From positions 9,487 through 73,486 of the forward strand of contig CAWINK010000014.1 of NCBI GenBank assembly GCA_963837445.1: 64,000 bases of DNA, written 5' to 3'. A program made the translations under genes and the position numbers. Shown in pieces: positions 1-64,000 of the stretch (position 1 is its first letter; each line of letters starts with the position of its first letter). The notes beneath the pieces are model-generated. The model saw only the letters and a list, made by a program, of their open reading frames with translations, was not told the DNA's origin and ran no database searches. This DNA is from an uncultured Thermoleophilaceae bacterium. Its GTDB lineage: Bacteria; Actinomycetota; Thermoleophilia; Solirubrobacterales; Thermoleophilaceae.

Positions 1-101
1 GTCTCGCCGTAGGGCATCTCGACGGTCAGCGCCACCACCACCACGGGCACGAGCAGGATCCGCCCGAGGGTGAGCGCGTTGGGCAGGTTGAGCGGGAACA
101 A
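1..101 (-). CDS. CDP-alcohol phosphatidyltransferase family protein (PgsA-like), N-terminal fragment running off the left edge
   Basis: Hand translation of the minus strand from TTG at 99-101 gives LFPLNLPNALTLGRILLVPVVVVALTVEMPYGE. This matches the N-terminal NLPNxLTxxRIxLxP signature of the family. Too short for the ORF track. Confidence 0.45.
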   Translation of the reverse strand, partial: MFPLNLPNALTLGRILLVPVVVVALTVEMPYGE

Positions 102-108
102 GCCGGAG

Positions 109-387
109 TCAGGCTACCCGGCGCCGCCGCGCCAGATACTCGATTCCCGCGGTGCAGCCGATCGGGCCGAGCGGCGAGACCGTGGCGGCGAGCAGCGGCC
201 AGGGGAAGGTGCCGCGCTTGGCGCCGTAGGCCACGAGCAGGCACAGGACGATCCAGCCGATCCCGTGGGTCCAGCCCAGGATCAGCTCCGCGTCCTCACC
301 GAGGCCGCCGATCGCGGTCACGAGCAGCGCGGCGAAGATGCAGACCTCGACGAGGCTGTAGACCCGGACGGCCTGGAAGTAGGACAT
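109..387 (-). CDS. DUF3817-like small integral membrane protein
   Basis: 92-aa ORF with three hydrophobic helices and a GWTHGIGWIVLCLLVAY segment typical of DUF3817/YdzA-like proteins. Confidence 0.55.
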   Translation of the reverse strand: MSYFQAVRVYSLVEVCIFAALLVTAIGGLGEDAELILGWTHGIGWIVLCLLVAYGAKRGTFPWPLLAATVSPLGPIGCTAGIEYLARRRRVA

Positions 388-429
388 ACGCCGCCCGCAG
401 ACTACGTAGCGGGCGGCGCCGCCTCGGCG

Positions 430-831
430 TCAGTTGACCGGGAAGACCTCCTTGGCGCTCACCTCTGCGGTGCACTTGTGCTTGTGGCGCCTGCCCGAGC
501 GCAGCTTCTTGCGCTTGGCGACCGCGTAGATCTTGTCCCCGTCAGGTGGTGCGGGGCCCTCGACCCGCCACTCGCCGAACGCGTCGGTCGTGCCCGTTCC
601 GATCAGGAAGGGCGGGTCGGAGTCGTGCCAGACCTCGACTTGGCGTCCCTTGCGGCACCCCGGCTTCCCGCCCCTGACCGCGCCGCTGTAGCTCCCGCTG
701 GTAGCCGACGTGCGGGTGGCGGAGTCGATTCGGACGCTGGTTCCGATGTTGACCCTGTGAGCGGACGCGGTAACCGCGCCCGCCAGGAATATCGTGAGCG
801 CCGCGAGGACGGTCACCTTGCCGATTCGCAT
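430..831 (-). CDS. secreted hypothetical protein
   Basis: Internal ATG at 829-831 gives MRIGKVTVLAALTIFLAGAVTASA, a clear signal peptide, followed by a beta-rich body. The first 19 codons of the tracked ORF look non-coding. Confidence 0.55.
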   Translation of the reverse strand: MRIGKVTVLAALTIFLAGAVTASAHRVNIGTSVRIDSATRTSATSGSYSGAVRGGKPGCRKGRQVEVWHDSDPPFLIGTGTTDAFGEWRVEGPAPPDGDKIYAVAKRKKLRSGRRHKHKCTAEVSAKEVFPVN

Positions 832-912
832 ACGAGCCCCTTTCCTGTAGGCCAGTCCGGACGACGCTATCCCGGACGACAGGCGCAATGCAACCTCTGC
901 CGCCTTCTGACG

Positions 913-2899
913 CTAGGTAGAGGGCGCGTACGCGAGCAGCCAGCGCAGCATGTCGCGGGCGGGCATCGGCCTGTGCGATCGCGTATCCCTGCACGTAGTC
1001 GCAGCCGAAGCTCAGGAGGCGATCGCAGACGCGCTCGTCCTCCACGCCCTCCGCCACGGTCTCGAGGCCGAGGTTGCGGGCGAGGTCGATGATGGAGCGC
1101 ACGATCGCCTCGGAGTCCGGCTCCTCCATGAGGTCCGTGATGAACGAGCGGTCGATCTTGAGGGCGTGCACCGGCAGCTGGCGCAGGTACGAGAGCGACG
1201 AGTAGCCCGTGCCGAAGTCGTCGATCGAGGTCTTCACGCCGATCGCACTGAGCCTCGCGATGGCGTCGCGCGCCTGCACGGCATCGCCCATCAGCGTGCT
1301 CTCGGTGATCTCGATCTCGATGGCCTCGTCCACGAGGCCGAAGGCGCGCCGCTGCTTGTCGATGAGATCCGGCAGCCCGGGATCCACGAGCACGCGAGCC
1401 GACACGTTCACCGCCACCGGCACGAAGCAGCCCTGGTCCTGCCAGCGGCGGCAGTCGGCCGCGGCCATCTCGAGCGCGAGCGCGGTGAGCGGCTCGGCGA
1501 GGCCGGTGCGCTCGGCCAGCGGCACGAAGGTGCTCGGGCCGACCTGCCCGAGCACGGGGTCGGTCCAGCGGGCGAGCGCCTCCACCCCCACCACGGCGCC
1601 GCGCGCGAGCTCGATCTTGGGCTGGTAGTGGAGCGTGATCGCGCGGATGTCGATGGCGCGCTTCAGCGCGGTCACGAGCACGAGCCTGCGCGGCGCCTCC
1701 TCCTCGAGCTCGGGCGAGAAGAACCCGAGGCGCGACTGCTCGCGCTTCGCCCGGTACATCGCGGCCTCCGCGCGCTGGAGCAGCTGCTCGGCGCTGTCGC
1801 CGTGACCGGGACCGCAGGCGATCCCCACGGTGGCGTCCACGCTCAGCGTCGCGCTCTCCACGTCGATCTGCTTGCTGAGCGCCTCCACGATCTTCTCGGC
1901 AGCCGCGGTCGCTACGGCGGCGCCGGGCGCGAGGTTCGGCAGCAGCACCCCGAAGCGGTCGCCCTCCACGCGCGCGACCGTGTCCGAGGAGCGCACGGCG
2001 CGCTTGAGCCTGCCGGCGATCTCGACCATCACGCCGTCGCCGCGCGCGCGCCCGAGCGTGTCGTTCACGTCCTGGAAGCGGTCCAGGCCCAGGATCAGCA
2101 GCGCCGTTTCCTGCTTGCTGCCCGCCGCCTGGTGGAGGGCATAGTCGGTGCGCTGGAGGAGCAGCGTGCGGTTCGGCAGCAGGGTCATCGGATCGTGGAG
2201 GGCGAGGTGCTCGGTCTCCGAGGCCTGCTTCGACGCGCGGTGCACCGCGGCCATCGGCAGCGCCAGCACCGGCACGAGGTAGAGCCAGTTCTCGGCGATC
2301 ACGGCCACCGGCGGGCCGAGCGCGAACAGCGTGGCCGCCGACCAGCTCCGGAAGATCATGTCGCCGAGCAGGTGGGCGCGGATCGGGGCCTGCTGGAGCA
2401 GGGCCTCCGCGGTGCGGACCAGCGTGGAGTTCGCGACGAAGAAGACGACCGCGCAGATCGCGATCGCGGGCAGGTCGCTCGCCTGGAGATCCTCGGGGTG
2501 CCCGAGGCCGGTCCCGCCGAGAACTTCGAGCACGAGGCCGGCGGCGATCCACGAGAGCGCGAGCTGGGCGAGGTTGAAGAGGATGCGGTCGGTCGGGCGG
2601 CGCCAGACCAGGTCCGCCACCAGCGACGCGACCACCTGCACCACCACGACCTCCGGCACGCCGTAGACGAGCAGCACCGCGAAGGCGAACGGCGTGGAGA
2701 AGGTCTCCTCACCGACCTGGCCGTGCACCTGGATCGGGAACAGCTCGCCGAGCAGGACGAGCGCGGCGAGGACCCAGAACTCAGCTTCGAGCGGGCCGAT
2801 GTCGGCCCCACCGATGAGGGCGAGACCGACGACTGCCGCAGCACCGGCGGCGGTTACTAGCCGCAGGTACAGCGTGAAGGGGGAAAGTTGGCCAGGCAC
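913..2899 (-). CDS. membrane-anchored GGDEF/EAL (diguanylate cyclase/phosphodiesterase) protein; C-terminus frameshifted as assembled
   Basis: N-terminal polytopic membrane domain. GGDEF domain with GDRFGVLL. EAL domain with EALARW, DDFGTGYSSL and QGY. The tracked ORF reads on to 542 in an Arg-rich tail. Shifting frame at about 970 restores the canonical EAL end QPMPARDMLRWLLAYAPST-stop (TAG at 913-915). Confidence 0.85.
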
Positions 2900-3298
2900 T
2901 GGAGCGAGTCACGGCGGGGCCGAATCGCTCCAGGCCTGGGCCAAACGACGCCGCTCTACCGAGCGGCCCAATGCGGCAAGGAACCTCTAGAGCTTACGGG
3001 GCGCACCAAGCGCCTCAAGCAGAACGAGGAGTGACACGAGGGACGCGGCGGAGCGATACGTCTTCGCCTTGAGGGTCAGGGACGTACGACGGAGCTTCGA
3101 GGGCATAACTGCCTCCACGAAATGTCGGGGCTGGCCGGCGGGTCCACCGGCCTAGGCGCGTGCATCGGCCGCTCTGTGCGCGAGGTATTAGCGATTCCGC
3201 CGGGCTTGGACGTTTGTTCGTGGTACATCCGTCCAGAGCCCCTTTCCACCTACCAAGTCGGGGGCTCCAGATGGCGATGGAGTACTTAACCGCCCCGT

Positions 3299-3877
3299 AT
3301 GACCCTCGCCATCGCATTTCTGCTCCTGCTCCTGACCGTCCCGCTCGCGGGTGGGAAGCTGAGCCGCGTCGGCACCATGAAGATCCGCTGGGTCGGGCTG
3401 GCCGTGGTTGCGTTCGGGGTTCAGGTGGTGCTCGTGACGATCGTCCCCGAAGGCGGCGGCACGGTGCACCGGATCTTGCACCTCGGCACCTACGTTTTGG
3501 CGGCCGCGTGCCTGCTGCGCAACCTGGACGTTCGATTCGTATGGCTGCTCGGGGTCGGCGGGCTTCTGAATTTGATCGCCATCGTCGCCAACGGCGGCGT
3601 GATGCCGGCGTCGCGTAGCGCGCTCGACTCGGCCGGGCTCGAGGTGCAGTCGGGCCAGTTCTCGAACTCGGATTTCGTGGAGGGCGCGCATGTCGCGTTT
3701 CTCGGCGACGTGTTCGCGGTGCCGGCCGGCTGGCCGGGTGCCAACGTCTTCAGCGTGGGCGACGTGCTCATACTGGTGGGGGTGTTCCTTGTGGTTCACG
3801 CGGCGGCCGGCTCCCGGCTAGGCGGAACCGCACGAACACCGCTCCCGCGATCGCAAGAATCACCAGCAGTGCAATAG
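3299..3877 (+). CDS. DUF5317-like membrane protein
   Basis: 192-aa polytopic ORF with ANGGVMP and SVGDVLIL motifs. Divergent from the GGDEF/EAL gene. Confidence 0.65.
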   Translation: MTLAIAFLLLLLTVPLAGGKLSRVGTMKIRWVGLAVVAFGVQVVLVTIVPEGGGTVHRILHLGTYVLAAACLLRNLDVRFVWLLGVGGLLNLIAIVANGGVMPASRSALDSAGLEVQSGQFSNSDFVEGAHVAFLGDVFAVPAGWPGANVFSVGDVLILVGVFLVVHAAAGSRLGGTARTPLPRSQESPAVQ

Positions 3878-4453
3878 CCGCGATCGCCTCGGGCGAGGTG
3901 AGGTCGCCGAGGCTGCCGCCGAGTGCCGTGTAGGCGAAGACCTTGGGCGCCGCGCCGATGAGCGTGCCGATGGCCATGTCCCTGTAGGCGAGGTGGGTGA
4001 GCCCCGCGCTGTAGTTGACGACGCCGTAGGGCAGCACGCGGGATGATGCGCGACTCCATCACGGCCACCGCGCCGTTTTCCGTGAGGAAGTTCTCGATCG
4101 GCTTGGTGCGGCGCGGGAGGAGCCTGCCGCGGTGCTCGCCGGCGAGCCGTGCGCGAGACCGCCATCTGGGCGAGCGCGGCGAGGGTGACGCCCGCGAGCG
4201 CGAGCGGCGTGCCCGCCGCGGTGCCGAACAGGAGCCCGGCCGCGCCCGCCAGGACGATCCACGCGACGAGGAAGTTGGCTAGGACGAAGAGCGGGACGTA
4301 GAGGAACGGCGCGAGCGGGCCGAGGTCGTTGCCGAAGTCGCGGGCCTCGTCGGCGGACGGGATCGCGCCCATGGCGAGGGCCGTGGCGAACACCGCGCCC
4401 ACGAGCGCCGCGTAAAGCGCGATCCGCCTGATCGCCGGCCGGCGCGAGTCCAT
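3768..4453 (-). pseudogene. TVP38/TMEM64 (DedA-related) membrane protein, two frameshifts as assembled
   Basis: The N-terminal ~101 aa lie in ORF 3860..4453. The middle piece GEHRGRLLPRRTKPIENFLTENGAVAVMESRIIPR is in a second frame. The C-terminal piece LPYGVVNYSAGLTHLAYRDMAIGTLIGAAPKVF is in ORF 3768..4037. Shifts at about 4150 and 4040. Confidence 0.75.
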
Positions 4454-4494
4454 TCAGTCGAGACTAGGTGGTCGCGTGGTTACGATCGATTGCC

Positions 4495-4860
4495 GTGACG
4501 GCGCGTGCTTTGCGAAAGCTCTGCTTGGGGTTCCCGGGAGCGTTTGAGGATTTCCCGTTCGGCCCGGAGCACTCGGTGTTCAAGGTGGAGGGCAAGCTGT
4601 TCGCGATCAGCGCTTTGGCGGCCTCGCCCCTGCGGGTGTCGCTGAAGTGCGAGCCGGAGCTGGCGGAGCAGCTGCGGGCGGCTCATGCGGCGATCGCGCC
4701 GGGGTACCACCTGAACAAGCGCCACTGGAACACGGTGACGCTGGACGGCTCGGTGTCCGATGCGATGGTGCGCGACATGGTGGAGGACTCGTACGACCTG
4801 ATCGTGGCGGCGATGCCGCGAGCCGTGCGGGAGCGGCTGGGCTGGACGGTGTCGGCCTGA
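4495..4860 (+). CDS. MmcQ/YjbR family DNA-binding protein
   Basis: CLGFPGAFEDFPFGPEHSVFKVEGKLFA and YHLNKRHWNTV are typical of the family. GTG at 4495 is preferred; the tracked start 4468 is an alternative. Confidence 0.7.
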   Translation: MTARALRKLCLGFPGAFEDFPFGPEHSVFKVEGKLFAISALAASPLRVSLKCEPELAEQLRAAHAAIAPGYHLNKRHWNTVTLDGSVSDAMVRDMVEDSYDLIVAAMPRAVRERLGWTVSA

Positions 4861-5255
4861 TGTCGGAGTCGGAGAACGTGGCGCTCGTCCGGGCGACGAT
4901 CGACGCGTTCAACCGCGGGGATCTGGAGTGGCTGCTCGAGCGGATCGACGACGACTTCGAGTTCGACTGGACCCGAAGCCGCGGGCCGCTGGCGGGGCTC
5001 TACCGCGGGCCGGAGGGGCTCACGGAGTTCGTGCGCGAGCAGTGGGACACGTTCGAGACGTTCCACATGGAGGCGTTGGAGTACATCGACCGCGGGCGTT
5101 TCGTCGTGGTTCCGAATCGCGTGAGCGCCCAAGGCCGAAACGGAATCGAGGTCTCAGCGGAGGCGAACCAGGTGTTCACGCTGGAGCCGGACGGGCGGGT
5201 GTCGCGGGTGGCGATGTATCTGGAGTTGGAGGAGGCGCTGGCGGCAGTTGAGTGA
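4860..5255 (+). CDS. SnoaL-like / NTF2-fold protein
   Basis: 131-aa product MSESENVALVRATIDAFNRGDLEWLLERIDDDFEF... from the ATG at 4860, which overlaps the upstream stop. Paralogs lie at 36662..37144 and 39225..39536. Confidence 0.7.
   Translation: MSESENVALVRATIDAFNRGDLEWLLERIDDDFEFDWTRSRGPLAGLYRGPEGLTEFVREQWDTFETFHMEALEYIDRGRFVVVPNRVSAQGRNGIEVSAEANQVFTLEPDGRVSRVAMYLELEEALAAVE
5103..5245 (+). repeat. direct repeat copy 1 (3-prime end of the SnoaL-like gene)
   Basis: Aligns without gaps to 8553..8695. My hand count gives 15 mismatches in 143 nt, and the last 56 nt (5190-5245) are identical. Confidence 0.85.
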
Positions 5256-5369
5256 GCCGACAAGCGTGCTGACCAATGCCCGCAATGTGGGGAAAAGCCG
5301 TGTCGGACAGCCTTCAAGACACCTCCGTTGCCGTCGCAGCCGTAGTAGGACTCGCCTAGGCTCGGTCGC

Positions 5370-5887
5370 TTGACGGATTTCCTCTCCCACCGAAACCCGC
5401 AGCCGGGTGATGGCGCGGATCCGAAGCAAGGACACAAAGCCGGAACTCGCCCTTCGCCGTGCCGTGTGGGCGCTAGGTCTCGGGGCTGGAGATGCCACGC
5501 AAAGTACCGTCCCAGGCAAGCCCGACATGGCCTTCATCGGGCTCCGAAGTGGCCGGTATTTGTCGATGGTCGTTTTTGGCACGGACATCCAGACTTTTTT
5601 ACTTTCGGCAAGTCGGGCAAGCATGGGACTCAAAGATTGCCCGGACGCAGGCACGCGACCGTCTAGCGAATGCCACGCTAATCGGTGCAGGGTGGTCTGT
5701 GGTCCGCTTCTGGGATTTTGAGATCGAATCCGATCTGGATGCGTGCGCTCTCGCTGTGGAGGCCGCAGTCGGAGGCGCTAGGCGCGGCTATCCCCCGACC
5801 CGTCGGCTTCCGGGCGGAGAGGTCGGCAATCCGGCAAGCAGTAATCCGGCAGTCCGGCAACCAATGCGTGAGAGCAAACTCCGCTAG
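5370..5887 (+). pseudogene. vsr: very short patch repair endonuclease (Vsr), at least 5 frame switches
   Basis: Family motifs are spread over three frames: ETRSRVMARIRSKDTKPELALRRAVWALGL, VPGKPDMAFIG, VFVDGRFWHGHPD and IARTQARDRLANATLIGAGWSVVRFWDFEI. Confidence 0.8.
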
Positions 5888-6494
5888 CAGACTGGAAGTT
5901 GCCGACGCGCTCTGCGGCGCTTCTTGACTTCTAGTGGCGGCGGGGAGAGAGTAGGCTCTTCCTAACCAACCGCGGCGCAAGTAGTAGTACGGACGTCTGC
6001 GGCTGGGCTGGACACCCACGCCTAAGAAATGCACGCGCTTCCCGCCGAAACCATCCGCCGCACATCAGGTCGACAGGCGCTCTTGCCTGGCATTGAACAC
6101 CCTCAGCCTCAGCGCATACGGAGGTCATGACGCCGTGACTTACGTCACCTGCTGGGCCGCGACCGGGATCTTCGCCGTTGTCGCGACAGCGGCGCACATT
6201 GTCGCCTTGAATAGAGCGGGCGGCCTCCTCCCACCGCAACGGACCCGCGTGACCACATCTCAGTTTGAGCTGCGGATCCCCGGCTTGTTGCGGTCGCGCC
6301 GAACTACTCTGGTGACCGGGTTACGAGGCAGCCCCGAAAAGCGGATCCCCCGACCAAGCGCGGCCTCGCAAATTCGGCAGGATCACCCGTCGTTCATCCG
6401 GAGAGGGACAGATTCGACGGCCGCGCCGTCAGAGTTTCCGCGCCCTGATACGCCCGAGTTGTTCGGGTTGATCAGCAACAGGGTTGGTCTCTGA

Positions 6495-7217
6495 CGCATC
6501 TATGACGAACTCTTCCGGGCGCCCGAGGGACTTGACATTCGGTCTCTGAAGGAACGGATTCCTGAGTACGCCGATCAGATGCATTTCGACCGCCGGTTGC
6601 GGGATCTCGACAAACAGTTCGTACTCGAACGCCGACGCTCTGGCGGGTGGTTGGTGTACCGACTGGCTGGGCGCCGCGACAAGCCACGCGATGAGGGGCG
6701 GATCAACAAGACCCTCAGGGCGGAGGTTCTGTTTCGGGACGGAAGCCGGTGCCAAATGTGCGGGGCAAGTCCACAGGTCGATGAGAGTGTCCGGCTCCAG
6801 ATCGATCACAAGGTTCCCCTTCACTGGGGTGGGAGCAACGGCCCAGAGGGCCTGTGGACGCTTTGCCAACGCTGCAAATTCCGGCAAGCGCGACTTCTTC
6901 GCTTCGGTGCAGGAGCACTCGGAGGAAATCCGCGGCGCGATTAACCACCCGAGGTACATCGCCGCCTGGGCGAGCTGCTTCGCGCATTCGGAATCGGTAA
7001 CGACGTGCCGTCGTACGTCCTGGCGATCGTCGCCTCAGCCCAGCAGTACCAGGAGGACTGGCATAGACGGCTTCGGGAGCTGCGCGAGCTCGGCTGGGAC
7101 TACGCCGTCACGAAACGAAAGGAAGGCGACCGGATCGTGTCTTACTACCGACTGACGAAGGATGGGGGCTGGCCTGCCCACGGCACGATCCGAGAAGCGC
7201 TACGCGGCGCCTCATGA
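6495..7217 (+). pseudogene. HNH endonuclease with flanking winged-helix-like segments (candidate restriction nuclease of the Dcm/Vsr module), two frameshifts
   Basis: HNH core RCQMCG...LQIDHKVPLHWGG...LWTLCQRC then NSGKRDFF in the next frame, with an extra A in the AAA run at 6876-6878. It returns to the first frame near 6950 (RLGELLRAFGIG...IVSYYRLTKDG). The 5-prime end is unresolved because of an in-frame TGA at 6492. Confidence 0.6.
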
Positions 7218-7227
7218 CCCGCGGCTC

Positions 7228-8392
7228 CTACGTGCGGGCGAGGTGCGCCACCCGAAGTACGCCCCTCCTCGAGGGAACATCGCCCCCGTCTTGAGTTGGC
7301 GCCGTCGTGTCGCCGCTTAGCGCTGCCTCGCCCTCCATTTCGCGTTCCGCTACTTCCAGATCGCTTCCAAAGGTCGCCTCAATGAGGCGCGCAGCGCGGT
7401 TGACGTCGTGACCGCGTAGCGCCGCCTTGATTCTCCTCCCAAATGCCTCTGCGACAGGCGGAGGGAACGCGTTGCCTACTTGCCGGTAGGCCGCGGTTTT
7501 CCGTCCCTGAATCTGCCACTCGTCAGGATCGAAACCCTGGAGCACAGCTGCCATGGGAACCGTTAGGCGGGGCATTCCCCAGAAGTGAGGACCCGGTGGG
7601 CAATCGGCGAGCCCGAGAGCATCGACTCCCAAGCCGCGCCACTGTCGCTTGGCGCGGGTCGGCCCGAGGTCTGGCCCGCCATGCTTCTTTGAACCACCTA
7701 CGAGAGTGGGTGCAATCCGATCGGCGTCATGGTAGGCCCAGTACGGCGCGTACCACCAGCCATCCGCAGCCATGTAGTCGTGAAGCGCCTGGCCAACCGT
7801 AAGGGGTCGGCGGTGCGCTTCTTCGCCAGGCCAACGAAAGAACATCGCGGACGCTTCCTCAATGGCGATCAACAGCGCTCGAGGCCTGAGTTGGGGGATA
7901 CCGAAATCTGAGGCCTGGACCACGTCCCAACTCACGCGGTAGCCGCGGGCCTCTAAGCGCGCCACAACGGCTTCCCGATAGGAGTCGAACTTCGCATCGA
8001 GGATGCCTCGGACGTTCTCGAGCATCACCGCCCGTGGCTCGCACTCATCGACGAGCCGCAAAGCCTCTGGGAAGAGGTCACGCTCATCCGCGCTTCCAAG
8101 CTGCTTCCCCGCTTTTAGAACGGCGGGCAAGGTACGCCGCCAGCCAGCAGCGCAACTTGTCCTCGCCAAGCGGTCACATCGAAGCGTCGTACGTCCCCTT
8201 TTCCTCTTCTCAGGTGTAGTCGATCCCCGACGTACGGTCCGAAGACCGCCACTCCGGTCGATTCGTACGAAGGGTGCTACACGCCCACTCGTCGTTCTCG
8301 ACTAGTGCAATGTGCTGAAAGCCGGCCTTCTCGAGACCGAGCGCCTGCCCACCCGCCCCTGCGCAGATTTCGATTGACGTTAAGGGGGCCAT
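7228..8392 (-). pseudogene. dcm: DNA (cytosine-5) methyltransferase, two frameshifts
   Basis: Motif I is [19 protein letters not shown] (ORF 8210..8392). Motif IV, LLAGGVPCPPF, is in a third frame. ENV (VMLENVRGIL), QLRPRALLIAI and GNAFPPPVAEAF are in ORF 7228..8169. Shifts at about 8245 and about 8115 (T4/A4 run). Confidence 0.85.
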
Positions 8393-8552
8393 CAGCAGGG
8401 AGCAAGGCTAGGGCCGCAACCGGATCGAAGCCTTCAGGCATCACTCAAAGGACGGCGCTACCAGCTATGAACTGGGACGGTAGTCGAACCCGGCCAGCTC
8501 GAATGGTCGGTCGGCCACCGTGCTTTTCGACCTAGGTGCATCGGCTGCGACC

Positions 8553-8708
8553 GTGGTGGTGCCGAACAAGGTGCGCGCGCAAGGCCGAAACAGGATCGAT
8601 GTCTCAGCAGAGGCGAACCAGGTGCTCACGCTGGAGGCCGACGGGCGGGTGTCGCGGGTGGCGATGTATCTGGAGTTGGAGGAGGCGCTGGCGGCGGCGG
8701 CGCAATAG
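8553..8708 (+). pseudogene. orphan 3-prime remnant of a SnoaL-like gene (direct repeat copy 2 at 8553-8695)
   Basis: VVVPNKVRAQGRNRIDVSAEANQVLTLEADGRVSRVAMYLELEEALAA matches the C-terminus of the 4860..5255 product. No matching N-terminal part lies upstream. Confidence 0.75.
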
Positions 8709-8852
8709 GGCGCAACTGACCGAAGCGCCCTATCGCCGATCGAGGCGCCGTCCCCCGCGATTGTGCGCGTGGTCGTGGTGTTGGATTCCGGACGACTATT
8801 GACACGCCGGGTGTCAACCACACGGCGTTCGTCACGGGAACGCCGCTCGGTG

Positions 8853-10786
8853 CTAGACCGCTTCCAGCTCTAGGTCATCGATCTCATCCTCGACAGGCGC
8901 GGTGCCGTCCTTGATGTCAGCGGCAGGCTCGTCAGGCTCATCGACCTCTGTCGCGTCGACGGGAGTTGGCGCGATTCCGCAGGCGCGCCTGATGTCCTCG
9001 ATGATCGCGGCTTGCCGGGCGTTGACGAAGCCGCCATACAGATCGACGATTTCGTCGTCCGACAGCTCTTCGGGCGCAGCCCGCAGGATCGCAAGCGTGC
9101 TGGCATCGATGAAGTGTGGCTCCAATAGATCGGCTGGCGCGCCTGAGGGGAAGATGTTGTCGTTGGCCACGTAATCCGCGGGGGCCTTGTCCTTGATCTT
9201 GCCGTTGGTTTCGTTGGAGATCAGTGTCCGATTGGCGATCGTGTTGACGTCCGACACGCTTGGTGATGCCATGCCGCTTGAGATAAGCCTGCGGGAAGAT
9301 GTGGTGATCCTGCAGCTCCTGGAGTTGGATGTCCTCGCCGCGACGCCAGTCCCGGGCGTTGCGGAGGGCCAAGCAGGCAGAAGACCCCGCTGTAGCGCGC
9401 GCTTGCGTAGCTCGCCGAGTCGCGGATGCGGAAAGCCTGGAGCGCCGATCGAGTCTGCGCGCTTCGCGGAAGACTTCAGGTTCAGGGCCGTCCTCGAGCC
9501 AATGGCGCGTCATCTCGAGGTAGTCCTTGCGGGACTTGCTCTCCACGGCGCTCGAGTAGCGCTCCATGAAGACGTTGCACCAGTACCAACGACGAAGATC
9601 GGCCCGCTCTTCTGCGCCCAGTCTTGCGCTCGTCGATCTCGGCATCGCAGTGCCGCCAGGATCGGGATGAGGCCGAATCCCGGCAGCCACTTCTTCGCGA
9701 ATACTCCGAAGCCGTCTGGGGCCACCAGCGTGATCAGTTCGAGCGCCCGGTCAATAGCGGCCGCGGCGCGCCGCCAGTCCTCTCGAAGTCCGTCGGCGAA
9801 AGGTCGATCGAGATCCGCGGCTTCGGATCCAGTCCGCGAAGAAGCGCGAGCGTGCGCAGCACCAGGACGCCGAACTTGTGCTCGTCGGCCTTGCCGTTCG
9901 ACCAATCGCGCAAGCCGTGGATGTGCGTGCAACAGCCTCGTCCCACAGGTCGTGCAGGCGGATCCCCGAGCGATAGAGCCGAGCCGTCAGCAGGTCGTAG
10001 ACCGAAAGATCGACGCCCGTCGAGTTGAGCTTCTCGAAGATTGCGCAAACGCGACCGATCGACTCGCTGTCGGAGTCGTCGACGCGGGGCAGCTCGACGA
10101 GCGGAACTTCGAATGTCTGAAAGCGGTGACCGCGCTCGTCCAGCCGTCGCGCCACTCCGCGCGGTAGTCGATCGAGCTTGTCCGGATGCCTTCTGGCGAA
10201 GCCAGTCCTCGAAGCCGTCGCGCCACGTGATAGAAGCGCTGCTGCGTCAGGAGCACGGTGCACGGCAGCATGCGCTGCTCGTACTGGGCCTCCGCCGTAT
10301 CGAGGCCCCGAAGCTCCCGCTTGGCCCGGTCGAAGACGACCTCGTCGCTATCGGGCTCGCTCAGGAGGACGTCGAGGTTCACGAAGAACCATCGCCGCTG
10401 ACTCGAGTCCTTGAGCGAGAGATCTGGGGCAGTCAGCGCGTAGATCAACGACGAGAGCCGCTGCTGGCCATCGAGGATGAGCAGCTCCGGACGCGGCTCG
10501 CGGCGGCGGGTTCGGCACCCCGAAGGAACACGGGAGCGAACGGTGGATTGTTGGCGATCGCACCGAAGCAGTAACAGCGAGCCGATGAAGTAGCCACGCA
10601 CGATCGACCGCACGAGATCGGCGACCTCCTCGCGCGTCCACACAAAGTCGCGCTGGAAGTTCGGCAAGGCAGATCTTGCCGTCATGGGCCGCCTTCGACG
10701 AGGCCGGTCACCTTGCGCTTGTCCGGGATGATCTCCACGTGGTCGGATGCTATCGGCGATTGCTCGGCGGCATCCCCAGCTCTCAC
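8853..10786 (-). pseudogene. GmrSD-type DUF262/DUF1524 protein (type IV restriction-like), at least 8 frame switches
   Basis: DUF262 motifs: ALPNFQRDFVWTREEVADLVRSIVRGYFIGSLLL and ILDGQQRLSSLIYAL. DUF1524/HNH-like motifs: DHHIFPQAYLKRHGITKRV and NTIANRTLISNETNGKIKDKAP. The pieces alternate among all three minus frames. There are two shifts within about 30 nt near 10680. Confidence 0.8.
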
Positions 10787-10876
10787 GGAACAGGCCAACC
10801 AACTGGCATCTGGCTGTGAACACTTTCTGCGCGAGCCCTCATCGGGTCTCGCGTGCTTGGGTTTGGTCGCTCGTGG

Positions 10877-13485
10877 CTACTCGTACGCGATGCCAACGTC
10901 CCGGTACACCGCAGCAGCGCTTTCTGCTTCCCGGACGCTCTACCCGGACATTGGGGTTAAGGAGGTCGAGCATCACGAGCTTGCCCTTATGAGCGCTGTT
11001 GAGGTCGCCCTTGTCGTTCTTGCTGATCGCCTCGATGCGAACGAAGCGGTCGCCGTACTCCTCTGCGAAGTCCGCGAGGCCTTGAGCTTGCCGAACGCGT
11101 CGCTCAGGTGGTGGCCGTGCGGGTCAACGATCGGCGGCAGCGATCTCGCCGTCTGGTACTTCTCGAGAAGAAGACGAAGTCGGGCTGCATCGAGCGCCAA
11201 CGCTCGCCGTCATGCCACGGGACCTGCACCGCGTCCTTCGTCGCCGAGGAGGGGTTGCGGTACCAGGCGACCGTGTTGTCGCGGCCGAGCTCCGTGTCGA
11301 GGACCGAGACCTCCCAGCCGCCGAGCTTGCCGATCGGATAGTTGCCCGTCGTCGTCGGACAGGACGTGCCGTTCGCGCGTCGGCAAGCTGCGTCTTCTGC
11401 TCGCCGTCGATCTCGTGGGTCATCTCGATCCGCGACGCCGGGACCACGACGTCGATCGCTTGCGGCTCCTTCGCCTGTTGCTTGATCTCGTCGTAGCGGC
11501 GCGTCGCTCTTCGCTAAGGCCTTGATCTGCGGCGTGGAGCGATGAGAACCAGCCATTGATCGATCTGGTCAGCCGCGGCCTCGACTTGCTCGACTACCGC
11601 GGGCGATCATGGCGAGCGCTGCCACGCGTCGCCTTCGCTGCATAGATGTCGAAGTCGTCGTCGTCATCGTCGGCGTCCGTCGAGCGCGAGCGTCTTGGCG
11701 TAGCCGTTCGCGATCGCGACGCCGAAGGCGCGCGTCGCCACCTTGAAGGCGTCGTCGACCGTGCGCTCGTCGGCCGCGAGCTGCAGGCTCGCTCTCGGTC
11801 GACTCGTCGCTCAGCCGATTCGCGGTGATGCGCTTGATATCGGCGGTCAGGATCGCCTCAACGTTCTCGTCCACGGCGGGCTTGTGCTGCGCGAGCTGAC
11901 CGTCGAGGATCGCGAAACAGCTTGTCGTGCGCCTCCTGCGTCGGGCTCGGGCGCAGCTCGTCGAGCGCGATCTCCGCCGCGAGGTTCAGCAGGCGCTTCG
12001 TCGGCTTAGCCGGCGCCTTCGGCGAGCCTTGCTCGGCAGGCCGCGAAGCACTCCTTAACGCCCGGCGGGAGCGCCTCGTTCCAGAGCATCGTCACGGGAT
12101 CGATGAGGACCCGGCCGGCTGTCGGCGGAGCGGCGCCATCGTCCTCCTGCGTGACGCCAGTCATGATGTCGGCGACCTGCTTGGCCGTGGTGAGATCGAA
12201 GTGCGGCAGGAAGCAGGTCACGGCGTTCAGGCGCTCGTCGGACTCGATGCGGCGGGCGAGCGGGGTGCGCACCAGCCGGCCGAGCAACTGGGTGATGTGC
12301 GTCCGGTCCTTCGCGGGCCGCAGCGAGACGAGCACCTCGGCCCGCGGGCAGTCCCAGCCGGTCGAGATCGCGTCCTTGGCGAGCAGGACGCGGACGTGCG
12401 TCGCGTCCTGCACGTCCTGCGGCGCGATGTAGGGCGACGTCGTGGCTGCCGTACGTCTGCGTCTGCGTGCTCGCCGAAGACGTTGGCGACGGCGTCGGCC
12501 GGAAGCTCCGGCCACTCCTCGTAGATCGTGTCGAGGAGCGTCTGTGATCTCCGCTCGCTGACGGCTTGTTCGGCACCTGCACGACGAGCAGCGGCCGGAC
12601 CGGCTCGGGCATGTCCTCCTGCGTCGGCGTACGCCGCCCAGAGCTCCGGACGCGTCGCGGCACGCCTTCGCGGCCTCGCGCAGCGAGCACCGTGTCGAAC
12701 GCGCCCGCCTCGTCGGGCAGGTCGAGCCTGATCGTGTCCTTGAGCAGGCCCGACGCCTGCACCGCTGCGTTGTCGACGATCGACGTTCGGGCAGCGTGAT
12801 GCGGTCCTTCGCCTCCTTCATCGCCTCGTTGAAGCGCTCGACCGTGGCCGAGATGCCCCACACGATCGGGACGCGGCGGGCGTGCCGTTGTGCCCGTTGA
12901 TGAGCCGCAGCACGGTTGTCGAGCGATCTTGCTCCTCGGCGTCCTGCGCCGTTGCGGGCCGCATCCCGCGGTGCGCCTCGTCGAGCACGAGGTACGAGCG
13001 TGCGGTCGGCGATCGTTCGATCGTGTTCGCGATGGTCTCCCAGAGCGTGTAGGTCGCGCTTCGTTGCTGCTGGGTGATGAAGCGTGCTTCGCCGTGAGCT
13101 TCTGGCGGTTGAGGAAGTAGACTTCCCGGCGTCGAGCCGCTCGACGTCGAAACTCGTCTCCGATGATCACGCAGGCGCGACGAGCCGAGCCGGTCGCTCG
13201 CCTCCATGATGCGGAAGCGCGTCTGCTCGTTCAGTCGGGTCGTCGGTGACCCAGAGGACGACCGCCTCGGGTCGCGCGTCGAACTCGAACTCGTCCGAGC
13301 CGTCGAACAGCGCCTCGAACACCGCCGCCGCCATGACCGTCTTGCCTGCGCCGGTGATCGCCGACAGCGCGAAGGCGACTGCGGCGGTCCTTGCTCCGTA
13401 GTCGTCGCGCGCGTCGGCAAGGCGCCGCAGGACCTCCGCGACGGCGTCCGTCCTGGTAGTCCTTGAGCGTGAACTGCATCGTCAC
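10877..13485 (-). pseudogene. type III restriction Res-like DEAD/DEAH helicase-nuclease subunit, many frame switches
   Basis: N-terminus MTMQFTLKDYQD. Walker-A-like ITGAGKT by hand translation. YLVLDEAHRGM (DEAH box). ...DATHVRVLLAKDAISTGWDCPRAEVLV (helicase motifs V-VI). C-terminal WRSMQPDFVFF...VDPHGHHLSDAFGKLK tail. Hand-derived stop TAG at 10877-10879. Confidence 0.75.
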
Positions 13486-13496
13486 GCCCCGCCCGG

Positions 13497-15625
13497 CTAT
13501 CGGAAGTTGTCAGGTACGACTCGTAGAGCCGCACCGGCTCGACGCCGTGCAGGCAGCTCGGCCGCGACGACCTGGAACTGCGTCTCGTCGTCGGTCACGA
13601 CGAAGGCGATGCGCAGCCGTCGGCCTCCGCGCACCGCGCTGACGAACTCGCGCCGCCGCGTCCAGGTCGAACAGCACCCCGTAGCGTGTCCGCCACCGTC
13701 GAACGGCTCGTCGGCGCGTCGTCGATCGCGTCGACCCTCGCCGCCGGCGCGCAGCCAGAGCAGCGGCGCGATCGCCTCGAAGCCGAGCCCGTGGCTCGAC
13801 GCGCTCGGGTCCTCGTAGGTCAGGTCGAAGAACTCGACGTTCTCCTCGAAGCCGTCGGCCATCGGGAACTCGTCGGTGAACTTGTAGTCGCCCTTGATCG
13901 GCTCGCCGTCCGGCGTCGGCCGGTGATCGCGGCCGTGATGCGCGGCTTGCGTGATGTGCTCGCAGATCCCGAGCGCCTCCCACTCGGGGTCGCCGGGCCG
14001 CAGGCCCTTGCTCGCGCAGCGCTCGTCTGCCTCGTCGGCCGAGACCTCGTTGTTGGTGACCATGATCGACTGGCGCCGGCCGCCGTCCTGCTGGTTGAGC
14101 CGCATCACGGCGTGGGCCGTCGTGCCGGAGCCGGCGAAGAAGTCGAGGACGACGGCGTCGGCTTGTCTGCCGACGAAGAACCGGAGCGCGTCCTCGACCG
14201 CGTAGAGCGACTTCGGGAACGGGAACCGTCGGTCCGGGCAGCAGCGCTTCGAGCAGTCGCGTGCCGTACTGCTCCGCGTCGTGCGACGAGCGCGTTCCAG
14301 ACTGTCGTCGGGCATGCGATCGCTCGTCGCGTCGAGTACTCGCGATGATCAGCGACCCGTCGTCGTCCTGCCCGACGACCTCGAGCTCGCCGTCCGCAAT
14401 GCTTCGCGATGCTCGCCGCGTGCAGGTAGTAGATCGACGTAGCGCTGTCGCTCGGCGTTGACGCCGCCGACGCGGACGATCCCTCGTCGATAGCGCTCGC
14501 AGCGCGTCCGGCGTGATCTGCCAGTTCCTCTCGGTCCCGTCCTTGCGGATCGGCCAGACGGCACGCAGCCCCGTCGGCGCCGGTGCCGGTCTCGCGGTCG
14601 TCGCGCAGCGAGCGGCTCCCGACGCCGAACGATCTGCCGCGTCTGCCGCGTTCGACGAAGATCGGATAGAACTGGTTCGGTCGGTCCTGCGCGCGCTTGC
14701 GTTCCGCGACCGCATCAGCAGTCCCAGCGACTGCTCGGCGTGTCCTCCAGCGGCAACGGCGCACTCGCCGTCCGACGTAGTCGACGTCGGCTCGACGGCG
14801 ACCGTCGCCGCACCGAGCAGCACGAAGAAGATGTACTCGTCCGACCGCGAGAACGTCGCCGTCGCGGCTGTCCCGCGCGGGTTGATGACGATGCTGACCA
14901 TCTGGATCCGCGCCTCCGGAGAACATCTGCTCCAGCAGCAGCCCGAGCCGCAGATACTCCTTCTCGTCGATCGTGACGATCAGCACCGAGTCCTCCGGGT
15001 TCAGCAGCTCCTTCGCGAGCATGAGCCGCCGCTCCATGAACGCGAGCCACTTGCTGTGCCGGTAAGCGTCGTCGCCGTCGACGTAGTCGTTGTTGTACTT
15101 CCAGTCCTTCGCGCCGCGTGTTGTACGGCGGGTCGATGTAGATGCAGTCGACCTTGCCCGCGTGGGTGAAGAGCAGCGCCTCCAGCGCGTGGTAGTTCTC
15201 GCCGTTGATGACCGTGTGGAACGGCTTGTCGCCGCCGCGCTCGACCTTGCCCGGTCGAGACCAGGCCCGGGATAGATCGGGTCGCGAAACTCGGCGACGA
15301 CCACGAGATCCTCGATCGGCGCTGTGTCGTCTCCGGGTCGTCGGTCAGGCCGCGGAGCACGAGCCGGGCCTGCCGTTTCGCTCCCTTGCCTTCGAAGCCG
15401 ACAACGACCCACGTCGTTGTCTCGCGAACCGGACGTCGCGGAGGACGACCTTGTCCCCGCGGCCGAGCGTCCGACTCGGCAGCTGGATGGACTCGGGGAC
15501 GTGCCGCTCGAAGTTGAGGCCGAACGGTCGCCGGCTGCTGAGAACCGCGACTTCCCGGCGAAGGTCTCCGCGAGCGCCGCGTCGGTCTTCGCGACCTGCG
15601 CGATCAGATCGGTCAGTCGCGACAT
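13497..15625 (-). pseudogene. type III Mod-like N6/N4 DNA methyltransferase, at least 8 frame switches
   Basis: RRPFGLNFERHVPESIQLP N-terminal region. GGDKPFHTVINGENYHALEALLFTHAGKVDCIYIDPPYNT (DPPY motif, verified by hand translation at 15121-15240). VLDFFAGSGTTAHAVMRLN (motif I). Ends ...RLYESYL/DNFR-stop 11 nt before the res start. Confidence 0.8.
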
Positions 15626-15957
15626 ATGTTCGCCCTCCCAACCGCGTCCCCATTGACGTGTTCACGGGAGGTCCAGGCACGCGCGGCAGTCTTCCATGGC
15701 TTTCGACGAAAACACCGCGGTGTCTCCAACTCGCTGGTCGGGGATCCACATGTCCCCGAGACTAGAGCCCGCCGGCCTCCTTGGCTCAGTCGCTCATGAG
15801 GCTCTTCGCATGGGGTACACGTCGGCGATTCCGGGGACGCGCCGCCTCCCAGAGCGACGCACGCCTAGAGTTTGGATCCATGGCCCTCCCCGGCTGAATA
15901 CTGGGAGTCCTTCGACTACACCGTCACTTCCGTCACGAGTTCCTCGGAGACAGTCGG

Positions 15958-16791
15958 ATGATCTCGGCATACCAGTCTGCGACGGACAGTCGGTTCGTGT
16001 GGCGGGGCGCCGCGGACGCAGACTGGCCGCTCTACTCCTCCCTTACTCGGGCATACATCGATCTCCACGGGACTGCTCCTCTTGAGCCAGCACTCCGGGA
16101 GTTCGAGAGCACCGTGATCGAGGAGGCAAGAACTGGGGTCTCGATTGGCATCAGTCAGGCGGCAAGCTGAGTGCGCTTGAGCTGCTTGCCGCGCTGCTCC
16201 AGCGCTACCGGGGTGCCGACGCGGATCATGGACTTCACATTCAACCCCCTCATAGCGTGCTGGTTCGCGGTCGAATCGCACGATGGTTCCAGCGGGCGGG
16301 TCTTCGCAATCGACATCTCAGAACGGCTCGTGCCACGGGAGGATGCAGCGGCGGCGAATCCGTGGTGGTGGCGCGTCGAGCCTGGCGTTACGACCGAATG
16401 GGCGACTACAAGACCTGGGTCTGGCGCCCTCCGCCCTTCGAGGCGCGCATCGTGCGCCAAGACGGGTGCTTTGTCATGGGCGGCGTTCCATCAACCCAGC
16501 CGGCGCGCAATCGACGTACGGCCCCAACAACGTGGAAGCCGCTTCGGGCCGATGACGTAAGGGCTTGTATGTCGATTCCCTTTCGCCTGATCCAGTACGA
16601 GCAGGCTGTTGCCGCCTTCAACGACGAGCACTCTCCGCGGTGCACCCCCTAAGGCGCGTGCTTTCACTTTGCGTATCGCCGGCGACAAGAGCGAGCTTCG
16701 GAAGGAGTTGGCACAGAGCTTCGGGCACACGTACCGCTCGCTTTTCCCGGACTACCCTGGGCTCAAGGCGTTTGGGGAATCATTCCGATAG
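15958..16791 (+). pseudogene. FRG-domain protein, at least 3 frame switches (may start near 15881)
   Basis: FVWRGAADADWPLYSSLTRA, then GVPTRIMDFTFNPLIACWFAVE, then WRPPPFEARIVRQDGCFVMGG, then FTLRIAGDKSELRKELAQSFG. Each piece is in a different plus frame. Confidence 0.7.
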
Positions 16792-16904
16792 GCGCTTATG
16801 TCCTAGACGGACGATCCGGCGATCAGACCGGCCGACGGCGACCTCCACAGGGGCACTGGTCGGAGCTGAGCGACATAGGATGCCGCCATGCCTCGTCAAG
16901 GGGG

Positions 16905-17207
16905 ATGGTCGAGACGGATCGCGCGTACGACTACCCACCGCCCGGCCTATTGCTCATATTCGAGGCCGAGAAATGGGATCAGTCGTGTCCTACTCGACCT
17001 GCCGTGGCCAGTCTATGTGGGTGGTTTCACAGCTTTGCATATGGGTTGAGCCACGTCTTTGGGACGCCCTACAAGGCGGTCGCGAGGTTCCACAAGGCAC
17101 GTAAGGAGTACTGGGAGAGTCGCCTCGAGGACGAAGAAGCACGAGAGCGCTACTTCGACTTCAAAAAGGGAGCAAGCAGAAAAGCGACTGCCGTTCAGGC
17201 TCGCTGA
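16905..17207 (+). CDS. hypothetical protein in the lower-GC spacer next to the tRNA
   Basis: A 100-aa ORF is the only support. Neighbouring frames also carry ORF fragments, so it may be part of a longer frameshifted gene. Confidence 0.25.
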   Translation: MVETDRAYDYPPPGLLLIFEAEKWDQSCPTRPAVASLCGWFHSFAYGLSHVFGTPYKAVARFHKARKEYWESRLEDEEARERYFDFKKGASRKATAVQAR

Positions 17208-17352
17208 AGTCCACGAGACCCACAGGTTGCCGCCGCCGGGAAAATCAATCGAGCTGCCCCCACCCGGGGACCCGAACTACCCGGCTAACGGGTAGCCCCC
17301 GCGGAGCAATGCGATGCCCGGGGGTCGGCCTAACCGGCTCCTACGCGCCCGA

Positions 17353-17426
17353 AGCCGACGGTGGGATTCGAACCCACGACCCCCGCTTTACGAGAGCGGT
17401 GCTCTGGCCATCTGAGCTACGTCGGC
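17353..17426 (-). tRNA. tRNA-Thr (anticodon CGU)
   Basis: The reverse complement GCCGACGTAGCTCAGATGGCCAGAGCACCGCTCTCGTAAAGCGGGGGTCGTGGGTTCGAATCCCACCGTCGGCT folds as a cloverleaf. It has a 7-bp acceptor stem, a GGTTCGAATCC T-arm and anticodon loop CTCGTAA. Confidence 0.9.
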
Positions 17427-17468
17427 GTTTGCGGGGACGAGTGTAGCCCGCTCCTTGCTTCGCTCTTT

Positions 17469-17740
17469 GTGCGGGTTGTGGTTGCGGATTCGGCTTGGGC
17501 GCAGGCTTCGAGGGCTCGCGTTTCGGCGGCGTCCGCCGGAGGGGTGGGCGCTTCTGATTCCGCGGTGCCGGTCGGTTCATACGTTCGGCATGCGGTTCCC
17601 CATTGATCTCGTGTGGCTGGATCGAGGAGGGGGCGGTTCGGGAGGTCATCAGGGCCGTTCCGCCGCGGCGCGTCGTCAGCTGCCGCGGCGCGAAAGCCGT
17701 CATCGAGACCAAGGCCGGCGACGCCGAACAGGCGGCTGCC
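17469..17740 (+). pseudogene. DUF192-domain protein, two frameshifts, 3-prime end unresolved
   Basis: VVVADSAWA, then RLRGLAFRRRPPEGWALLIPRCRSVHTFGMRFPIDLVWLD, then EEGAVREVIRAVPPRRVVSCRGAKAVIETKAGDAE, in three frames. Shifts at about 17500 and 17625. There is no stop before the next gene in the final frame. Confidence 0.5.
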
Positions 17741-17776
17741 TGGGCCGCATCCCGCCGCTCTGGAATTATTCCGCCC

Positions 17777-18121
17777 ATGGCGCAGACGCAGCAGCCGCCC
17801 AATCGCTGGCTCGAGGCTTTCAACCCGCGGGTCCCGCTCTATCGCGACACCTACAACGAGTACCTCGTCTTCGTCGTCTCGGCGATCGGCTCGGTGGCCG
17901 GCACTCAGGTGCCGCTCTACCTCGTCATGGCGCTCACGGACCTGTGGTCCGTCTGGGTGTTCGTCGCGGCCTGCGTCGTCTTCGAGCTCTTCGTGATCTT
18001 CTTCATCGCCCGGCCGCAGATGAAGCCGAATGAGCGGGTCATGTGGGCGGCTCTCTGGGCCGGCGCCACCGCCGTGCTCGCCCTCGCCTTCTACTACCTC
18101 GTCGCCGAGCCGACTCTCTAG
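17777..18121 (+). CDS. small membrane protein (three predicted helices)
   Basis: MAQTQQPPNRWLEAFNPRVPLYRDTYNEYLVFVVSAIGSVAG... is hydrophobic. Convergent with holB, with a 4-nt overlap. Confidence 0.5.
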   Translation: MAQTQQPPNRWLEAFNPRVPLYRDTYNEYLVFVVSAIGSVAGTQVPLYLVMALTDLWSVWVFVAACVVFELFVIFFIARPQMKPNERVMWAALWAGATAVLALAFYYLVAEPTL

Positions 18122-19245
18122 CGCGCGCCCGCCAGCGACGCCAGCCTGAAGCCGAGCGCCGACAGCGCCAGGTCCTCGGTCACGTTCAGCTCCAGCGACT
18201 GGCGCACCTCTTCGCAGCGCTCGGCCGCCTCGCGCAGTCGGCGCGGGTCGCGGCTTCGGGCCTGCTCGGCGAGCGCGGGCGCTCGGTCGGAGGCCAGCAC
18301 CGCGTCGGACGCATCCTCGGCCAGGCAGATCAGGTCGCGGAAGGTCAGGGCGGTCAGCGTCAGCGAGAGCTCGAGTGATTCGCGACGAGCTCGTCGCCCG
18401 TCCCGCTTCGCCGACTCCTCGAACTCCTTCTCGATCGCCTTGCGCTCGCGGCCCTTTGGCTCGAGCTCCAGTCGGCGCTTCGCCTCGACCGCCACCGCCT
18501 CCTCGGCGGCCAGGCCCTGCGCCTCGGCGCGCGCGAGGAGCGGTCGCCACGGCTCGGGGTCGTCGGGAGAACCGCCGGACAGTGCTGCGAGCACGACCGC
18601 CTCCACATCCGAGCGCAGCTGCTCGCCGTCCGGCGACGCCAGGTACCGCGCTCGCGCCGCGTTCCCCAGCGACAACCCCGCGCACGCCTTCGCCCGATCC
18701 GCCGGCACGCCCTCGGCCTCCAGATGCGACGCGATCGTCGCCGCCGGCAGCGGCTCGAAGCGCACCAGCTGGCAGCGCGAGATAACCGTCTCGAGCACCC
18801 GCCCCAGCTGGTCCGTCATCAGGATCAGATGCACATACGACGCCGGCTCCTCCAGCGTCTTCAGCAGCCGGTTCGCCACCTCGTCGTTCATCGTGTCCAC
18901 GCGCTCCAGCACGAACACGCGCCGCCGCGCCTCGAACGGGGTCCGGTAGGCCGCGTTCACCACCGGGCCCTCCACGTCATCGACCCTCATCACGTGCGCG
19001 CCGCTCGGGCGCACCCAGGTCAGGTCGGGATGCGCCCCGTGCATCACGCGCGTGCGCACGGCGTCCGGATCGTCGGACCCCTCGGCCAGCAGCTCCGCCG
19101 CGAACGCCCGCGCCACCGTCCGCTTCCCGGTCCCCGCGGGCCCGTGGAACAGATACGCGTGCGAGGGCTGCCCCGAGGCCAACGAAGCCGACAGCACCAT
19201 CCGCGCCTGCGGGTGGTCCTCCGTCCCTGCGAGCGTGACCGTCAT
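18118..19245 (-). CDS. holB: DNA polymerase III subunit delta-prime
   Basis: MTVTLAGTEDHPQARMVLS...HAYLFHGPAGTGKRTVARAFAAELL...LKTLEEPASYVHLILMT...SRCQLVRF. The ATG overlaps the tmk stop (ATGA). Confidence 0.85.
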   Translation of the reverse strand: MTVTLAGTEDHPQARMVLSASLASGQPSHAYLFHGPAGTGKRTVARAFAAELLAEGSDDPDAVRTRVMHGAHPDLTWVRPSGAHVMRVDDVEGPVVNAAYRTPFEARRRVFVLERVDTMNDEVANRLLKTLEEPASYVHLILMTDQLGRVLETVISRCQLVRFEPLPAATIASHLEAEGVPADRAKACAGLSLGNAARARYLASPDGEQLRSDVEAVVLAALSGGSPDDPEPWRPLLARAEAQGLAAEEAVAVEAKRRLELEPKGRERKAIEKEFEESAKRDGRRARRESLELSLTLTALTFRDLICLAEDASDAVLASDRAPALAEQARSRDPRRLREAAERCEEVRQSLELNVTEDLALSALGFRLASLAGAR

Positions 19246-19844
19246 CCCCGTGCAGCCTCCACGGCGGCCAGGACGTCTGCGTGGACCTCGTCGGGCGAGC
19301 GGGTCGCGTCGATGCGTCGCCAGCGATCCGGGTCGGCCTCGATCAGCTGCTCGTACGCCGCAGCCGACAGCCTCCTGCAGCTCGCTCCCCTCGTCCTCGA
19401 AGCGGTCGCTCTCCCCCGCGCGCGCGGCCGCGTCGTCGGGCGACAGATCCAAGAGGAACGTCAGATCGGGCTTCAGCCCCCGGGTCGCGAACTGGTTCAC
19501 GCGCTCGACGTCGTCGATCCCGAGCCCGCGCGCGCCGCCCTGGTAGGCGAGCGACGAATCCAGAAAGCGGTCGGAGACCACGACCTTGCCGGTATCCAAA
19601 GCGGGCAGGATCACGTTCGCCACGAGCTCGGAGCGAGCCGCCGCGAACAGCAGCGCCTCGGTCTCGGGCGCCAGGTCGATCTCCGCGTCCTTGAGCAGAT
19701 CCCGAAGCCGCTCGCCGGCCGGCGTTCCACCCGGCTCGCGCACCCCCAGAGCGCCGCATCCCCAAGGGCGTCCACCAGCAGCCCCGCCTGTGTTGTCTTG
19801 CCGGAGCGATCGATGCCCTCGAAGGTGACGAACAGGCCGCGCAT
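19242..19844 (-). pseudogene. tmk: dTMP (thymidylate) kinase, two compensating frameshifts as assembled (probably artefactual)
   Basis: MRGLFVTFEGIDRSGKTTQAGLLVDALGDAAL is in frame a. GVREPGGTPAGERLRDLLKD...DRFLDSSLAYQGGARG...FEDEGSELQ is in frame b. RLSAAAYEQLIEADPDRWRRIDATRSPDEVHADVLAAVEAARG-stop is back in frame a. Shifts at about 19745 (C5/G5 run) and about 19375. Confidence 0.85.
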
Positions 19845-19988
19845 CTCGCGCGGGCGAACCTAGCATCGCCCCGGGCTTTACCGACTCCTAACCGAACCCT
19901 GTCCCGGCCCTCACACCGGCTTGGGCGGCCGCTGGCCACCCGCGGGCGATTCTTGTCGAGAAGCTCAAACCCGACAGGAAGAAGCACC

Positions 19989-20523
19989 ATGCGCAGGACA
20001 CTCACACTCATTCTCGGGGTCGCCCTCTTCGGAATCCTGGCCGCCGTCGTGGTGGCTTCTCAGGATGACGACGACCCGGCCGGAACGACCGGTACGACGA
20101 CCACCACGGAGACGACCACGACCGAGACGCAGGACCGCACCAACACGGTCGAGGACGACAGCCCCGCCCAGGGCGGCGTGGACATCTCCGGCCCGTGTGA
20201 CGAGGCCGAGCACGCCAACGACCCCCGCTGCGTCGGGCAGGCGCCGGCCCAGCAGGGGACGACTCAGACGGCGCCCTCGCCGGGCGTGGACATCTCGGGC
20301 CCGTGTGACGAGGCCGAGCACGCCAACGACCCGCGCTGCACCGGCGCGGCGACCGGCGACGACCGCGGGCACGACGACCGCGGGGACAACTCCGGGCCCG
20401 GTAGCGACAACTCCGGCCCCGGCGAGCTGCCCACTCCGGCGCGGCGACGATGACGACGACGACAGCAGCGGTCACGGCGGCGGTGGCAACAGCGGCCACG
20501 GCGGCGGTGGCGACGACGACTGA
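19989..20523 (+). pseudogene. secreted/anchored Thr-rich protein with a duplicated Cys motif and a Gly-rich DDD tail, one frameshift near 20440
   Basis: MRRTLTLILGVALFGILAAVVVAS signal/anchor. GVDISGPCDEAEHANDPRC occurs twice. The tail GDDDDDDSSGHGGGGNSGHGGGGDDD-stop is in the adjacent frame. Confidence 0.55.
20175..20339 (+). repeat. in-frame tandem duplication (57-nt units at 20175-20231 and 20283-20339, period 108 nt)
   Basis: The two near-identical 57-nt units each encode GVDISGPCDEAEHANDPRC. Confidence 0.85.
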
Positions 20524-20559
20524 CGAACCTGGGGCGCCGGCCCGCCTACCCTTCAGCCC

Positions 20560-21280
20560 ATGGCGGGCCGGCGCACCATCCTGATGGTGGAGGACGAGGA
20601 GTCCATCACCGTCCCCCTGGCCGAAGCCCTCGACCGCGAGGGCTTCGACACGCAGGTGGCCGGCACGGTCGCCGAGGCGCTCGAATGCGCCGAGCGGCAG
20701 CTGCCGGACCTCGTGCTCCTCGACGTGATGCTCCCGGACGGCTCCGGCTACGACGTGGCCCGCAGCGCTCCGCGAGCGCTCCAAGGTCCCGATCATCATG
20801 CTCACCGCGCGCGGGGAGGAGACGGACCGCATCGTCGGCCTCGAGCTCGGCGCCGACGACTACATCGTCAAGCCCTTCAGCGCGCGTGAGGTGGCCGCGC
20901 GGATCCGGGCGGTGCTGCGCCGCACGGGCGACGCGCAGCAGCAGGCGCCCGAGCCGACAGCCAAGCAGGGCCCGCTCGAGGTCGGCCCGGTGCGCGTGGA
21001 CCGCGACCGCCGCGAGGCGCGCGTGAACGGCGAGGAGATCGACCTCACCCGCAAGGAGTTCGAGCTGCTCGAGCTGCTGACCCGGGAGGCCGGCAGCGTG
21101 ATCTCCCGCGAGCGGCTCATCGACGAGGTCTGGGACACCAACTGGTTCGGCTCCACGAAGACGCTCGACGTGCACGTGTCGAGCCTGCGTCGCAAGCTCG
21201 GCGACGACTCCCAGAACCCGCGCTTCATCCACACCGTCCGCGGCGTGGGCTTCCGCTTCGCGGCCGCCGACGAGCTATGA
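20560..21280 (+). pseudogene. OmpR/PhoB-family response regulator (MtrA-like position), one frameshift near 20763
   Basis: ILMVEDEESI...DLVLLDVMLPDGSGYDV, then in the next frame LRERSKVPIIMLTARGEETDRIVGLELGADDYIVKPF plus a winged-helix output (LTRKEFELLELL...VRGVGFRF). Confidence 0.85.
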
Positions 21281-22701
21281 GCCTGCGCGCGCGGCTCGTC
21301 CTCGCGTTCACCTACGTGCTCGTGCTCGTGATCGTGGCGCTCGCGGTGCCGCTGGCGCTCAACCTGTCGAAGAGCGTGGACGCCGAGGTCAAGAACGATG
21401 CCCGCGCACAGGCGCAGCTGGTGGCGGCCGGCGCCTCCGGCCGGCTGGACCAGCCCGACCAGCTCGAGCGGCTCGTGGAGAGCTCGGCGAGGAGCCTCGG
21501 CGGCCGCGTGCTCGTGGTCGACGACCGCGGGCGTGTGCTGGCCGACTCGTCCGGCGAGGCCTCGCGGGGCGACCGCTACGGCACCCGCCCCGAGATCCGC
21601 ACGGCGCTCCGGGGCCGGTCGACCCAGGGCGAGCGCCACAGCGACCTCCTCGACGAGGACCTCCTCTTCACCGCCGTTCCCGTGGCCGTGAGCGGCCGGG
21701 CGGCCGGCGCGGTGCGGGTGACCCAGAGCGTGGACGCCGTGAAGAGCGAGCAGCGCGACGACGTGATCGCGCTCGCGGGCGTGGGCGCGCTGGCGCTGCT
21801 GCTCGGCCTCGTCGTGGCCTGGCTGCTCGCCGGCTCCCTGGCGAAGCCGATGCGCGGCCTTGCCGCGACGGCGGGTCGCGTGGCGCACGGCGATCTCGAC
21901 GCACGCGCGAGCGTGGAGGGCTCCACCGAGCAGCAGGAGGTGGCCACCGCGTTCAACGACATGACCGGCCGGATGGCGAGCACGCTGCGCGGGCAGCGCG
22001 AGTTCGTGGCGAACGCGTCGCACCAGCTCCGCACGCCGCTCACGGGCCTGCGGCTGCGCCTCGAGGCCGCGGCGCTCAAGAGCCGCGACCCCGAGGTCGA
22101 GCGCGAGCTCACCGCCGCCGAGCACGAGACCGAGCGGCTCGCCCGCCTGCTCTCCGAGCTGCTCACCCTCGCGGGCGGCGGCGAGCGGCCGACCGCCGAG
22201 CCGCTCGACGTGGCGGGCATGATCGACGCGGCCTGCGCCCGCTGGCAGGGCCCGGCGGAGCGCTCGGACCACGAGCTGCGCGTGGAGCCCGGCCCGCCCG
22301 CCGTGGTGGCGGCGTCGGCCGAGGACCTCGCCGCGATCCTCGACAACCTCACCGAGAACGCCCTCAACTACTCGCCCCGGGGCAGCACGGTCACGCTCAC
22401 CTGGACGAGCGACGGCGAGACCGTGCGGGTGGCCGTGCTGGACGAGGGCCCGGGCCTCGACCCCGACGAGGGCGAGCGCGTGTTCCAGCGCTTCTACCGC
22501 GGCTCGGCCAGCCGCGGCGGCGCCACCGGCAGCGGCCTCGGCCTCGCCGTGGCGGAGGCGCTCGCGGCCCGCTGGGGCGGCGAGCTCACGCTCGCGAACC
22601 GGCCCGAGGGCGGCGCCCGCGCCGAGCTGGCCCTGGCTGCCGTGCGCGCTTTACCCAGAGCTGACCCTCAGCTTGACGAGTCCTTGCCGAGGCAGGGCTA
22701 G
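21277..22701 (+). CDS. sensor histidine kinase (two TM segments, HAMP, HisKA, HATPase)
   Basis: H-box FVANASHQLRTPLTGL. N-box LTENALNYS. G-boxes DEGPGL and GSGLGLAVA. The ATG overlaps the regulator stop. Confidence 0.9.
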   Translation: MSLRARLVLAFTYVLVLVIVALAVPLALNLSKSVDAEVKNDARAQAQLVAAGASGRLDQPDQLERLVESSARSLGGRVLVVDDRGRVLADSSGEASRGDRYGTRPEIRTALRGRSTQGERHSDLLDEDLLFTAVPVAVSGRAAGAVRVTQSVDAVKSEQRDDVIALAGVGALALLLGLVVAWLLAGSLAKPMRGLAATAGRVAHGDLDARASVEGSTEQQEVATAFNDMTGRMASTLRGQREFVANASHQLRTPLTGLRLRLEAAALKSRDPEVERELTAAEHETERLARLLSELLTLAGGGERPTAEPLDVAGMIDAACARWQGPAERSDHELRVEPGPPAVVAASAEDLAAILDNLTENALNYSPRGSTVTLTWTSDGETVRVAVLDEGPGLDPDEGERVFQRFYRGSASRGGATGSGLGLAVAEALAARWGGELTLANRPEGGARAELALAAVRALPRADPQLDESLPRQG

Positions 22702-22712
22702 CCTCGAAGACG

Positions 22713-23141
22713 ATGAGCCTCAGACAATTCGCAACCGGCGCAGCCCTCGCCATCGCAGGCCTCCTGGCCGCCGTGGGCATCGGCCTGCTCGCGAACTCGA
22801 TCTCGGGCGACAACGTGGGCCTCTCGGCCGAGCCGCTGAGCGCCGGGGAGACGCTGGCGCCCAAGGCGGACGATCGGGCCAAGCAGCGCGCGGCCGCACG
22901 CGAGCGCGCCCGCAAGCAACGGGCCGCCGCCCGCCGGCGCGCGCAGCGCGAGGCCGCGGCGCGCACGACTACGACCGAGACGCCCTCCTCCACCGCGCCG
23001 GCGCCCACCACTACGGACGACGACGGAGGCGGCGGCGACAGCAGCGGTCGCGGGCGTGGACGGGGACGCGGCGGCGACAGCTCGGGCTCCGGCTCCGGCG
23101 GCTCCGACAACTCCGGCTCGGGCAGCTCCGACGACGACTGA
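22713..23141 (+). CDS. membrane-anchored low-complexity protein with a Gly/Ser-rich DDD C-terminus
   Basis: N-terminal anchor AALAIAGLLAAVGIGLL. Basic coiled segment KQRAAARERARKQRAAARRRAQREAAAR. Tail ...GGSDNSGSGSSDDD-stop. Confidence 0.6.
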   Translation: MSLRQFATGAALAIAGLLAAVGIGLLANSISGDNVGLSAEPLSAGETLAPKADDRAKQRAAARERARKQRAAARRRAQREAAARTTTTETPSSTAPAPTTTDDDGGGGDSSGRGRGRGRGGDSSGSGSGGSDNSGSGSSDDD

Positions 23142-23178
23142 CGCGCGCCGGGCGGCGCCGTCTACCATCCCCCGCCGC

Positions 23179-24105
23179 ATGAAGGCACTCGTGACAGGCG
23201 GCGCCGGCTTCATCGGCTCGAACATCGTGGACGCCCTGCTCGCGCGCGGCGACGAGGTGACCGTGCTCGACGACCTCTCGACGGGCAAGCGCGAGAACCT
23301 CGACGAGGCGCTCGAGAACGGCGCGCAGCTCGAGGAGATCGACGTGCGCGACGCCGAGGCAGTGAGCGACGCGGTCGGCCGCGCGAAGCCGGACGTGATC
23401 TTCCACCTGGCCGCCCAGATCGACGTGCGCAAGTCGGTGTCCGACCCCGCGCACGACGCGCGCGTGAACGTGGAGGGCACGGTGAACGTGCTGAGCGCGG
23501 CGCAGAAGCACGGCGTGCCGCGCGTGGTGAACACCTCCACCGGCGGCGCGATCTACGGGGAAGGCAAGACCATCCCGGCGCCCGAGGACCACCCGGTGGC
23601 GCCCGAGGCGCCCTACGGCCTCTCCAAGTTCTGCGCCGAGCAGTACTGCGAGATCTTCACGCGCCTGCACGGGCTCTCCACGGTCTCGCTGCGCTACGGC
23701 AACGTCTACGGCCCGCGCCAGGACCCGCTCGGCGAGGCCGGCGTGATCGCGATCTTCTGCGGGAAGCTGCTCGAGGGCGCCACGGCCACGATCTTCGGCA
23801 GCGGCGAGCAGACGCGCGACTACGTGTTCGTGGGCGACGTGGTGGACGCGAACCTGCGCGCCGCCGAGTCGGACGCCAGCGGACCGATCAACATCGGCCT
23901 CGGCCAGCAGAAGAGCGTGCTCGACATCGTGGAGGTGCTGAGCGGCCTCGCCGACGACGGCTTCAAGCCCGAGCACGCCCCCGAGCGCCCCGGCGAGGTG
24001 CAGCACATCGCACTCGATCCCTCGCGCGCGCGGGAAGCGCTCGGCTGGGAGCCCAAGGTCGAGCTGGACGAGGGCCTCGGCCGGACGCTCGACAGCCTGC
24101 GCTGA
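23179..24105 (+). CDS. NAD-dependent epimerase/dehydratase (UDP-glucose 4-epimerase-like)
   Basis: MKALVTGGAGFIGSNIVDALL (Rossmann GxxGxxG) and the YGLSK catalytic YxxxK motif. 308 aa. Confidence 0.85.
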   Translation: MKALVTGGAGFIGSNIVDALLARGDEVTVLDDLSTGKRENLDEALENGAQLEEIDVRDAEAVSDAVGRAKPDVIFHLAAQIDVRKSVSDPAHDARVNVEGTVNVLSAAQKHGVPRVVNTSTGGAIYGEGKTIPAPEDHPVAPEAPYGLSKFCAEQYCEIFTRLHGLSTVSLRYGNVYGPRQDPLGEAGVIAIFCGKLLEGATATIFGSGEQTRDYVFVGDVVDANLRAAESDASGPINIGLGQQKSVLDIVEVLSGLADDGFKPEHAPERPGEVQHIALDPSRAREALGWEPKVELDEGLGRTLDSLR

Positions 24106-24124
24106 GCGCGTAGGCTGCGCCGCC

Positions 24125-24968
24125 ATGTCGCGCACCGGCGAGACCCTGGTGGACGTGCCCGAGGCGACGGTCCGCGTGCTCGTAGACCGCCCCGAGCTCG
24201 TCCTCACCTACATGCGCTCGCGCAACGTGGGCGGCCCGGGCCGGCACCTCCACCGCCAGCACGCCGACGGCTTCATCGTGCTCGAGGGCGAGTACGCGTT
24301 CGAGCTCGGCGACGAGCGCGCCAACCGCGGCGCCGGCACGGTCCTCGTGATCCCGCAGCGAGTCATCCACCGCTACGAGCACGAGACGACCGAGCAGGGC
24401 GCCTTCCTCAATCTCCACGCGCCCGCATGCGACTTCGCCAACTACCTGTTCGGCGAGACGCCCGCCCGACGAGGCCGACAACATCTTCGACCCGCCCGAG
24501 GAGGAGGGCCGCCCGGCGAGCGAGGCGATCGTGCTGCCGTTCGCCGAACAGGGCGAGACGGTCACCGACAGGCCCGAGCGGACGATCCGCATCCTCGCCG
24601 ACCTGCCCGAGCTCTGCCTAACGTGGACGCGCTACGTCCCAGGCGAGGAGGGCCCCGGCCCGCACATCCACAAGGAGCACCTGGACGCGTTCTTCATCCT
24701 CACCGGCGAGCTGAACTTCGGCATCGGCCCGGACGTCGAGCGGATGACCGTGGGGCCGGGCACGTTCGTACTCGCGCCGCCCGAGGTGGTCCACACGTTC
24801 CGGAACGAGGGACCCGAGGAAGCGACCTGGCTCAATTTCCACGCACCTTCCAAGGGTTTCGCGAGCTTCCTCCGCGATCCGGACTTCGTCTGGGATAGCT
24901 TCGACGCTCCGGCCGATGGCGGCCGCCCGGCGTCCGAGGCGATCGTGGATCGCATTCACCTCGCATAG
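24125..24968 (+). pseudogene. bicupin protein, one frameshift near 24465
   Basis: There are two cupin units: HLHRQHADGFIVLEGEYAFELG... and HIHKEHLDAFFILTGELNFGIG.... The linker DEADNIFDPPEEEGRPASEAIV is in the second frame and mirrors the C-terminal DSFDAPADGGRPASEAIV. Confidence 0.65.
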
Positions 24969-24970
24969 AG

Positions 24971-25022
24971 CACACAATATGTAGTGCTTCGGGCAGGACT
25001 TACGCACTACAGGTAGTAGAAT
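24971..25022 (+). promoter_or_regulatory. tandem NrdR boxes plus a -10 element upstream of nrdR-nrdJ
   Basis: Box 1 is cacacaatatgtagtg (24971-24986). Box 2 is gcactacaggtagtag (25004-25019). They are offset by about 32 bp, as expected for NrdR operators. TAGAAT at 25017-25022 lies 7 nt before the GTG start, implying a leaderless or near-leaderless transcript. Confidence 0.6.
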
Positions 25023-25029
25023 TGCCTAT

Positions 25030-25605
25030 GTGCATTGCCCGTACTGCGAATCCGACTCCACGCATGTCGTGGACACGCGCGATGCGGGCGACGCCGTCCG
25101 CCGCCGTCGCGAATGCGAGGGCTGCGGCAACCGCTTCACCACGTATGAGCGGACGGAAGCAGGCGTGACCGTCCTCAAGCGTGACGGCCGCCGCGAGCGA
25201 TTCGACGACCAGAAGCTCCTGGGAGGGCTCGAGCGGGCCGCCAACAAGCGACCCGTGAGCTCGGAGCAGCTGGAACACCTGTCGGAGTCGATCGCGGCGG
25301 CGGTGAGGCGGTCCGGCCCCGAGGTCGAGGCGAGCCAGATCGGCGATCTCGCCGAGCGCGGGCTCGCCCAGCTCGACCCGGTGTCGGGGATCCTGTTCGC
25401 CTCCGTCTACCGCAATCTCGCCGACCTCGACGAGGTGGCCGAGACGGTCCAGCGCTACCGCGACGACCCCCTCCCCGGGGCCGATCAGCTGCCGCTGGAG
25501 GGCGAGGAAAGTCCGTCCGGTCCGAGGAGCAATATCGATCTTTCCCCCCTGGGGGAGTCCCGACAAATCGCCCAACCGAGGAGAGGTCATGCCAGACAGC
25601 CGTAA
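25030..25605 (+). CDS. nrdR: transcriptional repressor NrdR
   Basis: MHCPYCESDSTHVVDTRDAGDAVRRRRECEGCGNRFTTYER zinc ribbon followed by an ATP-cone. Confidence 0.9.
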   Translation: MHCPYCESDSTHVVDTRDAGDAVRRRRECEGCGNRFTTYERTEAGVTVLKRDGRRERFDDQKLLGGLERAANKRPVSSEQLEHLSESIAAAVRRSGPEVEASQIGDLAERGLAQLDPVSGILFASVYRNLADLDEVAETVQRYRDDPLPGADQLPLEGEESPSGPRSNIDLSPLGESRQIAQPRRGHARQP

Positions 25606-28426
25606 CGCCACCGCCCCAGCCATCACCGCGGCCGGTGATGGAGTCAGCGTGGGAAGGCGCTTTACGGCGGCCGGCGTGAGCCCGTTCGACGCGATCGGGT
25701 GGGAGATCCGCGATGCCGTGATCGGCGACCCGGAGAACCCGGCGTTCGAGCAGCGCGGGGTCGAGTTCCCCAAGACCTGGTCTCAGAACGCCACCAACAT
25801 CGTCGCCCAGAAGTACTTCCGCGGGCGCATGGACTCGCCCGAGCGCGAGAACTCGGTCAAGCAGATGATCGGCCGCGTTGCAGGCACGATCGCCGACTGG
25901 GGTCGCGAGGGCAGCTACTTCGCGAGCGAGGACGACGCAGAGGCGTTCAACGACGAGCTCACCCACATCCTTCTTCACCAGATGGCGGCGTTCAACTCGC
26001 CGGTCTGGTTCAACGTGGGCTTCGAAGAGCACCCGCAGTGCTCCGCCTGCTTCATCCTCTCGGTCGAGGACACGATCGAGTCGATCCTCGGCTGGAACAC
26101 CAAGGAGGGCATGATCTTCCGCGGCGGCTCCGGCTCCGGGATCAACCTCTCGCGCATCCGCGGCTCGAAGGAGCACCTCTCGAAGGGCGGGCTCGCCTCC
26201 GGTCCCGTCAGCTTCATGCGCGGCGCCGACGCGTGGGCCGGCACGATCAAGTCGGGTGGCAAGACGCGTCGCGCGGCCAAGATGGTCGTGCTCGACGTGG
26301 ACCACCCGGACGTCCTCGACTTCATCTGGTGCAAGGCGCGCGAGGAGGAGAAGGCGATGGCCCTGCGCGACGCGGGCTTCGACATGCGCCTCGACTCCGA
26401 GGCGTTCGCCTCGATCCAGTACCAGAACGCGAACAACTCGGTTCGGGTCACGGACGAGTTCATGGAGCGCGCCGAGCGCGGCGACTCGTGGGAGCTGAAG
26501 GCGCGCGTGGACGACGCCGCGAACGAGATCGTCGACGCCAAGGACGTGCTGAACCAGCTCGCCGACGCCGCCTGGCGCTGCGCCGATCCGGGCGTGCAGT
26601 ACGACACGACCATCAACGAGTGGCACACCTGCCCGAACTCGGGCCGGATCAACGCGTCGAACCCGTGCTCGGAGTACATGCACGTGGACGACTCGGCGTG
26701 CAACCTCGCGTCGCTCAACCTCATGAAGTTCCGGCGCGCCGACGGCACGTTCGACGTCGAGGCGTTCGAGCACGCGGTGGACGTCGTGATCCTCGCGCAG
26801 GAGATCGTGGTCGGCCCGTCGAGCTACCCGACCGAGGACATCGGCAAGAACGCGCGCGCGTTCCGCCAGCTCGGCATGGGCTACGCGAACCTCGGCGCGC
26901 TGCTGATGGCTAACGGCCTCGCGTACGACTCGGACGAGGGCCGCGCGATCTGCGCAGCGATCACCGCGCTCATGACCGGCCGCGCGTACCGCACCTCGGC
27001 CGAGGTGGCCGGGGCGCTCGGGCCGTACGAGCACTACGAGGAGAACCGCGACCCGCACAACCACGTGATGCGCAAGCACCGTCACGCGGCGTACGAGATC
27101 GACGACTCGCACGTCACCGACTCAGAGCTGCTGGCCGCGGCGCGGCGTGCGTGGGACGAGGCAGTGGACGTGGGCACTCGCAACGGCTACCGCAACGCCC
27201 AGGCCACGGTGCTCGCCCCCACCGGGACGATCTCGTTCCTGATGGACTGCGACACCACCGGCATCGAGCCCGACTTCTCGCTCGTCAAGTTCAAGGAGCT
27301 GGTGGGCGGCGGGCAGATGACGATCGTCAACCAGACCGTGCCGCTGGCGCTCGAGACGCTCGGCTACTCGCCCGAGGAGATCGAGCAGATCGAGGCGCAC
27401 CTGGCCGAGACGGCCACGATCGTCGGGGCGCCCGGCCTGCGCGACGAGCACCTGTCGGTGTTCGACGTGGCCGTGGGCGAGCGCGCGATCGACGCGATGG
27501 GCCACGTGAAGATGATGGCCGCGGCGCAGCCGTTCCTCTCGGGAGCGATCTCGAAGACGGTGAACCTGCCCGAGTCGGTCACGGTCGAGGACATCGCCGA
27601 CGTCTACACCGAGGGCTGGAAGCTCGGCCTGAAGGCGCTCGCGATCTACCGCGATGGCTCGAAGACGGCGCAGGCGCTGAAGACCGACGGCGGCACGAAG
27701 ACGGCCGAGGAGGCCGAGGCAGCGGCGGCGATCGAGCCGGCCCGCCCGGTGCGCCGCCGGATGCCCACCGAGCGCCACTCGCTCACGCACAAGTTCTCGA
27801 TCGGCGGCCACGAGGGCTACATCACGGCCGGCGAGTACGAGGACGGCACGGTCGGCGAGATGTTCCTGACGGACGTCGGCAAGGAGGGCTCGACGATCAA
27901 GGGCATGATGAACGCGTTCGCCACGGCGATCTCGATCGGGCTCCAGTACGGCGTGCCGCTCGAGACGTTCGTGCGCAAGTTCGCGTACGTGCGCTTCGAG
28001 CCGGAGGGGATCACCCGCAACCCGGAGATCCCGTTCGCGAAGTCGATGCCCGACTACATCATGCGCTGGCTGGGCTCCCGCTACGGCGACGCCGACCTTC
28101 ACGAGGAGCTCGGCATCCTCACCGCCGAGATCCGCGCGCGCAAGGCGGCCGACGCGGCGGTCATGCGAGGCGACACGGCAGGCCCGCCCGAGCCGGCCGC
28201 GGAGTCCGACGAGCCGGCCAACGGCGGGAATGGCGGGAACGGTGGCAAGGGCCACTCGACCGCGAAGCCCGCAGCCGCGGCGCTCACGGACGACCCGCCG
28301 GCGATCCCGGCGAAGCTGCAGGGCCTGGAGCTGGGCCCGGCCTGCGCGATGTGCGGAGGCATGATGCAGCGCACGGGCTCGTGCTACACGTGCTCGAGCT
28401 GCGGGAACAACACCGGCTGCGGCTGA
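25589..28426 (+). CDS. nrdJ: adenosylcobalamin-dependent (class II) ribonucleotide reductase
   Basis: 945 aa. NASNPCSEYMHVDDSACNLASLNL active-site region. C-terminal CxxC...CxxC tail (CAMCGG...CYTCSSCG). The start overlaps the nrdR end. Confidence 0.9.
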   Translation: MPDSRNATAPAITAAGDGVSVGRRFTAAGVSPFDAIGWEIRDAVIGDPENPAFEQRGVEFPKTWSQNATNIVAQKYFRGRMDSPERENSVKQMIGRVAGTIADWGREGSYFASEDDAEAFNDELTHILLHQMAAFNSPVWFNVGFEEHPQCSACFILSVEDTIESILGWNTKEGMIFRGGSGSGINLSRIRGSKEHLSKGGLASGPVSFMRGADAWAGTIKSGGKTRRAAKMVVLDVDHPDVLDFIWCKAREEEKAMALRDAGFDMRLDSEAFASIQYQNANNSVRVTDEFMERAERGDSWELKARVDDAANEIVDAKDVLNQLADAAWRCADPGVQYDTTINEWHTCPNSGRINASNPCSEYMHVDDSACNLASLNLMKFRRADGTFDVEAFEHAVDVVILAQEIVVGPSSYPTEDIGKNARAFRQLGMGYANLGALLMANGLAYDSDEGRAICAAITALMTGRAYRTSAEVAGALGPYEHYEENRDPHNHVMRKHRHAAYEIDDSHVTDSELLAAARRAWDEAVDVGTRNGYRNAQATVLAPTGTISFLMDCDTTGIEPDFSLVKFKELVGGGQMTIVNQTVPLALETLGYSPEEIEQIEAHLAETATIVGAPGLRDEHLSVFDVAVGERAIDAMGHVKMMAAAQPFLSGAISKTVNLPESVTVEDIADVYTEGWKLGLKALAIYRDGSKTAQALKTDGGTKTAEEAEAAAAIEPARPVRRRMPTERHSLTHKFSIGGHEGYITAGEYEDGTVGEMFLTDVGKEGSTIKGMMNAFATAISIGLQYGVPLETFVRKFAYVRFEPEGITRNPEIPFAKSMPDYIMRWLGSRYGDADLHEELGILTAEIRARKAADAAVMRGDTAGPPEPAAESDEPANGGNGGNGGKGHSTAKPAAAALTDDPPAIPAKLQGLELGPACAMCGGMMQRTGSCYTCSSCGNNTGCG

Positions 28427-28471
28427 GCTACTTCCCTGGCAATACCCGGCGGTCGGACCTAGATTGGACGC

Positions 28472-29856
28472 ATGCGCGTGCGCGTATCCGGTCGTGGCAT
28501 GGCTGTGCTCGTTGTCGTTCTGCTCGCCTCGGGGGATGCGGCTCTCGCGGCGCCGGGCTACAGGTACGAGCTGCCTTCGGATACGACCTATACGACGGTG
28601 TCGACCCCGACGCCCGTCATCAGCGGCACGGGCGCCGGGGCGGGCACGTCGGCGCCATTCGCTGTTCAGGTCTACGACACGCGGCGGGCGCAGCTGTTCG
28701 TTCACACGAATGGGTTCGTTCAGCTGGGCGGCTCGTTCGGCGGCAGCCAGTCGTGCCTGCCGGCCATGAACTTCGCGCCCCCCACGGTGTTCCCGTTCTG
28801 GGCGAGCTCGGCCGACCTGGCCGCGAACGGCGTGGGCGAGGGTGTCTTTACGCAGACACTTGGCGATGCGCCCAACCGGCGCTTCATCGTGGAGTGGCGC
28901 GGCCACAAGCCCGGCATGCCGGACAGGGACCGCCGCTTCGAGGTCGTCTTCTACGAGAGCTCGCCGGTCATAACGACCGTCTACAGCTCGCCCGGCGTCA
29001 GCGGCTCCGACGCGACGATCGGCGTTTCCAAGGGGCCGAGCGGCCCGCACACGCAGTTCTCGTGTGATGGCGCGTCGATCGGCGGCGCTCACGCGGATCG
29101 ACTACATCCCGGACCCGCGGAATCTCTCGCCGCCCACGGTGAGCGGCACCGCGCGCGCCGGCGAGGGCCTCCAGGGGACGACCGGCAACTGGGACGGCAC
29201 CGAGCCGATCTCCTACGGCTTCCAGTGGCGGCGTTGCGACTCCGCCGACACGGACGATTGCGACGACATCGCCGGCGCGACGGACGTGAGCTACGCACCC
29301 GGAGCGCAGGACGTGAACCGCCGCCTGCGCCTGCGCGTGAAGGCGACGAACATGCCACACCGTGTACATCTACGACGACTCCGCCGACTCCGCCGCGACG
29401 GCCCTCGTGCAAGCCAGCCCGACGGGACCGGGTGGAGGCCCCGGCGGGCCCGGTGGCCCCGGCGGCGGGGCCGTCCGGCCGCCGGAGATCACCTCGCTGG
29501 CCGTGTCGCCGAAGAGGCTGACGCGCCGGAACCGGCGGCGCGGCCGGATCAGTTACGGCCTGTCCGAACCCGCCACGACTCGTATGACCGTCAGGAAGGC
29601 GGCGCCCGGCCGTCGCCTTGGCCGGCGGTGCGTGAAGCCGACGCGCCGGAACGTGGGCGCGCGCAGGTGCAGGCGCTTCGTGACGATGCGGCCCCGGCTG
29701 ACCCATGCCGGCGGGGTCGGCGCCAACCAGGTCGCCTTCCCGGCCCGCCTCGGCCGGCGCCGCCTTACTCGCGGCGACTACCGGCTCACGGCGGTGGCGA
29801 CGGACCTGGACGGCCTACCGTCCGTCGCCCGAACCACGACCTTCAGCATTCGCTGA
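28472..29856 (+). pseudogene. secreted multi-domain protein (Ig-like repeat, Gly/Pro linker, conserved C-terminal beta domain), two frameshifts
   Basis: Signal peptide MAVLVVVLLASGDAALAAP. The repeat GTTGNWDGTEPISYGFQWRRCD...IAGATDVSYAP...LRLRVKATN is in frame 2. TVYIYDDSADS...PGGGPGGPGGPGGG...GDYRLTAVATD is in frame 3. Shifts at about 29088 and 29350. Confidence 0.6.
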
Positions 29857-29895
29857 GCTCGTGGTCACAAGCTGATCCGCAGAGCTTTCGCGGCC

Positions 29896-31479
29896 TTAGG
29901 GAATGCGGCTGCCCGGCGGCGTAACGCCGTCGCCGGGCGGGTCCTTGATGACGTCTAGCGGATCTCTGATGGCGTCTGGCGGGTCCTTGCCATCGGGCGG
30001 GTCTCCGTCGTACCCGGGCGGGCATTCGTCTGGGCCGGTGCCGCGGCCGGGGAAGTCGCACGCGGGATCGGTTGGCAGCGGGTCGGGCTTGTCCGTGTCG
30101 GGCGTATCCGGCACGGAATCGGTCGGCGCCGGCTGGTCGGCCGGCAGATCGGGAAGCGGCGGTGGCTCAGCCGGCGGGTCTGGTCCGGGGCCGACCTCGA
30201 GCAGCTCCTCCAGGCTGTCGGACTGCCCCGAGCCGTCCTGCGGCGGGCCGGAGTCGAGCGGCGCGCTCAGGGTGTCGGGCGCGGCGGGCTCGATCAACGG
30301 ATCTGGCGCCTGGGCGGGCGCCGCCGCGAGAGCGGGCGCCGGAAGAGAACTTGAGGCTCGGGCTGCGACGAGCCTCCCGCCCGTGGGCGCTGCCTTCGGC
30401 TCGGTGTCGCGGGCCGGGGCGCTTCGCGTGGAGGCCGCCGACGCGCTGGCTGCGGGCTTCTTCTTGGCGACGGGATCGACCTGCGCCGCGCCGTCGCCGC
30501 CCAGCAGCGTAAGACCCCCGATTCCCGCGGCGGCAATCGTCGCAGCCGCCACGGCCGCGACGGCGCCTGCCACGGCTCCGGTGCCCGCGGCGGCGCCCGA
30601 CGATCCGGCGCTTCCCTTCCCCGGCGCCGGCACCTGGCTCCAGTCCGCGCCCACGAGCTCGCCGGCCCGTGTGAGCGTTTCCGTGCGCATTCCCGCGAAC
30701 AGGGCAACCGGCAGCCAGCAGCGGTAGGAGGCCCCCACCGCGACCAGCATGCGTTTGGCGGTATTGCACGAGCCGCACTCGTCGAGGTGCTCCTTCAGCC
30801 AGACCCGGTCCGCCTTGTCGACGGGCTCGCCGTCCTGGACCTTGCTGAGCAGGAGCTGCGCCCACTCGCATTCCTCGGACGTCGCCACGACAGAGGCCAC
30901 CGCCCCCGCGGTCAGCGCCTCCCGGAGCTTGGCGCGTGCACGCCAGATCAACTGGGCGGCGGCGTTCTCCGAGATCCCCAGCGTGTCGCCGATCTGCTCG
31001 TAGGAGCGCCCCGCCACCTCGCGCAGCGCGAGCACCTCGCGATGGCGCGGCGCCAGCTTGGCGTTCGCCTCGCGCACGGCCTCCTGCGAGTCGCGGAGGA
31101 GGACGGCCCGCTCGGGGTCCGTGTCCAGGTCGGCCACGCGCCCGCGCTCGGCGGGCGGGCTGTCGGAGGGATGCGTTCGCGCGCGCTGGCGCATCAGGCC
31201 GTAGCTCTCATGGCGCGCTGCGGCGAACAGGTAGGAGGAGAACTCGAGCACCGGCCGATCGTCTTCCTGGAGCCGGCGCAGGACGTTCACGAACGCCTCC
31301 TGCGTCGCGTCGCCCGCGTCCTCCGGGGAGCCCGTCAATCGCAGGCAGTAGTTGAAGACCTGTTCCGCGTAGCGGTCGTACAACTTGCCGTACGAGACCC
31401 CACTGCCCGCAGCAGCTTCCTGGACGAGTACGGCGTCGGGGGTGGTGGTCCCGCGGCGCAGGACCGCGATTCCGGTCAC
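29896..31479 (-). CDS. ECF-type sigma-70 factor fused to a zf-HC2 anti-sigma-like segment, a TM helix and a Pro/Asp-rich extracytoplasmic tail
   Basis: Region 2 is DAGDATQEAFVNVLRRL. Region 4 is EVLALREVAGRSYEQIGDTLGISENAAAQLIWRARAKL. These are followed by HLDECGSCN, the hydrophobic AVAGAVAAVAAATIAAAGIGGLTLL, and about 200 aa rich in P and D. Confidence 0.8.
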   Translation of the reverse strand: MTGIAVLRRGTTTPDAVLVQEAAAGSGVSYGKLYDRYAEQVFNYCLRLTGSPEDAGDATQEAFVNVLRRLQEDDRPVLEFSSYLFAAARHESYGLMRQRARTHPSDSPPAERGRVADLDTDPERAVLLRDSQEAVREANAKLAPRHREVLALREVAGRSYEQIGDTLGISENAAAQLIWRARAKLREALTAGAVASVVATSEECEWAQLLLSKVQDGEPVDKADRVWLKEHLDECGSCNTAKRMLVAVGASYRCWLPVALFAGMRTETLTRAGELVGADWSQVPAPGKGSAGSSGAAAGTGAVAGAVAAVAAATIAAAGIGGLTLLGGDGAAQVDPVAKKKPAASASAASTRSAPARDTEPKAAPTGGRLVAARASSSLPAPALAAAPAQAPDPLIEPAAPDTLSAPLDSGPPQDGSGQSDSLEELLEVGPGPDPPAEPPPLPDLPADQPAPTDSVPDTPDTDKPDPLPTDPACDFPGRGTGPDECPPGYDGDPPDGKDPPDAIRDPLDVIKDPPGDGVTPPGSRIP

Positions 31480-31496
31480 GAGTCTCCCGGTCCACG

Positions 31497-32132
31497 CTAC
31501 GCCCCATGCACGCTGCGGTCAACGCCGGATTCGAGCACGCAGCAGAACGTCTCGATGACTCCGGGGTCGAATTGCGTGCCGGACCCCCGGCGCAACTCCT
31601 CGAGCGCCGTGTCCAGCGTGGCCGCCGAGCGGTACGCCCGCGGGTGCGTCATCGCGTCGAATGCGTCGCATACGGCGACCATCCGTGATGGAAGCGGGAT
31701 GGCGGAACCCTTGAGGCGATCGGGATAGCCGTTGCCGTCCCAGCGCTCGTGCGTCGCGCGCACCAGGCCCCCGAGCCCGGCCAGCACGGGCTTTCGCTCG
31801 AGGATCTTCTGGCCGATCACGGAGTGCCCCTCCATCAGGGCGCGCTCGTAATGAGTGAGCGGTCCGGGCTTGTCGAGCACCCAGGGCGGGATCGCGAGCT
31901 TTCCGACGTCGTGCACGCGGGCCGTGCGGATCACGAGCTCGAGCAGCACGGCATCAAGGCCGAGCTCGAGTGCGAACAGCCGCGCGGTGCGCGCCGTTCT
32001 CTCCATGTGGGCTGCCACTTCGGGCGCGGATTCCTCGACGAGCTCGAGCAGGGCAGCCAGTGCGGCCTCCACGGCAGCGGGGGTAAAGCGGGCGTCCTCG
32101 ATTGCGTTCCAGCGAGGGGCCGAATGCACCAC
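31497..32132 (-). CDS. HD-GYP domain protein (c-di-GMP phosphodiesterase family)
   Basis: RVHDVGKLAIP and HERWDGNGYPD motifs. Sits 17 nt upstream of the sigma-fusion gene on the same strand. Confidence 0.85.
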   Translation of the reverse strand: MVHSAPRWNAIEDARFTPAAVEAALAALLELVEESAPEVAAHMERTARTARLFALELGLDAVLLELVIRTARVHDVGKLAIPPWVLDKPGPLTHYERALMEGHSVIGQKILERKPVLAGLGGLVRATHERWDGNGYPDRLKGSAIPLPSRMVAVCDAFDAMTHPRAYRSAATLDTALEELRRGSGTQFDPGVIETFCCVLESGVDRSVHGA

Positions 32133-32268
32133 GCGAGTCCTTTCGATCGGGGCCGGCCGGCCGCGAAACGAGCGACCGGGATCGTTGTCAGCACCCCAAA
32201 AGAGCGACCTGCGTGGGATTCCTTACGCGGACTCGGGCAAACTCGTTTCGAGGCCGTGTAGCGCGGCC

Positions 32269-32297
32269 TTGACACCCCCACACGAGCGAGCTTTGAT
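32269..32297 (+). promoter_or_regulatory. sigma-70-type promoter driving a leaderless transcript of the EEP gene
   Basis: TTGACA (32269-32274), a 17-nt spacer, TTTGAT (32292-32297), then 6 nt to the ATG at 32304. No room for a Shine-Dalgarno sequence. Confidence 0.45.
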
Positions 32298-32303
32298 CAC
32301 AAC

Positions 32304-33443
32304 ATGCCGAAGTACGACGACATCAATCCGAAGAGCACGACCGTCTCGCCGTACTGGGGGTCGCACGCGGCGGTTCGGAAGCGCACAGCCAAGCATCTGC
32401 TGGCGCTCCGGGAGGCGCTCACCTCGGGTCAGGGCGCACCGCCTCCGCGCGCGGGCGACAAGCTCGTGCTCGGCACCTGGAACCTCCGCGAGTTCGACTC
32501 AGGGAGCTGGGGCGAGCGCCTCCCCGAGAGCCTCACCTACATCGCCGAGATCATCGACCGCTTCGACCTGGTCGCGATACAGGAGGTGCGTGCCGATCTG
32601 CGCGCGCTGAGGGACCTGCAGTACCGGCTCGGACCCAACTGGTCGTACCTGGTCTCGGACGTGACGCGCGGGACCGCCGGCAACCAGGAGCGGTTGGCGT
32701 ATCTCTACGACACGCGGAAGGTGCGCTTCCTCGGCATCGCCGGCGAGCTCGTGCTTCCGCCGGTGAAGGCTCCGAAGGGCGGGGGCGCGGGCGCGCCCAA
32801 GGAGATCCCGGCCCAGCAGATCGCGCGAACCCCGCTGATGGCCGCCTTCCAGGTCGGGTGGACCAGGTTCGTGCTCGCCACCGTGCACATCCTCTATGGG
32901 GACGACTCCGCGGAGCCGCTGGCTCGAATCGAGGAGATCAAGCAGTTCGCCAGCTTCCTGCGCGAGCGAACCGACGACCCCACCGAGGGGATCCGCAACT
33001 TCATCGCGCTCGGGGACTTCAACATCTTCAGCAGCACCGACAAGACGATGAAGGCGCTCGTCGAGGAGGGCGGCTTCACGATCCCGGACGGCACGAAGGA
33101 CATCCCCGGCACGAACGTCGACAAGAGCAAGAAGTACGACCAGATCGCCTACCGCGCGCGCGGAGATCGCTTTCTGAGCACCGGGAGGGCGGGGTGCTTT
33201 GACTTCTACGAGCACGTCTTCACCGACGACGAGGCGGACTCGTACCGGCCGCAGATCGACGAGTACATCAAGGCCCAGCACGCCGCCGGCAAGAAGACGC
33301 CCAAGTTCCCGACCACGGACAAGACCGCGAAGACACAGTTCAAGATGTGGCGGACCTACCAGATGTCGGACCACCTTCCGCTCTGGGCCGAGTTCCAGGT
33401 GGACTTCTCCGACGAGTACCTGACCGACATCGCCTCCGCGTAG
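32304..33443 (+). CDS. endonuclease/exonuclease/phosphatase (EEP) family protein
   Basis: LVLGTWNLREF...DLVAIQEVR...ATVHILYG...LGDFNI...MSDHLPLWAEF are the characteristic EEP catalytic blocks. Confidence 0.8.
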   Translation: MPKYDDINPKSTTVSPYWGSHAAVRKRTAKHLLALREALTSGQGAPPPRAGDKLVLGTWNLREFDSGSWGERLPESLTYIAEIIDRFDLVAIQEVRADLRALRDLQYRLGPNWSYLVSDVTRGTAGNQERLAYLYDTRKVRFLGIAGELVLPPVKAPKGGGAGAPKEIPAQQIARTPLMAAFQVGWTRFVLATVHILYGDDSAEPLARIEEIKQFASFLRERTDDPTEGIRNFIALGDFNIFSSTDKTMKALVEEGGFTIPDGTKDIPGTNVDKSKKYDQIAYRARGDRFLSTGRAGCFDFYEHVFTDDEADSYRPQIDEYIKAQHAAGKKTPKFPTTDKTAKTQFKMWRTYQMSDHLPLWAEFQVDFSDEYLTDIASA

Positions 33444-33455
33444 CTTGCGGCGGCC

Positions 33456-34772
33456 CTACGGTGCGGCCGGCGGCGGATGGCAGCTTCCGCCCGTCTCGTC
33501 CACCACCGTCCCGTCCTCGCCGATGAACCGGGCTGTGTAGGAGCCGGACTCGAGCGCCACCTCGAGCACGCCGAAGACGTCGTTGCGCAATACCTCGCTG
33601 TTGGCCGCCTGCGGACCCGGGTCATGGAAGCTGCGACCTCCGGTGCCCACCACGAACTCCCTCAACCCAGCAGGGTCGGGCACTCCAGCCGGAGTAACTG
33701 CCGCGAAGCGCTCGTAGTTGTGCGAATGGCCCGACAGAACAAGCTCGGCACCGTGCTCGTGGAGAGCCTCGAACAGCGGGGCGGTCTCGGGATGATGCTG
33801 GTTTGCGTTGCTGAAGCCGGAGCTGAAGCGCGGGTGATGCCAGTAGGCGAGCACGCAGGCGTCGTCCGGAAGCGTGTCGAGCTCGTCGCGGAGCCACTGC
33901 TCCTGCTCGCTGCCGGCGGCGCAGGACACGGGCCAGCAGTCGTCTGGCAATGACGGGTTCAGGCCGCCGGCGCGCGTGTAGTTGATGGCGCCCGAGTTCA
34001 GCACGAGCATCGTCCAGTCGCCGAGCTGCCAGCGGTAGTAGCCCTTCGTCGGGTCGCCGGCTGCGGCCCCGAAGTACGTGTAATAGCCGGGCGCCGAGTC
34101 GCGCTCGGGATCGCCCTCGTACTCGTGGTTGCCGACGGCGGGGTGCGTGATGTCGAAAAAGCGCCCCCAGGTCGGGTCGTACTCCGCCATGTAGTTCTCG
34201 AATTCGCCGAACTGGTACTGGGTGTCACCAAGCGGCGCGACAGCATCGGGGGCGAGGGTCTCGATGAGATCGGCGGTGCGTGCGTGGCGGCACTCCGTCG
34301 CAGTCTCGGGTAGCTCGGGGCGGCAGGCAATGTCGCCGGCGGCCACAAGCGTGGGTGGATCGGGCGGGGGCGGCGGCGGGGGCGGCGGCGCGGCCACCGG
34401 CAGCGGCGGCGGGGGCGGCGGCGCGGGAGTCGGTTGCGACAAGGCCCTCACTCGCAGCCGCCGCCGTACGACGATCCCGCGCGACCGGGCGGTCAGTGTG
34501 TAGCGGCGGGCCGCCACCCTGCGGGGAAGCCGTATCCGCAGGCGGAAGCCTCCCTTTGGACCGCTGCGCAGCCGCCGCAGTGAGCGGCCCGAAAGGAGCA
34601 GCCGCACGGGCGCGCGGGCCGGGAAACCGTGACCCGTGAGCCGGAGCGTCTGTCCCGGGAGCGCACTGGTCCGCGAGAGCTTCAGCGTTGGCTTGGCGGG
34701 TGCTGATAGCGCTGGCGCAACGAGAATCCCCAGCGCCAGGAGCGCCAGCAGCAAGCAACGCGGCCGTGTCAT
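33456..34772 (-). CDS. secreted metallophosphoesterase with an N-terminal beta domain and a poly-Pro linker
   Basis: Signal peptide CLLLALLALGILVAPALSAP. Linker PAPPPPPPLPVAAPPPPPPPPPDPP. MPE motifs GDTQY, GNHEY, WHHPRFSSG and SGHSHNYERF. Confidence 0.85.
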   Translation of the reverse strand: MTRPRCLLLALLALGILVAPALSAPAKPTLKLSRTSALPGQTLRLTGHGFPARAPVRLLLSGRSLRRLRSGPKGGFRLRIRLPRRVAARRYTLTARSRGIVVRRRLRVRALSQPTPAPPPPPPLPVAAPPPPPPPPPDPPTLVAAGDIACRPELPETATECRHARTADLIETLAPDAVAPLGDTQYQFGEFENYMAEYDPTWGRFFDITHPAVGNHEYEGDPERDSAPGYYTYFGAAAGDPTKGYYRWQLGDWTMLVLNSGAINYTRAGGLNPSLPDDCWPVSCAAGSEQEQWLRDELDTLPDDACVLAYWHHPRFSSGFSNANQHHPETAPLFEALHEHGAELVLSGHSHNYERFAAVTPAGVPDPAGLREFVVGTGGRSFHDPGPQAANSEVLRNDVFGVLEVALESGSYTARFIGEDGTVVDETGGSCHPPPAAP

Positions 34773-35001
34773 CCCGGCGAGGATCGCAGTAAGTCCGGCG
34801 CGCGTCTCAGTAGCTCAGGCGGGCCCTCGTAGAAGCTCCCGGATGTAGCCCGCCACGATCGCCCGGTCCCAGCGTTCTGGCCGGACGGGCGGTGGGGTTT
34901 GGTCGATTGCCTGAGGCTGAGGTTGCTGCATCCGGCGTTCTCCTGGACGAATCGATAGTACGAGGAACGTCGAACAGTAGCAACGGCTCGATCAGCCGCT
35001 C

Positions 35002-35319
35002 CTAGTCAGGACATAGCGGCGAGACCGGGATCCTCGTATCGCCCTCGACCTGCGGAATCGTCAGCTCCAGCTTGTCCACGAAGCACCACGACCAGTGCTC
35101 GCCGGGCTGGATCGAGCGCATGATCGGGTGGCCAGTCTCCTCCGCGTGCGCGGTCGCGTGACGCCCAGGCGAGCTGTCGCAGCAGCCCACGTGACCACAC
35201 CCCAGGCAGATGCGCAGGTGGCACCACTTGCCGCCGCTTCGGAGGCACTCCTCGCAGCCGTCAACCGCCGGCGGCAGCTCCGTGAGCTCGATCGAGTCGA
35301 CGTGTGTGCAACGGGGCAT
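35002..35319 (-). CDS. UBP-type zinc-finger protein
   Basis: MPRCTHVD...CEECLRSGGKWCHLRICLGCGHVGCCDSSPGRHATAHAEETGHPIM from the internal ATG at 35317-35319. The upstream part of the tracked ORF is antisense shadow. Confidence 0.75.
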   Translation of the reverse strand: MPRCTHVDSIELTELPPAVDGCEECLRSGGKWCHLRICLGCGHVGCCDSSPGRHATAHAEETGHPIMRSIQPGEHWSWCFVDKLELTIPQVEGDTRIPVSPLCPD

Positions 35320-35340
35320 GTCAGGCCGTACCGTACGCGC

Positions 35341-35952
35341 ATGAACGACTTCGTGTCCCGAGGCTTCACACGGCGTCGCATCACACCGGATGAGCTCGCG
35401 GACCGCGTTCCGCCAGGCCAGTACGTGGAGCGCGGCTTCCCCGTGCTCACCGCGGGCCCGACGCCGCGCATCGACACCGACGCGTGGGGATTTCGCATCG
35501 ACGGCATGGTCGGCAGCGAGCGCGAGTGGACCTGGGAGGAGTTCCACGAGCTGCCGTTCGAGACGATCCCGTGCGACATCCACTGCGTGACGAAGTGGTC
35601 GAAGCTCGGCACCAGCTTCGGCGGCGTGTCGGTGGACACCCTCCTGGACGGCGCGCAGCCCGAGGGCGCCTACGCCATGGCCTACTCGTACGGCGGCTAC
35701 ACGACGAACCTGCCGCTGGCCGACCTCACCGGCGGCAAGGCGTGGGTGGTGACCGAGCACGAGGGCGAGCCGCTCCCGCGCGAGCACGGCGGGCCGGCTC
35801 GGCTGCTCGTGCCTCACCTCTACTTCTGGAAGAGCGCGAAGTGGGTGGCGGGCCTGCGCGTGATGGATCACGACGAGCCCGGCTTCTGGGAGCAGAACGG
35901 CTACCACCTCCGCGGGGACCCCTGGAAGGAGGAGCGCTATTGGAGCGACTGA
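35341..35952 (+). CDS. sulfite-oxidase-like molybdopterin oxidoreductase (YedY/MsrP-like fold)
   Basis: WTWEEFHELPFETIPCDIHCVTKWSKLGTSFGGVS...GGPARLLVPHLYFWKSAKWV. ATG at 35341. Confidence 0.8.
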   Translation: MNDFVSRGFTRRRITPDELADRVPPGQYVERGFPVLTAGPTPRIDTDAWGFRIDGMVGSEREWTWEEFHELPFETIPCDIHCVTKWSKLGTSFGGVSVDTLLDGAQPEGAYAMAYSYGGYTTNLPLADLTGGKAWVVTEHEGEPLPREHGGPARLLVPHLYFWKSAKWVAGLRVMDHDEPGFWEQNGYHLRGDPWKEERYWSD

Positions 35953-36662
35953 CTCCGGTCGAGCAGCGCGCTCCCGGGCACTGGCAGATCGCCACCGTCT
36001 CACAGGTCAAGCAGGAGACGCCGAGCGTGAAGTCGTTCCGCTTCGAGGTCCCGATGTGGATGCCGCACCTCCCCGGCCAGCACTACGACGTCCGCCTCAC
36101 GGACCCCGACGGCTACCACGCCCAGCGCTCCTACTCGATCGCCTCCTCCCCGCTCGACGAGGGTGAGATCGAGCTGACGATCGACCGCCTCGACGACGGC
36201 GAGGTGTCGCCGTACTTCCACGAGGTCGTGGAGGAGGGCGACCAGGTGGAGCTGCGCGGGCCGTTCACCTCCTACTTCGTGTGGCGCGGCGAGTCGCCCG
36301 TGCTGCTGGTGGGCGGCGGCTCCGGGGTGGTTCCACTGATGGCGATGCTGCGGCACAAGCGACGCACGATGCCGGAGCTCGACATGCGCCTCGTGTACTC
36401 GGTGCGGTATCCCGACGACGTGATCTTCGCGGACGAGCTGGGCCACGACGCTCTGCTCACCTATACGCGCGAGGCGCCCGAGGGCTGGAGCGGCCACACG
36501 GGGCACATCGACGCCGACCTCTTGCGCGGTCCCGCCGACGGCGCGCAGCTCGCGTTCGCCTGCGGGTCGAACGGGTTCGTGGAGACCGCGAGCGACCTGC
36601 TGCTCGACCTCGGGATGGAGCCGGGCGTGATTCGCACCGAGCGGTTCGGGCCGACGAGCTGA
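35940..36662 (+). CDS. FAD/NAD(P)-binding ferredoxin-reductase-type oxidoreductase
   Basis: RSYSIAS (RxYS FAD motif) and LLVGGGSGVVPLMAML (NAD(P) motif). A TTG start at 35940 overlaps the upstream gene by 13 nt. Confidence 0.8.
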   Translation: MERLTPVEQRAPGHWQIATVSQVKQETPSVKSFRFEVPMWMPHLPGQHYDVRLTDPDGYHAQRSYSIASSPLDEGEIELTIDRLDDGEVSPYFHEVVEEGDQVELRGPFTSYFVWRGESPVLLVGGGSGVVPLMAMLRHKRRTMPELDMRLVYSVRYPDDVIFADELGHDALLTYTREAPEGWSGHTGHIDADLLRGPADGAQLAFACGSNGFVETASDLLLDLGMEPGVIRTERFGPTS

Positions 36663-37144
36663 TGGAGGAGCGGATGGAGGCAGCCCGGCAGGTCCTGCGC
36701 GACTTCCACATGGGCAAGGACTGGGACACGGTGATCGAGGACGGCATCCCTCCTGAGCTCGCGAGCCTCCTGGGCGAGCTGCTCGACGCGTACCGCCGCG
36801 CGGACCTCGAGTGGCTCCTCGAGCACACCGATCCGGACGTGGAGATCACGCAGATCCCGGAGCTTCCGGGCGCCCGGACCTACCGCGGCTGCGAGGGCTT
36901 CATCGACGCGCTGCTGGATTGGCCGCGGCAGTGGGAGAACTTCAGCGTGGACCCCTGCCGCCTGTTTGCGGTGGGCGACGACCACCTCGTGATCGCGACG
37001 ATCAATCGCGGCCGCCCGCCGAGCATGGACATCGAGGTGGAGGCGCAGATCGTGTTCCTGATGCGCTGGCGCGACCGGCGCATGACCAACTGGAACATAT
37101 TCATGACGGTCGAAGAGGCCGTGGCGCTGGCCCAGACGCGCTAG
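36662..37144 (+). CDS. SnoaL-like / NTF2-fold protein
   Basis: AYRRADLEWLLEHTDPDVEITQ parallels NRGDLEWLLERIDDDFEF of the 4860 gene. The ATG at 36662 overlaps the upstream stop. Confidence 0.65.
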   Translation: MEERMEAARQVLRDFHMGKDWDTVIEDGIPPELASLLGELLDAYRRADLEWLLEHTDPDVEITQIPELPGARTYRGCEGFIDALLDWPRQWENFSVDPCRLFAVGDDHLVIATINRGRPPSMDIEVEAQIVFLMRWRDRRMTNWNIFMTVEEAVALAQTR

Positions 37145-37153
37145 GCGGCTATC

Positions 37154-37360
37154 GTGAGATGCATGGCGGACCGCGAGAGCGCGCGCCTCGACCAGCTCCG
37201 CACCGAGGCCGCCTACCACCAGCAGCGCCTCGACCTCTACCGAGCCAAGCTCTACGGAGGGCGCGCGGTGAACATGGTCCGGCTCGACGAGTTCCAGCGG
37301 GCGTCGGACGGCGCGGCCGCTCGCCTGCGCGAGGCGTTGGCTGACCCCACCCCGGAGTAG
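37154..37360 (+). CDS. hypothetical coiled-coil protein
   Basis: 68-aa ORF with helical heptad-like composition. No recognisable family. Confidence 0.3.
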   Translation: MRCMADRESARLDQLRTEAAYHQQRLDLYRAKLYGGRAVNMVRLDEFQRASDGAAARLREALADPTPE

Positions 37361-37424
37361 ACTGGTCCCAGACCGCACCTCAGGTGCTCGCCTCTGCCTG
37401 TCGCGTCGGTACCCCCGAGAGAGG

Positions 37425-37670
37425 TTGAGGAATGGCATGTTCGAGCGCCTGCGCCGCCGGTCGCCGCCGCCTGTGGACCTCTCGCGGCACACGATCGACG
37501 GTCTCGAAGGCCGCGTGGCCGACCTCGAGGTGATGCTCCTGGGGCTTCAGGACGCCGTGCATCGCGAGGCCGTGCGCCGTGACGAGCAGGCCACGCGATT
37601 CGAGCGCCGGCTCGAGCCGCGCGAGCTGGCCCGGGCCCTCAGCGACGACGCACGCGAGCGCGGGTTGTAG
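37425..37670 (+). CDS. hypothetical small protein
   Basis: 81-aa ORF ending 2 nt before the next gene start, suggesting co-transcription. Confidence 0.35.
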   Translation: MRNGMFERLRRRSPPPVDLSRHTIDGLEGRVADLEVMLLGLQDAVHREAVRRDEQATRFERRLEPRELARALSDDARERGL

Positions 37671-37672
37671 GC

Positions 37673-38674
37673 ATGCGCCGGCGCGACCTGACGGTGGTCG
37701 CATCGATCGTCGCCAGCGCCGTGCTCGTGGTCGTGCTCGTGCGCAAGTGGGACGAGCTCGAGGCCGGCATCACCGGTGCCGCCGCCGGCGTGATCGCGCT
37801 GGCGATCGCCCTCCAGGTCCTGGCGCTGGTCTCGCGCAGCGAGGCCTGGCGCGTGTGCGTGAACGCCTCAGGCGGGACCGTGAGCCGTCGCAAGCTGTAC
37901 CGAGCGTCGAGCTTCGGCTGCGTCGGCCAGCTCCTGAACAGCCAGCTCGGCACCGCGGCGCGCATCGCGGCGCTGCGGCGCTCAGCGCCGGAGGAGACGC
38001 CGCGGGTGCCCGCCCTGATCGCGGCCGAGCTGCCGATTCTCTTCGTCGAGGCCGCGCTTGCCGCGCTCACGTCGTTCACCCTTGTCGGGCCGCTCGGCCT
38101 GCCCTGGTGGACTCCGATCCTCTGCGTCGCGGCCGTGGGCTGCGTGGGACTGGCGTTCAGGAGCATCGCGATCGCGCAGGCACGCTGGCTGCGCAAGGGC
38201 CTGTCGGTGCTGCGCTCGCAGCAGGGCAGCCAGCGTCTGGTCGGCTTCGTGCTGATCGCGGTGTTCGCCCAGATCGCGCGCAACTGGCTGTTGCTGAACG
38301 CCGTCGGGGTGGACGCGTCGGTATTCGACGCGATCGCCGTGCTGATCGCGGTGGTCTCGCTCGGCCAGCTGCCGTTCGGGTTGAGCGTGGGTGCCGCCGC
38401 GGCGGTGCTGATCCTCGGCCCCCAGGGCGTGGCCGCTGCCACGGCGGCCGGCGTGCTGCTCACCGCCACCGGCACCGTGGGCGGCCTCACATTCGCCGCG
38501 TGGGCCGCGCTCGACCTGCTGGCGGTGCGCTGGCTGGCGCCGATACCCGCAGGAGGCCCATGGTCGGCCCTGGCTGCACTTCCGATCGCGCGCCGGCGAG
38601 CCATCGAGGGCTGCTACTTCGGAGGCCTCAGCCACCTACAGATCACGCGCGTGCTCGGTGTGGCGACCGCCTAG
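37673..38674 (+). CDS. UPF0104 / flippase-like (LPG-synthase TM-region-like) membrane protein
   Basis: 333-aa polytopic protein. It has RKWDELEAGI..., then YRASSFGCVGQLLNSQLGTAARIAALRR, typical of the family. Confidence 0.65.
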   Translation: MRRRDLTVVASIVASAVLVVVLVRKWDELEAGITGAAAGVIALAIALQVLALVSRSEAWRVCVNASGGTVSRRKLYRASSFGCVGQLLNSQLGTAARIAALRRSAPEETPRVPALIAAELPILFVEAALAALTSFTLVGPLGLPWWTPILCVAAVGCVGLAFRSIAIAQARWLRKGLSVLRSQQGSQRLVGFVLIAVFAQIARNWLLLNAVGVDASVFDAIAVLIAVVSLGQLPFGLSVGAAAAVLILGPQGVAAATAAGVLLTATGTVGGLTFAAWAALDLLAVRWLAPIPAGGPWSALAALPIARRRAIEGCYFGGLSHLQITRVLGVATA

Positions 38675-38702
38675 CCAGCACAGGGTGGGTTAGGATCGAT
38701 TT

Positions 38703-39224
38703 ATGGCTGAAGAAGTAGCGCTCGCAGGCACCGAGGCAAGGGCGAAGCTCCGCAACCCGTGGGCGGTGCTGGGGCTGAGCATCATCACCATCGGCATCTA
38801 CTACGCCTTCTGGTGGTACTTCATCAACCGGGAGATGCGCGACTTCGGTCGCGCCCGCGGCACCGACCTCGGCCAGAATCCCGGCAACTCGGTTCTGGCG
38901 CTCACGCTGGGTGCCCTGATCATCGTTCCCGCGATCGTCACGCTGTGGACCACCTGCGACCGGATTCAGCGCACGGAGGAGACCGCCGGCGTGGAGCGCC
39001 CGGCGAGCGGGCCGATCATCTTCATCCTGTTGCTGCTGATCGGGCCGGTGGGCATCTGGTACGCGGCAAGCGAGCTCAACAAGGCGTGGACCGCGCAGGC
39101 CGGCGCCGGCGGAGCAGCGAGCCTGCCGCCGAGCGAGGCAGCCCAGCCCGCTCCGCCACCGCCGCCCGCGCCGGCGGAGCAGCGGCCCGAGGCGCCGGGG
39201 CAGGGCCCGCAGGCGCCGAGCTAG
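38703..39224 (+). CDS. DUF4234-like membrane protein with a Pro-rich tail
   Basis: RNPWAVLGLSIITIGIYYAFWWYFINREM is the DUF4234 signature. Tail PPPPPAPAEQRPEAPGQGPQAPS. Confidence 0.6.
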   Translation: MAEEVALAGTEARAKLRNPWAVLGLSIITIGIYYAFWWYFINREMRDFGRARGTDLGQNPGNSVLALTLGALIIVPAIVTLWTTCDRIQRTEETAGVERPASGPIIFILLLLIGPVGIWYAASELNKAWTAQAGAGGAASLPPSEAAQPAPPPPPAPAEQRPEAPGQGPQAPS

Positions 39225-39536
39225 TCAGTACCGAAGACCTTCGGCCCGCAGAGCCGAGCGCTCGTCCCCGTAGTCCTTGAAGCGCCAGAGCAGGCCGTCG
39301 CGGAACTCTGCGATGACCGCCGTGGGCACGTCGGTCTCGATCCCGCTCACCTTGGCGCGCATCCGGATGGATCCGATCGCGAGCACGTGGTCGCCGCGGT
39401 CACGCACGTCGGTGTAGGACGCCTGGAACACCTCGAACATCTCCTCGGTGTCGGCGATGAAGTGCCGCATGCCCTCGTGGCCCACGAACGCCCCCTCGGT
39501 GCCACGCTGGAAGGCGTCCACGATCTCCTGCGACAT
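39225..39536 (-). CDS. SnoaL-like / NTF2-fold protein (short form)
   Basis: 103 aa. The C-terminal two-thirds parallel the 4860 product, but about 25 residues after the AF(N/Q)RG motif are missing. Confidence 0.55.
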   Translation of the reverse strand: MSQEIVDAFQRGTEGAFVGHEGMRHFIADTEEMFEVFQASYTDVRDRGDHVLAIGSIRMRAKVSGIETDVPTAVIAEFRDGLLWRFKDYGDERSALRAEGLRY

Positions 39537-39576
39537 GGAGGCGAAAGTACTCCAAGCCGCCAGGACGGGCTGAACG

Positions 39577-39840
39577 CTAGTCGGGGTCGAGCCCGTCGAG
39601 GGCGACCGTCGCGTCCCCGTACTGGTCCGGGGGGACGCGCAGGGCGATGTCTCCGCGCGAGAAGCGGTCGAGCGGGTGGTCCGCGGTCAGCTCGGCCACG
39701 AGCCCAAGATCACGGAGGCCATCGCGGAAGGCGAGCCCGGTCTCGAGCTCCTCGTAGTCCGCAACGACCTCCCAGTCGTCGAAGCGCGGGTCCCCGATGT
39801 GCACCTGCACGCTCTGCCCACGGCGGCCAAAGAACCTCAT
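39577..39840 (-). CDS. hypothetical small acidic protein
   Basis: 87 aa from the internal ATG at 39838-39840. The upstream tracked residues are shadow of the plus-strand gene. Confidence 0.4.
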   Translation of the reverse strand: MRFFGRRGQSVQVHIGDPRFDDWEVVADYEELETGLAFRDGLRDLGLVAELTADHPLDRFSRGDIALRVPPDQYGDATVALDGLDPD

Positions 39841-39912
39841 CTGGCAAAGCTTTACCAATTCTTGTCTGCGACCTGTCCAGGGCATGGGGAGGGCCCCGCG
39901 ATATTTGGTCCC

Positions 39913-40236
39913 ATGAGACTGATCGCACTCCTCACAGCCCTGGTTCTCTCCCTGTCGGTCGCCGTGACCACTGCTTCGGCCGCCACCCAGTACGAGGGGA
40001 CCGTCGTATCCATCAACAAGGACAAGCGGACCTTCCGCCTGAACGACTCCGAGCGCGGCACGATCCGCATCAAGGTCACCCGCAACACGCGCTTCGAGCG
40101 GATCAACGGGTTCAGCGGCCTGCGTGTCGGCATGAACCGCGTCGAATCGATCGTGAAGCGCTCCAACGGGCGCTGGGTCGCCATCGAGGTCGAGCGCTCC
40201 GGCGGCGGCGGCCGCCACGGCGGTGATGACGACTAG
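39913..40236 (+). CDS. small secreted protein with a Gly-rich DDD C-terminus
   Basis: Signal peptide MRLIALLTALVLSLSVAVTTASA, a beta-rich core, and tail VERSGGGGRHGGDDD-stop. Confidence 0.6.
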   Translation: MRLIALLTALVLSLSVAVTTASAATQYEGTVVSINKDKRTFRLNDSERGTIRIKVTRNTRFERINGFSGLRVGMNRVESIVKRSNGRWVAIEVERSGGGGRHGGDDD

Positions 40237-40254
40237 GTCGCGCAAAGGATGACT

Positions 40255-40268
40255 AGCGTTGGGGCACC

Positions 40269-40281
<13 letters not shown>
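40255..40281 (+). promoter_or_regulatory. perfect 13-bp inverted repeat enclosing the typA start codon
   Basis: agcgttggggcac-c-gtgccccaacgct. The right arm starts with the GTG start (40269-40271). The left arm contains the only G-rich SD-like stretch. Confidence 0.5.
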
Positions 40282-42116
<1,835 letters not shown>

Positions 42117-42124
42117 GCCGCGCG

Positions 42125-42295
42125 TCAGAGCAGCCAGACGATGAGCAGGATGATGAGCGCGACGCCGACGCCGATCCCGGTGATCGAGAGCGGCGTGCGG
42201 TTGTCGGCCCAGAAGCCGGGGTTCGCACGCGAGGCCGAGTGATGGCCCTCGGGCGGTGTGCCGGTCCAGTCGTCGTCGTCGTCCCACGAGCTCAT
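42125..42295 (-). CDS. small single-pass membrane protein
   Basis: MSSWDDDDDW...ITGIGVGVALIILLIVWLL, 56 aa from an internal ATG. Confidence 0.4.
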   Translation of the reverse strand: MSSWDDDDDWTGTPPEGHHSASRANPGFWADNRTPLSITGIGVGVALIILLIVWLL

Positions 42296-42360
42296 GGTTC
42301 CGCACGGTACCGACCGGGTAGGCAAGGGGTTCGTTACTCGAAAGGGAGGCATCAAGACAG

Positions 42361-43137
42361 ATGGCGAATCCGAACGCCAGGGACACCAAGCTGATCCAGT
42401 ACCTCAACGAGGCGTACGGCAAAGAGAAGGAGCTCGAGACCGCCCTCGAGGCTCATATCGCCATGACGACCCGGACGCCGTACAAGAAGCGGCTTCGTGA
42501 GCATCTGAAGGAGACCAAGGGACACTCGCGTCAGCTGAAGACGCGCATCCGCGAGCTCGGCGGCAAGGCGGAGGCCGGCCCCGTGAGCTCGGGTCCCACG
42601 CCGGTCGTGGAGGCGGCTTCCACGCTCACGTCCGTGGCCAGCAAGGCCGTGGCCGCGGCGCAGGGTCCGCTGCACGCGATCCGCGGCACCGGCGGGGCCG
42701 AGAAGATGCTCAAGAACGCGAAGACCGAGTACCACAACGAGTTCGAGGAGATCGCCACCTACACGGGCATCGAGGCGCTCGCGGAGGCCGTGAACGACAA
42801 GGAGACGGCCAAGCTCGCCCGCGGCATTCGTCGCGAGGAGGAGCGCATGGCGAAGTTCCTCGAGAAGCAGATCCCGCAGCTCGCGAAGGCGGTGGCGAAG
42901 GAGGAGATCCCGGCCGCCGAGCGTCGCAACGGCCGGTCGCGGTCGAGCTCACGGCGCTCGTCGTCGAGCAGCTCACGCAGCGCGTCGAACGGCTCGAGCC
43001 GCTCGTCGAGCAGCACCAAGAAGGCGCGCTCGGGCTCGGCGTCGAGCCGGTCCAAGAAGGCGCGCTCGGGTTCGTCCTCGAGCCGCCCCAAGGCGCGGTC
43101 GCGCTCGGGCTCCTCGTCGAGGTCCCGCTCCAAGTAG
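42361..43137 (+). CDS. DUF892/YciE-YciF-type ferritin-like protein with a long Arg/Ser-rich tail
   Basis: KLIQYLNEAYGKEKELETALEAHI...LKETKGHSRQL...NAKTEYHNEFEEIATY. About 75 C-terminal residues are almost only S, R and K. GGGAGG lies 11 nt upstream of the ATG. Confidence 0.75.
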   Translation: MANPNARDTKLIQYLNEAYGKEKELETALEAHIAMTTRTPYKKRLREHLKETKGHSRQLKTRIRELGGKAEAGPVSSGPTPVVEAASTLTSVASKAVAAAQGPLHAIRGTGGAEKMLKNAKTEYHNEFEEIATYTGIEALAEAVNDKETAKLARGIRREEERMAKFLEKQIPQLAKAVAKEEIPAAERRNGRSRSSSRRSSSSSSRSASNGSSRSSSSTKKARSGSASSRSKKARSGSSSSRPKARSRSGSSSRSRSK

Positions 43138-43143
43138 CAGCGA

Positions 43144-43175
43144 GAGCCCGCCCGCCCTCGCCGGCGGGCGGGCTC
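43144..43175 (+). terminator. GC-rich hairpin (13-bp perfect stem, 6-nt loop) after the DUF892 gene
   Basis: gagcccgcccgcc-ctcgcc-ggcgggcgggctc. There is no U-tract, as is common in high-GC actinobacteria. Confidence 0.45.
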
Positions 43176-43187
43176 CGACTTCAGGGC

Positions 43188-43670
43188 ATGAGCGAAGCGA
43201 AAAGCGAAGACACGAGAGACAACGAATCCGAGCAGGAACGGCTCGATCGCAACCTCGAGCAGCTTCTCGGCGAGTTGCGCGTTGCGCTGCCGGGGGTCCA
43301 GGTGCTGTTCGCGTTCCTGCTCGTCGTTCCGTTCAACCAGCGCTTCGCGGACATCACGAGCTTCCAGCAGACCGTCTACTTCGTGACCCTCCTGTGCGCC
43401 ACCGCGGCCACCGCGTGCCTGATCGCGCCGACCGCCCACCACCGCATCGAGTTCCGCCAGCAGGACAAGAAGCGCATCGTCATGGGCGGCAACCGGCTGA
43501 CCATCGTCGGCCTGGCGCTGCTCGCGTCCGCCATGACCGGGGCGATCACGCTGATCACCGACTTCCTCTACAGCTCGACGACGGTGACCGTGACTGCGGG
43601 ACTCGTTGCACTCATGTTCCTGATCCTCTGGTACGCGATACCGATCCGGCGCCTGATCGCGCAGGACTAG
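43188..43670 (+). CDS. DUF6328-like membrane protein
   Basis: LEQLLGELRVALPGVQVLFAFLLVVPFNQRF matches the family signature. 160 aa. Confidence 0.65.
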   Translation: MSEAKSEDTRDNESEQERLDRNLEQLLGELRVALPGVQVLFAFLLVVPFNQRFADITSFQQTVYFVTLLCATAATACLIAPTAHHRIEFRQQDKKRIVMGGNRLTIVGLALLASAMTGAITLITDFLYSSTTVTVTAGLVALMFLILWYAIPIRRLIAQD

Positions 43671-44434
43671 CGGAGCGAGCGCGCCAGCTCCAGCGCGCGC
43701 TCGCGGCTGAAGGCTCCCTCCAGGCGCACCAACAGGTCGCCGCGCTCCAGGAGCAGCACGTTGCCCGCGAGGCGCAGCTCGCTCTCGGCGAAGTCGGAGT
43801 CGGGCGGGCGGTAGAAGAACAGGTGCGGGGCGCCCTCGATCCAGACGGCGCGGTCGCCGTCCACGCTCAGGCGTTCGATGCGCGTGGTCTCGCCCGCGAT
43901 CTTGCCGAGGTAATCCGGCGCGAGGTCGCCGCGGAACTCGCCGACCAGGAGCCCCAGGCCCGTGCTGCTTGCCTCGGGCAGCCCGCTTCTCGGCCGGTAG
44001 GCGAGCGACAGCTCGCCGCCGGCCACTCGCGGGTTCACGAAGACGGCGGTCGGGCGTCCGGCTGCGCCCGGCACGAGCGGCTCGAAGCCGAGCGACTCGC
44101 GGGCGCGGTCGATCGTGGTGCGGGTGCCGAGCTCGAGTGGGCGCAGCTCTGGGACCTGCGGCAGCTCGTCGCGGCGCTCCACGGTCGCGCCCTGGAGCCC
44201 GAAGAACTCGAGCACCGCGTCGCGCACGTCGGGCACGGCGGCCACGACGCCGCCGGCCAGCAGGAGAAGCGAGGCGAGTGCGATGGCCAGGGACCTGCGG
44301 AAGACGATCGGACGCCTGCGGCGCGCGGGCGCGGGCGACTCAAGGCGCTGGCGAACGCCCGAGACGAGGTCGGGGGTCTCCGGCCAGTCGAACTCGCGAC
44401 CGAGCTGGGTGAGGCGCTGCTCGAGCTCGCTCAT
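43667..44434 (-). CDS. putative anti-sigma / regulatory single-pass membrane protein
   Basis: MSELEQRLTQLGREFDWPETPDL... with one TM (LAIALASLLLLAGGVVAAV). The ATG overlaps the stop of the upstream ECF sigma gene (ATGA). Confidence 0.55.
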   Translation of the reverse strand: MSELEQRLTQLGREFDWPETPDLVSGVRQRLESPAPARRRRPIVFRRSLAIALASLLLLAGGVVAAVPDVRDAVLEFFGLQGATVERRDELPQVPELRPLELGTRTTIDRARESLGFEPLVPGAAGRPTAVFVNPRVAGGELSLAYRPRSGLPEASSTGLGLLVGEFRGDLAPDYLGKIAGETTRIERLSVDGDRAVWIEGAPHLFFYRPPDSDFAESELRLAGNVLLLERGDLLVRLEGAFSRERALELARSLR

Positions 44435-44991
44435 GCCTCCACCTCCCCCAGCTCCAGTCGCAGGCGCTCGAGCGCGCGTGCGAGACGTGACTTGACGGTG
44501 CCGCGCGGGCAGTCGAGCGCCGCGGCGGTCTCCTCCTCGCTCAGTTCGAGCAGGTAGCGGCAGGCGATCGCCTCGCGGGCCGGCTCCGGGAGGCGCTCGA
44601 TCGCGGCGAGGAGCTGGTCGCGTTGCTCGGAGTCGAGGAGCGCCGCCTCGGGCGACGGGACCGCGTCGTCCGGGCGGCGCTCCTCGACCACGCGCTGCGC
44701 GATGCGCACATGCCGTCCGGCTCCGCGCACGCGGTTGCGGGCCTCGTTCGCCACGATCGCGAGCAGCCAGGGCCGGAACGGCGAGCCCTCGCGGAACCGC
44801 GACAGCGCGGCGTGCGCCTTCACGAAGCCGTCCTGAGCGGCCTCCTCCGCGTCCGCCTCCGAGCGAGTGATCACCCACGCAGTCCGGAACGCAATCGCCT
44901 GATGCCGTCTCACGATCTCCTCATAGGCATTCAGCTCACCGCGCTTTGCGCGCGCGATCAGCTCCGCTTCCTGTGGTGGCCGGTCCTCCAC
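44431..44991 (-). CDS. ECF-family RNA polymerase sigma factor
   Basis: AYEEIVRRHQAIAFRTAWVITRSEADAEEAAQDGFVKA (region 2) and REAIACRYLLELSEEETAAALDCPRGTVKSRLARALERL (region 4). GTG start at 44989-44991. Confidence 0.85.
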   Translation of the reverse strand: MEDRPPQEAELIARAKRGELNAYEEIVRRHQAIAFRTAWVITRSEADAEEAAQDGFVKAHAALSRFREGSPFRPWLLAIVANEARNRVRGAGRHVRIAQRVVEERRPDDAVPSPEAALLDSEQRDQLLAAIERLPEPAREAIACRYLLELSEEETAAALDCPRGTVKSRLARALERLRLELGEVEA

Positions 44992-45039
44992 CGTGCCCTT
45001 AGTACAACGTGCGCGGCGGACCGGTTCCGGAGCCCCCGT

Positions 45040-46257
45040 ATGCTTTCCCGGCTCGCCGGACCCGCGGACGCCGTGACCACGCAACTCATCGACTCGCTGC
45101 GAATCGAGAGGGAAATCCTCTGGGTGCGGCCCTGCTCGGAGTTCGGAAGCCGCTACCTGGCCGACGACTTCTGGGTCGCCTACGACGAGCGGGTGGACCT
45201 GGACACCGTGAGCGAGGCCGTGGCACTGATGCCGTTCGTGCTCAGCATCGCCCCGGTGGCGTGGGCCTCGGGAGACCACTGGACCGTGCCGGAGCTCGAC
45301 GCTGTGCAGGCCGCCTCGCTCCCCGCCGCGCAAGCGACACTGCGTCGGTGGTATCCGCGCCTCCCGTGGGACGGCGAGCTCCTGGCCGAGCGGGTGACCG
45401 AGATGCCCGCTCGCGGCGGAGGAGCGGATGTGATCGTCTTCAGCGGCGGGCTCGACTCCACCTACAGCGCGCTCTCCGAGCCACCCGGCCGGGCGCTGCT
45501 GCTCCTGCGCGGCCTCGACGTGGCGCTCGACAACGGCCCGGGCTGGACGCGCGTCCGGCGCGAGGCGCAGGCGCTCGCGGAGCGCGCGGGACACACGCTC
45601 GTGACCGCGGAGACGAGCCTTCGGCGCCACCTCCGGCGCGACGTGGTCGACAGTCTCCACGGACGGGACGGCGGCTGGTGGGGACAGGTGCAGCACGGGC
45701 TGGCGCTCGCGGGACTGGCCATACCCGTGGCGGCCAGCTCCGGCGCGCGCAGGGTGCTCATTCCGGCCACCCTCTCGCGGGACAGCGCGCCGCCGCTCGG
45801 CTCGGCCCCGGAGCTCGACGAGAACGCACGCTGGAGCGGCGGCGAGGTGGTGCATCACGGGTTCGAGCTCACGCGCCACCAGAAGCTCCAATGGATTCTC
45901 GGCCGCTGCGACGAGATCGGCCCCGTCTTCCTGCGCGTTTGCTACTCCGCCCCGCACGGCGCCGGCGACAACTGCATGCAGTGCGAGAAGTGCCTGCGAA
46001 CCGCCGTAGCGGTGATGATCGAGGGACGCGACCCGTTGCCCTTCGGCTTTCCGCTCGCCCCGCGCACGATCGAGCGGAGGTTTCGGGACGGTTTCGACAA
46101 CGGCACCTTCGAGGACATGGCGGCCACTCGGCCGCTCTGGGCGCAGCTTCGCGCCCGCGCCGGTGAGCAGGCGGGGCTGCTCTCCCCCGGCTTCCGGGAC
46201 TGGCTCCTCGCGGATACGCGCGGCGCTTTGGCTCCAAACGTGGCGCCGGTCCCATGA
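45040..46257 (+). CDS. QueC-like PP-loop ATPase with a ~130-aa N-terminal extension
   Basis: The PP-loop VIVFSGGLDSTYS is at residues 131-143. About 165 aa later comes the Cys cluster CYSAPHGAGDNCMQCEKCLRT (C-x10-C-x2-C-x2-C), like the QueC zinc site. ATG at 45040 within the tracked ORF. Confidence 0.6.
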   Translation: MLSRLAGPADAVTTQLIDSLRIEREILWVRPCSEFGSRYLADDFWVAYDERVDLDTVSEAVALMPFVLSIAPVAWASGDHWTVPELDAVQAASLPAAQATLRRWYPRLPWDGELLAERVTEMPARGGGADVIVFSGGLDSTYSALSEPPGRALLLLRGLDVALDNGPGWTRVRREAQALAERAGHTLVTAETSLRRHLRRDVVDSLHGRDGGWWGQVQHGLALAGLAIPVAASSGARRVLIPATLSRDSAPPLGSAPELDENARWSGGEVVHHGFELTRHQKLQWILGRCDEIGPVFLRVCYSAPHGAGDNCMQCEKCLRTAVAVMIEGRDPLPFGFPLAPRTIERRFRDGFDNGTFEDMAATRPLWAQLRARAGEQAGLLSPGFRDWLLADTRGALAPNVAPVP

Positions 46258-47444
46258 GAGTCGTCGTCACGAACTGCGTGTCTATGAACGGCGGAGACGC
46301 CGCGATCCTCCAGGGGATCGACGAAATCCTCCGCCACGCGCTGGGGCCCGGGCTCGAGATGACCGTTCACGACGACTATCCGGCGAGCGCCGCGCACCAC
46401 GTGCCGTTCGACGTCCACCCGCAGCTCCAGTCGCTCGCTGGGCGCGCACGCTCGCGGCGCGCGCTGGAGCGGCAACTGGACCCGGGCGAGGGACGAGCGC
46501 TCCTGGACCGCTATGCCTCCGCGGACCTGATCGTGAGCACGGGAGGCACCTACCTCACGGACAACTACGACGTGGCTCCGCGCATCCGGGAGTTGGAGCT
46601 GGCTGCCGCGCTGCGGCGCCCGCTCGTCCTCTTCACCCAGTCCATCGGCCCGCTCTGGCGCCGAAGTACGCGGCGCGCGCTGCGGCGCGGGCTCTCAGGC
46701 GCACGCCTGGTGCTCGTGCGCGACGAGTCCTCGCGCGAGGAGCTCGCCCGCGCTCGGGTCCGGGGACCCCGAACCGCGCTTGCAGCAGACGCCGCGTTCG
46801 CGCTCGCCAGCCCGGACGCGCTCGCCGAGGCCTGCGTTCCGCGGCCAGCGGCCGAGCGCCCCGAGGTCTCCATTTCGGTCAGGGCGTGGAGCCATTTTCC
46901 GAACGGCGACGGCCGGGTGCGGCTCGAGCGCTACCTCGAAGCGATCGCGGGGCTCGTGCGCCATCTGGTCGTTCGCCGGGGCGCGCGCGTCACGTTCATC
47001 TCCACCTGCCAGGGCGTGCCCTCCTACCCGCACGACGACTCGGTCGTGGCGGACACGATCGCGGCCCGCCTCCCCGGCTCCGTGCTCGCCCACGTGCGGG
47101 TGGACCGCGATTTCCACGACCCCCGTGAACTGGTGGCCCGGCTGGGCGCCTCGGACCTGGTGGTGGCCACTCGGATGCATGCGGCGATCCTCGCGCTCGC
47201 GGGTGGGGCCCCGATCCTGCCGATCGCCTACGAACAGAAGATGGTCGGCCTCGCCGGGCAGCTCGGCCTTCAGCACGCGCTGCACGACATGGCGAGCATC
47301 TCGACGCGCGCGCTCTGCGCCAGCGCCGACGAGCTGCTCGAGAGCTCCGGCGCGCTGCGCCCGGCGCTGTTTGCCCGGGTGGAGCAGCAACGACTGAGCG
47401 CGCTCGCATCCGGCGAGCTCCTGCGAGAGGCACTGGCAGCTTGA
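46254..47444 (+). CDS. polysaccharide pyruvyl transferase family protein
   Basis: NCVSMNGGDAAILQGI...LIVSTGGTYLTDNY...LVVATRMHAAILALAGGAPILPIAYEQK. 4-nt overlaps with both neighbours. Confidence 0.8.
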   Translation: MRVVVTNCVSMNGGDAAILQGIDEILRHALGPGLEMTVHDDYPASAAHHVPFDVHPQLQSLAGRARSRRALERQLDPGEGRALLDRYASADLIVSTGGTYLTDNYDVAPRIRELELAAALRRPLVLFTQSIGPLWRRSTRRALRRGLSGARLVLVRDESSREELARARVRGPRTALAADAAFALASPDALAEACVPRPAAERPEVSISVRAWSHFPNGDGRVRLERYLEAIAGLVRHLVVRRGARVTFISTCQGVPSYPHDDSVVADTIAARLPGSVLAHVRVDRDFHDPRELVARLGASDLVVATRMHAAILALAGGAPILPIAYEQKMVGLAGQLGLQHALHDMASISTRALCASADELLESSGALRPALFARVEQQRLSALASGELLREALAA

Positions 47445-49315
47445 TCGTCGATCGCCTCGAGGAGAGGGAGGTGAACGGCCTGCTCGAGCGCTCGGCGCGC
47501 ATCCGCTGGAACGGCGGCGAGTTCCGGCTGCGCCTGGCGGTGCCTCCCGAGCTGGCGCCGGCGTCGCTCGACGCGTCGCCGTTCATGTCCGCCACGCTCC
47601 TCCCCGCAATGGCATTCCACGAGGACCTCGTAATCGACGGGCCGGTCTCCCCGCTCCTGTTTCGCCAGACCGAGGCGATCCAGCGCACCTATCACGCCTG
47701 GGACCGCGGCCTGAGGCGCGGTGCTGTGCAGGTGGCGGAGGAACGCGCGCCGGAGCCCGCGGAGGGGCGACTGGCCTCCTTCTTCTCACGCGGGCTGGAC
47801 TCGTTCTTCACGGCTCTCCACCCGCGTCCGACCGGGCAACCGGAGCTGCTCGTCTTCTGCTCGACGATGGACCCGTTCGAGGACGAGCGCGCGCGGGCTG
47901 AACAGCTGAGGCGCACGCGCGCGGCTGCCGAGGCGATCGAGCTCCCGCTCGCAGACGTGCGCCTGAACCTGCGCGAGCTGACCGAGCGGATCATCGACTA
48001 CGTGGACCTCCATGGCGCGGGCCTCGCGGCGCTCGCGCAATCCGTCTCGGGTGGGCTTCGGACGGTCGTGGTGGCCTCGAGCCACAGCGTGTCGGAGTTC
48101 AACGCGTGGGGCTCGAGCCCGCTCCTCGACCCGCTCTTCTCCACCGAATCCGTACAGGTCGAGCACGACTCCGTGGCATTCGGCCGCCTCGACAAGATCG
48201 CCTGGCTGGCGCGCGAGCGGCCGGACGTGCTGGCACTGGCGGAGGTCTGCCAGCACCAGCACGCACCGGGCAACTGCGGGCGCTGCCACAAGTGCCTGCT
48301 CACGGCGGTCCAGCTCGTGGCGGTGGGCGCGCCCGGAGCGATCCCGGGCCTGCCGGCGCGGCCCGATCCCGAGCTGCTCAGCACGGACCGCCCCCAGGGA
48401 CTCGGCCGGCGGCTCCAGTTTGTGGCCGCGCATCGAGCCCTCCCTGACACGCCCGAGCACGCCGAGCTGAGGGACGCCCTGGTGCACTCGCTGCGGCGGG
48501 TCGCTCGGCCGGGCCCAGCGGACTGGCTTCGAGCCGCGCGGGAGTGGCGGCGCGGCGTCCGCCCGCGCCTCAACCCGGTCCACCCGCTTCAGGGAAGCGT
48601 CTTCTCCTCCCAGTGGGTCGGCCTGCTGATCGAGCTGCTCCGCTACGGCCGGCCATTGCACCGCCACGGTGGGCTCGAGCCGCCGGGGCCGGCCGCACCC
48701 TGGGAGGAGCCCGGGAGCGCGCGCACTGGACTCGTGCGCGGCCTCGATCTCGGGGCGGGCCGGCACGTCTACGCCGTGGGGGCCGCTCCCAGGGGCCAGA
48801 CCTTGGGCGAGCTCGGGGCGCTCGAGCGCTCGGAGCAGGCGGGCACGCGTCCGGTGTGGCTCACCGCGGACCGGCGCGTGTCGCTCAGCGCCGCGCCGCC
48901 CCCGTGGGCGAGGCCCGCGTGGACGGTCCGCCTGCGCTGGGCGCTGGCGCCGCTCGGATGGCGCGAGTCCGGCGCTCGCATGCGCCTCGCGACGCTCGGC
49001 GGACGCCTGGCGGAGCTGGCACGCCGCCGGCAGGCGCCGCTCGCCACCTCACCGGGATTCGAGCCCAAGACTCCGGCAGGCTGGATCCACGTGGAGTCCG
49101 GACCTGGCCGGGTGCCGCTCTACGCCGCCACGCACGCGGCCACGGGCGACCAGCTGCTCACCCGCGACCCCGGCGAGGCCACCGACATGGGCTTCGGCCC
49201 GGCGGAGCTGCTCGGCTACCTCGCGGCGGAGGCACCGGTCACCGGCAGCCTCGGGATGCACAGGCTCGACATCCCGTGGGCGTCACGCCTCGGCCGGCGG
49301 GCGCGGGCGATCTAA
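47441..49315 (+). CDS. QueC-like paralog with a degenerate PP-loop, plus a C-terminal ~190-aa module of unknown function
   Basis: FFSRGLDSFFTAL stands in place of SGGxDS. The Cys cluster CQHQHAPGNCGRCHKCLLT is C-x8-C-x2-C-x2-C. The C-terminal region 48725-49300 is homologous to 52088-52648 of the GT4 gene. Confidence 0.55.
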   Translation: MIVDRLEEREVNGLLERSARIRWNGGEFRLRLAVPPELAPASLDASPFMSATLLPAMAFHEDLVIDGPVSPLLFRQTEAIQRTYHAWDRGLRRGAVQVAEERAPEPAEGRLASFFSRGLDSFFTALHPRPTGQPELLVFCSTMDPFEDERARAEQLRRTRAAAEAIELPLADVRLNLRELTERIIDYVDLHGAGLAALAQSVSGGLRTVVVASSHSVSEFNAWGSSPLLDPLFSTESVQVEHDSVAFGRLDKIAWLARERPDVLALAEVCQHQHAPGNCGRCHKCLLTAVQLVAVGAPGAIPGLPARPDPELLSTDRPQGLGRRLQFVAAHRALPDTPEHAELRDALVHSLRRVARPGPADWLRAAREWRRGVRPRLNPVHPLQGSVFSSQWVGLLIELLRYGRPLHRHGGLEPPGPAAPWEEPGSARTGLVRGLDLGAGRHVYAVGAAPRGQTLGELGALERSEQAGTRPVWLTADRRVSLSAAPPPWARPAWTVRLRWALAPLGWRESGARMRLATLGGRLAELARRRQAPLATSPGFEPKTPAGWIHVESGPGRVPLYAATHAATGDQLLTRDPGEATDMGFGPAELLGYLAAEAPVTGSLGMHRLDIPWASRLGRRARAI

Positions 49316-49327
49316 GGCTCCGCCCGC

Positions 49328-50458
49328 TCACTCGATCCGCCAGCGCTTGCGCACGCGGTCGAGGCCGCCGACCGCTCGGTCCGCCCACTGCCTCACGGCC
49401 GTCACGCGCACGCGCCGCCGGCAGGCGTCCAGCAGATGGCGCACGCCCAGCGCGGCGCCCCACAGCAGGCGGCGCCGCAGAACGACCTCACGGAACTGGG
49501 TCCACGGGCGTCCGAGCCCGTTCGCACCGGGCCGGCCGGCGGCACGCACCGCGGCAAGCGCGGCGCTCAGCTCCCGGGCATAGGGCGCCCAGATGAGTTG
49601 GCGCTCCCGCCGGCGAGGCCGGTGGTACGTGTGACCCCACGTGAACGGCACGGGGCCCCGTTGGTAGCGAAGCGCGCGCGTGAGCGCCATCACCCGCAAG
49701 AGCGCAGGCGGGCCGCCCGCGAACGAGGCGCCCGAGTAGTGGAAGAGCACAAGCGGACGGCCATTCACGAGCGCGTGCCCAGCCTCCTCGCGCAGCTCGT
49801 ACCCGCCCACGCTCCAGGGCGCCGCTGCGAGCCCCACGTCGTTCACCGTTCGCACGCGAGCGAGCGTTTGCGGCCAGTCGTTCAGGTAGCGCTGGTTCGC
49901 CCAGCGACCCGGCTCCGGCTCGGCGCCGCACCAGTCGAGGCACTGCTCGCGCCAGTGCGACGCGGCGGCCCGGCCAGCTTCGTCGTTGCGAAAGCCGATC
50001 AACCCGGCCTGGTAGCACCCGTATACCTCGTCGAGGTGCGGCATGGACGGCGGGTGGTCAGACGGGAGCAGCACGACCGAGCCGGCCTCGAGCTCCCGCA
50101 GGAGTGACGACGGGTGCGAGAAGAACATCATGTCGGCGTCCACGTGAACGACGGCGGTCGCGTCCTCGCGCTGGAGCAGATACAGGTAGAGGCACGGCTT
50201 CACCGTGAAGCGGTACTCCGTGGCGCTGCGCGTGCTCTTCAGCGTCGCGAGCTCTCGGTCGTGTGCCTCGAGCTCAGTCAGGGCCATCGCCTCGACGCCC
50301 GGGAGCTCGAGGCGGTTCACGATCTCGCGCGCAGCGTCGTCGAGACAGAACGCGATCACCGCCGCATCCGGCACGTGCCTGACGAGCGAGCGCTGCATGA
50401 CGAGCCAGCGAGCAGCGAACGACCCATCGAAGAGCGAGCAGAACAGGACCGCGCTCAT
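49328..50458 (-). CDS. putative nucleotide-diphospho-sugar transferase (GT8-like/GT-A fold)
   Basis: VVHVDADMMFF (DxD) and YQAGLIGFRN...NQRYLNDW blocks. 12 nt downstream of the GT4 gene on the same strand. Confidence 0.5.
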   Translation of the reverse strand: MSAVLFCSLFDGSFAARWLVMQRSLVRHVPDAAVIAFCLDDAAREIVNRLELPGVEAMALTELEAHDRELATLKSTRSATEYRFTVKPCLYLYLLQREDATAVVHVDADMMFFSHPSSLLRELEAGSVVLLPSDHPPSMPHLDEVYGCYQAGLIGFRNDEAGRAAASHWREQCLDWCGAEPEPGRWANQRYLNDWPQTLARVRTVNDVGLAAAPWSVGGYELREEAGHALVNGRPLVLFHYSGASFAGGPPALLRVMALTRALRYQRGPVPFTWGHTYHRPRRRERQLIWAPYARELSAALAAVRAAGRPGANGLGRPWTQFREVVLRRRLLWGAALGVRHLLDACRRRVRVTAVRQWADRAVGGLDRVRKRWRIE

Positions 50459-50470
50459 CGAAGCCGGAGC

Positions 50471-52699
50471 CTATGCCGCTTGAAGAGGACGGCCTTCGAG
50501 CGACCGGAGCAGCTCGATGAGCTGCACGGAATTGCGCGCCGGATCGTGGCGCTCACGCACCACCTCGGCACCCGCGCGTGCAACGGAATTCAGCTCGCCG
50601 GCATCCATCGAAAGGACGCGGTCGAGCGTCGAGGCGAGCTCACCGAGATCGTTCGGCTCGAACATGAAGCCCGTCCGTCCTTCCTCGATCAGCTCGGGGA
50701 GACCGAAGATCCGCGAGGCGATAACCGGCTTCTCGAAGGCCATGGCCTCGATCACCGAGAGCGGCAAGCACTCGACGTCGGACGCCAGCGCGAACACGTC
50801 AGAGACCAGGTGCCACGCATACGCATCCTCGGTGATCGGAACGATCCGCACGCGGGACTCCAGAGACATGGCCGCGACATAGTCGGCGATTGCGTCCGGG
50901 TACGGGCCGGGCGTGGCGCCGACCAGCAGAAGCTGGGCGTCGGGGTGGTCCGCGGCCACCCTCGCAAATGCCTGCGTGAGGAGCGCCTGGCCCTTCCGCG
51001 ATCCCAGGGTGGCCAGGCAGAGAATCACTCGCGCGTCCAGCGGTATGTCGCGTGCGCGGCGCTCATTCGAGGCTGCCGACGAGCGTCGGAACTCGTCGAT
51101 GGCTTCGAGCTCGATCCCGTACGGCAACGTGACCGCCCGATCGGCATCCACGTACGGCTCGTACAGCCGGCGCGTTGCGTCCGCGGCAAAGATTGTGGCG
51201 TTGGCAGCACCCAGCGCGTGCTCGATGCGCTGAAAGACATACGCGTGGTCGGGACTCCAACCGTGCCCGACGGTCCACCAAGTCTTCGGTTCAAAGCTCT
51301 CGTGGAGAGCCCAGGCGACCGGGATGCCGAGCCGCGTTGCGAGGTCCACACCGATGAAGCAGTCGAGCGTGCTCACGAATGCGACCGAGTGACCGCCGGG
51401 CTCACACCAGGCCCTCAGCTCCTCGATGCGTCCCTCGTACTCCGCTGGTCCGGTCTCCGGGTAGGCCGACGTGACGTGGACCTCGATGCCGGCACGCTCG
51501 AGCCGCTCGCGCCACGGGCCGTCCCTGAACGACACAACCGTGCAGTCGGGGAATCCCGCGCGCTGTAGCCGCAGCACCTGGTCGACGAAGTAGCGCTGGG
51601 CGCCGCCGTAGTCGAGGCGGTGAGTGAAAGCGAGCAGGCCGCCCGAGCCCCGGTCCCGGCGGGGCGGGCGGCGGTCCCCGGGGCGCAGGTCGTCGCGACC
51701 CCCGGCCGACAGTTGCGGCTGACTGCGCGTGAGCCGAACCTCGTTCGACTCGAGGACGAGCGTGTGGCCGGCCATGCTGGTCACGAGTACCGCGATCGTC
51801 ACAACCTCTGGCGCCTGGCGCAGATGCCGAGCGGACGGCACGAACTCGAATCCGGCGAGTACAGCGTCCGGTGCGCCTGCCACCGGCTGATGCGCCAGGA
51901 GGTCCCCGCGCGGCAGCGCGAGTCGCGCCTGGCCGGCGAGCTCGCCGTCGATGAACACCTCGACCCGCCGGACATGGTCCTCGAGGGCCACGGCCCAACC
52001 AGCGATGCGCAGGGTCTCAGCGGCGGTCGAGGTGCCTGGCGCCGGCAGCTCGAGGCCTCCCACAAGGCGCCCGGCCTGGCTCCCCCGCCCCAGTCCGAAC
52101 TCCCGCGCCCACGGGACGCCCGTTGCACTCACCCCAAGGAGCCCGGTCACCGGAGCGGTCGCACGCACATGCCCGAGTGCGGTGGTTTCGACGTACCCAA
52201 GCGCCTCAGGCTCCTCCGGGTCGGTGGTCAGAAGCTGATCCCCGCTCACGGGATGGAGCGCCGAGAAGAGTGGCCGCGTCACGGCGTCCGGATCGCGGAA
52301 GAGGTATCCGTCTGGCGGTCCGCCGTACGCACCGGGTCCCCCTTCTCGCCTCGGCCGAAGCTCGAGCAGGCGTCTCGCGACCGCGCGTACGCGTGTGCCC
52401 TTGCCGTGCGCCGCCCAGCGGATCGGCCCGAGCGCGTAGGCGACCCCCGCGGACGCGGAGGTACGCCCCAGCTCGGCGTTGTAGGCGTCCGTGACGAGGA
52501 GTCCGTGGGCAGTGCGCCAGACGGGGATCTCACCCGCCGACCCGTCCGACGCGAGACCGCCGAGCTCGCCCACGAGAACACCCCTGGGGAGCCGACCAAG
52601 GCCGTACAGATGCCGCCGCGCCGCCGGGTCGATCGCTCGGACGAGCCCTATGTACGGACCTCGCGGATCTATGCGGCGGCACGATAAGGGATCGGCAAT
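50471..52699 (-). CDS. multidomain glycosyltransferase: N-terminal unknown module, central beta domain, C-terminal GT4 (group 1) domain; start unresolved
   Basis: GT4 blocks: AFTHRLDYGGAQRY...LATLGSRKGQ...LASDVECLPLSVIEAMAFEKPVIASRIFGLPELIEEGRTGFMFEP. The tracked ORF extends to 53296, but that part is antisense to the sulfotransferase gene. There is no in-frame ATG/GTG/TTG between 52711 and 52574. Confidence 0.7.
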   Translation of the reverse strand: MADPLSCRRIDPRGPYIGLVRAIDPAARRHLYGLGRLPRGVLVGELGGLASDGSAGEIPVWRTAHGLLVTDAYNAELGRTSASAGVAYALGPIRWAAHGKGTRVRAVARRLLELRPRREGGPGAYGGPPDGYLFRDPDAVTRPLFSALHPVSGDQLLTTDPEEPEALGYVETTALGHVRATAPVTGLLGVSATGVPWAREFGLGRGSQAGRLVGGLELPAPGTSTAAETLRIAGWAVALEDHVRRVEVFIDGELAGQARLALPRGDLLAHQPVAGAPDAVLAGFEFVPSARHLRQAPEVVTIAVLVTSMAGHTLVLESNEVRLTRSQPQLSAGGRDDLRPGDRRPPRRDRGSGGLLAFTHRLDYGGAQRYFVDQVLRLQRAGFPDCTVVSFRDGPWRERLERAGIEVHVTSAYPETGPAEYEGRIEELRAWCEPGGHSVAFVSTLDCFIGVDLATRLGIPVAWALHESFEPKTWWTVGHGWSPDHAYVFQRIEHALGAANATIFAADATRRLYEPYVDADRAVTLPYGIELEAIDEFRRSSAASNERRARDIPLDARVILCLATLGSRKGQALLTQAFARVAADHPDAQLLLVGATPGPYPDAIADYVAAMSLESRVRIVPITEDAYAWHLVSDVFALASDVECLPLSVIEAMAFEKPVIASRIFGLPELIEEGRTGFMFEPNDLGELASTLDRVLSMDAGELNSVARAGAEVVRERHDPARNSVQLIELLRSLEGRPLQAA

Positions 52700-52711
52700 A
52701 GCATTCGCCGC

Positions 52712-53749
52712 ATGCGGATCTGCGTCGCCGGGATGCACCGCAGCGGGACCTCGATCACGGCGTACATCCTCAGCCAGCTCGGCGTGGACCTCGGCCCAGA
52801 AGAGACGCTGCTCGGCCCGGATGTCGTGGACAATCCGCTCGGGTACTGGGAACAGCGCGGCATCATCGAGGTGAATGACCTTGTGCTGGAGCGGCTGGGC
52901 GGCCCCTGGACCGACCCTCCGCGGCTGCGTCCCGGCTGGGCGGCCTCGGCGGATCTCGATGACCTGCGCGACCGCGCCCACGCGCTGCTGCGGAGCAGCT
53001 TCGGCGACCGGCCGTCGGGCTGGAAGGACCCGCGCTGCAGCCTCACGCTGCCGTTCTGGCTCTCGGTGGAACCGTCCTTGCGGGTGGTGATCTGCGTGCG
53101 CGATCCGCTCGAGGTGGCCGCGTCCTGGGCGCGCCGGGGGCCCGGCTTCGATGCGCCCTTCGCGCTCGAGCTGTGGATGGAGCACACGGCACGGGCGCTG
53201 ATCGACTCGGAGCACATTCCGCGATTGGTCGTGCACCACGAGGACCTCTTTCGCGACCTCGAGGCCCAGGTCCGCCGACTCGCCTCGTTCGTGCACGCCG
53301 AGCCGGTGAGCGCGGACACGGTGGCCGCGATTCGCGGCTTCGTCAAAGAGGACCTGTGGCGCAGCCGCACCGGCATCCAGGACCGCCGGCGGGTGCCGCC
53401 GGAGGTCGCGCGGCTATACAGCGCGCTGCGCACCCACGACCCGTCGCGGACGAGCGGCGTGGACGGGCTCACGCCACTCGCGCGGCAGCTGCTCGCGAGC
53501 CGCCACAGGACCCAGAATCGCGACCTCGTCGGCTACCGCTGGCCCCGGCTCCGCGAGCGCGCGCGCCGGCGAGCTCTCAAGCCGCTTCTCTGGTGGGTGC
53601 GCGACCTGCTGTTCGCCGGCCGCAACAAGGCCGCGTCGGTTCGCGACGCTCACGCCCGCGTCAGCGGTCCGGCCGCGAGGGTGGAGCGTCGAATCGGCGT
53701 CATGATCGGAGCGCTCGATCGCCGCCGACAGCAGTGGCGCGTGGAGTAG
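52712..53749 (+). CDS. sulfotransferase family protein
   Basis: MRICVAGMHRSGTSITAYIL (5-prime-PSB-like P-loop) and VICVRDPLEVAASW (3-prime-PB-like). 345 aa. Confidence 0.7.
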   Translation: MRICVAGMHRSGTSITAYILSQLGVDLGPEETLLGPDVVDNPLGYWEQRGIIEVNDLVLERLGGPWTDPPRLRPGWAASADLDDLRDRAHALLRSSFGDRPSGWKDPRCSLTLPFWLSVEPSLRVVICVRDPLEVAASWARRGPGFDAPFALELWMEHTARALIDSEHIPRLVVHHEDLFRDLEAQVRRLASFVHAEPVSADTVAAIRGFVKEDLWRSRTGIQDRRRVPPEVARLYSALRTHDPSRTSGVDGLTPLARQLLASRHRTQNRDLVGYRWPRLRERARRRALKPLLWWVRDLLFAGRNKAASVRDAHARVSGPAARVERRIGVMIGALDRRRQQWRVE

Positions 53750-54941
53750 GCACGTGCGCACGGTCTGCGAGCCAGCGGCGAAGCTCCTCCGAAGCGCGCT
53801 CGGGCTGGTGCTCGCGCTCGATCGTGCGCGATGCCTGTCTGCCGAGCCGAGCGGCCAGCGCGCTGTCGCGGCGCAGACGGGATAACGCCTCCGCTAGCGC
53901 ATCGGGATCGTCGGGGGGCACCAGGAGGCCGTTCTCACCGTCGCGCACGAGCTCGGGGATGCCCACGATGCTCGTGCTGACCACCGGCAGCCCTCGGCCC
54001 ATCGCCTCGATCAGGACCACCGGAAGCCCGTCACGGTCTCCGTCGGTGGCGATCCGGCACGGCACCGCAACCGCCGAGCAGTGCGCGTACGCCTCGCTCA
54101 CCTCGTCGGGGCCGCACACGCCCCTGAAGACCACGCGGTCCTCCACGCCCAGCGACGTGGCGAGCTCTCGGAGCTCAGGCAGCAGCGGGCCGTCGCCGAT
54201 CACGTTCAGCGCGAACGGGTGGCCATTCGACGCCGCCAGCGCGCACGCGTGCACAAGCGAATCGATGCCCTTCTTCGGAACCAGCCTTGCCACCGCCAGC
54301 ACCGGCGCGTCCGGAACGGGATCGACCGGCTCGGCGGCCGGGGCGACGAGCGCCAGCCGCCGCACGTCGACCCCGGGGGCGCGTGCGCGGATCTCCTCGG
54401 CGTTGTAGTGCGTGACCGTGGCCACGCCCGCCGAGCCGGCGAGCCGGCGCGCGAGGTGCGGTGCATTGAACCCACTCCAGATGTCGTTGCCGTGGCAGAA
54501 GACCGTGAACGGGATGCCGCTCAGCTCCGAGGCGTCCTGCGCGTACTCGGCCGAGTAGTACGCGAAGTGAACGTGCAGGAGGCCCGCGCCCTCGCTCGCC
54601 GCCCTTGCGGCAATCAGGCCCGCCCGGAGGAAGTGGCGAAAGCGCCGCTCGGCCCGCGCGCGTCGAGCCGCACGCAGCCAGGCGCGCGGGCGCCGAGCCG
54701 CGAGCGGACCGTGGGCGCGAAGGATCCGGGCCAGCCTGGGCTCGTCGGGCACGCGCCGCACCCTCGCCCGGAGCCCGGCGAGCCCAGGATCGCGCGGCTC
54801 GTCGAGGGTGTCCTCGAGCGTGTCGACGGCCACGCTCCACCCCGACCGCTCCAGTTCGAGCATCTCCCTGAGGACGAACGTCTCGCTGAGCTTGGGAAAG
54901 CGAACGAGCACGTAGTGGACGCGCGGCGCCACGGGCGGCAT
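53700..54941 (-). CDS. glycosyltransferase family 4 (WcaL-like)
   Basis: VHYVLVRFPKLSETFVLREM...VARLVPKKGID...DGLPVVLIEAMGRGLPVVSTSIVGIPELVRDGENGLLVPP. Confidence 0.85.
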   Translation of the reverse strand: MPPVAPRVHYVLVRFPKLSETFVLREMLELERSGWSVAVDTLEDTLDEPRDPGLAGLRARVRRVPDEPRLARILRAHGPLAARRPRAWLRAARRARAERRFRHFLRAGLIAARAASEGAGLLHVHFAYYSAEYAQDASELSGIPFTVFCHGNDIWSGFNAPHLARRLAGSAGVATVTHYNAEEIRARAPGVDVRRLALVAPAAEPVDPVPDAPVLAVARLVPKKGIDSLVHACALAASNGHPFALNVIGDGPLLPELRELATSLGVEDRVVFRGVCGPDEVSEAYAHCSAVAVPCRIATDGDRDGLPVVLIEAMGRGLPVVSTSIVGIPELVRDGENGLLVPPDDPDALAEALSRLRRDSALAARLGRQASRTIEREHQPERASEELRRWLADRAHVPTPRATAVGGDRALRS

Positions 54942-54964
54942 CGCCAGCCATAGTAGGCGCGTCG

Positions 54965-55750
54965 ATGGATCCCGCAGCCGTGAGAACCTCCGTGCTCATG
55001 CCCGCCTACGAGGCGGAGGCGACCCTGCGCGAGGCTGTCGAGAGCGCGCTCGCGCAGACGGTCGGCGACCTCGAGCTGCTGGTGATCGACGACGCGTCCC
55101 GGATCCCGGTCCGGGACGTGCTCGCCGGCATCGCAGACCCACGCCTTCGCATCATCAGGCGAAGCCACAACGGCGGCCCCGGGGCCGCGCGCAACACGGG
55201 CTTGAGGCACGCCCGCGCGCCGCTCGTGTCACAGCTCGACGCCGACGACATGTGGGAGCCCGACTACCTCGAGCACGTGCTGCCGCATTTCGAGGACCCC
55301 GCAATCGGCCTCGTCTACGCGAATGCCGTGATCCTCGGCCACCCGACGGGTCACGACACCTACATCTTCGACCCCGAGCCACACCCGATCGACCGCTTTC
55401 CAAAGCTCGCCGAGCAGAACCCGGTGCCGGCGCTCACGGCCACGATGCGCGCCCACGCGGTGCGCGCCGTGGGCGGCTATGCGCGCTGGCTCCAGATGGC
55501 TCAGGACTACCACCTGTACCTGAAGCTGGCCGCCGCAGGCTGGCGCTTCCACTACGTGGACCGCAAGCTCGCCCGCTACCGCTGGCCGGAGCCCACCCGC
55601 GGCCTGTCCTACGACGACCGCCGCCGTGAGCTCTACGAACTGCCCATGTGGACCGCCTTCGCGCTGCGCCATCCGCTCACCCCAGGACCGAAGCGGCAGG
55701 TGCGCATGCGGCTGCGCCGTGAGGTCGAACGCCTACGATTCGGCCGGTGA
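54965..55750 (+). CDS. glycosyltransferase family 2
   Basis: SVLMPAYEAEATLREAVESALAQTVGDLELLVIDDAS...GPGAARNTGL...QLDADDMW. Confidence 0.85.
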   Translation: MDPAAVRTSVLMPAYEAEATLREAVESALAQTVGDLELLVIDDASRIPVRDVLAGIADPRLRIIRRSHNGGPGAARNTGLRHARAPLVSQLDADDMWEPDYLEHVLPHFEDPAIGLVYANAVILGHPTGHDTYIFDPEPHPIDRFPKLAEQNPVPALTATMRAHAVRAVGGYARWLQMAQDYHLYLKLAAAGWRFHYVDRKLARYRWPEPTRGLSYDDRRRELYELPMWTAFALRHPLTPGPKRQVRMRLRREVERLRFGR

Positions 55751-56994
55751 CGAGCTCCACAGCCAGCACGCCGGCGGTCGCGGTCGACGACGTCTCGAAG
55801 GCCTTCCGCATCCCGCACGAGCGCGTCTCGACGCTGAAGGAGCGGGCTCTTCACCCGTTCCGGCGCTCTTCGCATGAGCACTTCGACGCTCTGCGTGGAG
55901 TCTCGTTCGCCGTCGAGAAGGGCGAGTTCTTCGGCATCGTCGGCCGCAACGGGTCGGGCAAGAGCACGCTGCTCAAGTGCATGGCGGGGATCTACCGCGC
56001 CGACAGCGGCGCCATCTACGTGAACGGCCGCGTGTCCACCTTCATCGAGCTCGGGGTGGGCTTCAACCCGGAGCTGGCCGCCCGCGACAACGTGCTGATC
56101 AACGGCGTGATGCTCGGGCTCTCCCCGCGCGAGGCGCGCGAGCGCTTCGACCGCGTCATCGACTTCGCGGAGCTCAGGGAGTTCGAGGAGCTCAAGCTGA
56201 AGAACTACTCGTCCGGCATGCAGGTCCGGCTCGCGTTCTCCGTGATGGTCCAGGTGGACGCCGACATCCTCCTGATCGACGAGGTGCTCGCCGTCGGCGA
56301 CGTGAGCTTCCAGCAGAAGTGCTTCGACGTGTTCAACAAGCTGCGCGACGAGGGAAAGACGATCCTGTTCGTGACCCACGACATGAGCGCGGTGCGCCGC
56401 TTCTGCCACCGCGCCGTTCTGCTGGAGCGTGGGAAGGTCGTCCAGATCGGGCAGCCGGCCGAGGTGTCCGAGGCCTACGTGGACCTCAACTTCGGCGAGG
56501 GCGCCGACGTGACGGCGCCATCGGAGGGCCGCCGCAGCGGGGACGGCACGGCGGAGATCCTCGAGGCGTGGTGGGAGGACGACCAGGGCGAGCGCCAGAC
56601 CGTGCTCCACCAGGGTCGCCCGTGCTCCTTCCACGCGCGGGTGCGGTTCACGACCGAGGTCGACGACCCGGCGATCGCGACGGTCTTCGAGAACGAGCAG
56701 CACCAGCCGCTCATGGCCACCTCGACCGACTGGAAGGGCGAGAGCACAGGCCACTTCGGAGCGGGCGAGGAGGTCGAGTTCTCGGTTCAGCTCGAGATGG
56801 CGTTCGCGCCGGGCCGCGTGTACGCGTCGCCGTGGGTGGCCCAGGGCGGCCACCGCGTGATGGACCGGCGCCCGGAGCTGGCCTCCGTGGTCGTGGCCGG
56901 GACCCACGTGTCCGGCGGCCTCGTGGACCTGCCGCACGACGTGCAGCTCAAGGCCGGCGACCGCAGCTTCCAGGGCCAGGGAGGCGCGGCGTGA
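55747..56994 (+). CDS. polysaccharide/teichoic-acid-type ABC exporter ATP-binding protein (Wzt/TagH-like) with a C-terminal extra domain
   Basis: Walker A GRNGSGKSTLLK, signature YSSGMQVRLAF, Walker B ILLIDEVLAVGD, plus about 160 aa of C-terminal beta-rich domain. Confidence 0.9.
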   Translation: MTSSTASTPAVAVDDVSKAFRIPHERVSTLKERALHPFRRSSHEHFDALRGVSFAVEKGEFFGIVGRNGSGKSTLLKCMAGIYRADSGAIYVNGRVSTFIELGVGFNPELAARDNVLINGVMLGLSPREARERFDRVIDFAELREFEELKLKNYSSGMQVRLAFSVMVQVDADILLIDEVLAVGDVSFQQKCFDVFNKLRDEGKTILFVTHDMSAVRRFCHRAVLLERGKVVQIGQPAEVSEAYVDLNFGEGADVTAPSEGRRSGDGTAEILEAWWEDDQGERQTVLHQGRPCSFHARVRFTTEVDDPAIATVFENEQHQPLMATSTDWKGESTGHFGAGEEVEFSVQLEMAFAPGRVYASPWVAQGGHRVMDRRPELASVVVAGTHVSGGLVDLPHDVQLKAGDRSFQGQGGAA

Positions 56995-57845
56995 GCCAGC
57001 TCGACGTGGCGGCGCTGGGGCGCCCGATCAAGGGCCCGTCGGCCCTCGGCACCGACCTTCGGCGCCTGTTGCACCTGTCGGTGACGCTCGCGGTGATGGA
57101 GTTCAAGCTGCGCTTCTTCGGCTCCGTGCTGGGCTACCTGTGGCAGCTCATGCGCCCGCTGCTCCTGTTCGGCGTGCTGTACGTGGTGTTCACCGAGTTC
57201 GTGCAGCTCGGCGCGGGCGTGCGCTTCTACCCGGCCGTCCTGCTCACAGGCATCGTCCTGTTCACGTTCTTCTCGGACGCCACGAGCAGGTCGGTGACCG
57301 CCGTGGCGGACCGGGAGAGCCTGGTGCGAAAGATCGAGTTCCCGCGCCTCGTGGTGCCGCTGGCGGTGCTCCTGATCTCGCTGTTCAACCTGATCCTGAA
57401 CCTGCTCGCCGTGCTCGTGTTCGTAATCGCCACGGGCGTGGAGCCGCGTCTCGAGTGGCTGGCCCTGCCGCTGCTGCTGCTGCCGCTCGGCCTCTTCGCC
57501 GGCGGCCTCGCGATGCTGCTTTCCGCGCTGTATGTGCGCTTCCGCGACGTGCAGCCGATCTGGGAGGTCATGCTTCAGGTCCTCTTCTACGGATCACCGA
57601 TCCTCTACGTTCTCGAGATTCTCCCGACCGAGCAGCTCCAGCACCTGGTGGTGTGGTTCAACCCGATCGCGACGATCCTCGTGCAGTCTCGCCACAGCCT
57701 GATCGACGAAACGGCGCCCAACGTGTGGGACGCCGCCGGCGGCATGGTGTACCTCGCGATCCCGGGTGCGATCGTGCTCGGCGTGCTCGTGCTCGGCTTC
57801 TGGGTGTTCAACCGCGAGGCGCCGCGGATCGCGGAGGAGCTGTGA
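56991..57845 (+). CDS. ABC-2 type exporter permease (Wzm/TagG-like)
   Basis: GTG at 56991 overlaps the upstream stop. Six hydrophobic helices. MEFKLRFFGSVLGYLWQLMRPLL is the typical N-terminal block. Confidence 0.85.
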   Translation: MSQLDVAALGRPIKGPSALGTDLRRLLHLSVTLAVMEFKLRFFGSVLGYLWQLMRPLLLFGVLYVVFTEFVQLGAGVRFYPAVLLTGIVLFTFFSDATSRSVTAVADRESLVRKIEFPRLVVPLAVLLISLFNLILNLLAVLVFVIATGVEPRLEWLALPLLLLPLGLFAGGLAMLLSALYVRFRDVQPIWEVMLQVLFYGSPILYVLEILPTEQLQHLVVWFNPIATILVQSRHSLIDETAPNVWDAAGGMVYLAIPGAIVLGVLVLGFWVFNREAPRIAEEL

Positions 57846-58087
57846 GCGACAAGGAGGCGCTCGAGCGGGCGATCGAGGAGCGCAACCGGCTCTGGTCCGA
57901 GCTCCAGGAGAAGAACGCCCGCGAGGCGGACGTCGAGTACTGGCGCAACCGCGCCACCGACATCGAGCGCTCGCGCTGGTGGCGCGCGGGCTTTCCGCTG
58001 CGCTACCTGAAGCGCTTCGTGGCCGACCCGGCAGGCATGCTCGAAGGGCGTGCGCACGCCATCCGGCGCCGCCGGCGTGGCGCGTGA
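57842..58087 (+). CDS. small coiled-coil protein, translationally coupled within the exporter operon
   Basis: 81 aa from the GTG at 57842 (GTGA overlaps on both sides): VSDKEALERAIEERNRLWSELQEKNAREADVEYWRNR... Confidence 0.4.
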   Translation: MSDKEALERAIEERNRLWSELQEKNAREADVEYWRNRATDIERSRWWRAGFPLRYLKRFVADPAGMLEGRAHAIRRRRRGA

Positions 58088-60285
58088 GCGTCGTCACCGT
58101 CGCCATCCCGGTGCTGAACGGCGCGCGCTACCTCGACGAGGTGCTGACGGCCATCCGGGCGCAGCGCGTGGACCGGGAGGTCGAGATCCTGATCGTGGAC
58201 TCCGGCTCCACGGACGGCTCGCTCGAGATCGCGCGCCGCCACGGCGCGGTCGTACACGAGATCGATCCCGGCGAGTTCTCGCATGGCGGCACCCGCAACC
58301 GGATGATGGCCATGGCGCGCGGCGAGCACGTGGCGTTCCTGACCCAGGACGCGACGCCCGCGGACGAGCGCTGGCTCGCCGCGCTGCTCGAGGGCTTCGA
58401 GCAGGCGGACGACGTGGCCGCGGTGTTCGGCCCTCACGAGGCCCGGCCCGACGCGAGCCACATGATCAAGTCGGAGATGGAGCGGCACTTCGCGAGCTGG
58501 GGAGCCGGAGGCAGGGAGATCGACGTGCAGCGGCTCGACCGCTCGCCTGAGGGCCTTGCGGCCTACCGCGACTTCCCCGGGCAGCTCACGTTCCTCTCCG
58601 ACGTGAACTGCGCGGTGGCCCGCTGGGCCTGGGAGCGAGTGCCCTACCGCGAGGTGCCGTATGCCGAGGACCAGCTCCTCGGACGCGAGCTGATCGAGGC
58701 GGGGTTCGCGAAGGTGTTCCACCCCGCGGCGCGAGTGCTCCACTCGCACGACTACCCGCCGCTCGCCTTCTTCCGCCGCTACTTCGACGAGTTCCGCTCG
58801 CTGCGCGAGGTGCTCGGCTTCCGCCAGCCCTGGGGGCCGCGCCGCACCGTGAACGACGTGCGCGGCCTCGTGGGCGCCGACAAGCGCTGGCTCCAGGCGC
58901 AGGGTGTGAGCGGTGGCGGGCTCGTGGCGGCGCTGCTCGTCTCGGGGCGTCACCATGCCGGACGCATGGCTGGATCGATCATCGGCACCCGCGCGGACCG
59001 GCTCCCGGCCGCGCTGCGGCGAGTGCTCTCACTCGAAGGCCGCGCGAGCTTCACGCCTCATCAGGTCCCGGGCGGCCTGCTCGGCCAGGGCGCGGAGACG
59101 GCGGGCGGCGACTGGGAGTGGGAGTTCGTGCGCCGGGCCTACCCGCGGCGGCCGCTCGCGCTCGAGCAGCACGAGGGCCACAGCGGCGGTCCGCTCACGA
59201 TCGCCTGGGTCGTGCCCTCGTGGAACGTGGGCTCCGGCGGCCATACGACGATCTTCCGGCTCGTGCGCCAGCTGGAGCAGCGCGGGCACCGCTGCTCGAT
59301 CCACCTGTTCGATCCGGACCGCAACGAGGACCGCTCGGGCGGCGAGCTGCGCGAGGAGATCCGCAGCCGCTTCGTGGAGGTGGACGCCCCGGTGTTCCGC
59401 GACCTCGAGCGCTTCAGCGGCGCCGACGTGGCGATCGCGACCGAGTGGCGCACCGCCTTCCCTGTGCGCGACCTGCCCGGCTGCCGCGAGAAGGTCTACC
59501 TGGTGCAGGACGACGAGCCGCAGTTCTACGCGACCTCCTCCCAGTCGATCTGGGCCGAGGAGAGCTACCGCATGGGCTACCGCTGCATCGCCTACACGCC
59601 CTGGATGGCCGACATCCTCCGCGAGCGCTGGGGGCTCGAGGCGCACCACTTCGAGTGCGGGACCGACACCGACGTGTACGAGTTCGCCGACGAGACGGGC
59701 AGGGAGCCCGGCCTGGTGGCTCTGTACGCGCGCAAGGAGACCGACCGGCGCGCGGTGGACCTCGCCCTGGCCGGCCTGGCCACGGCGTTCGAGCGCCGGC
59801 CGAGCCTGCGCGTGGTGGCGTACGGCTCGAACGTCGAGGTGCCGGCACCGTTCCCGCTGGAGGACCTCGGCGTACAGCCGCCCACGGAACTGGCGAAGCT
59901 CTACCGCCGCGCCAGCGTCGGCGTCGTGTTCTCGCTCACCACCCACTCGCTCGTGGCCCACGAGATGATGGCCTCTGGTCTGCCGGTGGTGGAGCTGGAG
60001 GGCCACAACGTGGCGTCCGCGCTCGGTGGCTCCGGCGAGCTCGTGGAGCTGGCGGAGCGCACGCCCGACTCGATCGCCGATGCCGTGGAGCGGCTGCTCG
60101 ACGATCGCGAGCGCGCCGCCGCGATGGCGCGCAGGGCACGCTCCTTCGTCGAGGAGCGCACCTGGGAGCGCGCGGGTGAACAGGTGGAGACCGCGCTCCT
60201 GGACTACATGGCGCGGCCGCGCTCAGGCGTCGCCGGCGAGGCCGTGCAGCCGCAGGTCCGCGGCGAGACGCCCGTACACGACTGA
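58084..60285 (+). CDS. bifunctional glycosyltransferase (N-terminal GT2, C-terminal GT4/WsaF-like domain)
   Basis: VAIPVLNGARYLDEVLTAIRAQ...ILIVDSGSTDGS...FLTQDATP (GT2). Later LTIAWVVPSWNVGSGGHTTIFR...VVFSLTTHSLVAHEMMASGLPVVELEG. GTG start at 58084. Confidence 0.8.
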   Translation: MSVVTVAIPVLNGARYLDEVLTAIRAQRVDREVEILIVDSGSTDGSLEIARRHGAVVHEIDPGEFSHGGTRNRMMAMARGEHVAFLTQDATPADERWLAALLEGFEQADDVAAVFGPHEARPDASHMIKSEMERHFASWGAGGREIDVQRLDRSPEGLAAYRDFPGQLTFLSDVNCAVARWAWERVPYREVPYAEDQLLGRELIEAGFAKVFHPAARVLHSHDYPPLAFFRRYFDEFRSLREVLGFRQPWGPRRTVNDVRGLVGADKRWLQAQGVSGGGLVAALLVSGRHHAGRMAGSIIGTRADRLPAALRRVLSLEGRASFTPHQVPGGLLGQGAETAGGDWEWEFVRRAYPRRPLALEQHEGHSGGPLTIAWVVPSWNVGSGGHTTIFRLVRQLEQRGHRCSIHLFDPDRNEDRSGGELREEIRSRFVEVDAPVFRDLERFSGADVAIATEWRTAFPVRDLPGCREKVYLVQDDEPQFYATSSQSIWAEESYRMGYRCIAYTPWMADILRERWGLEAHHFECGTDTDVYEFADETGREPGLVALYARKETDRRAVDLALAGLATAFERRPSLRVVAYGSNVEVPAPFPLEDLGVQPPTELAKLYRRASVGVVFSLTTHSLVAHEMMASGLPVVELEGHNVASALGGSGELVELAERTPDSIADAVERLLDDRERAAAMARRARSFVEERTWERAGEQVETALLDYMARPRSGVAGEAVQPQVRGETPVHD

Positions 60286-60943
60286 GGCGCGCTGCGCGTG
60301 CGCCTTCCGGCGCCCCCAGGCGGTCACGCGGGCGAACGCGTCGGGCAGGCGCCGGTAGGCCTCGACCAGCGTCACGGCCTCCTCGGGATCCACGAACTCG
60401 AGATGGTCGAGGCCGTCCTCGAGACCGAATGAGGCCGACACCCGGGGCACGATCAGGAGCCGGCGGGCGGCGAGGACCGGGAATGAGCGAGCGGGGAGCA
60501 CGCCGCCGGGCTCGGTGAGGATCACGCAGGCGGCCTCCGCCAGCCGGTCGGCGTCGAGCGCGTCGAGCTCGTCGATCTGGACGCCGCGCGCGGCGGCCCG
60601 CTCCACGATCAGCCGCGCGTGCGTCCGAGTCGTCACCCGTGACCACGGCGCGCGCACCCGCGGGCGGGTCGAGCTCGAACAGCGCGTCCGCCGCCGGCCA
60701 CGGCGCCACCCTCCAGAGGCCCTCGCCCGCGGGGGCGATGAGGCGCTCCGCCGGCGGATCGCCCGCGCGCGGGGGGCGATCGAGCCAGCGCACCGCCGGG
60801 GGCGGCTCGGCGGGCGCCCGAGCAAGCGCCACAACGGGGGCGGTGCCACGAGTTTCGGGTCGCATAGCGACCGTTTCTCGTGGCACCGCGAGGCCCGCGA
60901 GCGATTCGTCCGCCGGCGCTGCCCTCACTGCGAGCGTGGTCAC
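60223..60943 (-). pseudogene. CgeB-like/DUF3880-type glycosyltransferase-related protein, one frameshift near 60625
   Basis: N-terminal VTTLAVRAAP...GLWRVAPWPAADALFELDPPAGARAVVTGDDSD is in one frame. THARLIVERAAARGVQIDELD...FPVLAARRLLIVPRVSASFGLEDGLDHLEFVDPEEAV is in the next. The GTG at 60941-60943 overlaps the upstream stop. Confidence 0.5.
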
Positions 60944-62166
60944 GTGCGCCCCCGTCCGGCGCGCCTCGCCGCGCGACCCAGGCGCTTGCCGGCGCGGCCG
61001 ATCCGGAGCACGGGCGAGTTGCGGACGCGAGCGAGCTCCGCTCGCGTCTCCTCGAGCATCTCGCCGCAGTCGTCGCGGCTCGCGCTGAGCTCGCGGACCA
61101 GTGCCTCGGCCGCGATCAGCGCCTCCTCGGTAGCGCCGGCCCGGCGCTCGAAGCGCGCCCGGCCGAGCTCCGTGTTGAGGGCCAGCGTGCGGAGCAGGAG
61201 GGCGTCGTCGGCCGCGGGCGGGTCGCCGCCAATGATCTCGAGGAGCGCCTCGTGCAGCATCCGGGTCGACTGCTCGGGCGTCGGCCAGCGGTCCGCCGTC
61301 GCGCGCGCCCCAGCGGACAGCGTCTCGAGCAGGTGGCGATCGCGCGCGAGCAGATCGAGCGCCGCCGTGGTGCCGGGCGGATCGTCGAAGCCCACCACCA
61401 GCGCGTTCTCGCCATGGCGCGCGTACTCCTCGTGGCCGGTGTAGGGGGTGAGCACACACGGCACCCCGGCATGAAAGGCCTCCACCGGCGCCAGCCCGAG
61501 CCCCTCCACGCGCGAGAGCTTCAGCAGCACGTCGCTCTCCCGATACAGGGCTGCCATGCCTGCTGCGTCGAGCCCGCCGACCACCTGGTCGACCCCCACC
61601 CCGCTCGCCGAGCCCGGATCGAGCGCCACCAGCGTTGAGGCCACCGGCTCGCGCATCGCTCTAACCGCGGCCACGGCCTCCGGAACGCCCTTGAAGGGCA
61701 GCGTGGGCTGCCCCTCGATCAGCACCCTGAGCGGCCCGTCGCGACCTTCGCCGCGGTCGGCGGCGAAGGTCTCCCGGTCGATGCCCGGCGGGACCACCCA
61801 GCAACCCGCGTGCGGCCGGATCTCCGTGAGCAGGTCTCGTATCCACGGCGCCACGGCCACGAAGTCGAGCGGCAGCGAGAGCGCGGCCTCCGCGGAGAGC
61901 CGTTCGAACGGGGCGTCGGCGTCGTAGAAGCGCTGCTCGAAGCTCTGGAGCAGCATGGCCCTGCGCGGCGTGTCGATGTCCCAGAGCGCGGCCGCGGTCT
62001 GCCACCAGGTGCCGATCGCGATGTCGTAGGAGCGCCCGGCGGCCTCGTGCATCACCACCAGGTCCGCCTCCACACCGTGCTCGCGCTCGAGCTGGAGCGC
62101 ATGCTGGCGCGCAACACCGACGCCGCCCGAGGGCCGCAGACTGGGCAACACGAAGCAGACGCGCAT
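60940..62166 (-). CDS. glycosyltransferase family 4 with a C-terminal coiled-coil extension
   Basis: MRVCFVLPSLRPSGGVGV...LKLSRVEGLGLAPVEAFHAGVPCVLTPYTGHEEYARHGENALVV. Confidence 0.8.
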   Translation of the reverse strand: MRVCFVLPSLRPSGGVGVARQHALQLEREHGVEADLVVMHEAAGRSYDIAIGTWWQTAAALWDIDTPRRAMLLQSFEQRFYDADAPFERLSAEAALSLPLDFVAVAPWIRDLLTEIRPHAGCWVVPPGIDRETFAADRGEGRDGPLRVLIEGQPTLPFKGVPEAVAAVRAMREPVASTLVALDPGSASGVGVDQVVGGLDAAGMAALYRESDVLLKLSRVEGLGLAPVEAFHAGVPCVLTPYTGHEEYARHGENALVVGFDDPPGTTAALDLLARDRHLLETLSAGARATADRWPTPEQSTRMLHEALLEIIGGDPPAADDALLLRTLALNTELGRARFERRAGATEEALIAAEALVRELSASRDDCGEMLEETRAELARVRNSPVLRIGRAGKRLGRAARRAGRGRT

Positions 62167-62169
62167 CGG

Positions 62170-63624
62170 CTAGCCGTAGAAGCGCGAGATCATGAGCAGC
62201 TGGCCAAGCAGGCCGTGCCCCATGGCGAGCAGGACGAAGAGCGCTCCCACCAGCCGCCCGTAGCGGCGGCCGGCGCCGAGCGCGGCAAGGGCCACGAACG
62301 CCGCGTAGAAGGCCAGGAACGGGAACAGGTAGCGGGCCTGCGCGAAGTCGTACCCCGTGTCGCGCGTGAAGCGGATCCCCAGGAAGCCAATCGAGCCCAT
62401 CACGCCGAGCGCCAGGACCGCGTAGGTGAGCAGCTCCGGCCAGCGCGCCAAGAGCGCGGCGCGGCGCCGCCAGAGCGCCAGCCCCGCGAGCAGGGTGAGC
62501 GGCACGTAGATACCGAACGCCACACGGTATGGCCAGACGCCCCAGTAGGTGTCGAGCCAGCCGAACTTTCCGATGAAGCCGCGGAACCACACCTCGTAGG
62601 GCGGGAAGTAGCCGAACTGGTCGAGCATGAAGGGGAGCCGCGGGAGGTAGAGCTGCCACGTGTAGCCGATCTGCTCGCGCAGGTTGATTGTGGGCGCGGC
62701 GCCGGCGTTCACCGCCGCGTTGGTGGCGTTCTCCACGCCCCCGCCGAACATCGGGCGGTCCCAGGCCAGTTCGTTCAGCAGGGCGTACACCGCCACCGCC
62801 AACCCGAGCAGCGCGACGGCGATGCCCGCCCCTTTCAGCGCGTCACGCCGCTCGCGGGCCCGCCACGCCAGCAGTCCGAGCGCGAGCAGCGCGCCGGGAA
62901 GCAGGGCCACGAAGTTCAGCTTCGAGAGCACCCCCACGGCAAGCGCGGCGCCGATCCCCGCTCCGAGCGCCGGCGTCAGCCCGCGCCGGAACGCGCGCGC
63001 CAGCCCGAACAGCAGCGCCGCGCTGGCCATGAATAGGAGGTTGTCCGGATGAACCCCGGAGGAGATGAAGCCGAACATGGGCTGGAACGCGACCGCGAGC
63101 GCGCCCACGGTCCACGTCCAGGGCTCGCTGAAGAGCTCGCGCAGGAACATGAAGGCGAACAGGGTGGTGCCCGCCGCCAGCAGCGCGGAGAAGAGCCGGA
63201 TCAGCATTACGCGCTGAGTGATGCCCTTCCAGGGGGACGCGTGGTAGATCACGACCCCGACCGCGTAGTAGAGCGGCGGCTGCCCCGAAGTCTCGATGAT
63301 GCCGCCGCCGCTCGACGGGTCGAGCCGGTCACGCTCGGCGTTGTCGAGGACGACCTCCATCGCCTCGGTGGGCACCACCAGCTCGTTGGGATCGCCGAGC
63401 GTGTCGTTGAAGCGAAGCGCGTCCATCACGGACGCCTGCTCGTGAGAGATCCCGTCGCCGTCCGGGATGTTCGGCACCAGGCCGGTCTCCGCGAAGTACT
63501 GGACGTACGCGAAGTGCGACGTCTCGTCGGGTACGTGGAAGACCGGCGTGATGCACGCCCATACCGCCGCGTTCAGGAAGGCCACGACCGCGCACCAGCG
63601 GGCCGCCGCCGGCACCCTCTTCAA
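62170..63624 (-). CDS. DUF2142-like / GT-C-fold polytopic membrane protein (candidate glycan polymerase or transferase)
   Basis: TPVFHVPDETSHFAYVQY near the first helix, then more than 10 hydrophobic segments. The TTG start at 63622-63624 overlaps the upstream stop (TTGA). Confidence 0.65.
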   Translation of the reverse strand: MKRVPAAARWCAVVAFLNAAVWACITPVFHVPDETSHFAYVQYFAETGLVPNIPDGDGISHEQASVMDALRFNDTLGDPNELVVPTEAMEVVLDNAERDRLDPSSGGGIIETSGQPPLYYAVGVVIYHASPWKGITQRVMLIRLFSALLAAGTTLFAFMFLRELFSEPWTWTVGALAVAFQPMFGFISSGVHPDNLLFMASAALLFGLARAFRRGLTPALGAGIGAALAVGVLSKLNFVALLPGALLALGLLAWRARERRDALKGAGIAVALLGLAVAVYALLNELAWDRPMFGGGVENATNAAVNAGAAPTINLREQIGYTWQLYLPRLPFMLDQFGYFPPYEVWFRGFIGKFGWLDTYWGVWPYRVAFGIYVPLTLLAGLALWRRRAALLARWPELLTYAVLALGVMGSIGFLGIRFTRDTGYDFAQARYLFPFLAFYAAFVALAALGAGRRYGRLVGALFVLLAMGHGLLGQLLMISRFYG

Positions 63625-64000
63625 GATTCGGCCTCCCGCACCACGAGGCGCAGCGCCAGGAACCACGCGAGGGCCATCACGAGCGCGACGACCGCGAGCA
63701 GCCAGGGGCCGAAGGGATTGAGCTTTGCCAGCCCGAACCGGTGAGCGACCGTGGGGAGCAACGCGAGGCGCGACTCGGAGCCGGGACGCAGCCACGCGAG
63801 CCGCACCTTGTCGCCGCGCCCGTAGAGCACGGTCCGCCCGCCGGGCCCGGTGCGGATGCAGACGCGAGCCCCGGGCACCGACTCGTCGATCGGGTCGACA
63901 GGGATAACAACCCGCCCCTCGCGCTCGCCGGCCGGGAGGCGGCCTCTGCTCACGAGTCTCCGTCCCTGGGCGGTCACCGTGACGGTGAGGTCCGGCGTCG
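63621..64000 (-). CDS. hypothetical protein with a C-terminal TM helix, 5-prime end beyond the window
   Basis: The ORF is open to the right edge. It has beta-rich sequence, then PWLLAVVALVMALAWFLALRLVV. Translationally coupled to the DUF2142-like gene. Confidence 0.35.
   Translation of the reverse strand, partial: TPDLTVTVTAQGRRLVSRGRLPAGEREGRVVIPVDPIDESVPGARVCIRTGPGGRTVLYGRGDKVRLAWLRPGSESRLALLPTVAHRFGLAKLNPFGPWLLAVVALVMALAWFLALRLVVREAES

Follow-up and report, generated by a model that had tools for sequence, protein, structure and literature searches.

A strain-variable composite defense island next to tRNA-Thr in the genome of an uncultured Thermoleophilaceae bacterium, with frameshifted genes that are probably intact in the organism

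An uncultured Thermoleophilaceae genome carries a strain-variable defense island beside tRNA-Thr. About 12 kb of stacked anti-phage genes fill the interval between a SnoaL-like gene (SnoaL gene 1) and this tRNA, at positions 5246-17352 of the window (the whole 64,000-nt stretch of DNA analyzed), and both the coordinates and the content of the composite island described in the original prediction held (Table 1). The explanation that we favor is, taken as a whole, a probable one: two or more insertions would have built the island at a hot spot that has tandem SnoaL genes on one side and tRNA-Thr on the other, and, judging from the pattern of damage, its genes would be intact in the organism, the ~83 frame switches needed to read them being indel errors left in the consensus of a long-read assembly with much noise. 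All four of its modules are already known, nothing in it is new in kind, and the finding is an ordinary one.

Table 1. Features of the island and its borders, in window positions
Feature	Position	Strand	Remarks
SnoaL-like gene 1	4860..5255	+	ORF read; synteny with L005, L058 and L074 up to 5245-5259
Vsr very-short-patch repair endonuclease	5349..5839	+	complete; 5 frameshifts, 0 stops
Stretch between Vsr and HNH, ~590 nt	5840..6428		no detectable gene or RNA
HNH endonuclease, ~265-aa family	6429..7225	+	2-3 frameshifts and one TGA (6492-6494)
C5 cytosine DNA methyltransferase	7228..8392	-	complete; 2-3 frameshifts
Weak tRNA-like (T-arm/acceptor) remnant	8474..8491	+	junction of module 1 and SnoaL2 fragment
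SnoaL paralogue 2, 3' remnant (host DNA)	8552..8699	+	second copy of 144-nt direct repeat
DUF262 (GmrSD_N) nuclease, GmrSD/type IV style, ~620 aa	8856..10738	-	16 frameshifts, 0 stops
Res-like subunit, SF2 helicase with C-terminal PD-(D/E)xK-like motif, ~855 aa	10904..13479	-	27-31 frameshifts, 0-1 stops
Type III Mod methyltransferase, ~710 aa	13510..15637	-	23-26 frameshifts, 0 stops
Stand-alone FRG-domain protein, ~300 aa	15890..16791	+	5 frameshifts, 0 stops
Stretch between FRG and tRNA 3' end	16792..17352		holds 100-aa orphan ORF 16905-17207
tRNA-Thr(CGT)	17353-17426	-	ARAGORN; Rfam tRNA 70.5 bits; right border of island

SnoaL gene 1 is intact host flank and forms the left border of the variable region. 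Homology to relatives ends at 5245/5259 and restarts at 17347-17350, and most of the island has a GC content of 62-65%, with flanks of ~70%. The original prediction had pointed to the tRNA-Thr locus of related genomes as a check, and there the site is either empty or occupied by different cargo. In a close relative (L005), SnoaL2 and tRNA-Thr are ~120 nt apart, while the same site holds McrBC in L058, a tyrosine-type integrase and a HepT/MNT toxin-antitoxin pair in L001, a DUF4062 gene plus a homologous but differently arranged Vsr/HNH/MTase set in L074, and also other cargo in L006. Among the relatives compared in detail, L074 alone shares island genes, and tblastx hits gave no further locus.

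When translated in raw frames, the island yielded Pfam matches to fragments of Vsr, HNH, DNA_methylase, GmrSD_N, N6_N4_Mtase, and FRG. After frame correction, all of these and ResIII scored above the Pfam gathering thresholds, and PADLOC assigned the proteins to restriction-modification of types II and III, to a DUF262 nuclease, and, for FRG, to the candidate system PDC-S15. Seven Pfam families pass on corrected translations, with DUF1524 standing apart, and the family assignments made originally were essentially correct.

The first module combines Vsr, HNH, and C5 methyltransferase genes. The frame-corrected Vsr matches Pfam Vsr (PF03852, 73.3 bits) and PADLOC Vsr and is 69% identical over 161/164 aa to the Vsr of locus L165. 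The HNH protein (Pfam HNH, 32.9 bits) is 76% identical to homologue P0271 at 98% coverage, has a weak PADLOC REase_II match (PDLC03478, 31 bits, E=4.7e-8), and belongs to a family that is a frequent neighbor of a C5-methylase or Vsr; in a frameshift-aware alignment, its TGA proved to be an extra codon absent from all homologues. The methyltransferase covers positions 2-323/324 of Pfam DNA_methylase (PF00145, 195 bits) and matches PADLOC DruM/MTase_II at 372-426 bits. The same HNH family occurs together with NaeI in L165 and without a methylase in L166, and no NaeI-like sequence was found in the present module, including 5840-6428. By prediction, the C5 methylase would mark host DNA, its putative cognate HNH enzyme would cut, and Vsr would mend T:G mismatches arising from deamination of 5mC.

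The next gene was predicted to encode a GmrSD-type DUF262/DUF1524 enzyme, of which the DUF262 half stood, while the DUF1524 half stayed below threshold. Pfam GmrSD_N (PF03235) matches at 99.3 bits over profile positions 4-198/199, ILDGQQRL is present, homologues of 605-780 aa are 53-60% identical, and PADLOC assigns PDC-M55C and HEC-05. The GmrSD_C/DUF1524 profile (PF07510) reaches 13.8 bits, short of its cut-off of 23, although a DHHIFP...NRTLIS motif can be seen by eye; among intact homologues, P0137 also remains below threshold (17.1 bits) and P0125 has no match. The protein would be a type IV enzyme cutting modified DNA.

The PADLOC profile for type III methylases (MTase_III PDLC03645) matches Mod at 867 bits over positions 1-696/709, and Pfam N6_N4_Mtase does so at 68 bits; the protein is 59-61% identical to homologues over its full length and contains the DPPY catalytic and FxGxG AdoMet-binding motifs (IDPPYN and FFAGSGTT in the corrected sequence). 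Res passes the Pfam cut-off for ResIII (52 bits) but not for Helicase_C (18.8 bits), has a weak PADLOC REase_III match (43 bits, residues 356-484, ~130 residues), and shares 46-49% identity with residues 2-850 of 859-aa homologues; its putative nuclease motif, RPDF...VDPHG...K, is a by-eye reading of alignment A2. Since no relative of Res was found in the PDB by sequence or by profile, we assign it from its sequence to a divergent Res subfamily. The two minus-strand genes lie 30 nt apart (Mod stop at 13510, Res start at 13479), and homologous mod and res ORFs are likewise neighbors in the metagenome loci examined, such as L148, L144, and L113, where the Res homologue closely follows the Mod homologue in the same orientation. 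Mod would be expected to methylate, while Res, as an SF2 ATPase carrying a PD-(D/E)xK-like motif, would cleave unmodified DNA.

The FRG gene had been singled out as a place where an undescribed component might hide, and this was not borne out: from its sequence it belongs, as an ordinary member, to a large family that PADLOC already includes as candidate PDC-S15. We know of no experimental demonstration of defense or NADase activity in this family. The protein matches Pfam FRG (PF08867, 57.5 bits) and PADLOC PDC-S15 (PDLC04938, E=3e-27) and has 154 homologues, the best of which align full length as 299-301 aa proteins at 64-69% identity; the homologues are solitary genes within variable regions. 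FRG proteins belong to the ADP-ribosyltransferase superfamily and are predicted to be NAD-consuming antiviral effectors (PMC9503650).

Several features bear upon how the island was assembled. The SnoaL2 remnant is 90% identical to 5102-5245 and 92% identical to the end of L005 SnoaL2, and is also matched by L074 and L058. Because this host-derived fragment sits in the middle of the island, the island consists of two insertions rather than one block. Insertion 1, at about 5246/5260-8551, would have brought the Vsr, HNH, and C5 methyltransferase module and eliminated two-thirds of SnoaL paralogue 2, from its 5' side, whereas insertion 2, at about 8700-17347, would comprise three independent units (the DUF262/GmrSD-like nuclease, the type III pair, and FRG). 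The modules are judged independent because none of 80 metagenome loci carrying Mod/Res contains DUF262, FRG, or Vsr genes and because FRG homologues stand alone. As originally proposed, no integrase or transposase family was recognizable by Pfam in the frames scanned, which comprised all three frames of the plus strand for 5246-8600 and 15200-17400 and all three of the minus strand for 7150-17400. A search of the 64-kb window that allowed up to 3 mismatches gave no further copy of the tRNA-Thr 3' end. In L006 a tRNA-Met comes after tRNA-Thr, and 8474-8491 agrees with the 3' end of this tRNA-Met at 16/18 positions, with a rough chance expectation of ~0.03-0.1 such matches; this segment, overlapped only by a relaxed ARAGORN call, is possibly an old attachment-site scar.

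Every island gene does need frame switches, just as the original prediction stated. Their total is 83 frameshifts in 3,168 codons, with a single in-frame stop that is itself an inserted codon, and insertion-class events outnumber deletion-class events by 53 to 30. The probability of observing at most 1 stop is ~2e-5, assuming that 3.2% of substitutions create stops and that the ratio of substitutions to indels is at least 5. All of the genes align over their full length with intact homologues at 46-76% identity, and the catalytic motifs that were read are intact (DPPY and FxGxG in Mod; GAGKT, DEAH, and QxxGRxxR in Res; DGQQR and DHHIFP in the DUF262 protein; PCPPF and GNAFPPP in the C5 methyltransferase; FVDGRFWHGH in Vsr). 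Frame switches also occur outside of the island, in flank genes. Within the essential tmk there are 3 frameshifts, and its conserved middle is read in a different frame from the rest; DedA has 2, and further flank sites are 17623, 20765, and 24459; the same alignment method found 0 frameshifts in holB, in 25589-28426, and in the ORF at ~1440-2780. On average, a frameshift occurs every 115 nt within the island and about every 1.5 kb in the flanks (~13x). One point counts against a technical origin: Nanopore errors usually concentrate in homopolymers, whereas the flank indels, as compared with L005, lie outside homopolymers. The genomes of the closest relatives come from Microflora Danica, were built from Nanopore data alone, and received a single Medaka polishing round (PMC12313526), and L074 has frame changes within its own methylase copy.

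This damage is indel-only and insertion-biased, spares the motifs that were read, and affects tmk and the flanks, and it therefore points to long-read consensus errors rather than decay. Genuine decay, in which the island and some of its neighbors would be true pseudogenes eroding once defense had become useless or toxic, seems quite unlikely to us. It would account for frameshifts in all island genes at a density far above that of the flanks, for the missing integrase, for the truncation of SnoaL2, and for the lack of the NaeI that accompanies the related module. However, decay should not leave 83 frameshifts and zero substitution-derived stops, nor genes that match intact homologues over their full length without large deletions and whose catalytic motifs, where read, are intact; the insertion bias is also opposite to the deletion bias of real bacterial pseudogenes, and the essential tmk is broken as well. 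In real bacterial pseudogenes, nonsense substitutions, deletions, truncations, and motif loss are mixed, a pattern that does not fit here. Accordingly, disruption as a property of the organism is unsupported by the ratio of frameshifts to stops, the bias, the full-length genes, and the damaged tmk. If the origin is technical, the seemingly broken genes are complete, and it is the insertions and deletions introduced by sequencing that garble them. The most likely reason for the higher density of these indels within the island is that a minor strain alone may carry it, which would leave few supporting reads.

Technical indels could also mask the recombinase and att sites of a single, complete integrase-borne element in a tRNA-Thr/tRNA-Met gene, a reading that we consider very unlikely. 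The island does abut the tRNA 3' end, L001 has its tyrosine integrase at the same tRNA, L165 carries its related Vsr-HNH-NaeI-methylase module beside an integrase, some relatives have tRNA-Met or its 3' fragment beside tRNA-Thr, and there is the weak tRNA-like remnant. Yet the scanned frames, which include the coding strand of every assigned gene, showed no family of integrases, transposases, or excisionases, neither orphan stretch (590 and 560 nt) is long enough for a recombinase or has homologues, the tRNA-Thr 3' end is not directly repeated, and the mid-island SnoaL2 fragment calls for at least two separate insertions. Those two stretches were themselves proposed to harbor an undescribed component. 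The boundaries of 16792-17352 stand, while the other stretch runs over 5840-6428 rather than 5888-6494 and is not the HNH N-terminus, as HNH homologues begin at about 6429. An undescribed small protein or RNA in either is highly unlikely in our estimation. Both do lie unassigned inside a defense island, and the 100-aa ORF after FRG has a counterpart in position in L162, whose FRG homologue is also followed by an ORF (116 aa); the two ORFs are unrelated, however, and the Vsr-HNH spacer of L165 is just ~105 nt. A six-frame query of both stretches (the first as 5880-6440) against 5.8 billion proteins returned no homologue at E<=0.01, with sensitivity lowered by the indels. The ORF has no Pfam or PADLOC match, neither stretch matches Rfam or contains promoter or terminator signals, terminator-like sites are not enriched, and folding of 16792-17352 gave a z-score of -1.24, i.e., no excess structure. 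Even with the negatives weakened by indels, these results leave the proposal unsupported.

Like other tRNA-adjacent defense islands and integration hot spots, the locus has variable cargo at one conserved tRNA-side site across relatives, a GC content below that of the host, stacked immune genes, and an integrase retained there in one relative; it differs in having neither integrase nor att repeats in this copy and in being a mosaic of at least 2 insertions around a host gene remnant. As in C5-methylase and Vsr modules of the Dcm/Vsr/EcoRII type, a C5 methyltransferase with canonical motifs is accompanied by an adjacent Vsr and an adjacent HNH nuclease. In the NaeI-type module on L165, Vsr and HNH genes of these families (69-71% identity) occur with a C5-methylase, but L165 also has an integrase and a NaeI endonuclease, neither of which is present in this island, and the L074 set differs in gene order and orientation. 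The DUF262 protein resembles GmrSD/DUF262-DUF1524 type IV enzymes (relatives of Eco94GmrSD, BrxU, and SspE) in its N-terminal DUF262 with DGQQR, its C-terminal DHHIFP...N His-Me-like motif as read by eye, and its single-gene layout in a defense island, except that its C-terminal domain and that of intact homologues miss the Pfam GmrSD_C threshold and that its best PADLOC match is the candidate PDC-M55C/HEC-05 rather than a characterized GmrSD. In comparison with type III systems such as EcoP15I and EcoP1I, mod likewise precedes res in the same orientation, Mod fits the type III methylase profile end to end, and Res combines a ResIII domain and the helicase motifs of SF2 with a putative PD-(D/E)xK-like motif at its C terminus, whereas its match to REase_III profiles spans only ~130 residues. 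Lastly, the FRG protein shares with PDC-S15 its size of ~300 aa, its single FRG domain, and its position as a lone gene in variable regions.

Pfam searches of the island (5246-17352, between a SnoaL-like gene and tRNA-Thr(CGT)), performed on frame translations with stops masked by X, picked up partial matches to Vsr, HNH, DNA_methylase, GmrSD_N, N6_N4_Mtase, and FRG lying in different frames. Using our own frameshift-aware dynamic programme (with controls), the DNA was aligned to intact homologues taken from metagenome loci, a large protein collection, a representative library, and neighbors on fetched contigs, which recovered seven complete genes. Blastx chaining against the ORFs of relatives was dropped as noisy due to high-GC antisense ORFs and the relatives' own errors, and the Viterbi path of a core-genome-trained gene finder, which labels most of the island as non-coding, was used only for candidate frameshifts outside of the island. 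The Pfam scores of the corrected proteins (see table) all exceed the gathering thresholds, and the family assignments of the original prediction were borne out by both Pfam and PADLOC. For its DUF262/DUF1524 enzyme, GmrSD_N was recovered, and GmrSD_C (DUF1524) scored 13.8 bits, below threshold. Since intact homologues likewise have this domain only below threshold or lack it, its weakness is a property of the subfamily. NCBIfam searches of the corrected DUF262, Res, FRG, and HNH proteins yielded nothing but a sub-threshold IscB match due to the HNH motif.

Positions, domain matches, and frameshift counts of the features discussed (window coordinates unless a related genome or contig is named)
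Feature	Coordinates	Pfam	PADLOC	Frameshifts	In-frame stops
Vsr		Vsr, 73 bits	Vsr	5	0
HNH	from near 6429	HNH, 33 bits	REase_II PDLC03478, E=5e-8	2-3	1
C5-methylase		DNA_methylase, 195 bits	DruM / MTase_II	2-3	0
DUF262		GmrSD_N, 99 bits	PDC-M55C / HEC-05	16	0
Res	10904-13479	ResIII, 52 bits	REase_III, 43 bits, helicase C region only	27-31	0-1
Mod		N6_N4_Mtase, 68 bits	MTase_III PDLC03645, 867 bits, essentially full length	23-26	0
FRG		FRG, 57.5 bits	PDC-S15, E=3e-27	5	0
DedA/VTT-domain gene (minus strand)	3816-4453			2	
tmk (minus strand)	19245-19887			3	
holB (control)	18118-19245			0	
945-aa ORF (control)	25589-28426			0	
ORF (control)	~1440-2780			0	
tRNA-Thr(CGT) (minus strand)	17353-17426				
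144-nt direct repeat	5102-5245 and 8552-8695				
3' end of SnoaL2	8552-8699				
18-nt tRNA-like segment	8474-8491				
First unassigned stretch	5840-6428				
Second unassigned stretch	16792-17352				
100-aa ORF	16905-17207				
Low-complexity coding repeat	20380-20450				
L074, C5-methylase copy	17295-18246				
L074, replaced tRNA-Thr 3' end	12393-12430				
L001, integrase and toxin-antitoxin pair	12657-14938				
L006, complete tRNA-Met(CAT)	12377-12450				
L004, tRNA-Met 3' 45 nt	2160-2204				
L005, tRNA-Met 3' 45 nt	12103-12147				
L165, Vsr to integrase	3762-8363				

With one reference homologue per gene, reading the seven genes requires a total of 83 frameshifts across 3,168 aligned codons (~1 per 115 nt). 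The original prediction that every gene is disrupted therefore holds for the sequence, as the frameshifts are real and affect all seven genes, but their pattern argues for an artefact rather than for biological disruption. The sole in-frame stop of the entire set, a TGA at 6492-6494 in the HNH gene, adds a codon that the four homologues compared all lack and is therefore an insertion itself. In bacteria, substitutions usually outnumber indels 5 to 1, and ~3.2% of single-base substitutions would turn a codon of these reading frames into a stop; at this ratio, ~13 new stops would be expected, and the probability of seeing no more than one is 2e-5. All seven genes align over essentially their whole length at 46-76% identity, with catalytic motifs that read as intact, while insertion-class events outnumber deletion-class events (53 vs. 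30), which runs opposite to the bias toward deletions seen in genuine pseudogenes of bacteria. The flanks are also affected. The N- and C-terminal parts of tmk, an essential thymidylate kinase gene, share one frame and its conserved middle lies in another, such that a single frame holds only positions 30-146 of the 185 in the Pfam profile; relative to the closely related genome L005, insertions of one and two bases are found at 19360 and 19748. In the ORF listing, the broken tmk is joined to holB as a 582-aa ORF. Both frameshifts of the DedA/VTT-domain gene are single-base insertions, and further flank sites occur at about 400, 17623, about 20430, 20765, and 24459, the last of these being 7 kb from the island. 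The same alignment method found no frameshifts in the three control ORFs. As a caution on the artefact reading, the flank indels relative to L005 fall outside of homopolymers. Because flank genes are broken far from the island, there appears to be a contig-wide background of indel noise, with about one site every 1.5 kb; at ~10 sites in ~16 kb, compared to 83 in 9.5 kb of the island, the flank rate is roughly 13 times lower. A Pro/Thr/Arg-rich low-complexity coding repeat in the downstream flank is set apart from its L005 counterpart by one 33-nt indel plus several smaller ones and probably encodes a variable-length repeat protein rather than reflecting noise alone.

Given the few stops, the full-length genes, the insertion bias, the hits in the flanks, and the clean controls, we interpret the damage as indel noise in the consensus, and on this sequence evidence an assembly artefact is the best explanation for the disruption of the island genes. 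A biological explanation would call for a local process that seeds single-base insertions, without substitutions, in both the island and a few kb of its flanks, for example error-prone repair or slippage after self-targeting restriction. The organism would then be silencing its own defence island via frameshift hypermutation, a reading that we regard as very improbable. As for the artefact, most of the closest relatives are Microflora Danica Nanopore genomes, and these assemblies are Nanopore-only with a single round of Medaka polishing (PMC12313526). In one related genome, L074, the C5-methylase copy itself changes frame about ten times by tblastx, and thus in a second long-read genome, too, the noise is highest in this kind of variable module. 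Such noise would be worst wherever the sequence rests only upon the reads of a minor strain.

The window has a GC content of ~70%, while most of the island is 62-65% and its Mod/Res part is near the host level. With the intact holB as probe, the closest genomes found were uncultured Thermoleophilaceae, namely L005 and L058 (both 97%), L074 (95%), and L001 (92%). By DNA comparison, homology to the relatives ends at 5245/5259 and restarts 3-6 nt from the tRNA-Thr 3' end, at 17347-17350. This tRNA is the only one in the window. In L005, the tandem paralogues SnoaL1 and SnoaL2 are followed by only ~120 nt and then tRNA-Thr, so its site is empty. The other relatives carry different cargo: a McrBC system (AAA_5 plus McrBC) in L058, a DUF4062 protein in L074, metabolic genes in L006, and, in L001, a HepT/MNT toxin-antitoxin pair and a tyrosine integrase with Phage_integrase and SAM-like domains, both directly by tRNA-Thr. 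Vsr, HNH, and the C5-methylase also have homologues in L074, where their arrangement differs in order and orientation (methylase ~66% nucleotide identity); among the tblastx matches listed, no other locus has island genes in common with the window. The comparison thus confirms the proposed island next to tRNA-Thr. In line with the original prediction, no integrase was found in the frames scanned of this copy, and the only one seen at the hot spot is that of L001. Known systems make up this mosaic island, which occupies a variable site beside tRNA-Thr. In L074, unrelated sequence replaces the tRNA-Thr 3' end and ARAGORN no longer calls the tRNA, which is either the result of an island cutting into the tRNA or assembly noise.

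The Vsr/HNH/methylase block sits between SnoaL1 and a truncated SnoaL2, whereas the other 8.6 kb occupies the interval from SnoaL2 to the tRNA, in the same position as the cargo of L058 and L074. As the SnoaL2 remnant separates the two blocks, at least two insertion events are needed. The remnant also accounts for a 144-nt direct repeat (90% identical), which was ruled out as an att duplication: its second copy belongs to the 3' end of SnoaL2, is 92% identical to the L005 paralogue, and is matched in L074 and L058 too, the relatives having both paralogues in tandem. No copies of the tRNA-Thr 3' end were found in the window. After tRNA-Thr, L006 has a complete tRNA-Met(CAT) and L004 a near-identical copy of the tRNA-Met 3' 45 nt, while L005 keeps just these 45 nt, joined directly to the tRNA-Thr end. 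Neither form is present by tRNA-Thr in the window, L058, or L001, and the 45-mer has no copy within the window. Integration at this hot spot may originally have targeted the tRNA-Met gene. An 18-nt segment exactly between the methylase start and the SnoaL2 remnant resembles a tRNA T-arm/acceptor with two mismatches to the tRNA-Met 3' end; the match is statistically marginal, and the segment may be an old att scar.

The original prediction also suspected an undescribed component in the two unassigned stretches, for which we obtained no support. Since the HNH gene starts near 6429, the first gap ends there and is not an HNH N-terminal extension. A six-frame query combining 5880-6440 and 16792-17352 retrieved no homologue from 5.8 billion proteins at a cut-off of E<=0.01. 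The 100-aa ORF in the second stretch has no Pfam or PADLOC match and is unrelated to the ORF following the FRG homologue on contig L162. Rfam found only the tRNA, folding of the second stretch was unremarkable (z = -1.24), and promoter-like and terminator-like sites were not enriched. These stretches probably contain indels too, which makes the negative results weaker than usual.

The modules are independent, as DUF262, FRG, and Vsr genes occur in none of the 80 metagenome loci having the Mod/Res pair. A three-gene PDC-M55 system of DUF262 with Mod/Res was rejected on this same count for DUF262, and the Res and Mod matches listed include no PDC-M55 component. Within variable regions, the FRG homologues (154 matches, ~300 aa) occur as solitary genes with transposases or other restriction genes nearby, and sequence and profile searches of the PDB gave no match to FRG. 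The FRG domain has been placed in the ADP-ribosyltransferase superfamily as a predicted antiviral effector, possibly NAD-consuming (PMC9503650).

There is little here that is new: the locus is one more tRNA-adjacent defence hot spot, in the poorly sampled Thermoleophilaceae, assembled from already catalogued families. Its chief use is as an example of long-read noise concentrating in strain-variable islands, which in long-read metagenome assemblies can carry indel errors at a rate an order of magnitude higher than in the core genome, resemble pseudogene fields, and evade ORF-based defence finders. Two leads do emerge, namely a divergent Res with a canonical Mod and a recurring Vsr-HNH-C5-methylase association in which the role of the nuclease is in question. 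The HNH protein belongs to a conserved ~265-aa family (76% identity, 98% coverage). On contig L165 (Logan DRR656196), the gene order is Vsr, HNH, NaeI, C5-methylase, and integrase, with Vsr and HNH 69-71% identical to those of the window; this locus is a mobile version of the Vsr/HNH/C5-methylase module with a separate restriction enzyme, whereas the window lacks NaeI and this copy of the island has no integrase. As the HNH family accompanies Vsr and C5-methylases even where NaeI is present, it might be an uncharacterised accessory nuclease and not the restriction enzyme. Res homologues of 860 aa directly follow Mod homologues, in the same orientation, in the metagenome loci examined. The Res family alignment, read by eye, contains SF2 motifs and a C-terminal RPDF...VDPHG...K motif, and neither sequence nor profile searches found PDB relatives. 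Compared to type III restriction-modification systems, the Mod of the window is textbook, whereas its Res partner matches REase_III weakly and, judged by its sequence, appears to represent a divergent subfamily.

What the first reader, a model, noticed from the sequence alone, without database searches (positions are those of the whole stretch)
45040..49315. Two QueC-like PP-loop paralogs sandwich a pyruvyl transferase in a tightly coupled operon
Both flanking proteins carry a QueC-type arrangement: a PP-loop followed roughly 150-165 residues later by a four-Cys cluster.
- Protein 1: SGGLDS and C-x10-C-x2-C-x2-C.
- Protein 2: SRGLDS (degenerate) and C-x8-C-x2-C-x2-C, the spacing I recall for the QueC zinc site.

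Each also has an N-terminal extension of more than 100 aa. The three genes overlap by 4 nt each.

QueC chemistry is ATP-dependent conversion of a carboxylate to an amide or nitrile. The pyruvyl transferase installs a carboxylate-bearing ketal. A plausible but unproven function is therefore amidation, or further modification, of a pyruvylated or uronic-acid glycan. I am not aware of this being a described pathway. A catalytic plus pseudo-enzyme pair is also suggested.
Basis: partly seen in the sequence, partly recalled or inferred. Interest (0 to 1): 0.7.

Follow-up and report, generated by a model that had tools for sequence, protein, structure and literature searches.

The report
Unnamed QueC-like enzymes partnering pyruvyl transferases
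The two genes flanking the pyruvyl transferase belong to a very large, unnamed and unstudied family of ATP-using enzymes, distantly related to QueC, that sits beside or is fused to sugar-pyruvylating enzymes in bacteria and archaea, which points to a surface-sugar modification nobody has described.

Summary
Three genes with 4-nt overlaps encode P1 (405 aa), a pyruvyl transferase (PF04230) and P3 (624 aa). P1 and P3 are paralogs, each with a PP-loop followed by a four-Cys cluster.

Both motifs are conserved in homologs. No Pfam, NCBIfam or PADLOC model reaches its cut-off. QueC and DUF6395 hits are sub-threshold, and the best solved-structure match is QatC (E 1e-4).

AlphaFold models are confident. 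Their only structural matches are weak hits to PP-loop ATPases, and B. subtilis QueC superposes on P3 at TM 0.65.

The family is large: 10,111 50%-identity clusters. It includes the Bacillus cereus group, where NCBI calls it "peptidase", plus Bacteroidota and archaea.

A pyruvyl transferase lies within 8 kb in 48 of 80 genomes and directly adjacent in 37. Natural fusions to pyruvyl transferase, GT2 and GT4 domains exist.

The most likely role is ATP-dependent activation of a glycan carboxylate, probably the pyruvate ketal, and its conversion to an amide. This is inferred, not shown.

The "catalytic plus pseudo-enzyme pair" idea is not supported. SRG is the conserved form in P3's clade, and each paralog occurs alone with a pyruvyl transferase elsewhere.

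The verdict is a new family in a known superfamily, in an undescribed context.

The parts
45040..46257 (+). P1: 405-aa member, type A, of an unnamed QueC-like PP-loop / Cys-cluster family
   Evidence: ORF and motifs; GC3 0.89; 24 homologs, none with a Pfam domain; AF2 pLDDT 90.5, pTM 0.90; weak Foldseek hits are mostly PP-loop ATPases
45442..45459 (+). P1 PP-loop SGGLDS (aa 135-140)
   Evidence: G136, G137, D139 and S140 invariant and S135 at least 90% conserved in A1
45940..45993 (+). P1 Cys cluster C301-x10-C312-x2-C315-x2-C318, within LRVC...NCxxCEKCLRT
   Evidence: All four Cys plus N311, E316, K317, L319 and R320 invariant in A1
46254..47444 (+). P2: polysaccharide pyruvyl transferase, 396 aa
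   Evidence: PF04230 E = 6.5e-28; below the equivalog cut-offs of WcaK and CsaB; G97, D103, R307 and H309 invariant among nine diverse partner transferases
47441..49315 (+). P3: 624-aa paralog, type B, of the same family with an added C-terminal domain
   Evidence: 30% identity to P1, E = 2e-8; 94 homologs; AF2 pLDDT 88.5, pTM 0.87; Foldseek hits TtuA, beta-lactam synthetase, MnmA and QueC 3bl5 at TMt 0.65
47786..47803 (+). P3 PP-loop variant SRGLDS (aa 116-121)
   Evidence: S116, G118, D120 and S121 invariant; SRG in 85 of 94 relatives
48248..48295 (+). P3 Cys cluster C270-x8-C279-x2-C282-x2-C285
   Evidence: All four Cys plus N278 and K284 invariant in A2 and A6; T288 invariant in A2 and at least 90% conserved in A6
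48698..49312 (+). P3 C-terminal beta-rich domain (about aa 420-624), unknown function, shared with the neighbouring GT4
   Evidence: 34% identity over 196 aa to the GT4 N-terminus, E = 6e-24; no Pfam hit; also present in P0059 in L087
49328..50458 (-). 376-aa protein with no family assignment, convergent with P3
   Evidence: No Pfam or NCBIfam hit; GC3 0.89
50471..52711 (-). GT4 glycosyltransferase with an N-terminal domain homologous to the P3 C-terminus; true start uncertain, roughly at or below 52711
   Evidence: PF00534 and PF13692; the minus-strand frame stops looking like coding sequence above about 52711; P0187 is a natural fusion of a P3-like domain with this GT4's orthologue
52712..53749 (+). 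Sulfotransferase
   Evidence: PF13469 E = 1.1e-8; GC3 0.90
53700..54941 (-). GT4 glycosyltransferase
   Evidence: PF13692 E = 2.6e-34
54965..55750 (+). GT2 glycosyltransferase
   Evidence: PF00535 E = 7.6e-30
55747..56994 (+). Wzt-type ABC ATPase with a C-terminal carbohydrate-binding domain
   Evidence: PF00005 E = 2e-21 and Wzt_C PF14524 E = 1e-17
57000..57845 (+). Wzm-type ABC-2 permease (start approximate)
   Evidence: PF01061 E = 9.5e-16
44431..45000 (-). ECF sigma factor, divergent from P1; a putative anti-sigma gene lies at 43667-44440
   Evidence: Sigma70_r2 and r4_2; the same arrangement sits beside the P1-like gene in L091

Best explanation
P1 and P3 are two anciently diverged paralogs (type A and type B) of a very large, unnamed family of cytoplasmic PP-loop ATP pyrophosphatases. 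Each has an N-terminal accessory domain and a QueC-type four-Cys site, presumed to bind zinc.

The family works inside glycan-assembly gene clusters, as a partner of polysaccharide pyruvyl transferases and glycosyltransferases.

**Proposed mechanism (inferred, not shown).**
1. The glycosyltransferases build the lipid-linked glycan.
2. P2 uses PEP to install a pyruvate ketal, which carries a free carboxylate.
3. The PP-loop enzyme adenylates that carboxylate with ATP, releasing PPi.
4. A nitrogen nucleophile (ammonia or a small amine) displaces AMP, leaving a neutral amide.

In this window the modified glycan would then be exported by a Wzm/Wzt ABC transporter. The Wzt_C module of that transporter reads a terminal cap.

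P1 pairs with the pyruvyl transferase. P3 is additionally tied to the neighbouring GT4.

**Shown:** family membership, motif conservation, fold class, and the genomic and fusion linkage.
**Inferred:** ATP use, the carboxylate substrate, the nucleophile and the product.
For: **PP-loop ATPase identity.**
- S-x-G-x-D-S is conserved.
- AF2 models have pLDDT 90.5 and 88.5.
- Their best Foldseek hits are mostly PP-loop enzymes: ArgG, LarE, NadE, GuaA, MnmA, TtuA, beta-lactam synthetase and QueC at TMt 0.65.

**Resemblance to carboxylate-activating QueC-type enzymes.**
- The Cys cluster has QueC spacing and is invariant (PMC13329287).
- The best PDB profile match is QatC, E = 9.7e-5, covering both the PP-loop and the Cys region.
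- PF06508 is the most frequent sub-threshold Pfam hit: 10 of 28 members, best E = 1.5e-4.
- QueC, Cap9 and, by proposal, QatC adenylate a carboxylate and pass it to NH3 or an amine (PMC13279940).

**Link to pyruvyl transferases.**
- A transferase lies within 8 kb in 48 of 80 GTDB loci and within 300 nt in 37.
- PF04230 is the top neighbour family even in loci my first crude profile missed.
- B. cereus and P. megaterium have the order GT4-GT2-EpsG-GT4-GT4-pyruvyl transferase-PP-Wzx.
- In L003 the order is Wzm-PP-Wzt-pyruvyl transferase-GT2.
- Fusions exist as PP-GT2-PvT, PvT-PP, PP-PP-PvT, PP-PvT-PP and PP-GT4.

**Other points.**
- The operon overlaps by 4 nt at each junction.
- Neither protein shows an obvious N-terminal hydrophobic segment on reading the translations. 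This was not tested with a signal-peptide or membrane-segment predictor.
- One locus places a CN_hydrolase gene directly after the PP-GT2-PvT fusion. In glutamine-dependent NAD synthetase, that type of domain supplies NH3 to the PP-loop domain (established knowledge of NadE).
Against: - No biochemical data exist for any member, and no paper was found.
- A 2019 review of glycan pyruvylation mentions no amidated pyruvate ketal.
- About 40% of sampled loci have no pyruvyl transferase within 8 kb, so the substrate may be broader or different.
- No amine-donor gene is consistently adjacent: CN_hydrolase appeared once in 91 loci, and Asn-synthase-like genes in about 12.
- Similarity to QueC and QatC is remote: all Foldseek E-values are 0.025 or higher, and hhalign covers the PP-loop only.
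- The GTDB sample was seeded with one motif, NCxxCEKCLR, and is biased towards type A.
- I did not measure the background frequency of pyruvyl transferases in glycan loci.
Confidence: 0.4

Rival explanations
1. Same enzyme class, different carbonyl. The family activates another glycan or sugar-nucleotide group, such as a uronic-acid carboxylate (giving a uronamide or an amino-acid amide) or an N-acetyl carbonyl (giving an acetamidino group). Under this reading the pyruvyl transferase is only a frequent co-resident of the same clusters.
For: 32 of 80 loci have no pyruvyl transferase within 8 kb. UDP-glucose/ManNAc dehydrogenases are among the recurrent neighbours: 4 of 140 neighbour ORFs, and also L001. 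PP-loop enzymes are known to activate ureido and amide carbonyls as well as carboxylates (established knowledge of ArgG, GuaA and PseA-type amidotransferases).
Against: Direct fusion to pyruvyl transferase domains in several domain orders, and immediate adjacency in 37 of 80 loci, are hard to explain by co-residence alone. No hit to the N-acetyl sugar amidotransferase model or any other NCBIfam model at E up to 0.1.
Confidence: 0.2
2. Non-catalytic or regulatory partner. The proteins bind ATP or a metal but serve as scaffolds or specificity subunits for the pyruvyl transferase and glycosyltransferase complex. This rival includes the first reader's version, in which P1 is catalytic and P3 is a pseudo-enzyme in a heterodimer.
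For: 20 of the 150 best representatives carry two tandem copies of the domain. In six of these, only the first half keeps [ST]GGxDS. P3 has Arg at the second PP-loop position. P3 shares an accessory domain with the GT4.
Against: SRG is conserved in 85 of 94 P3 relatives, so it is not recent decay. P3 keeps S116, G118, D120, S121, R249, N278, K284, T288 and all four Cys. The second PP-loop position varies family-wide: SGG, SRG, SAG, SLG and SCG all occur. A P1-type gene occurs with a pyruvyl transferase and no P3 in L091, and a P3-type gene occurs with a pyruvyl transferase and no P1 in L087. Strict conservation of the PP-loop Ser and Asp residues suggests catalysis.
Confidence: 0.15
3. Sulfur-transfer enzyme. 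The Cys cluster holds an Fe-S cluster and the enzyme converts an adenylated carbonyl into a thio-derivative, as TtuA, NcsA and LarE do.
For: TtuA structures are the top Foldseek hits for P3 (E = 0.025-0.06). LarE is among the top hits for P1. Four conserved Cys could ligate an Fe-S cluster.
Against: The spacing C-x8-C-x2-C-x2-C matches the QueC zinc site, not the three-Cys Fe-S sites of LarE and TtuA (PMC13329287). No sulfur-carrier or cysteine-desulfurase genes appeared among the top 25 neighbour families. The Foldseek E-values are too weak to separate PP-loop subfamilies. I know of no thio-modified glycan of this kind (own knowledge).
Confidence: 0.07
4. A QatC/Cap9-like anti-phage component, or a true queuosine-pathway QueC.
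For: QatC is the best PDB profile hit (E = 9.7e-5). One JGI relative is auto-named 7-cyano-7-deazaguanine synthase.
Against: The PADLOC QatC model does not hit P1 or P3, and hits the B. cereus homolog only at E = 0.022. No qatA, qatB or qatD genes were recognised nearby. The only queuosine-pathway family among the listed neighbours is a GTP_cyclohydroI gene about 10 kb from the PP gene at the edge of L003. Most other neighbours are glycan genes. PF06508 is below its cut-off. The QueC motif YxQxHxxE is absent.
Confidence: 0.02

Closest known systems
[quoted passage not shown]
   Same: It has the SGGxDS PP-loop followed by a C(x)8CxxCxxC site at a similar distance. B. subtilis QueC 3bl5 superposes on the P3 core at a target-normalised TM of 0.65 over about 207 columns. 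PF06508 is the commonest sub-threshold Pfam hit. The likely shared chemistry is ATP-dependent carboxylate activation followed by attack of a nitrogen nucleophile.
   Different: All scores are below the Pfam gathering cut-off. hhalign aligns only the PP-loop. The QueC substrate motif YxQxHxxE is absent. There is an extra N-terminal domain of 110-130 aa and a larger C-terminal helical region. The genomic context is glycan assembly, not queD/E/F.
QatC / Cap9 (QueC-family proteins of the qatABCD and type IV CBASS defence systems)
   Same: This is the best solved-structure sequence match, E = 9.7e-5, covering both the PP-loop and the Cys region. The overall layout is similar: an N-terminal extension, the PP-loop at about residue 116-156, and a total length of about 400-465 aa. 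Cap9 shows that the QueC scaffold can join a carboxylate to a macromolecular amine (PMC13279940).
   Different: The PADLOC QatC model does not match P1 or P3. No QatA, QatB or QatD partners are present. QatC has a three-Cys variant, C(x)19CGxCxxRR (PMC13329287), whereas this family has NCxxCxKC. The biological setting differs.
Pfam DUF6395 (PF19932)
   Same: It gives sub-threshold matches over the Cys-cluster region in 8 of 28 members, best E = 1e-3. It is probably a sister group.
   Different: It never reaches its gathering score here. It is itself uncharacterised, and no paper mentions it.
Glycan amidotransferases of the PP-loop class (Asn-synthetase-like WbpS-type; N-acetyl sugar amidotransferases of the PseA/WbuX type)
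   Same: They are ATP-dependent PP-loop enzymes encoded in polysaccharide clusters that turn a carbonyl into an amide or amidine. This is the closest functional analogy (own knowledge).
   Different: P1 and P3 match no NCBIfam or Pfam model of these families at E up to 0.1. This family has no glutaminase domain, and those families lack the QueC-type Cys cluster.

Membership tests
PP-loop ATP pyrophosphatase superfamily | SGGxDS-type pyrophosphate-binding loop after the first strand of a Rossmann-like fold | tested here: met
   P1 has SGGLDS and P3 has SRGLDS. The S, G, D and S positions are invariant in the family alignments.
PP-loop ATP pyrophosphatase superfamily | Fold similar to solved PP-loop enzymes | tested here: met
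   The top Foldseek PDB hits for both models are mostly PP-loop enzymes, although all E-values are 0.025 or higher. QueC reaches TMt 0.65 on P3.
PP-loop ATP pyrophosphatase superfamily | ATP to AMP + PPi activity | not testable with these tools
   This needs an enzyme assay.
QueC (PF06508) | Pfam model above its gathering score (22 bits) | tested here: not met
   P1 scores 8.6 bits, E = 1.6. P3 has no hit. The best among 28 relatives is E = 1.5e-4, still sub-threshold.
QueC (PF06508) | C(x)8CxxCxxC zinc motif | tested here: met
   P3 has the exact spacing and P1 has x10. Spacings of 8 or 9 dominate in the representatives. Metal identity was not tested.
QueC (PF06508) | Substrate-pocket motif YxQxHxxE and other CDG-binding motifs | tested here: not met
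   A regular-expression search finds none in P1 or P3. hhalign aligns only the PP-loop region.
QueC (PF06508) | Genomic association with queD, queE and queF | tested here: not met
   The neighbours are glycosyltransferases, a pyruvyl transferase, a sulfotransferase and an ABC exporter.
QatC (qatABCD defence) | Match to the PADLOC QatC model | tested here: not met
   No hit for P1 or P3 at E up to 1.
QatC (qatABCD defence) | Co-encoded QatA, QatB and QatD | tested here: not met
   The context consists of glycan-assembly genes.
N-acetyl sugar amidotransferase / Asn-synthetase-like glycan amidotransferases | Match to the NCBIfam or Pfam models (TIGR03573, PF00733) | tested here: not met
   No NCBIfam or Pfam hit for P1 or P3 at E up to 0.1.
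Polysaccharide pyruvyl transferase (PF04230), for P2 | Pfam model above its gathering score | tested here: met
   98.9 bits against a cut-off of 25.3. Below the equivalog cut-offs of WcaK and CsaB, so membership is at family level only.
Polysaccharide pyruvyl transferase (PF04230), for P2 | PEP-dependent ketal formation | not testable with these tools
   This needs an assay. G97, D103, R307 and H309 are invariant among nine partner transferases.

The most novel reading that the evidence does not exclude
A widespread, so far unseen chemical modification of bacterial and archaeal surface glycans. The carboxylate of the pyruvate ketal would be activated by ATP and converted into an amide, an amino-acid or amine conjugate, or even, by analogy with the two ATP-dependent steps of QueC, a nitrile. 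In this window P1 and P3 would carry out two distinct or successive steps, producing the terminal cap read by the Wzt carbohydrate-binding module.
Probability: 0.3. Interest if true: 0.8.

Novelty: new variant of a known kind. Interest (0 to 1): 0.62.

Why it matters
Pyruvate ketals give surface glycans their negative charge. They are ligands for SLH-domain proteins, lectins and antibodies. An enzyme that rewrites that carboxylate would change charge, recognition and immunogenicity.

The family is large: 10,111 clusters at 50% identity, 5,720 of them at E of 1e-30 or better. It occurs in tractable organisms such as the Bacillus cereus group, Priestia megaterium and Paenibacillus, and also in gut Bacteroidota, cyanobacteria and archaea.

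It has no Pfam or NCBIfam model above cut-off and is labelled "peptidase" or "hypothetical". Defining it would:
- correct thousands of annotations;
- add a new branch to the QueC-type scaffold, beyond tRNA modification and phage defence;
- give glycan chemists a specific product to look for.

Tried and rejected
1. Pfam and NCBIfam scans of P1 and P3 gave no family at E up to 0.1.
2. Single-sequence PDB searches returned only noise.
3. Foldseek gave no match at E of 0.001 or better for either model. The QatC structures may postdate the library cut-off of April 2026.
4. PADLOC gave no QatC hit for the window proteins.
5. The GTDB scan with the combined alignment A3 failed because no stretch was conserved enough. 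A1 worked, but it biases the sample towards type A.
6. I looked for a consistent nitrogen-donor partner. CN_hydrolase appeared once, Asn-synthase-like genes in about 12 of 91 loci, and no glutaminase fusions in 19 multidomain representatives. No consistent donor was found.
7. A reverse survey from pyruvyl transferases to PP partners was dropped. The transferase alignment has only four invariant columns, too few for a pattern scan.
8. Literature searches for DUF6395, pyruvyl transferase with PP-loop, QueC or 7-cyano-7-deazaguanine synthase found no paper. The pyruvylation review has no mention of amidation.
9. One look-up (P0032) failed on the server side.
10. An upstream extension of P1 (44623-45039) was rejected. 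GC3 favours the minus-strand sigma factor there, and homologs start at the 45040 Met.
11. In one search my P3 C-terminal query was out of frame. It was redone correctly.

Full report
**1. What is in the sequence**

The region holds three co-directional genes.
- P1: 45040-46257, 405 aa.
- P2: 46254-47444, 396 aa.
- P3: 47441-49315, 624 aa, TTG start.

The junctions read ATGA and TTGA, so each overlap is 4 nt. Third-position GC of 0.87-0.91 supports these frames. It also argues against an upstream extension of P1 into the divergent ECF sigma-factor gene. Homologs start at the same residues.

P1 carries SGGLDS at aa 135-140 and C301-x10-C312-x2-C315-x2-C318. P3 carries SRGLDS at aa 116-121 and C270-x8-C279-x2-C282-x2-C285. 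P1 and P3 are paralogs, 30% identical over 251 aa, E = 2e-8. P2 is a clear PF04230 polysaccharide pyruvyl transferase, E = 6.5e-28.

**2. Are the motifs meaningful?**

Yes.
- In the P1 family (17 sequences down to 21% identity), G136, G137, D139, S140, R279, C301, N311, C312, C315, E316, K317 and C318 are invariant.
- In the P3 family, S116, G118, D120, S121, R249, C270, N278, C279, C282, K284, C285 and T288 are invariant.
- A joint alignment keeps G-x-D-S, an Arg, all four Cys, and the Asn, Lys and Thr of NCxxCxKCxxT.
- NCxxCxKC is present in 135 of 137 distant representatives.

The spacing C(x)8CxxCxxC is the published QueC zinc motif (PMC13329287).

**3. Which family?**

None that has a name.
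- Pfam and NCBIfam give no hit for P1 or P3 at E up to 0.1.
- At permissive thresholds, QueC PF06508 is the commonest sub-threshold hit (10 of 28 relatives, best E = 1.5e-4). The uncharacterised DUF6395 comes second (8 of 28). Neither reaches its gathering score.
- A family profile searched against all PDB sequences finds QatC, the QueC-family protein of qatABCD defence, at E = 9.7e-5. The match covers both the PP-loop and the Cys region. Canonical QueC scores only E = 0.4.
- hhalign against E. coli QueC gives 80% probability over the PP-loop only.
- The QueC pocket motif YxQxHxxE is absent.
- The PADLOC QatC model does not match P1 or P3.

AlphaFold2 models are confident: P1 pLDDT 90.5 and pTM 0.90; P3 pLDDT 88.5 and pTM 0.87. 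Foldseek against the PDB finds nothing at E of 0.001 or better. The weak top hits are mostly PP-loop ATP pyrophosphatases: argininosuccinate synthetase, LarE, NAD and GMP synthetases, MnmA, TtuA and beta-lactam synthetase. B. subtilis QueC superposes on the P3 core at a target-normalised TM of 0.65.

So the proteins are a new, strongly diverged family within the PP-loop superfamily. Their nearest relatives are the QueC-type enzymes. The N-terminal 110-130 residues are a conserved, well-folded family domain, not a disordered extension.

**4. Size and spread of the family**

An exhaustive HMMER search with the joint profile finds 10,111 cluster representatives (50% identity) at E of 1e-3 or better, and 5,720 at E of 1e-30 or better.

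A motif-seeded scan of one genome per GTDB species found 527 relatives. They include:
- the Bacillus cereus group, Priestia megaterium, Cohnella and Paenibacillus;
- Flavobacteriia and Muribaculaceae;
- Rhodococcus and Prochlorococcus;
- Bathyarchaeia, Methanobacterium and Halosimplex.

NCBI names the Bacillus proteins "peptidase" or "hypothetical protein". The window's closest relatives are Thermoleophilaceae and Solirubrobacterales MAGs.

**5. Genomic company**

This is the main result.

*Adjacency.*
- An iteratively built pyruvyl transferase profile finds a transferase within the 8-kb flanks in 48 of 80 GTDB loci. In 37 of the 80 the gap is 300 nt or less.
- Independently, PF04230 was the most frequent Pfam family among the two genes on either side in the loci that my first crude profile had missed. 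Wzx flippases, GT4, GT2 and UDP-sugar dehydrogenases followed.

*Example gene orders.*
- B. cereus and P. megaterium: GT4-GT2-EpsG-GT4-GT4-pyruvyl transferase-PP-Wzx.
- A soil metagenome contig: Wzm-PP-Wzt-pyruvyl transferase-GT2.

*Natural fusions.*
- PP-GT2-PvT (P0137, and the 1074-1091-aa P0081, P0083, P0089, P0103 and P0109).
- PvT-PP (P0146, P0035).
- PP-PP-PvT (P0128) and PP-PvT-PP (P0122).
- PP-GT4 (P0139, P0160, P0187).

*Tandem copies.* Twenty of the 150 best representatives have two domains in tandem. Fifteen of 80 loci have two or three paralogs.

*The window itself.* Its cluster is ABC-transporter dependent.
- The Wzt ATPase carries a Wzt_C carbohydrate-binding module (PF14524, E = 1e-17) and is followed by Wzm.
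- GT2, two GT4 genes and a sulfotransferase lie between the operon and the transporter.

**6. P1 versus P3**

P1 is type A, the form common in Bacillota, Bacteroidota and archaea. P3 is type B.

The Arg in SRGLDS is not decay. SRG occurs in 85 of 94 P3 relatives and 31 of 137 representatives, and the position also varies to A, L or C. P3 keeps all other invariant residues.

Each type also occurs without the other.
- A 55%-identical P1 orthologue sits in the order sigma/anti-sigma | P1-pyruvyl transferase | GT4 | GT2-Wzt-Wzm, with no P3.
- A P3 orthologue sits beside a pyruvyl transferase with no P1.

Compared with that simpler cluster, the window carries an extra block: P3, a 376-aa unknown, a GT4 and a sulfotransferase.

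P3 and that GT4 share a roughly 200-aa domain of unknown function, 34% identical, E = 6e-24. P0187 is a natural fusion of a P3-like SRG-type domain with the orthologue of that GT4. P3 is therefore functionally tied to the GT4 as well as to the transferase.

An obligate catalytic plus pseudo-enzyme heterodimer is not supported for this locus. Degenerate second halves do exist in some tandem fusions.

**7. Mechanism**

*Established.* This is a PP-loop family with a QueC-type Cys site, and it is genetically and physically linked to pyruvyl transferases and glycosyltransferases.

*Inferred.* PP-loop enzymes adenylate a carbonyl or carboxylate and pass it to a nucleophile. QueC and Cap9, and QatC by proposal, do this with a carboxylate and NH3 or an amine (PMC13279940). 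The pyruvyl transferase installs exactly such a carboxylate on a lipid-linked sugar in the cytoplasm, where ATP is available.

I therefore consider ATP-dependent amidation, or amine conjugation, of the pyruvate-ketal carboxylate the most likely function (confidence about 0.4).

One locus has a CN_hydrolase gene right after the PP-GT2-PvT fusion. This is the kind of glutaminase that feeds NH3 to NAD synthetase. It is a hint, seen only once.

Several points weaken the case:
- there is no biochemistry for any member;
- amidated pyruvate ketals are not reported in the 2019 review;
- 40% of loci lack a nearby transferase;
- no consistent nitrogen donor was found.

The rival explanations are listed separately with their confidences:
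- another carbonyl substrate (0.20);
- a non-catalytic or pseudo-enzyme partner (0.15);
- sulfur transfer (0.07);
- defence or queuosine biosynthesis (0.02).

**8. Novelty and verdict**

No paper links pyruvyl transferases to PP-loop or QueC-like proteins, or mentions DUF6395. The recent PF06508 survey does not cover this group.

This is a new family, and a new biological use, within a known enzyme superfamily. I rate it "new variant of a known kind".

Interest is 0.62. A specialist in glycan biosynthesis or in QueC-family evolution would find the breadth and the fusion evidence notable, and the hypothesis is directly testable in Bacillus. The chemistry, however, remains an inference.

Noticed in passing
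window 48698-49312 (P3 C-terminus) and about 52100-52711 (-) (GT4 N-terminus): A roughly 200-aa beta-rich domain with no Pfam hit is shared by P3 and the neighbouring GT4 (34% identity, E = 6e-24). It contains a conserved motif of the form 'P-L-[YF]-[SA]-A-x-H-x-x-[ST]-G-D-Q-L-L-T-x-D'. P0187 fuses a P3-like domain to this GT4's orthologue.
   Followed up: partly
window 55747-57845: The Wzt ATPase carries a Wzt_C carbohydrate-binding module and is followed by the Wzm permease. The cluster is therefore an ABC-transporter-dependent glycan pathway, whose export normally depends on recognition of a terminal cap.
   Followed up: partly
window 52712-53749 (+), against the long ORF 50471-53296 (-): A sulfotransferase gene (PF13469) overlaps the upstream part of the 941-aa minus-strand ORF. 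GC3 shows the plus-strand gene is real and the minus ORF is spurious above about 52711, so the glycan may also be sulfated.
   Followed up: partly
window 43667-45000 (-); L091 1271-2729; L089 6513-7740: An ECF sigma factor and a putative anti-sigma gene sit divergently upstream of P1. The same pair sits beside the P1-like gene in L091 and near the fusion gene in L089, which suggests envelope-stress control of the cluster.
   Followed up: no
L091 (metagenome contig, P0015): A simpler version of the cluster reads sigma/anti-sigma | P1-pyruvyl transferase | GT4 | GT2-Wzt-Wzm. It lacks P3, the 376-aa unknown, the large GT4 and the sulfotransferase, which look like an added module in the window.
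   Followed up: partly
L088 12292-13269: A CN_hydrolase (nitrilase-superfamily) gene directly follows a PP-GT2-PvT fusion gene. This is the domain type that supplies ammonia to PP-loop NAD synthetase. It was seen in only one of 91 loci.
   Followed up: partly
window 49328-50458 (-): A 376-aa protein with good coding statistics has no Pfam or NCBIfam match. It lies between P3 and the GT4 and may be an unclassified transferase.
   Followed up: no
representatives P0124, P0125, P0127, P0129, P0133, P0141: In these two-domain fusion proteins of the family, only the first half keeps the [ST]GGxDS PP-loop, while both halves keep NCxxC..C. This fits an asymmetric pseudo-dimer in some lineages.
   Followed up: partly
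L012, L015, L067 (GTDB loci): Three tandem paralogs of the family lie in a row, in Acetomicrobium, a Synergistales MAG and an uncultured bacterium. My first transferase profile detected no pyruvyl transferase in the flanks.
   Followed up: no
Bacillus cereus group and Priestia homologs (P0256-P0285): RefSeq and UniRef name these PP-loop/Cys-cluster proteins "peptidase". Nothing in the sequence or the models supports that name, so it is probably a propagated misannotation.
   Followed up: no
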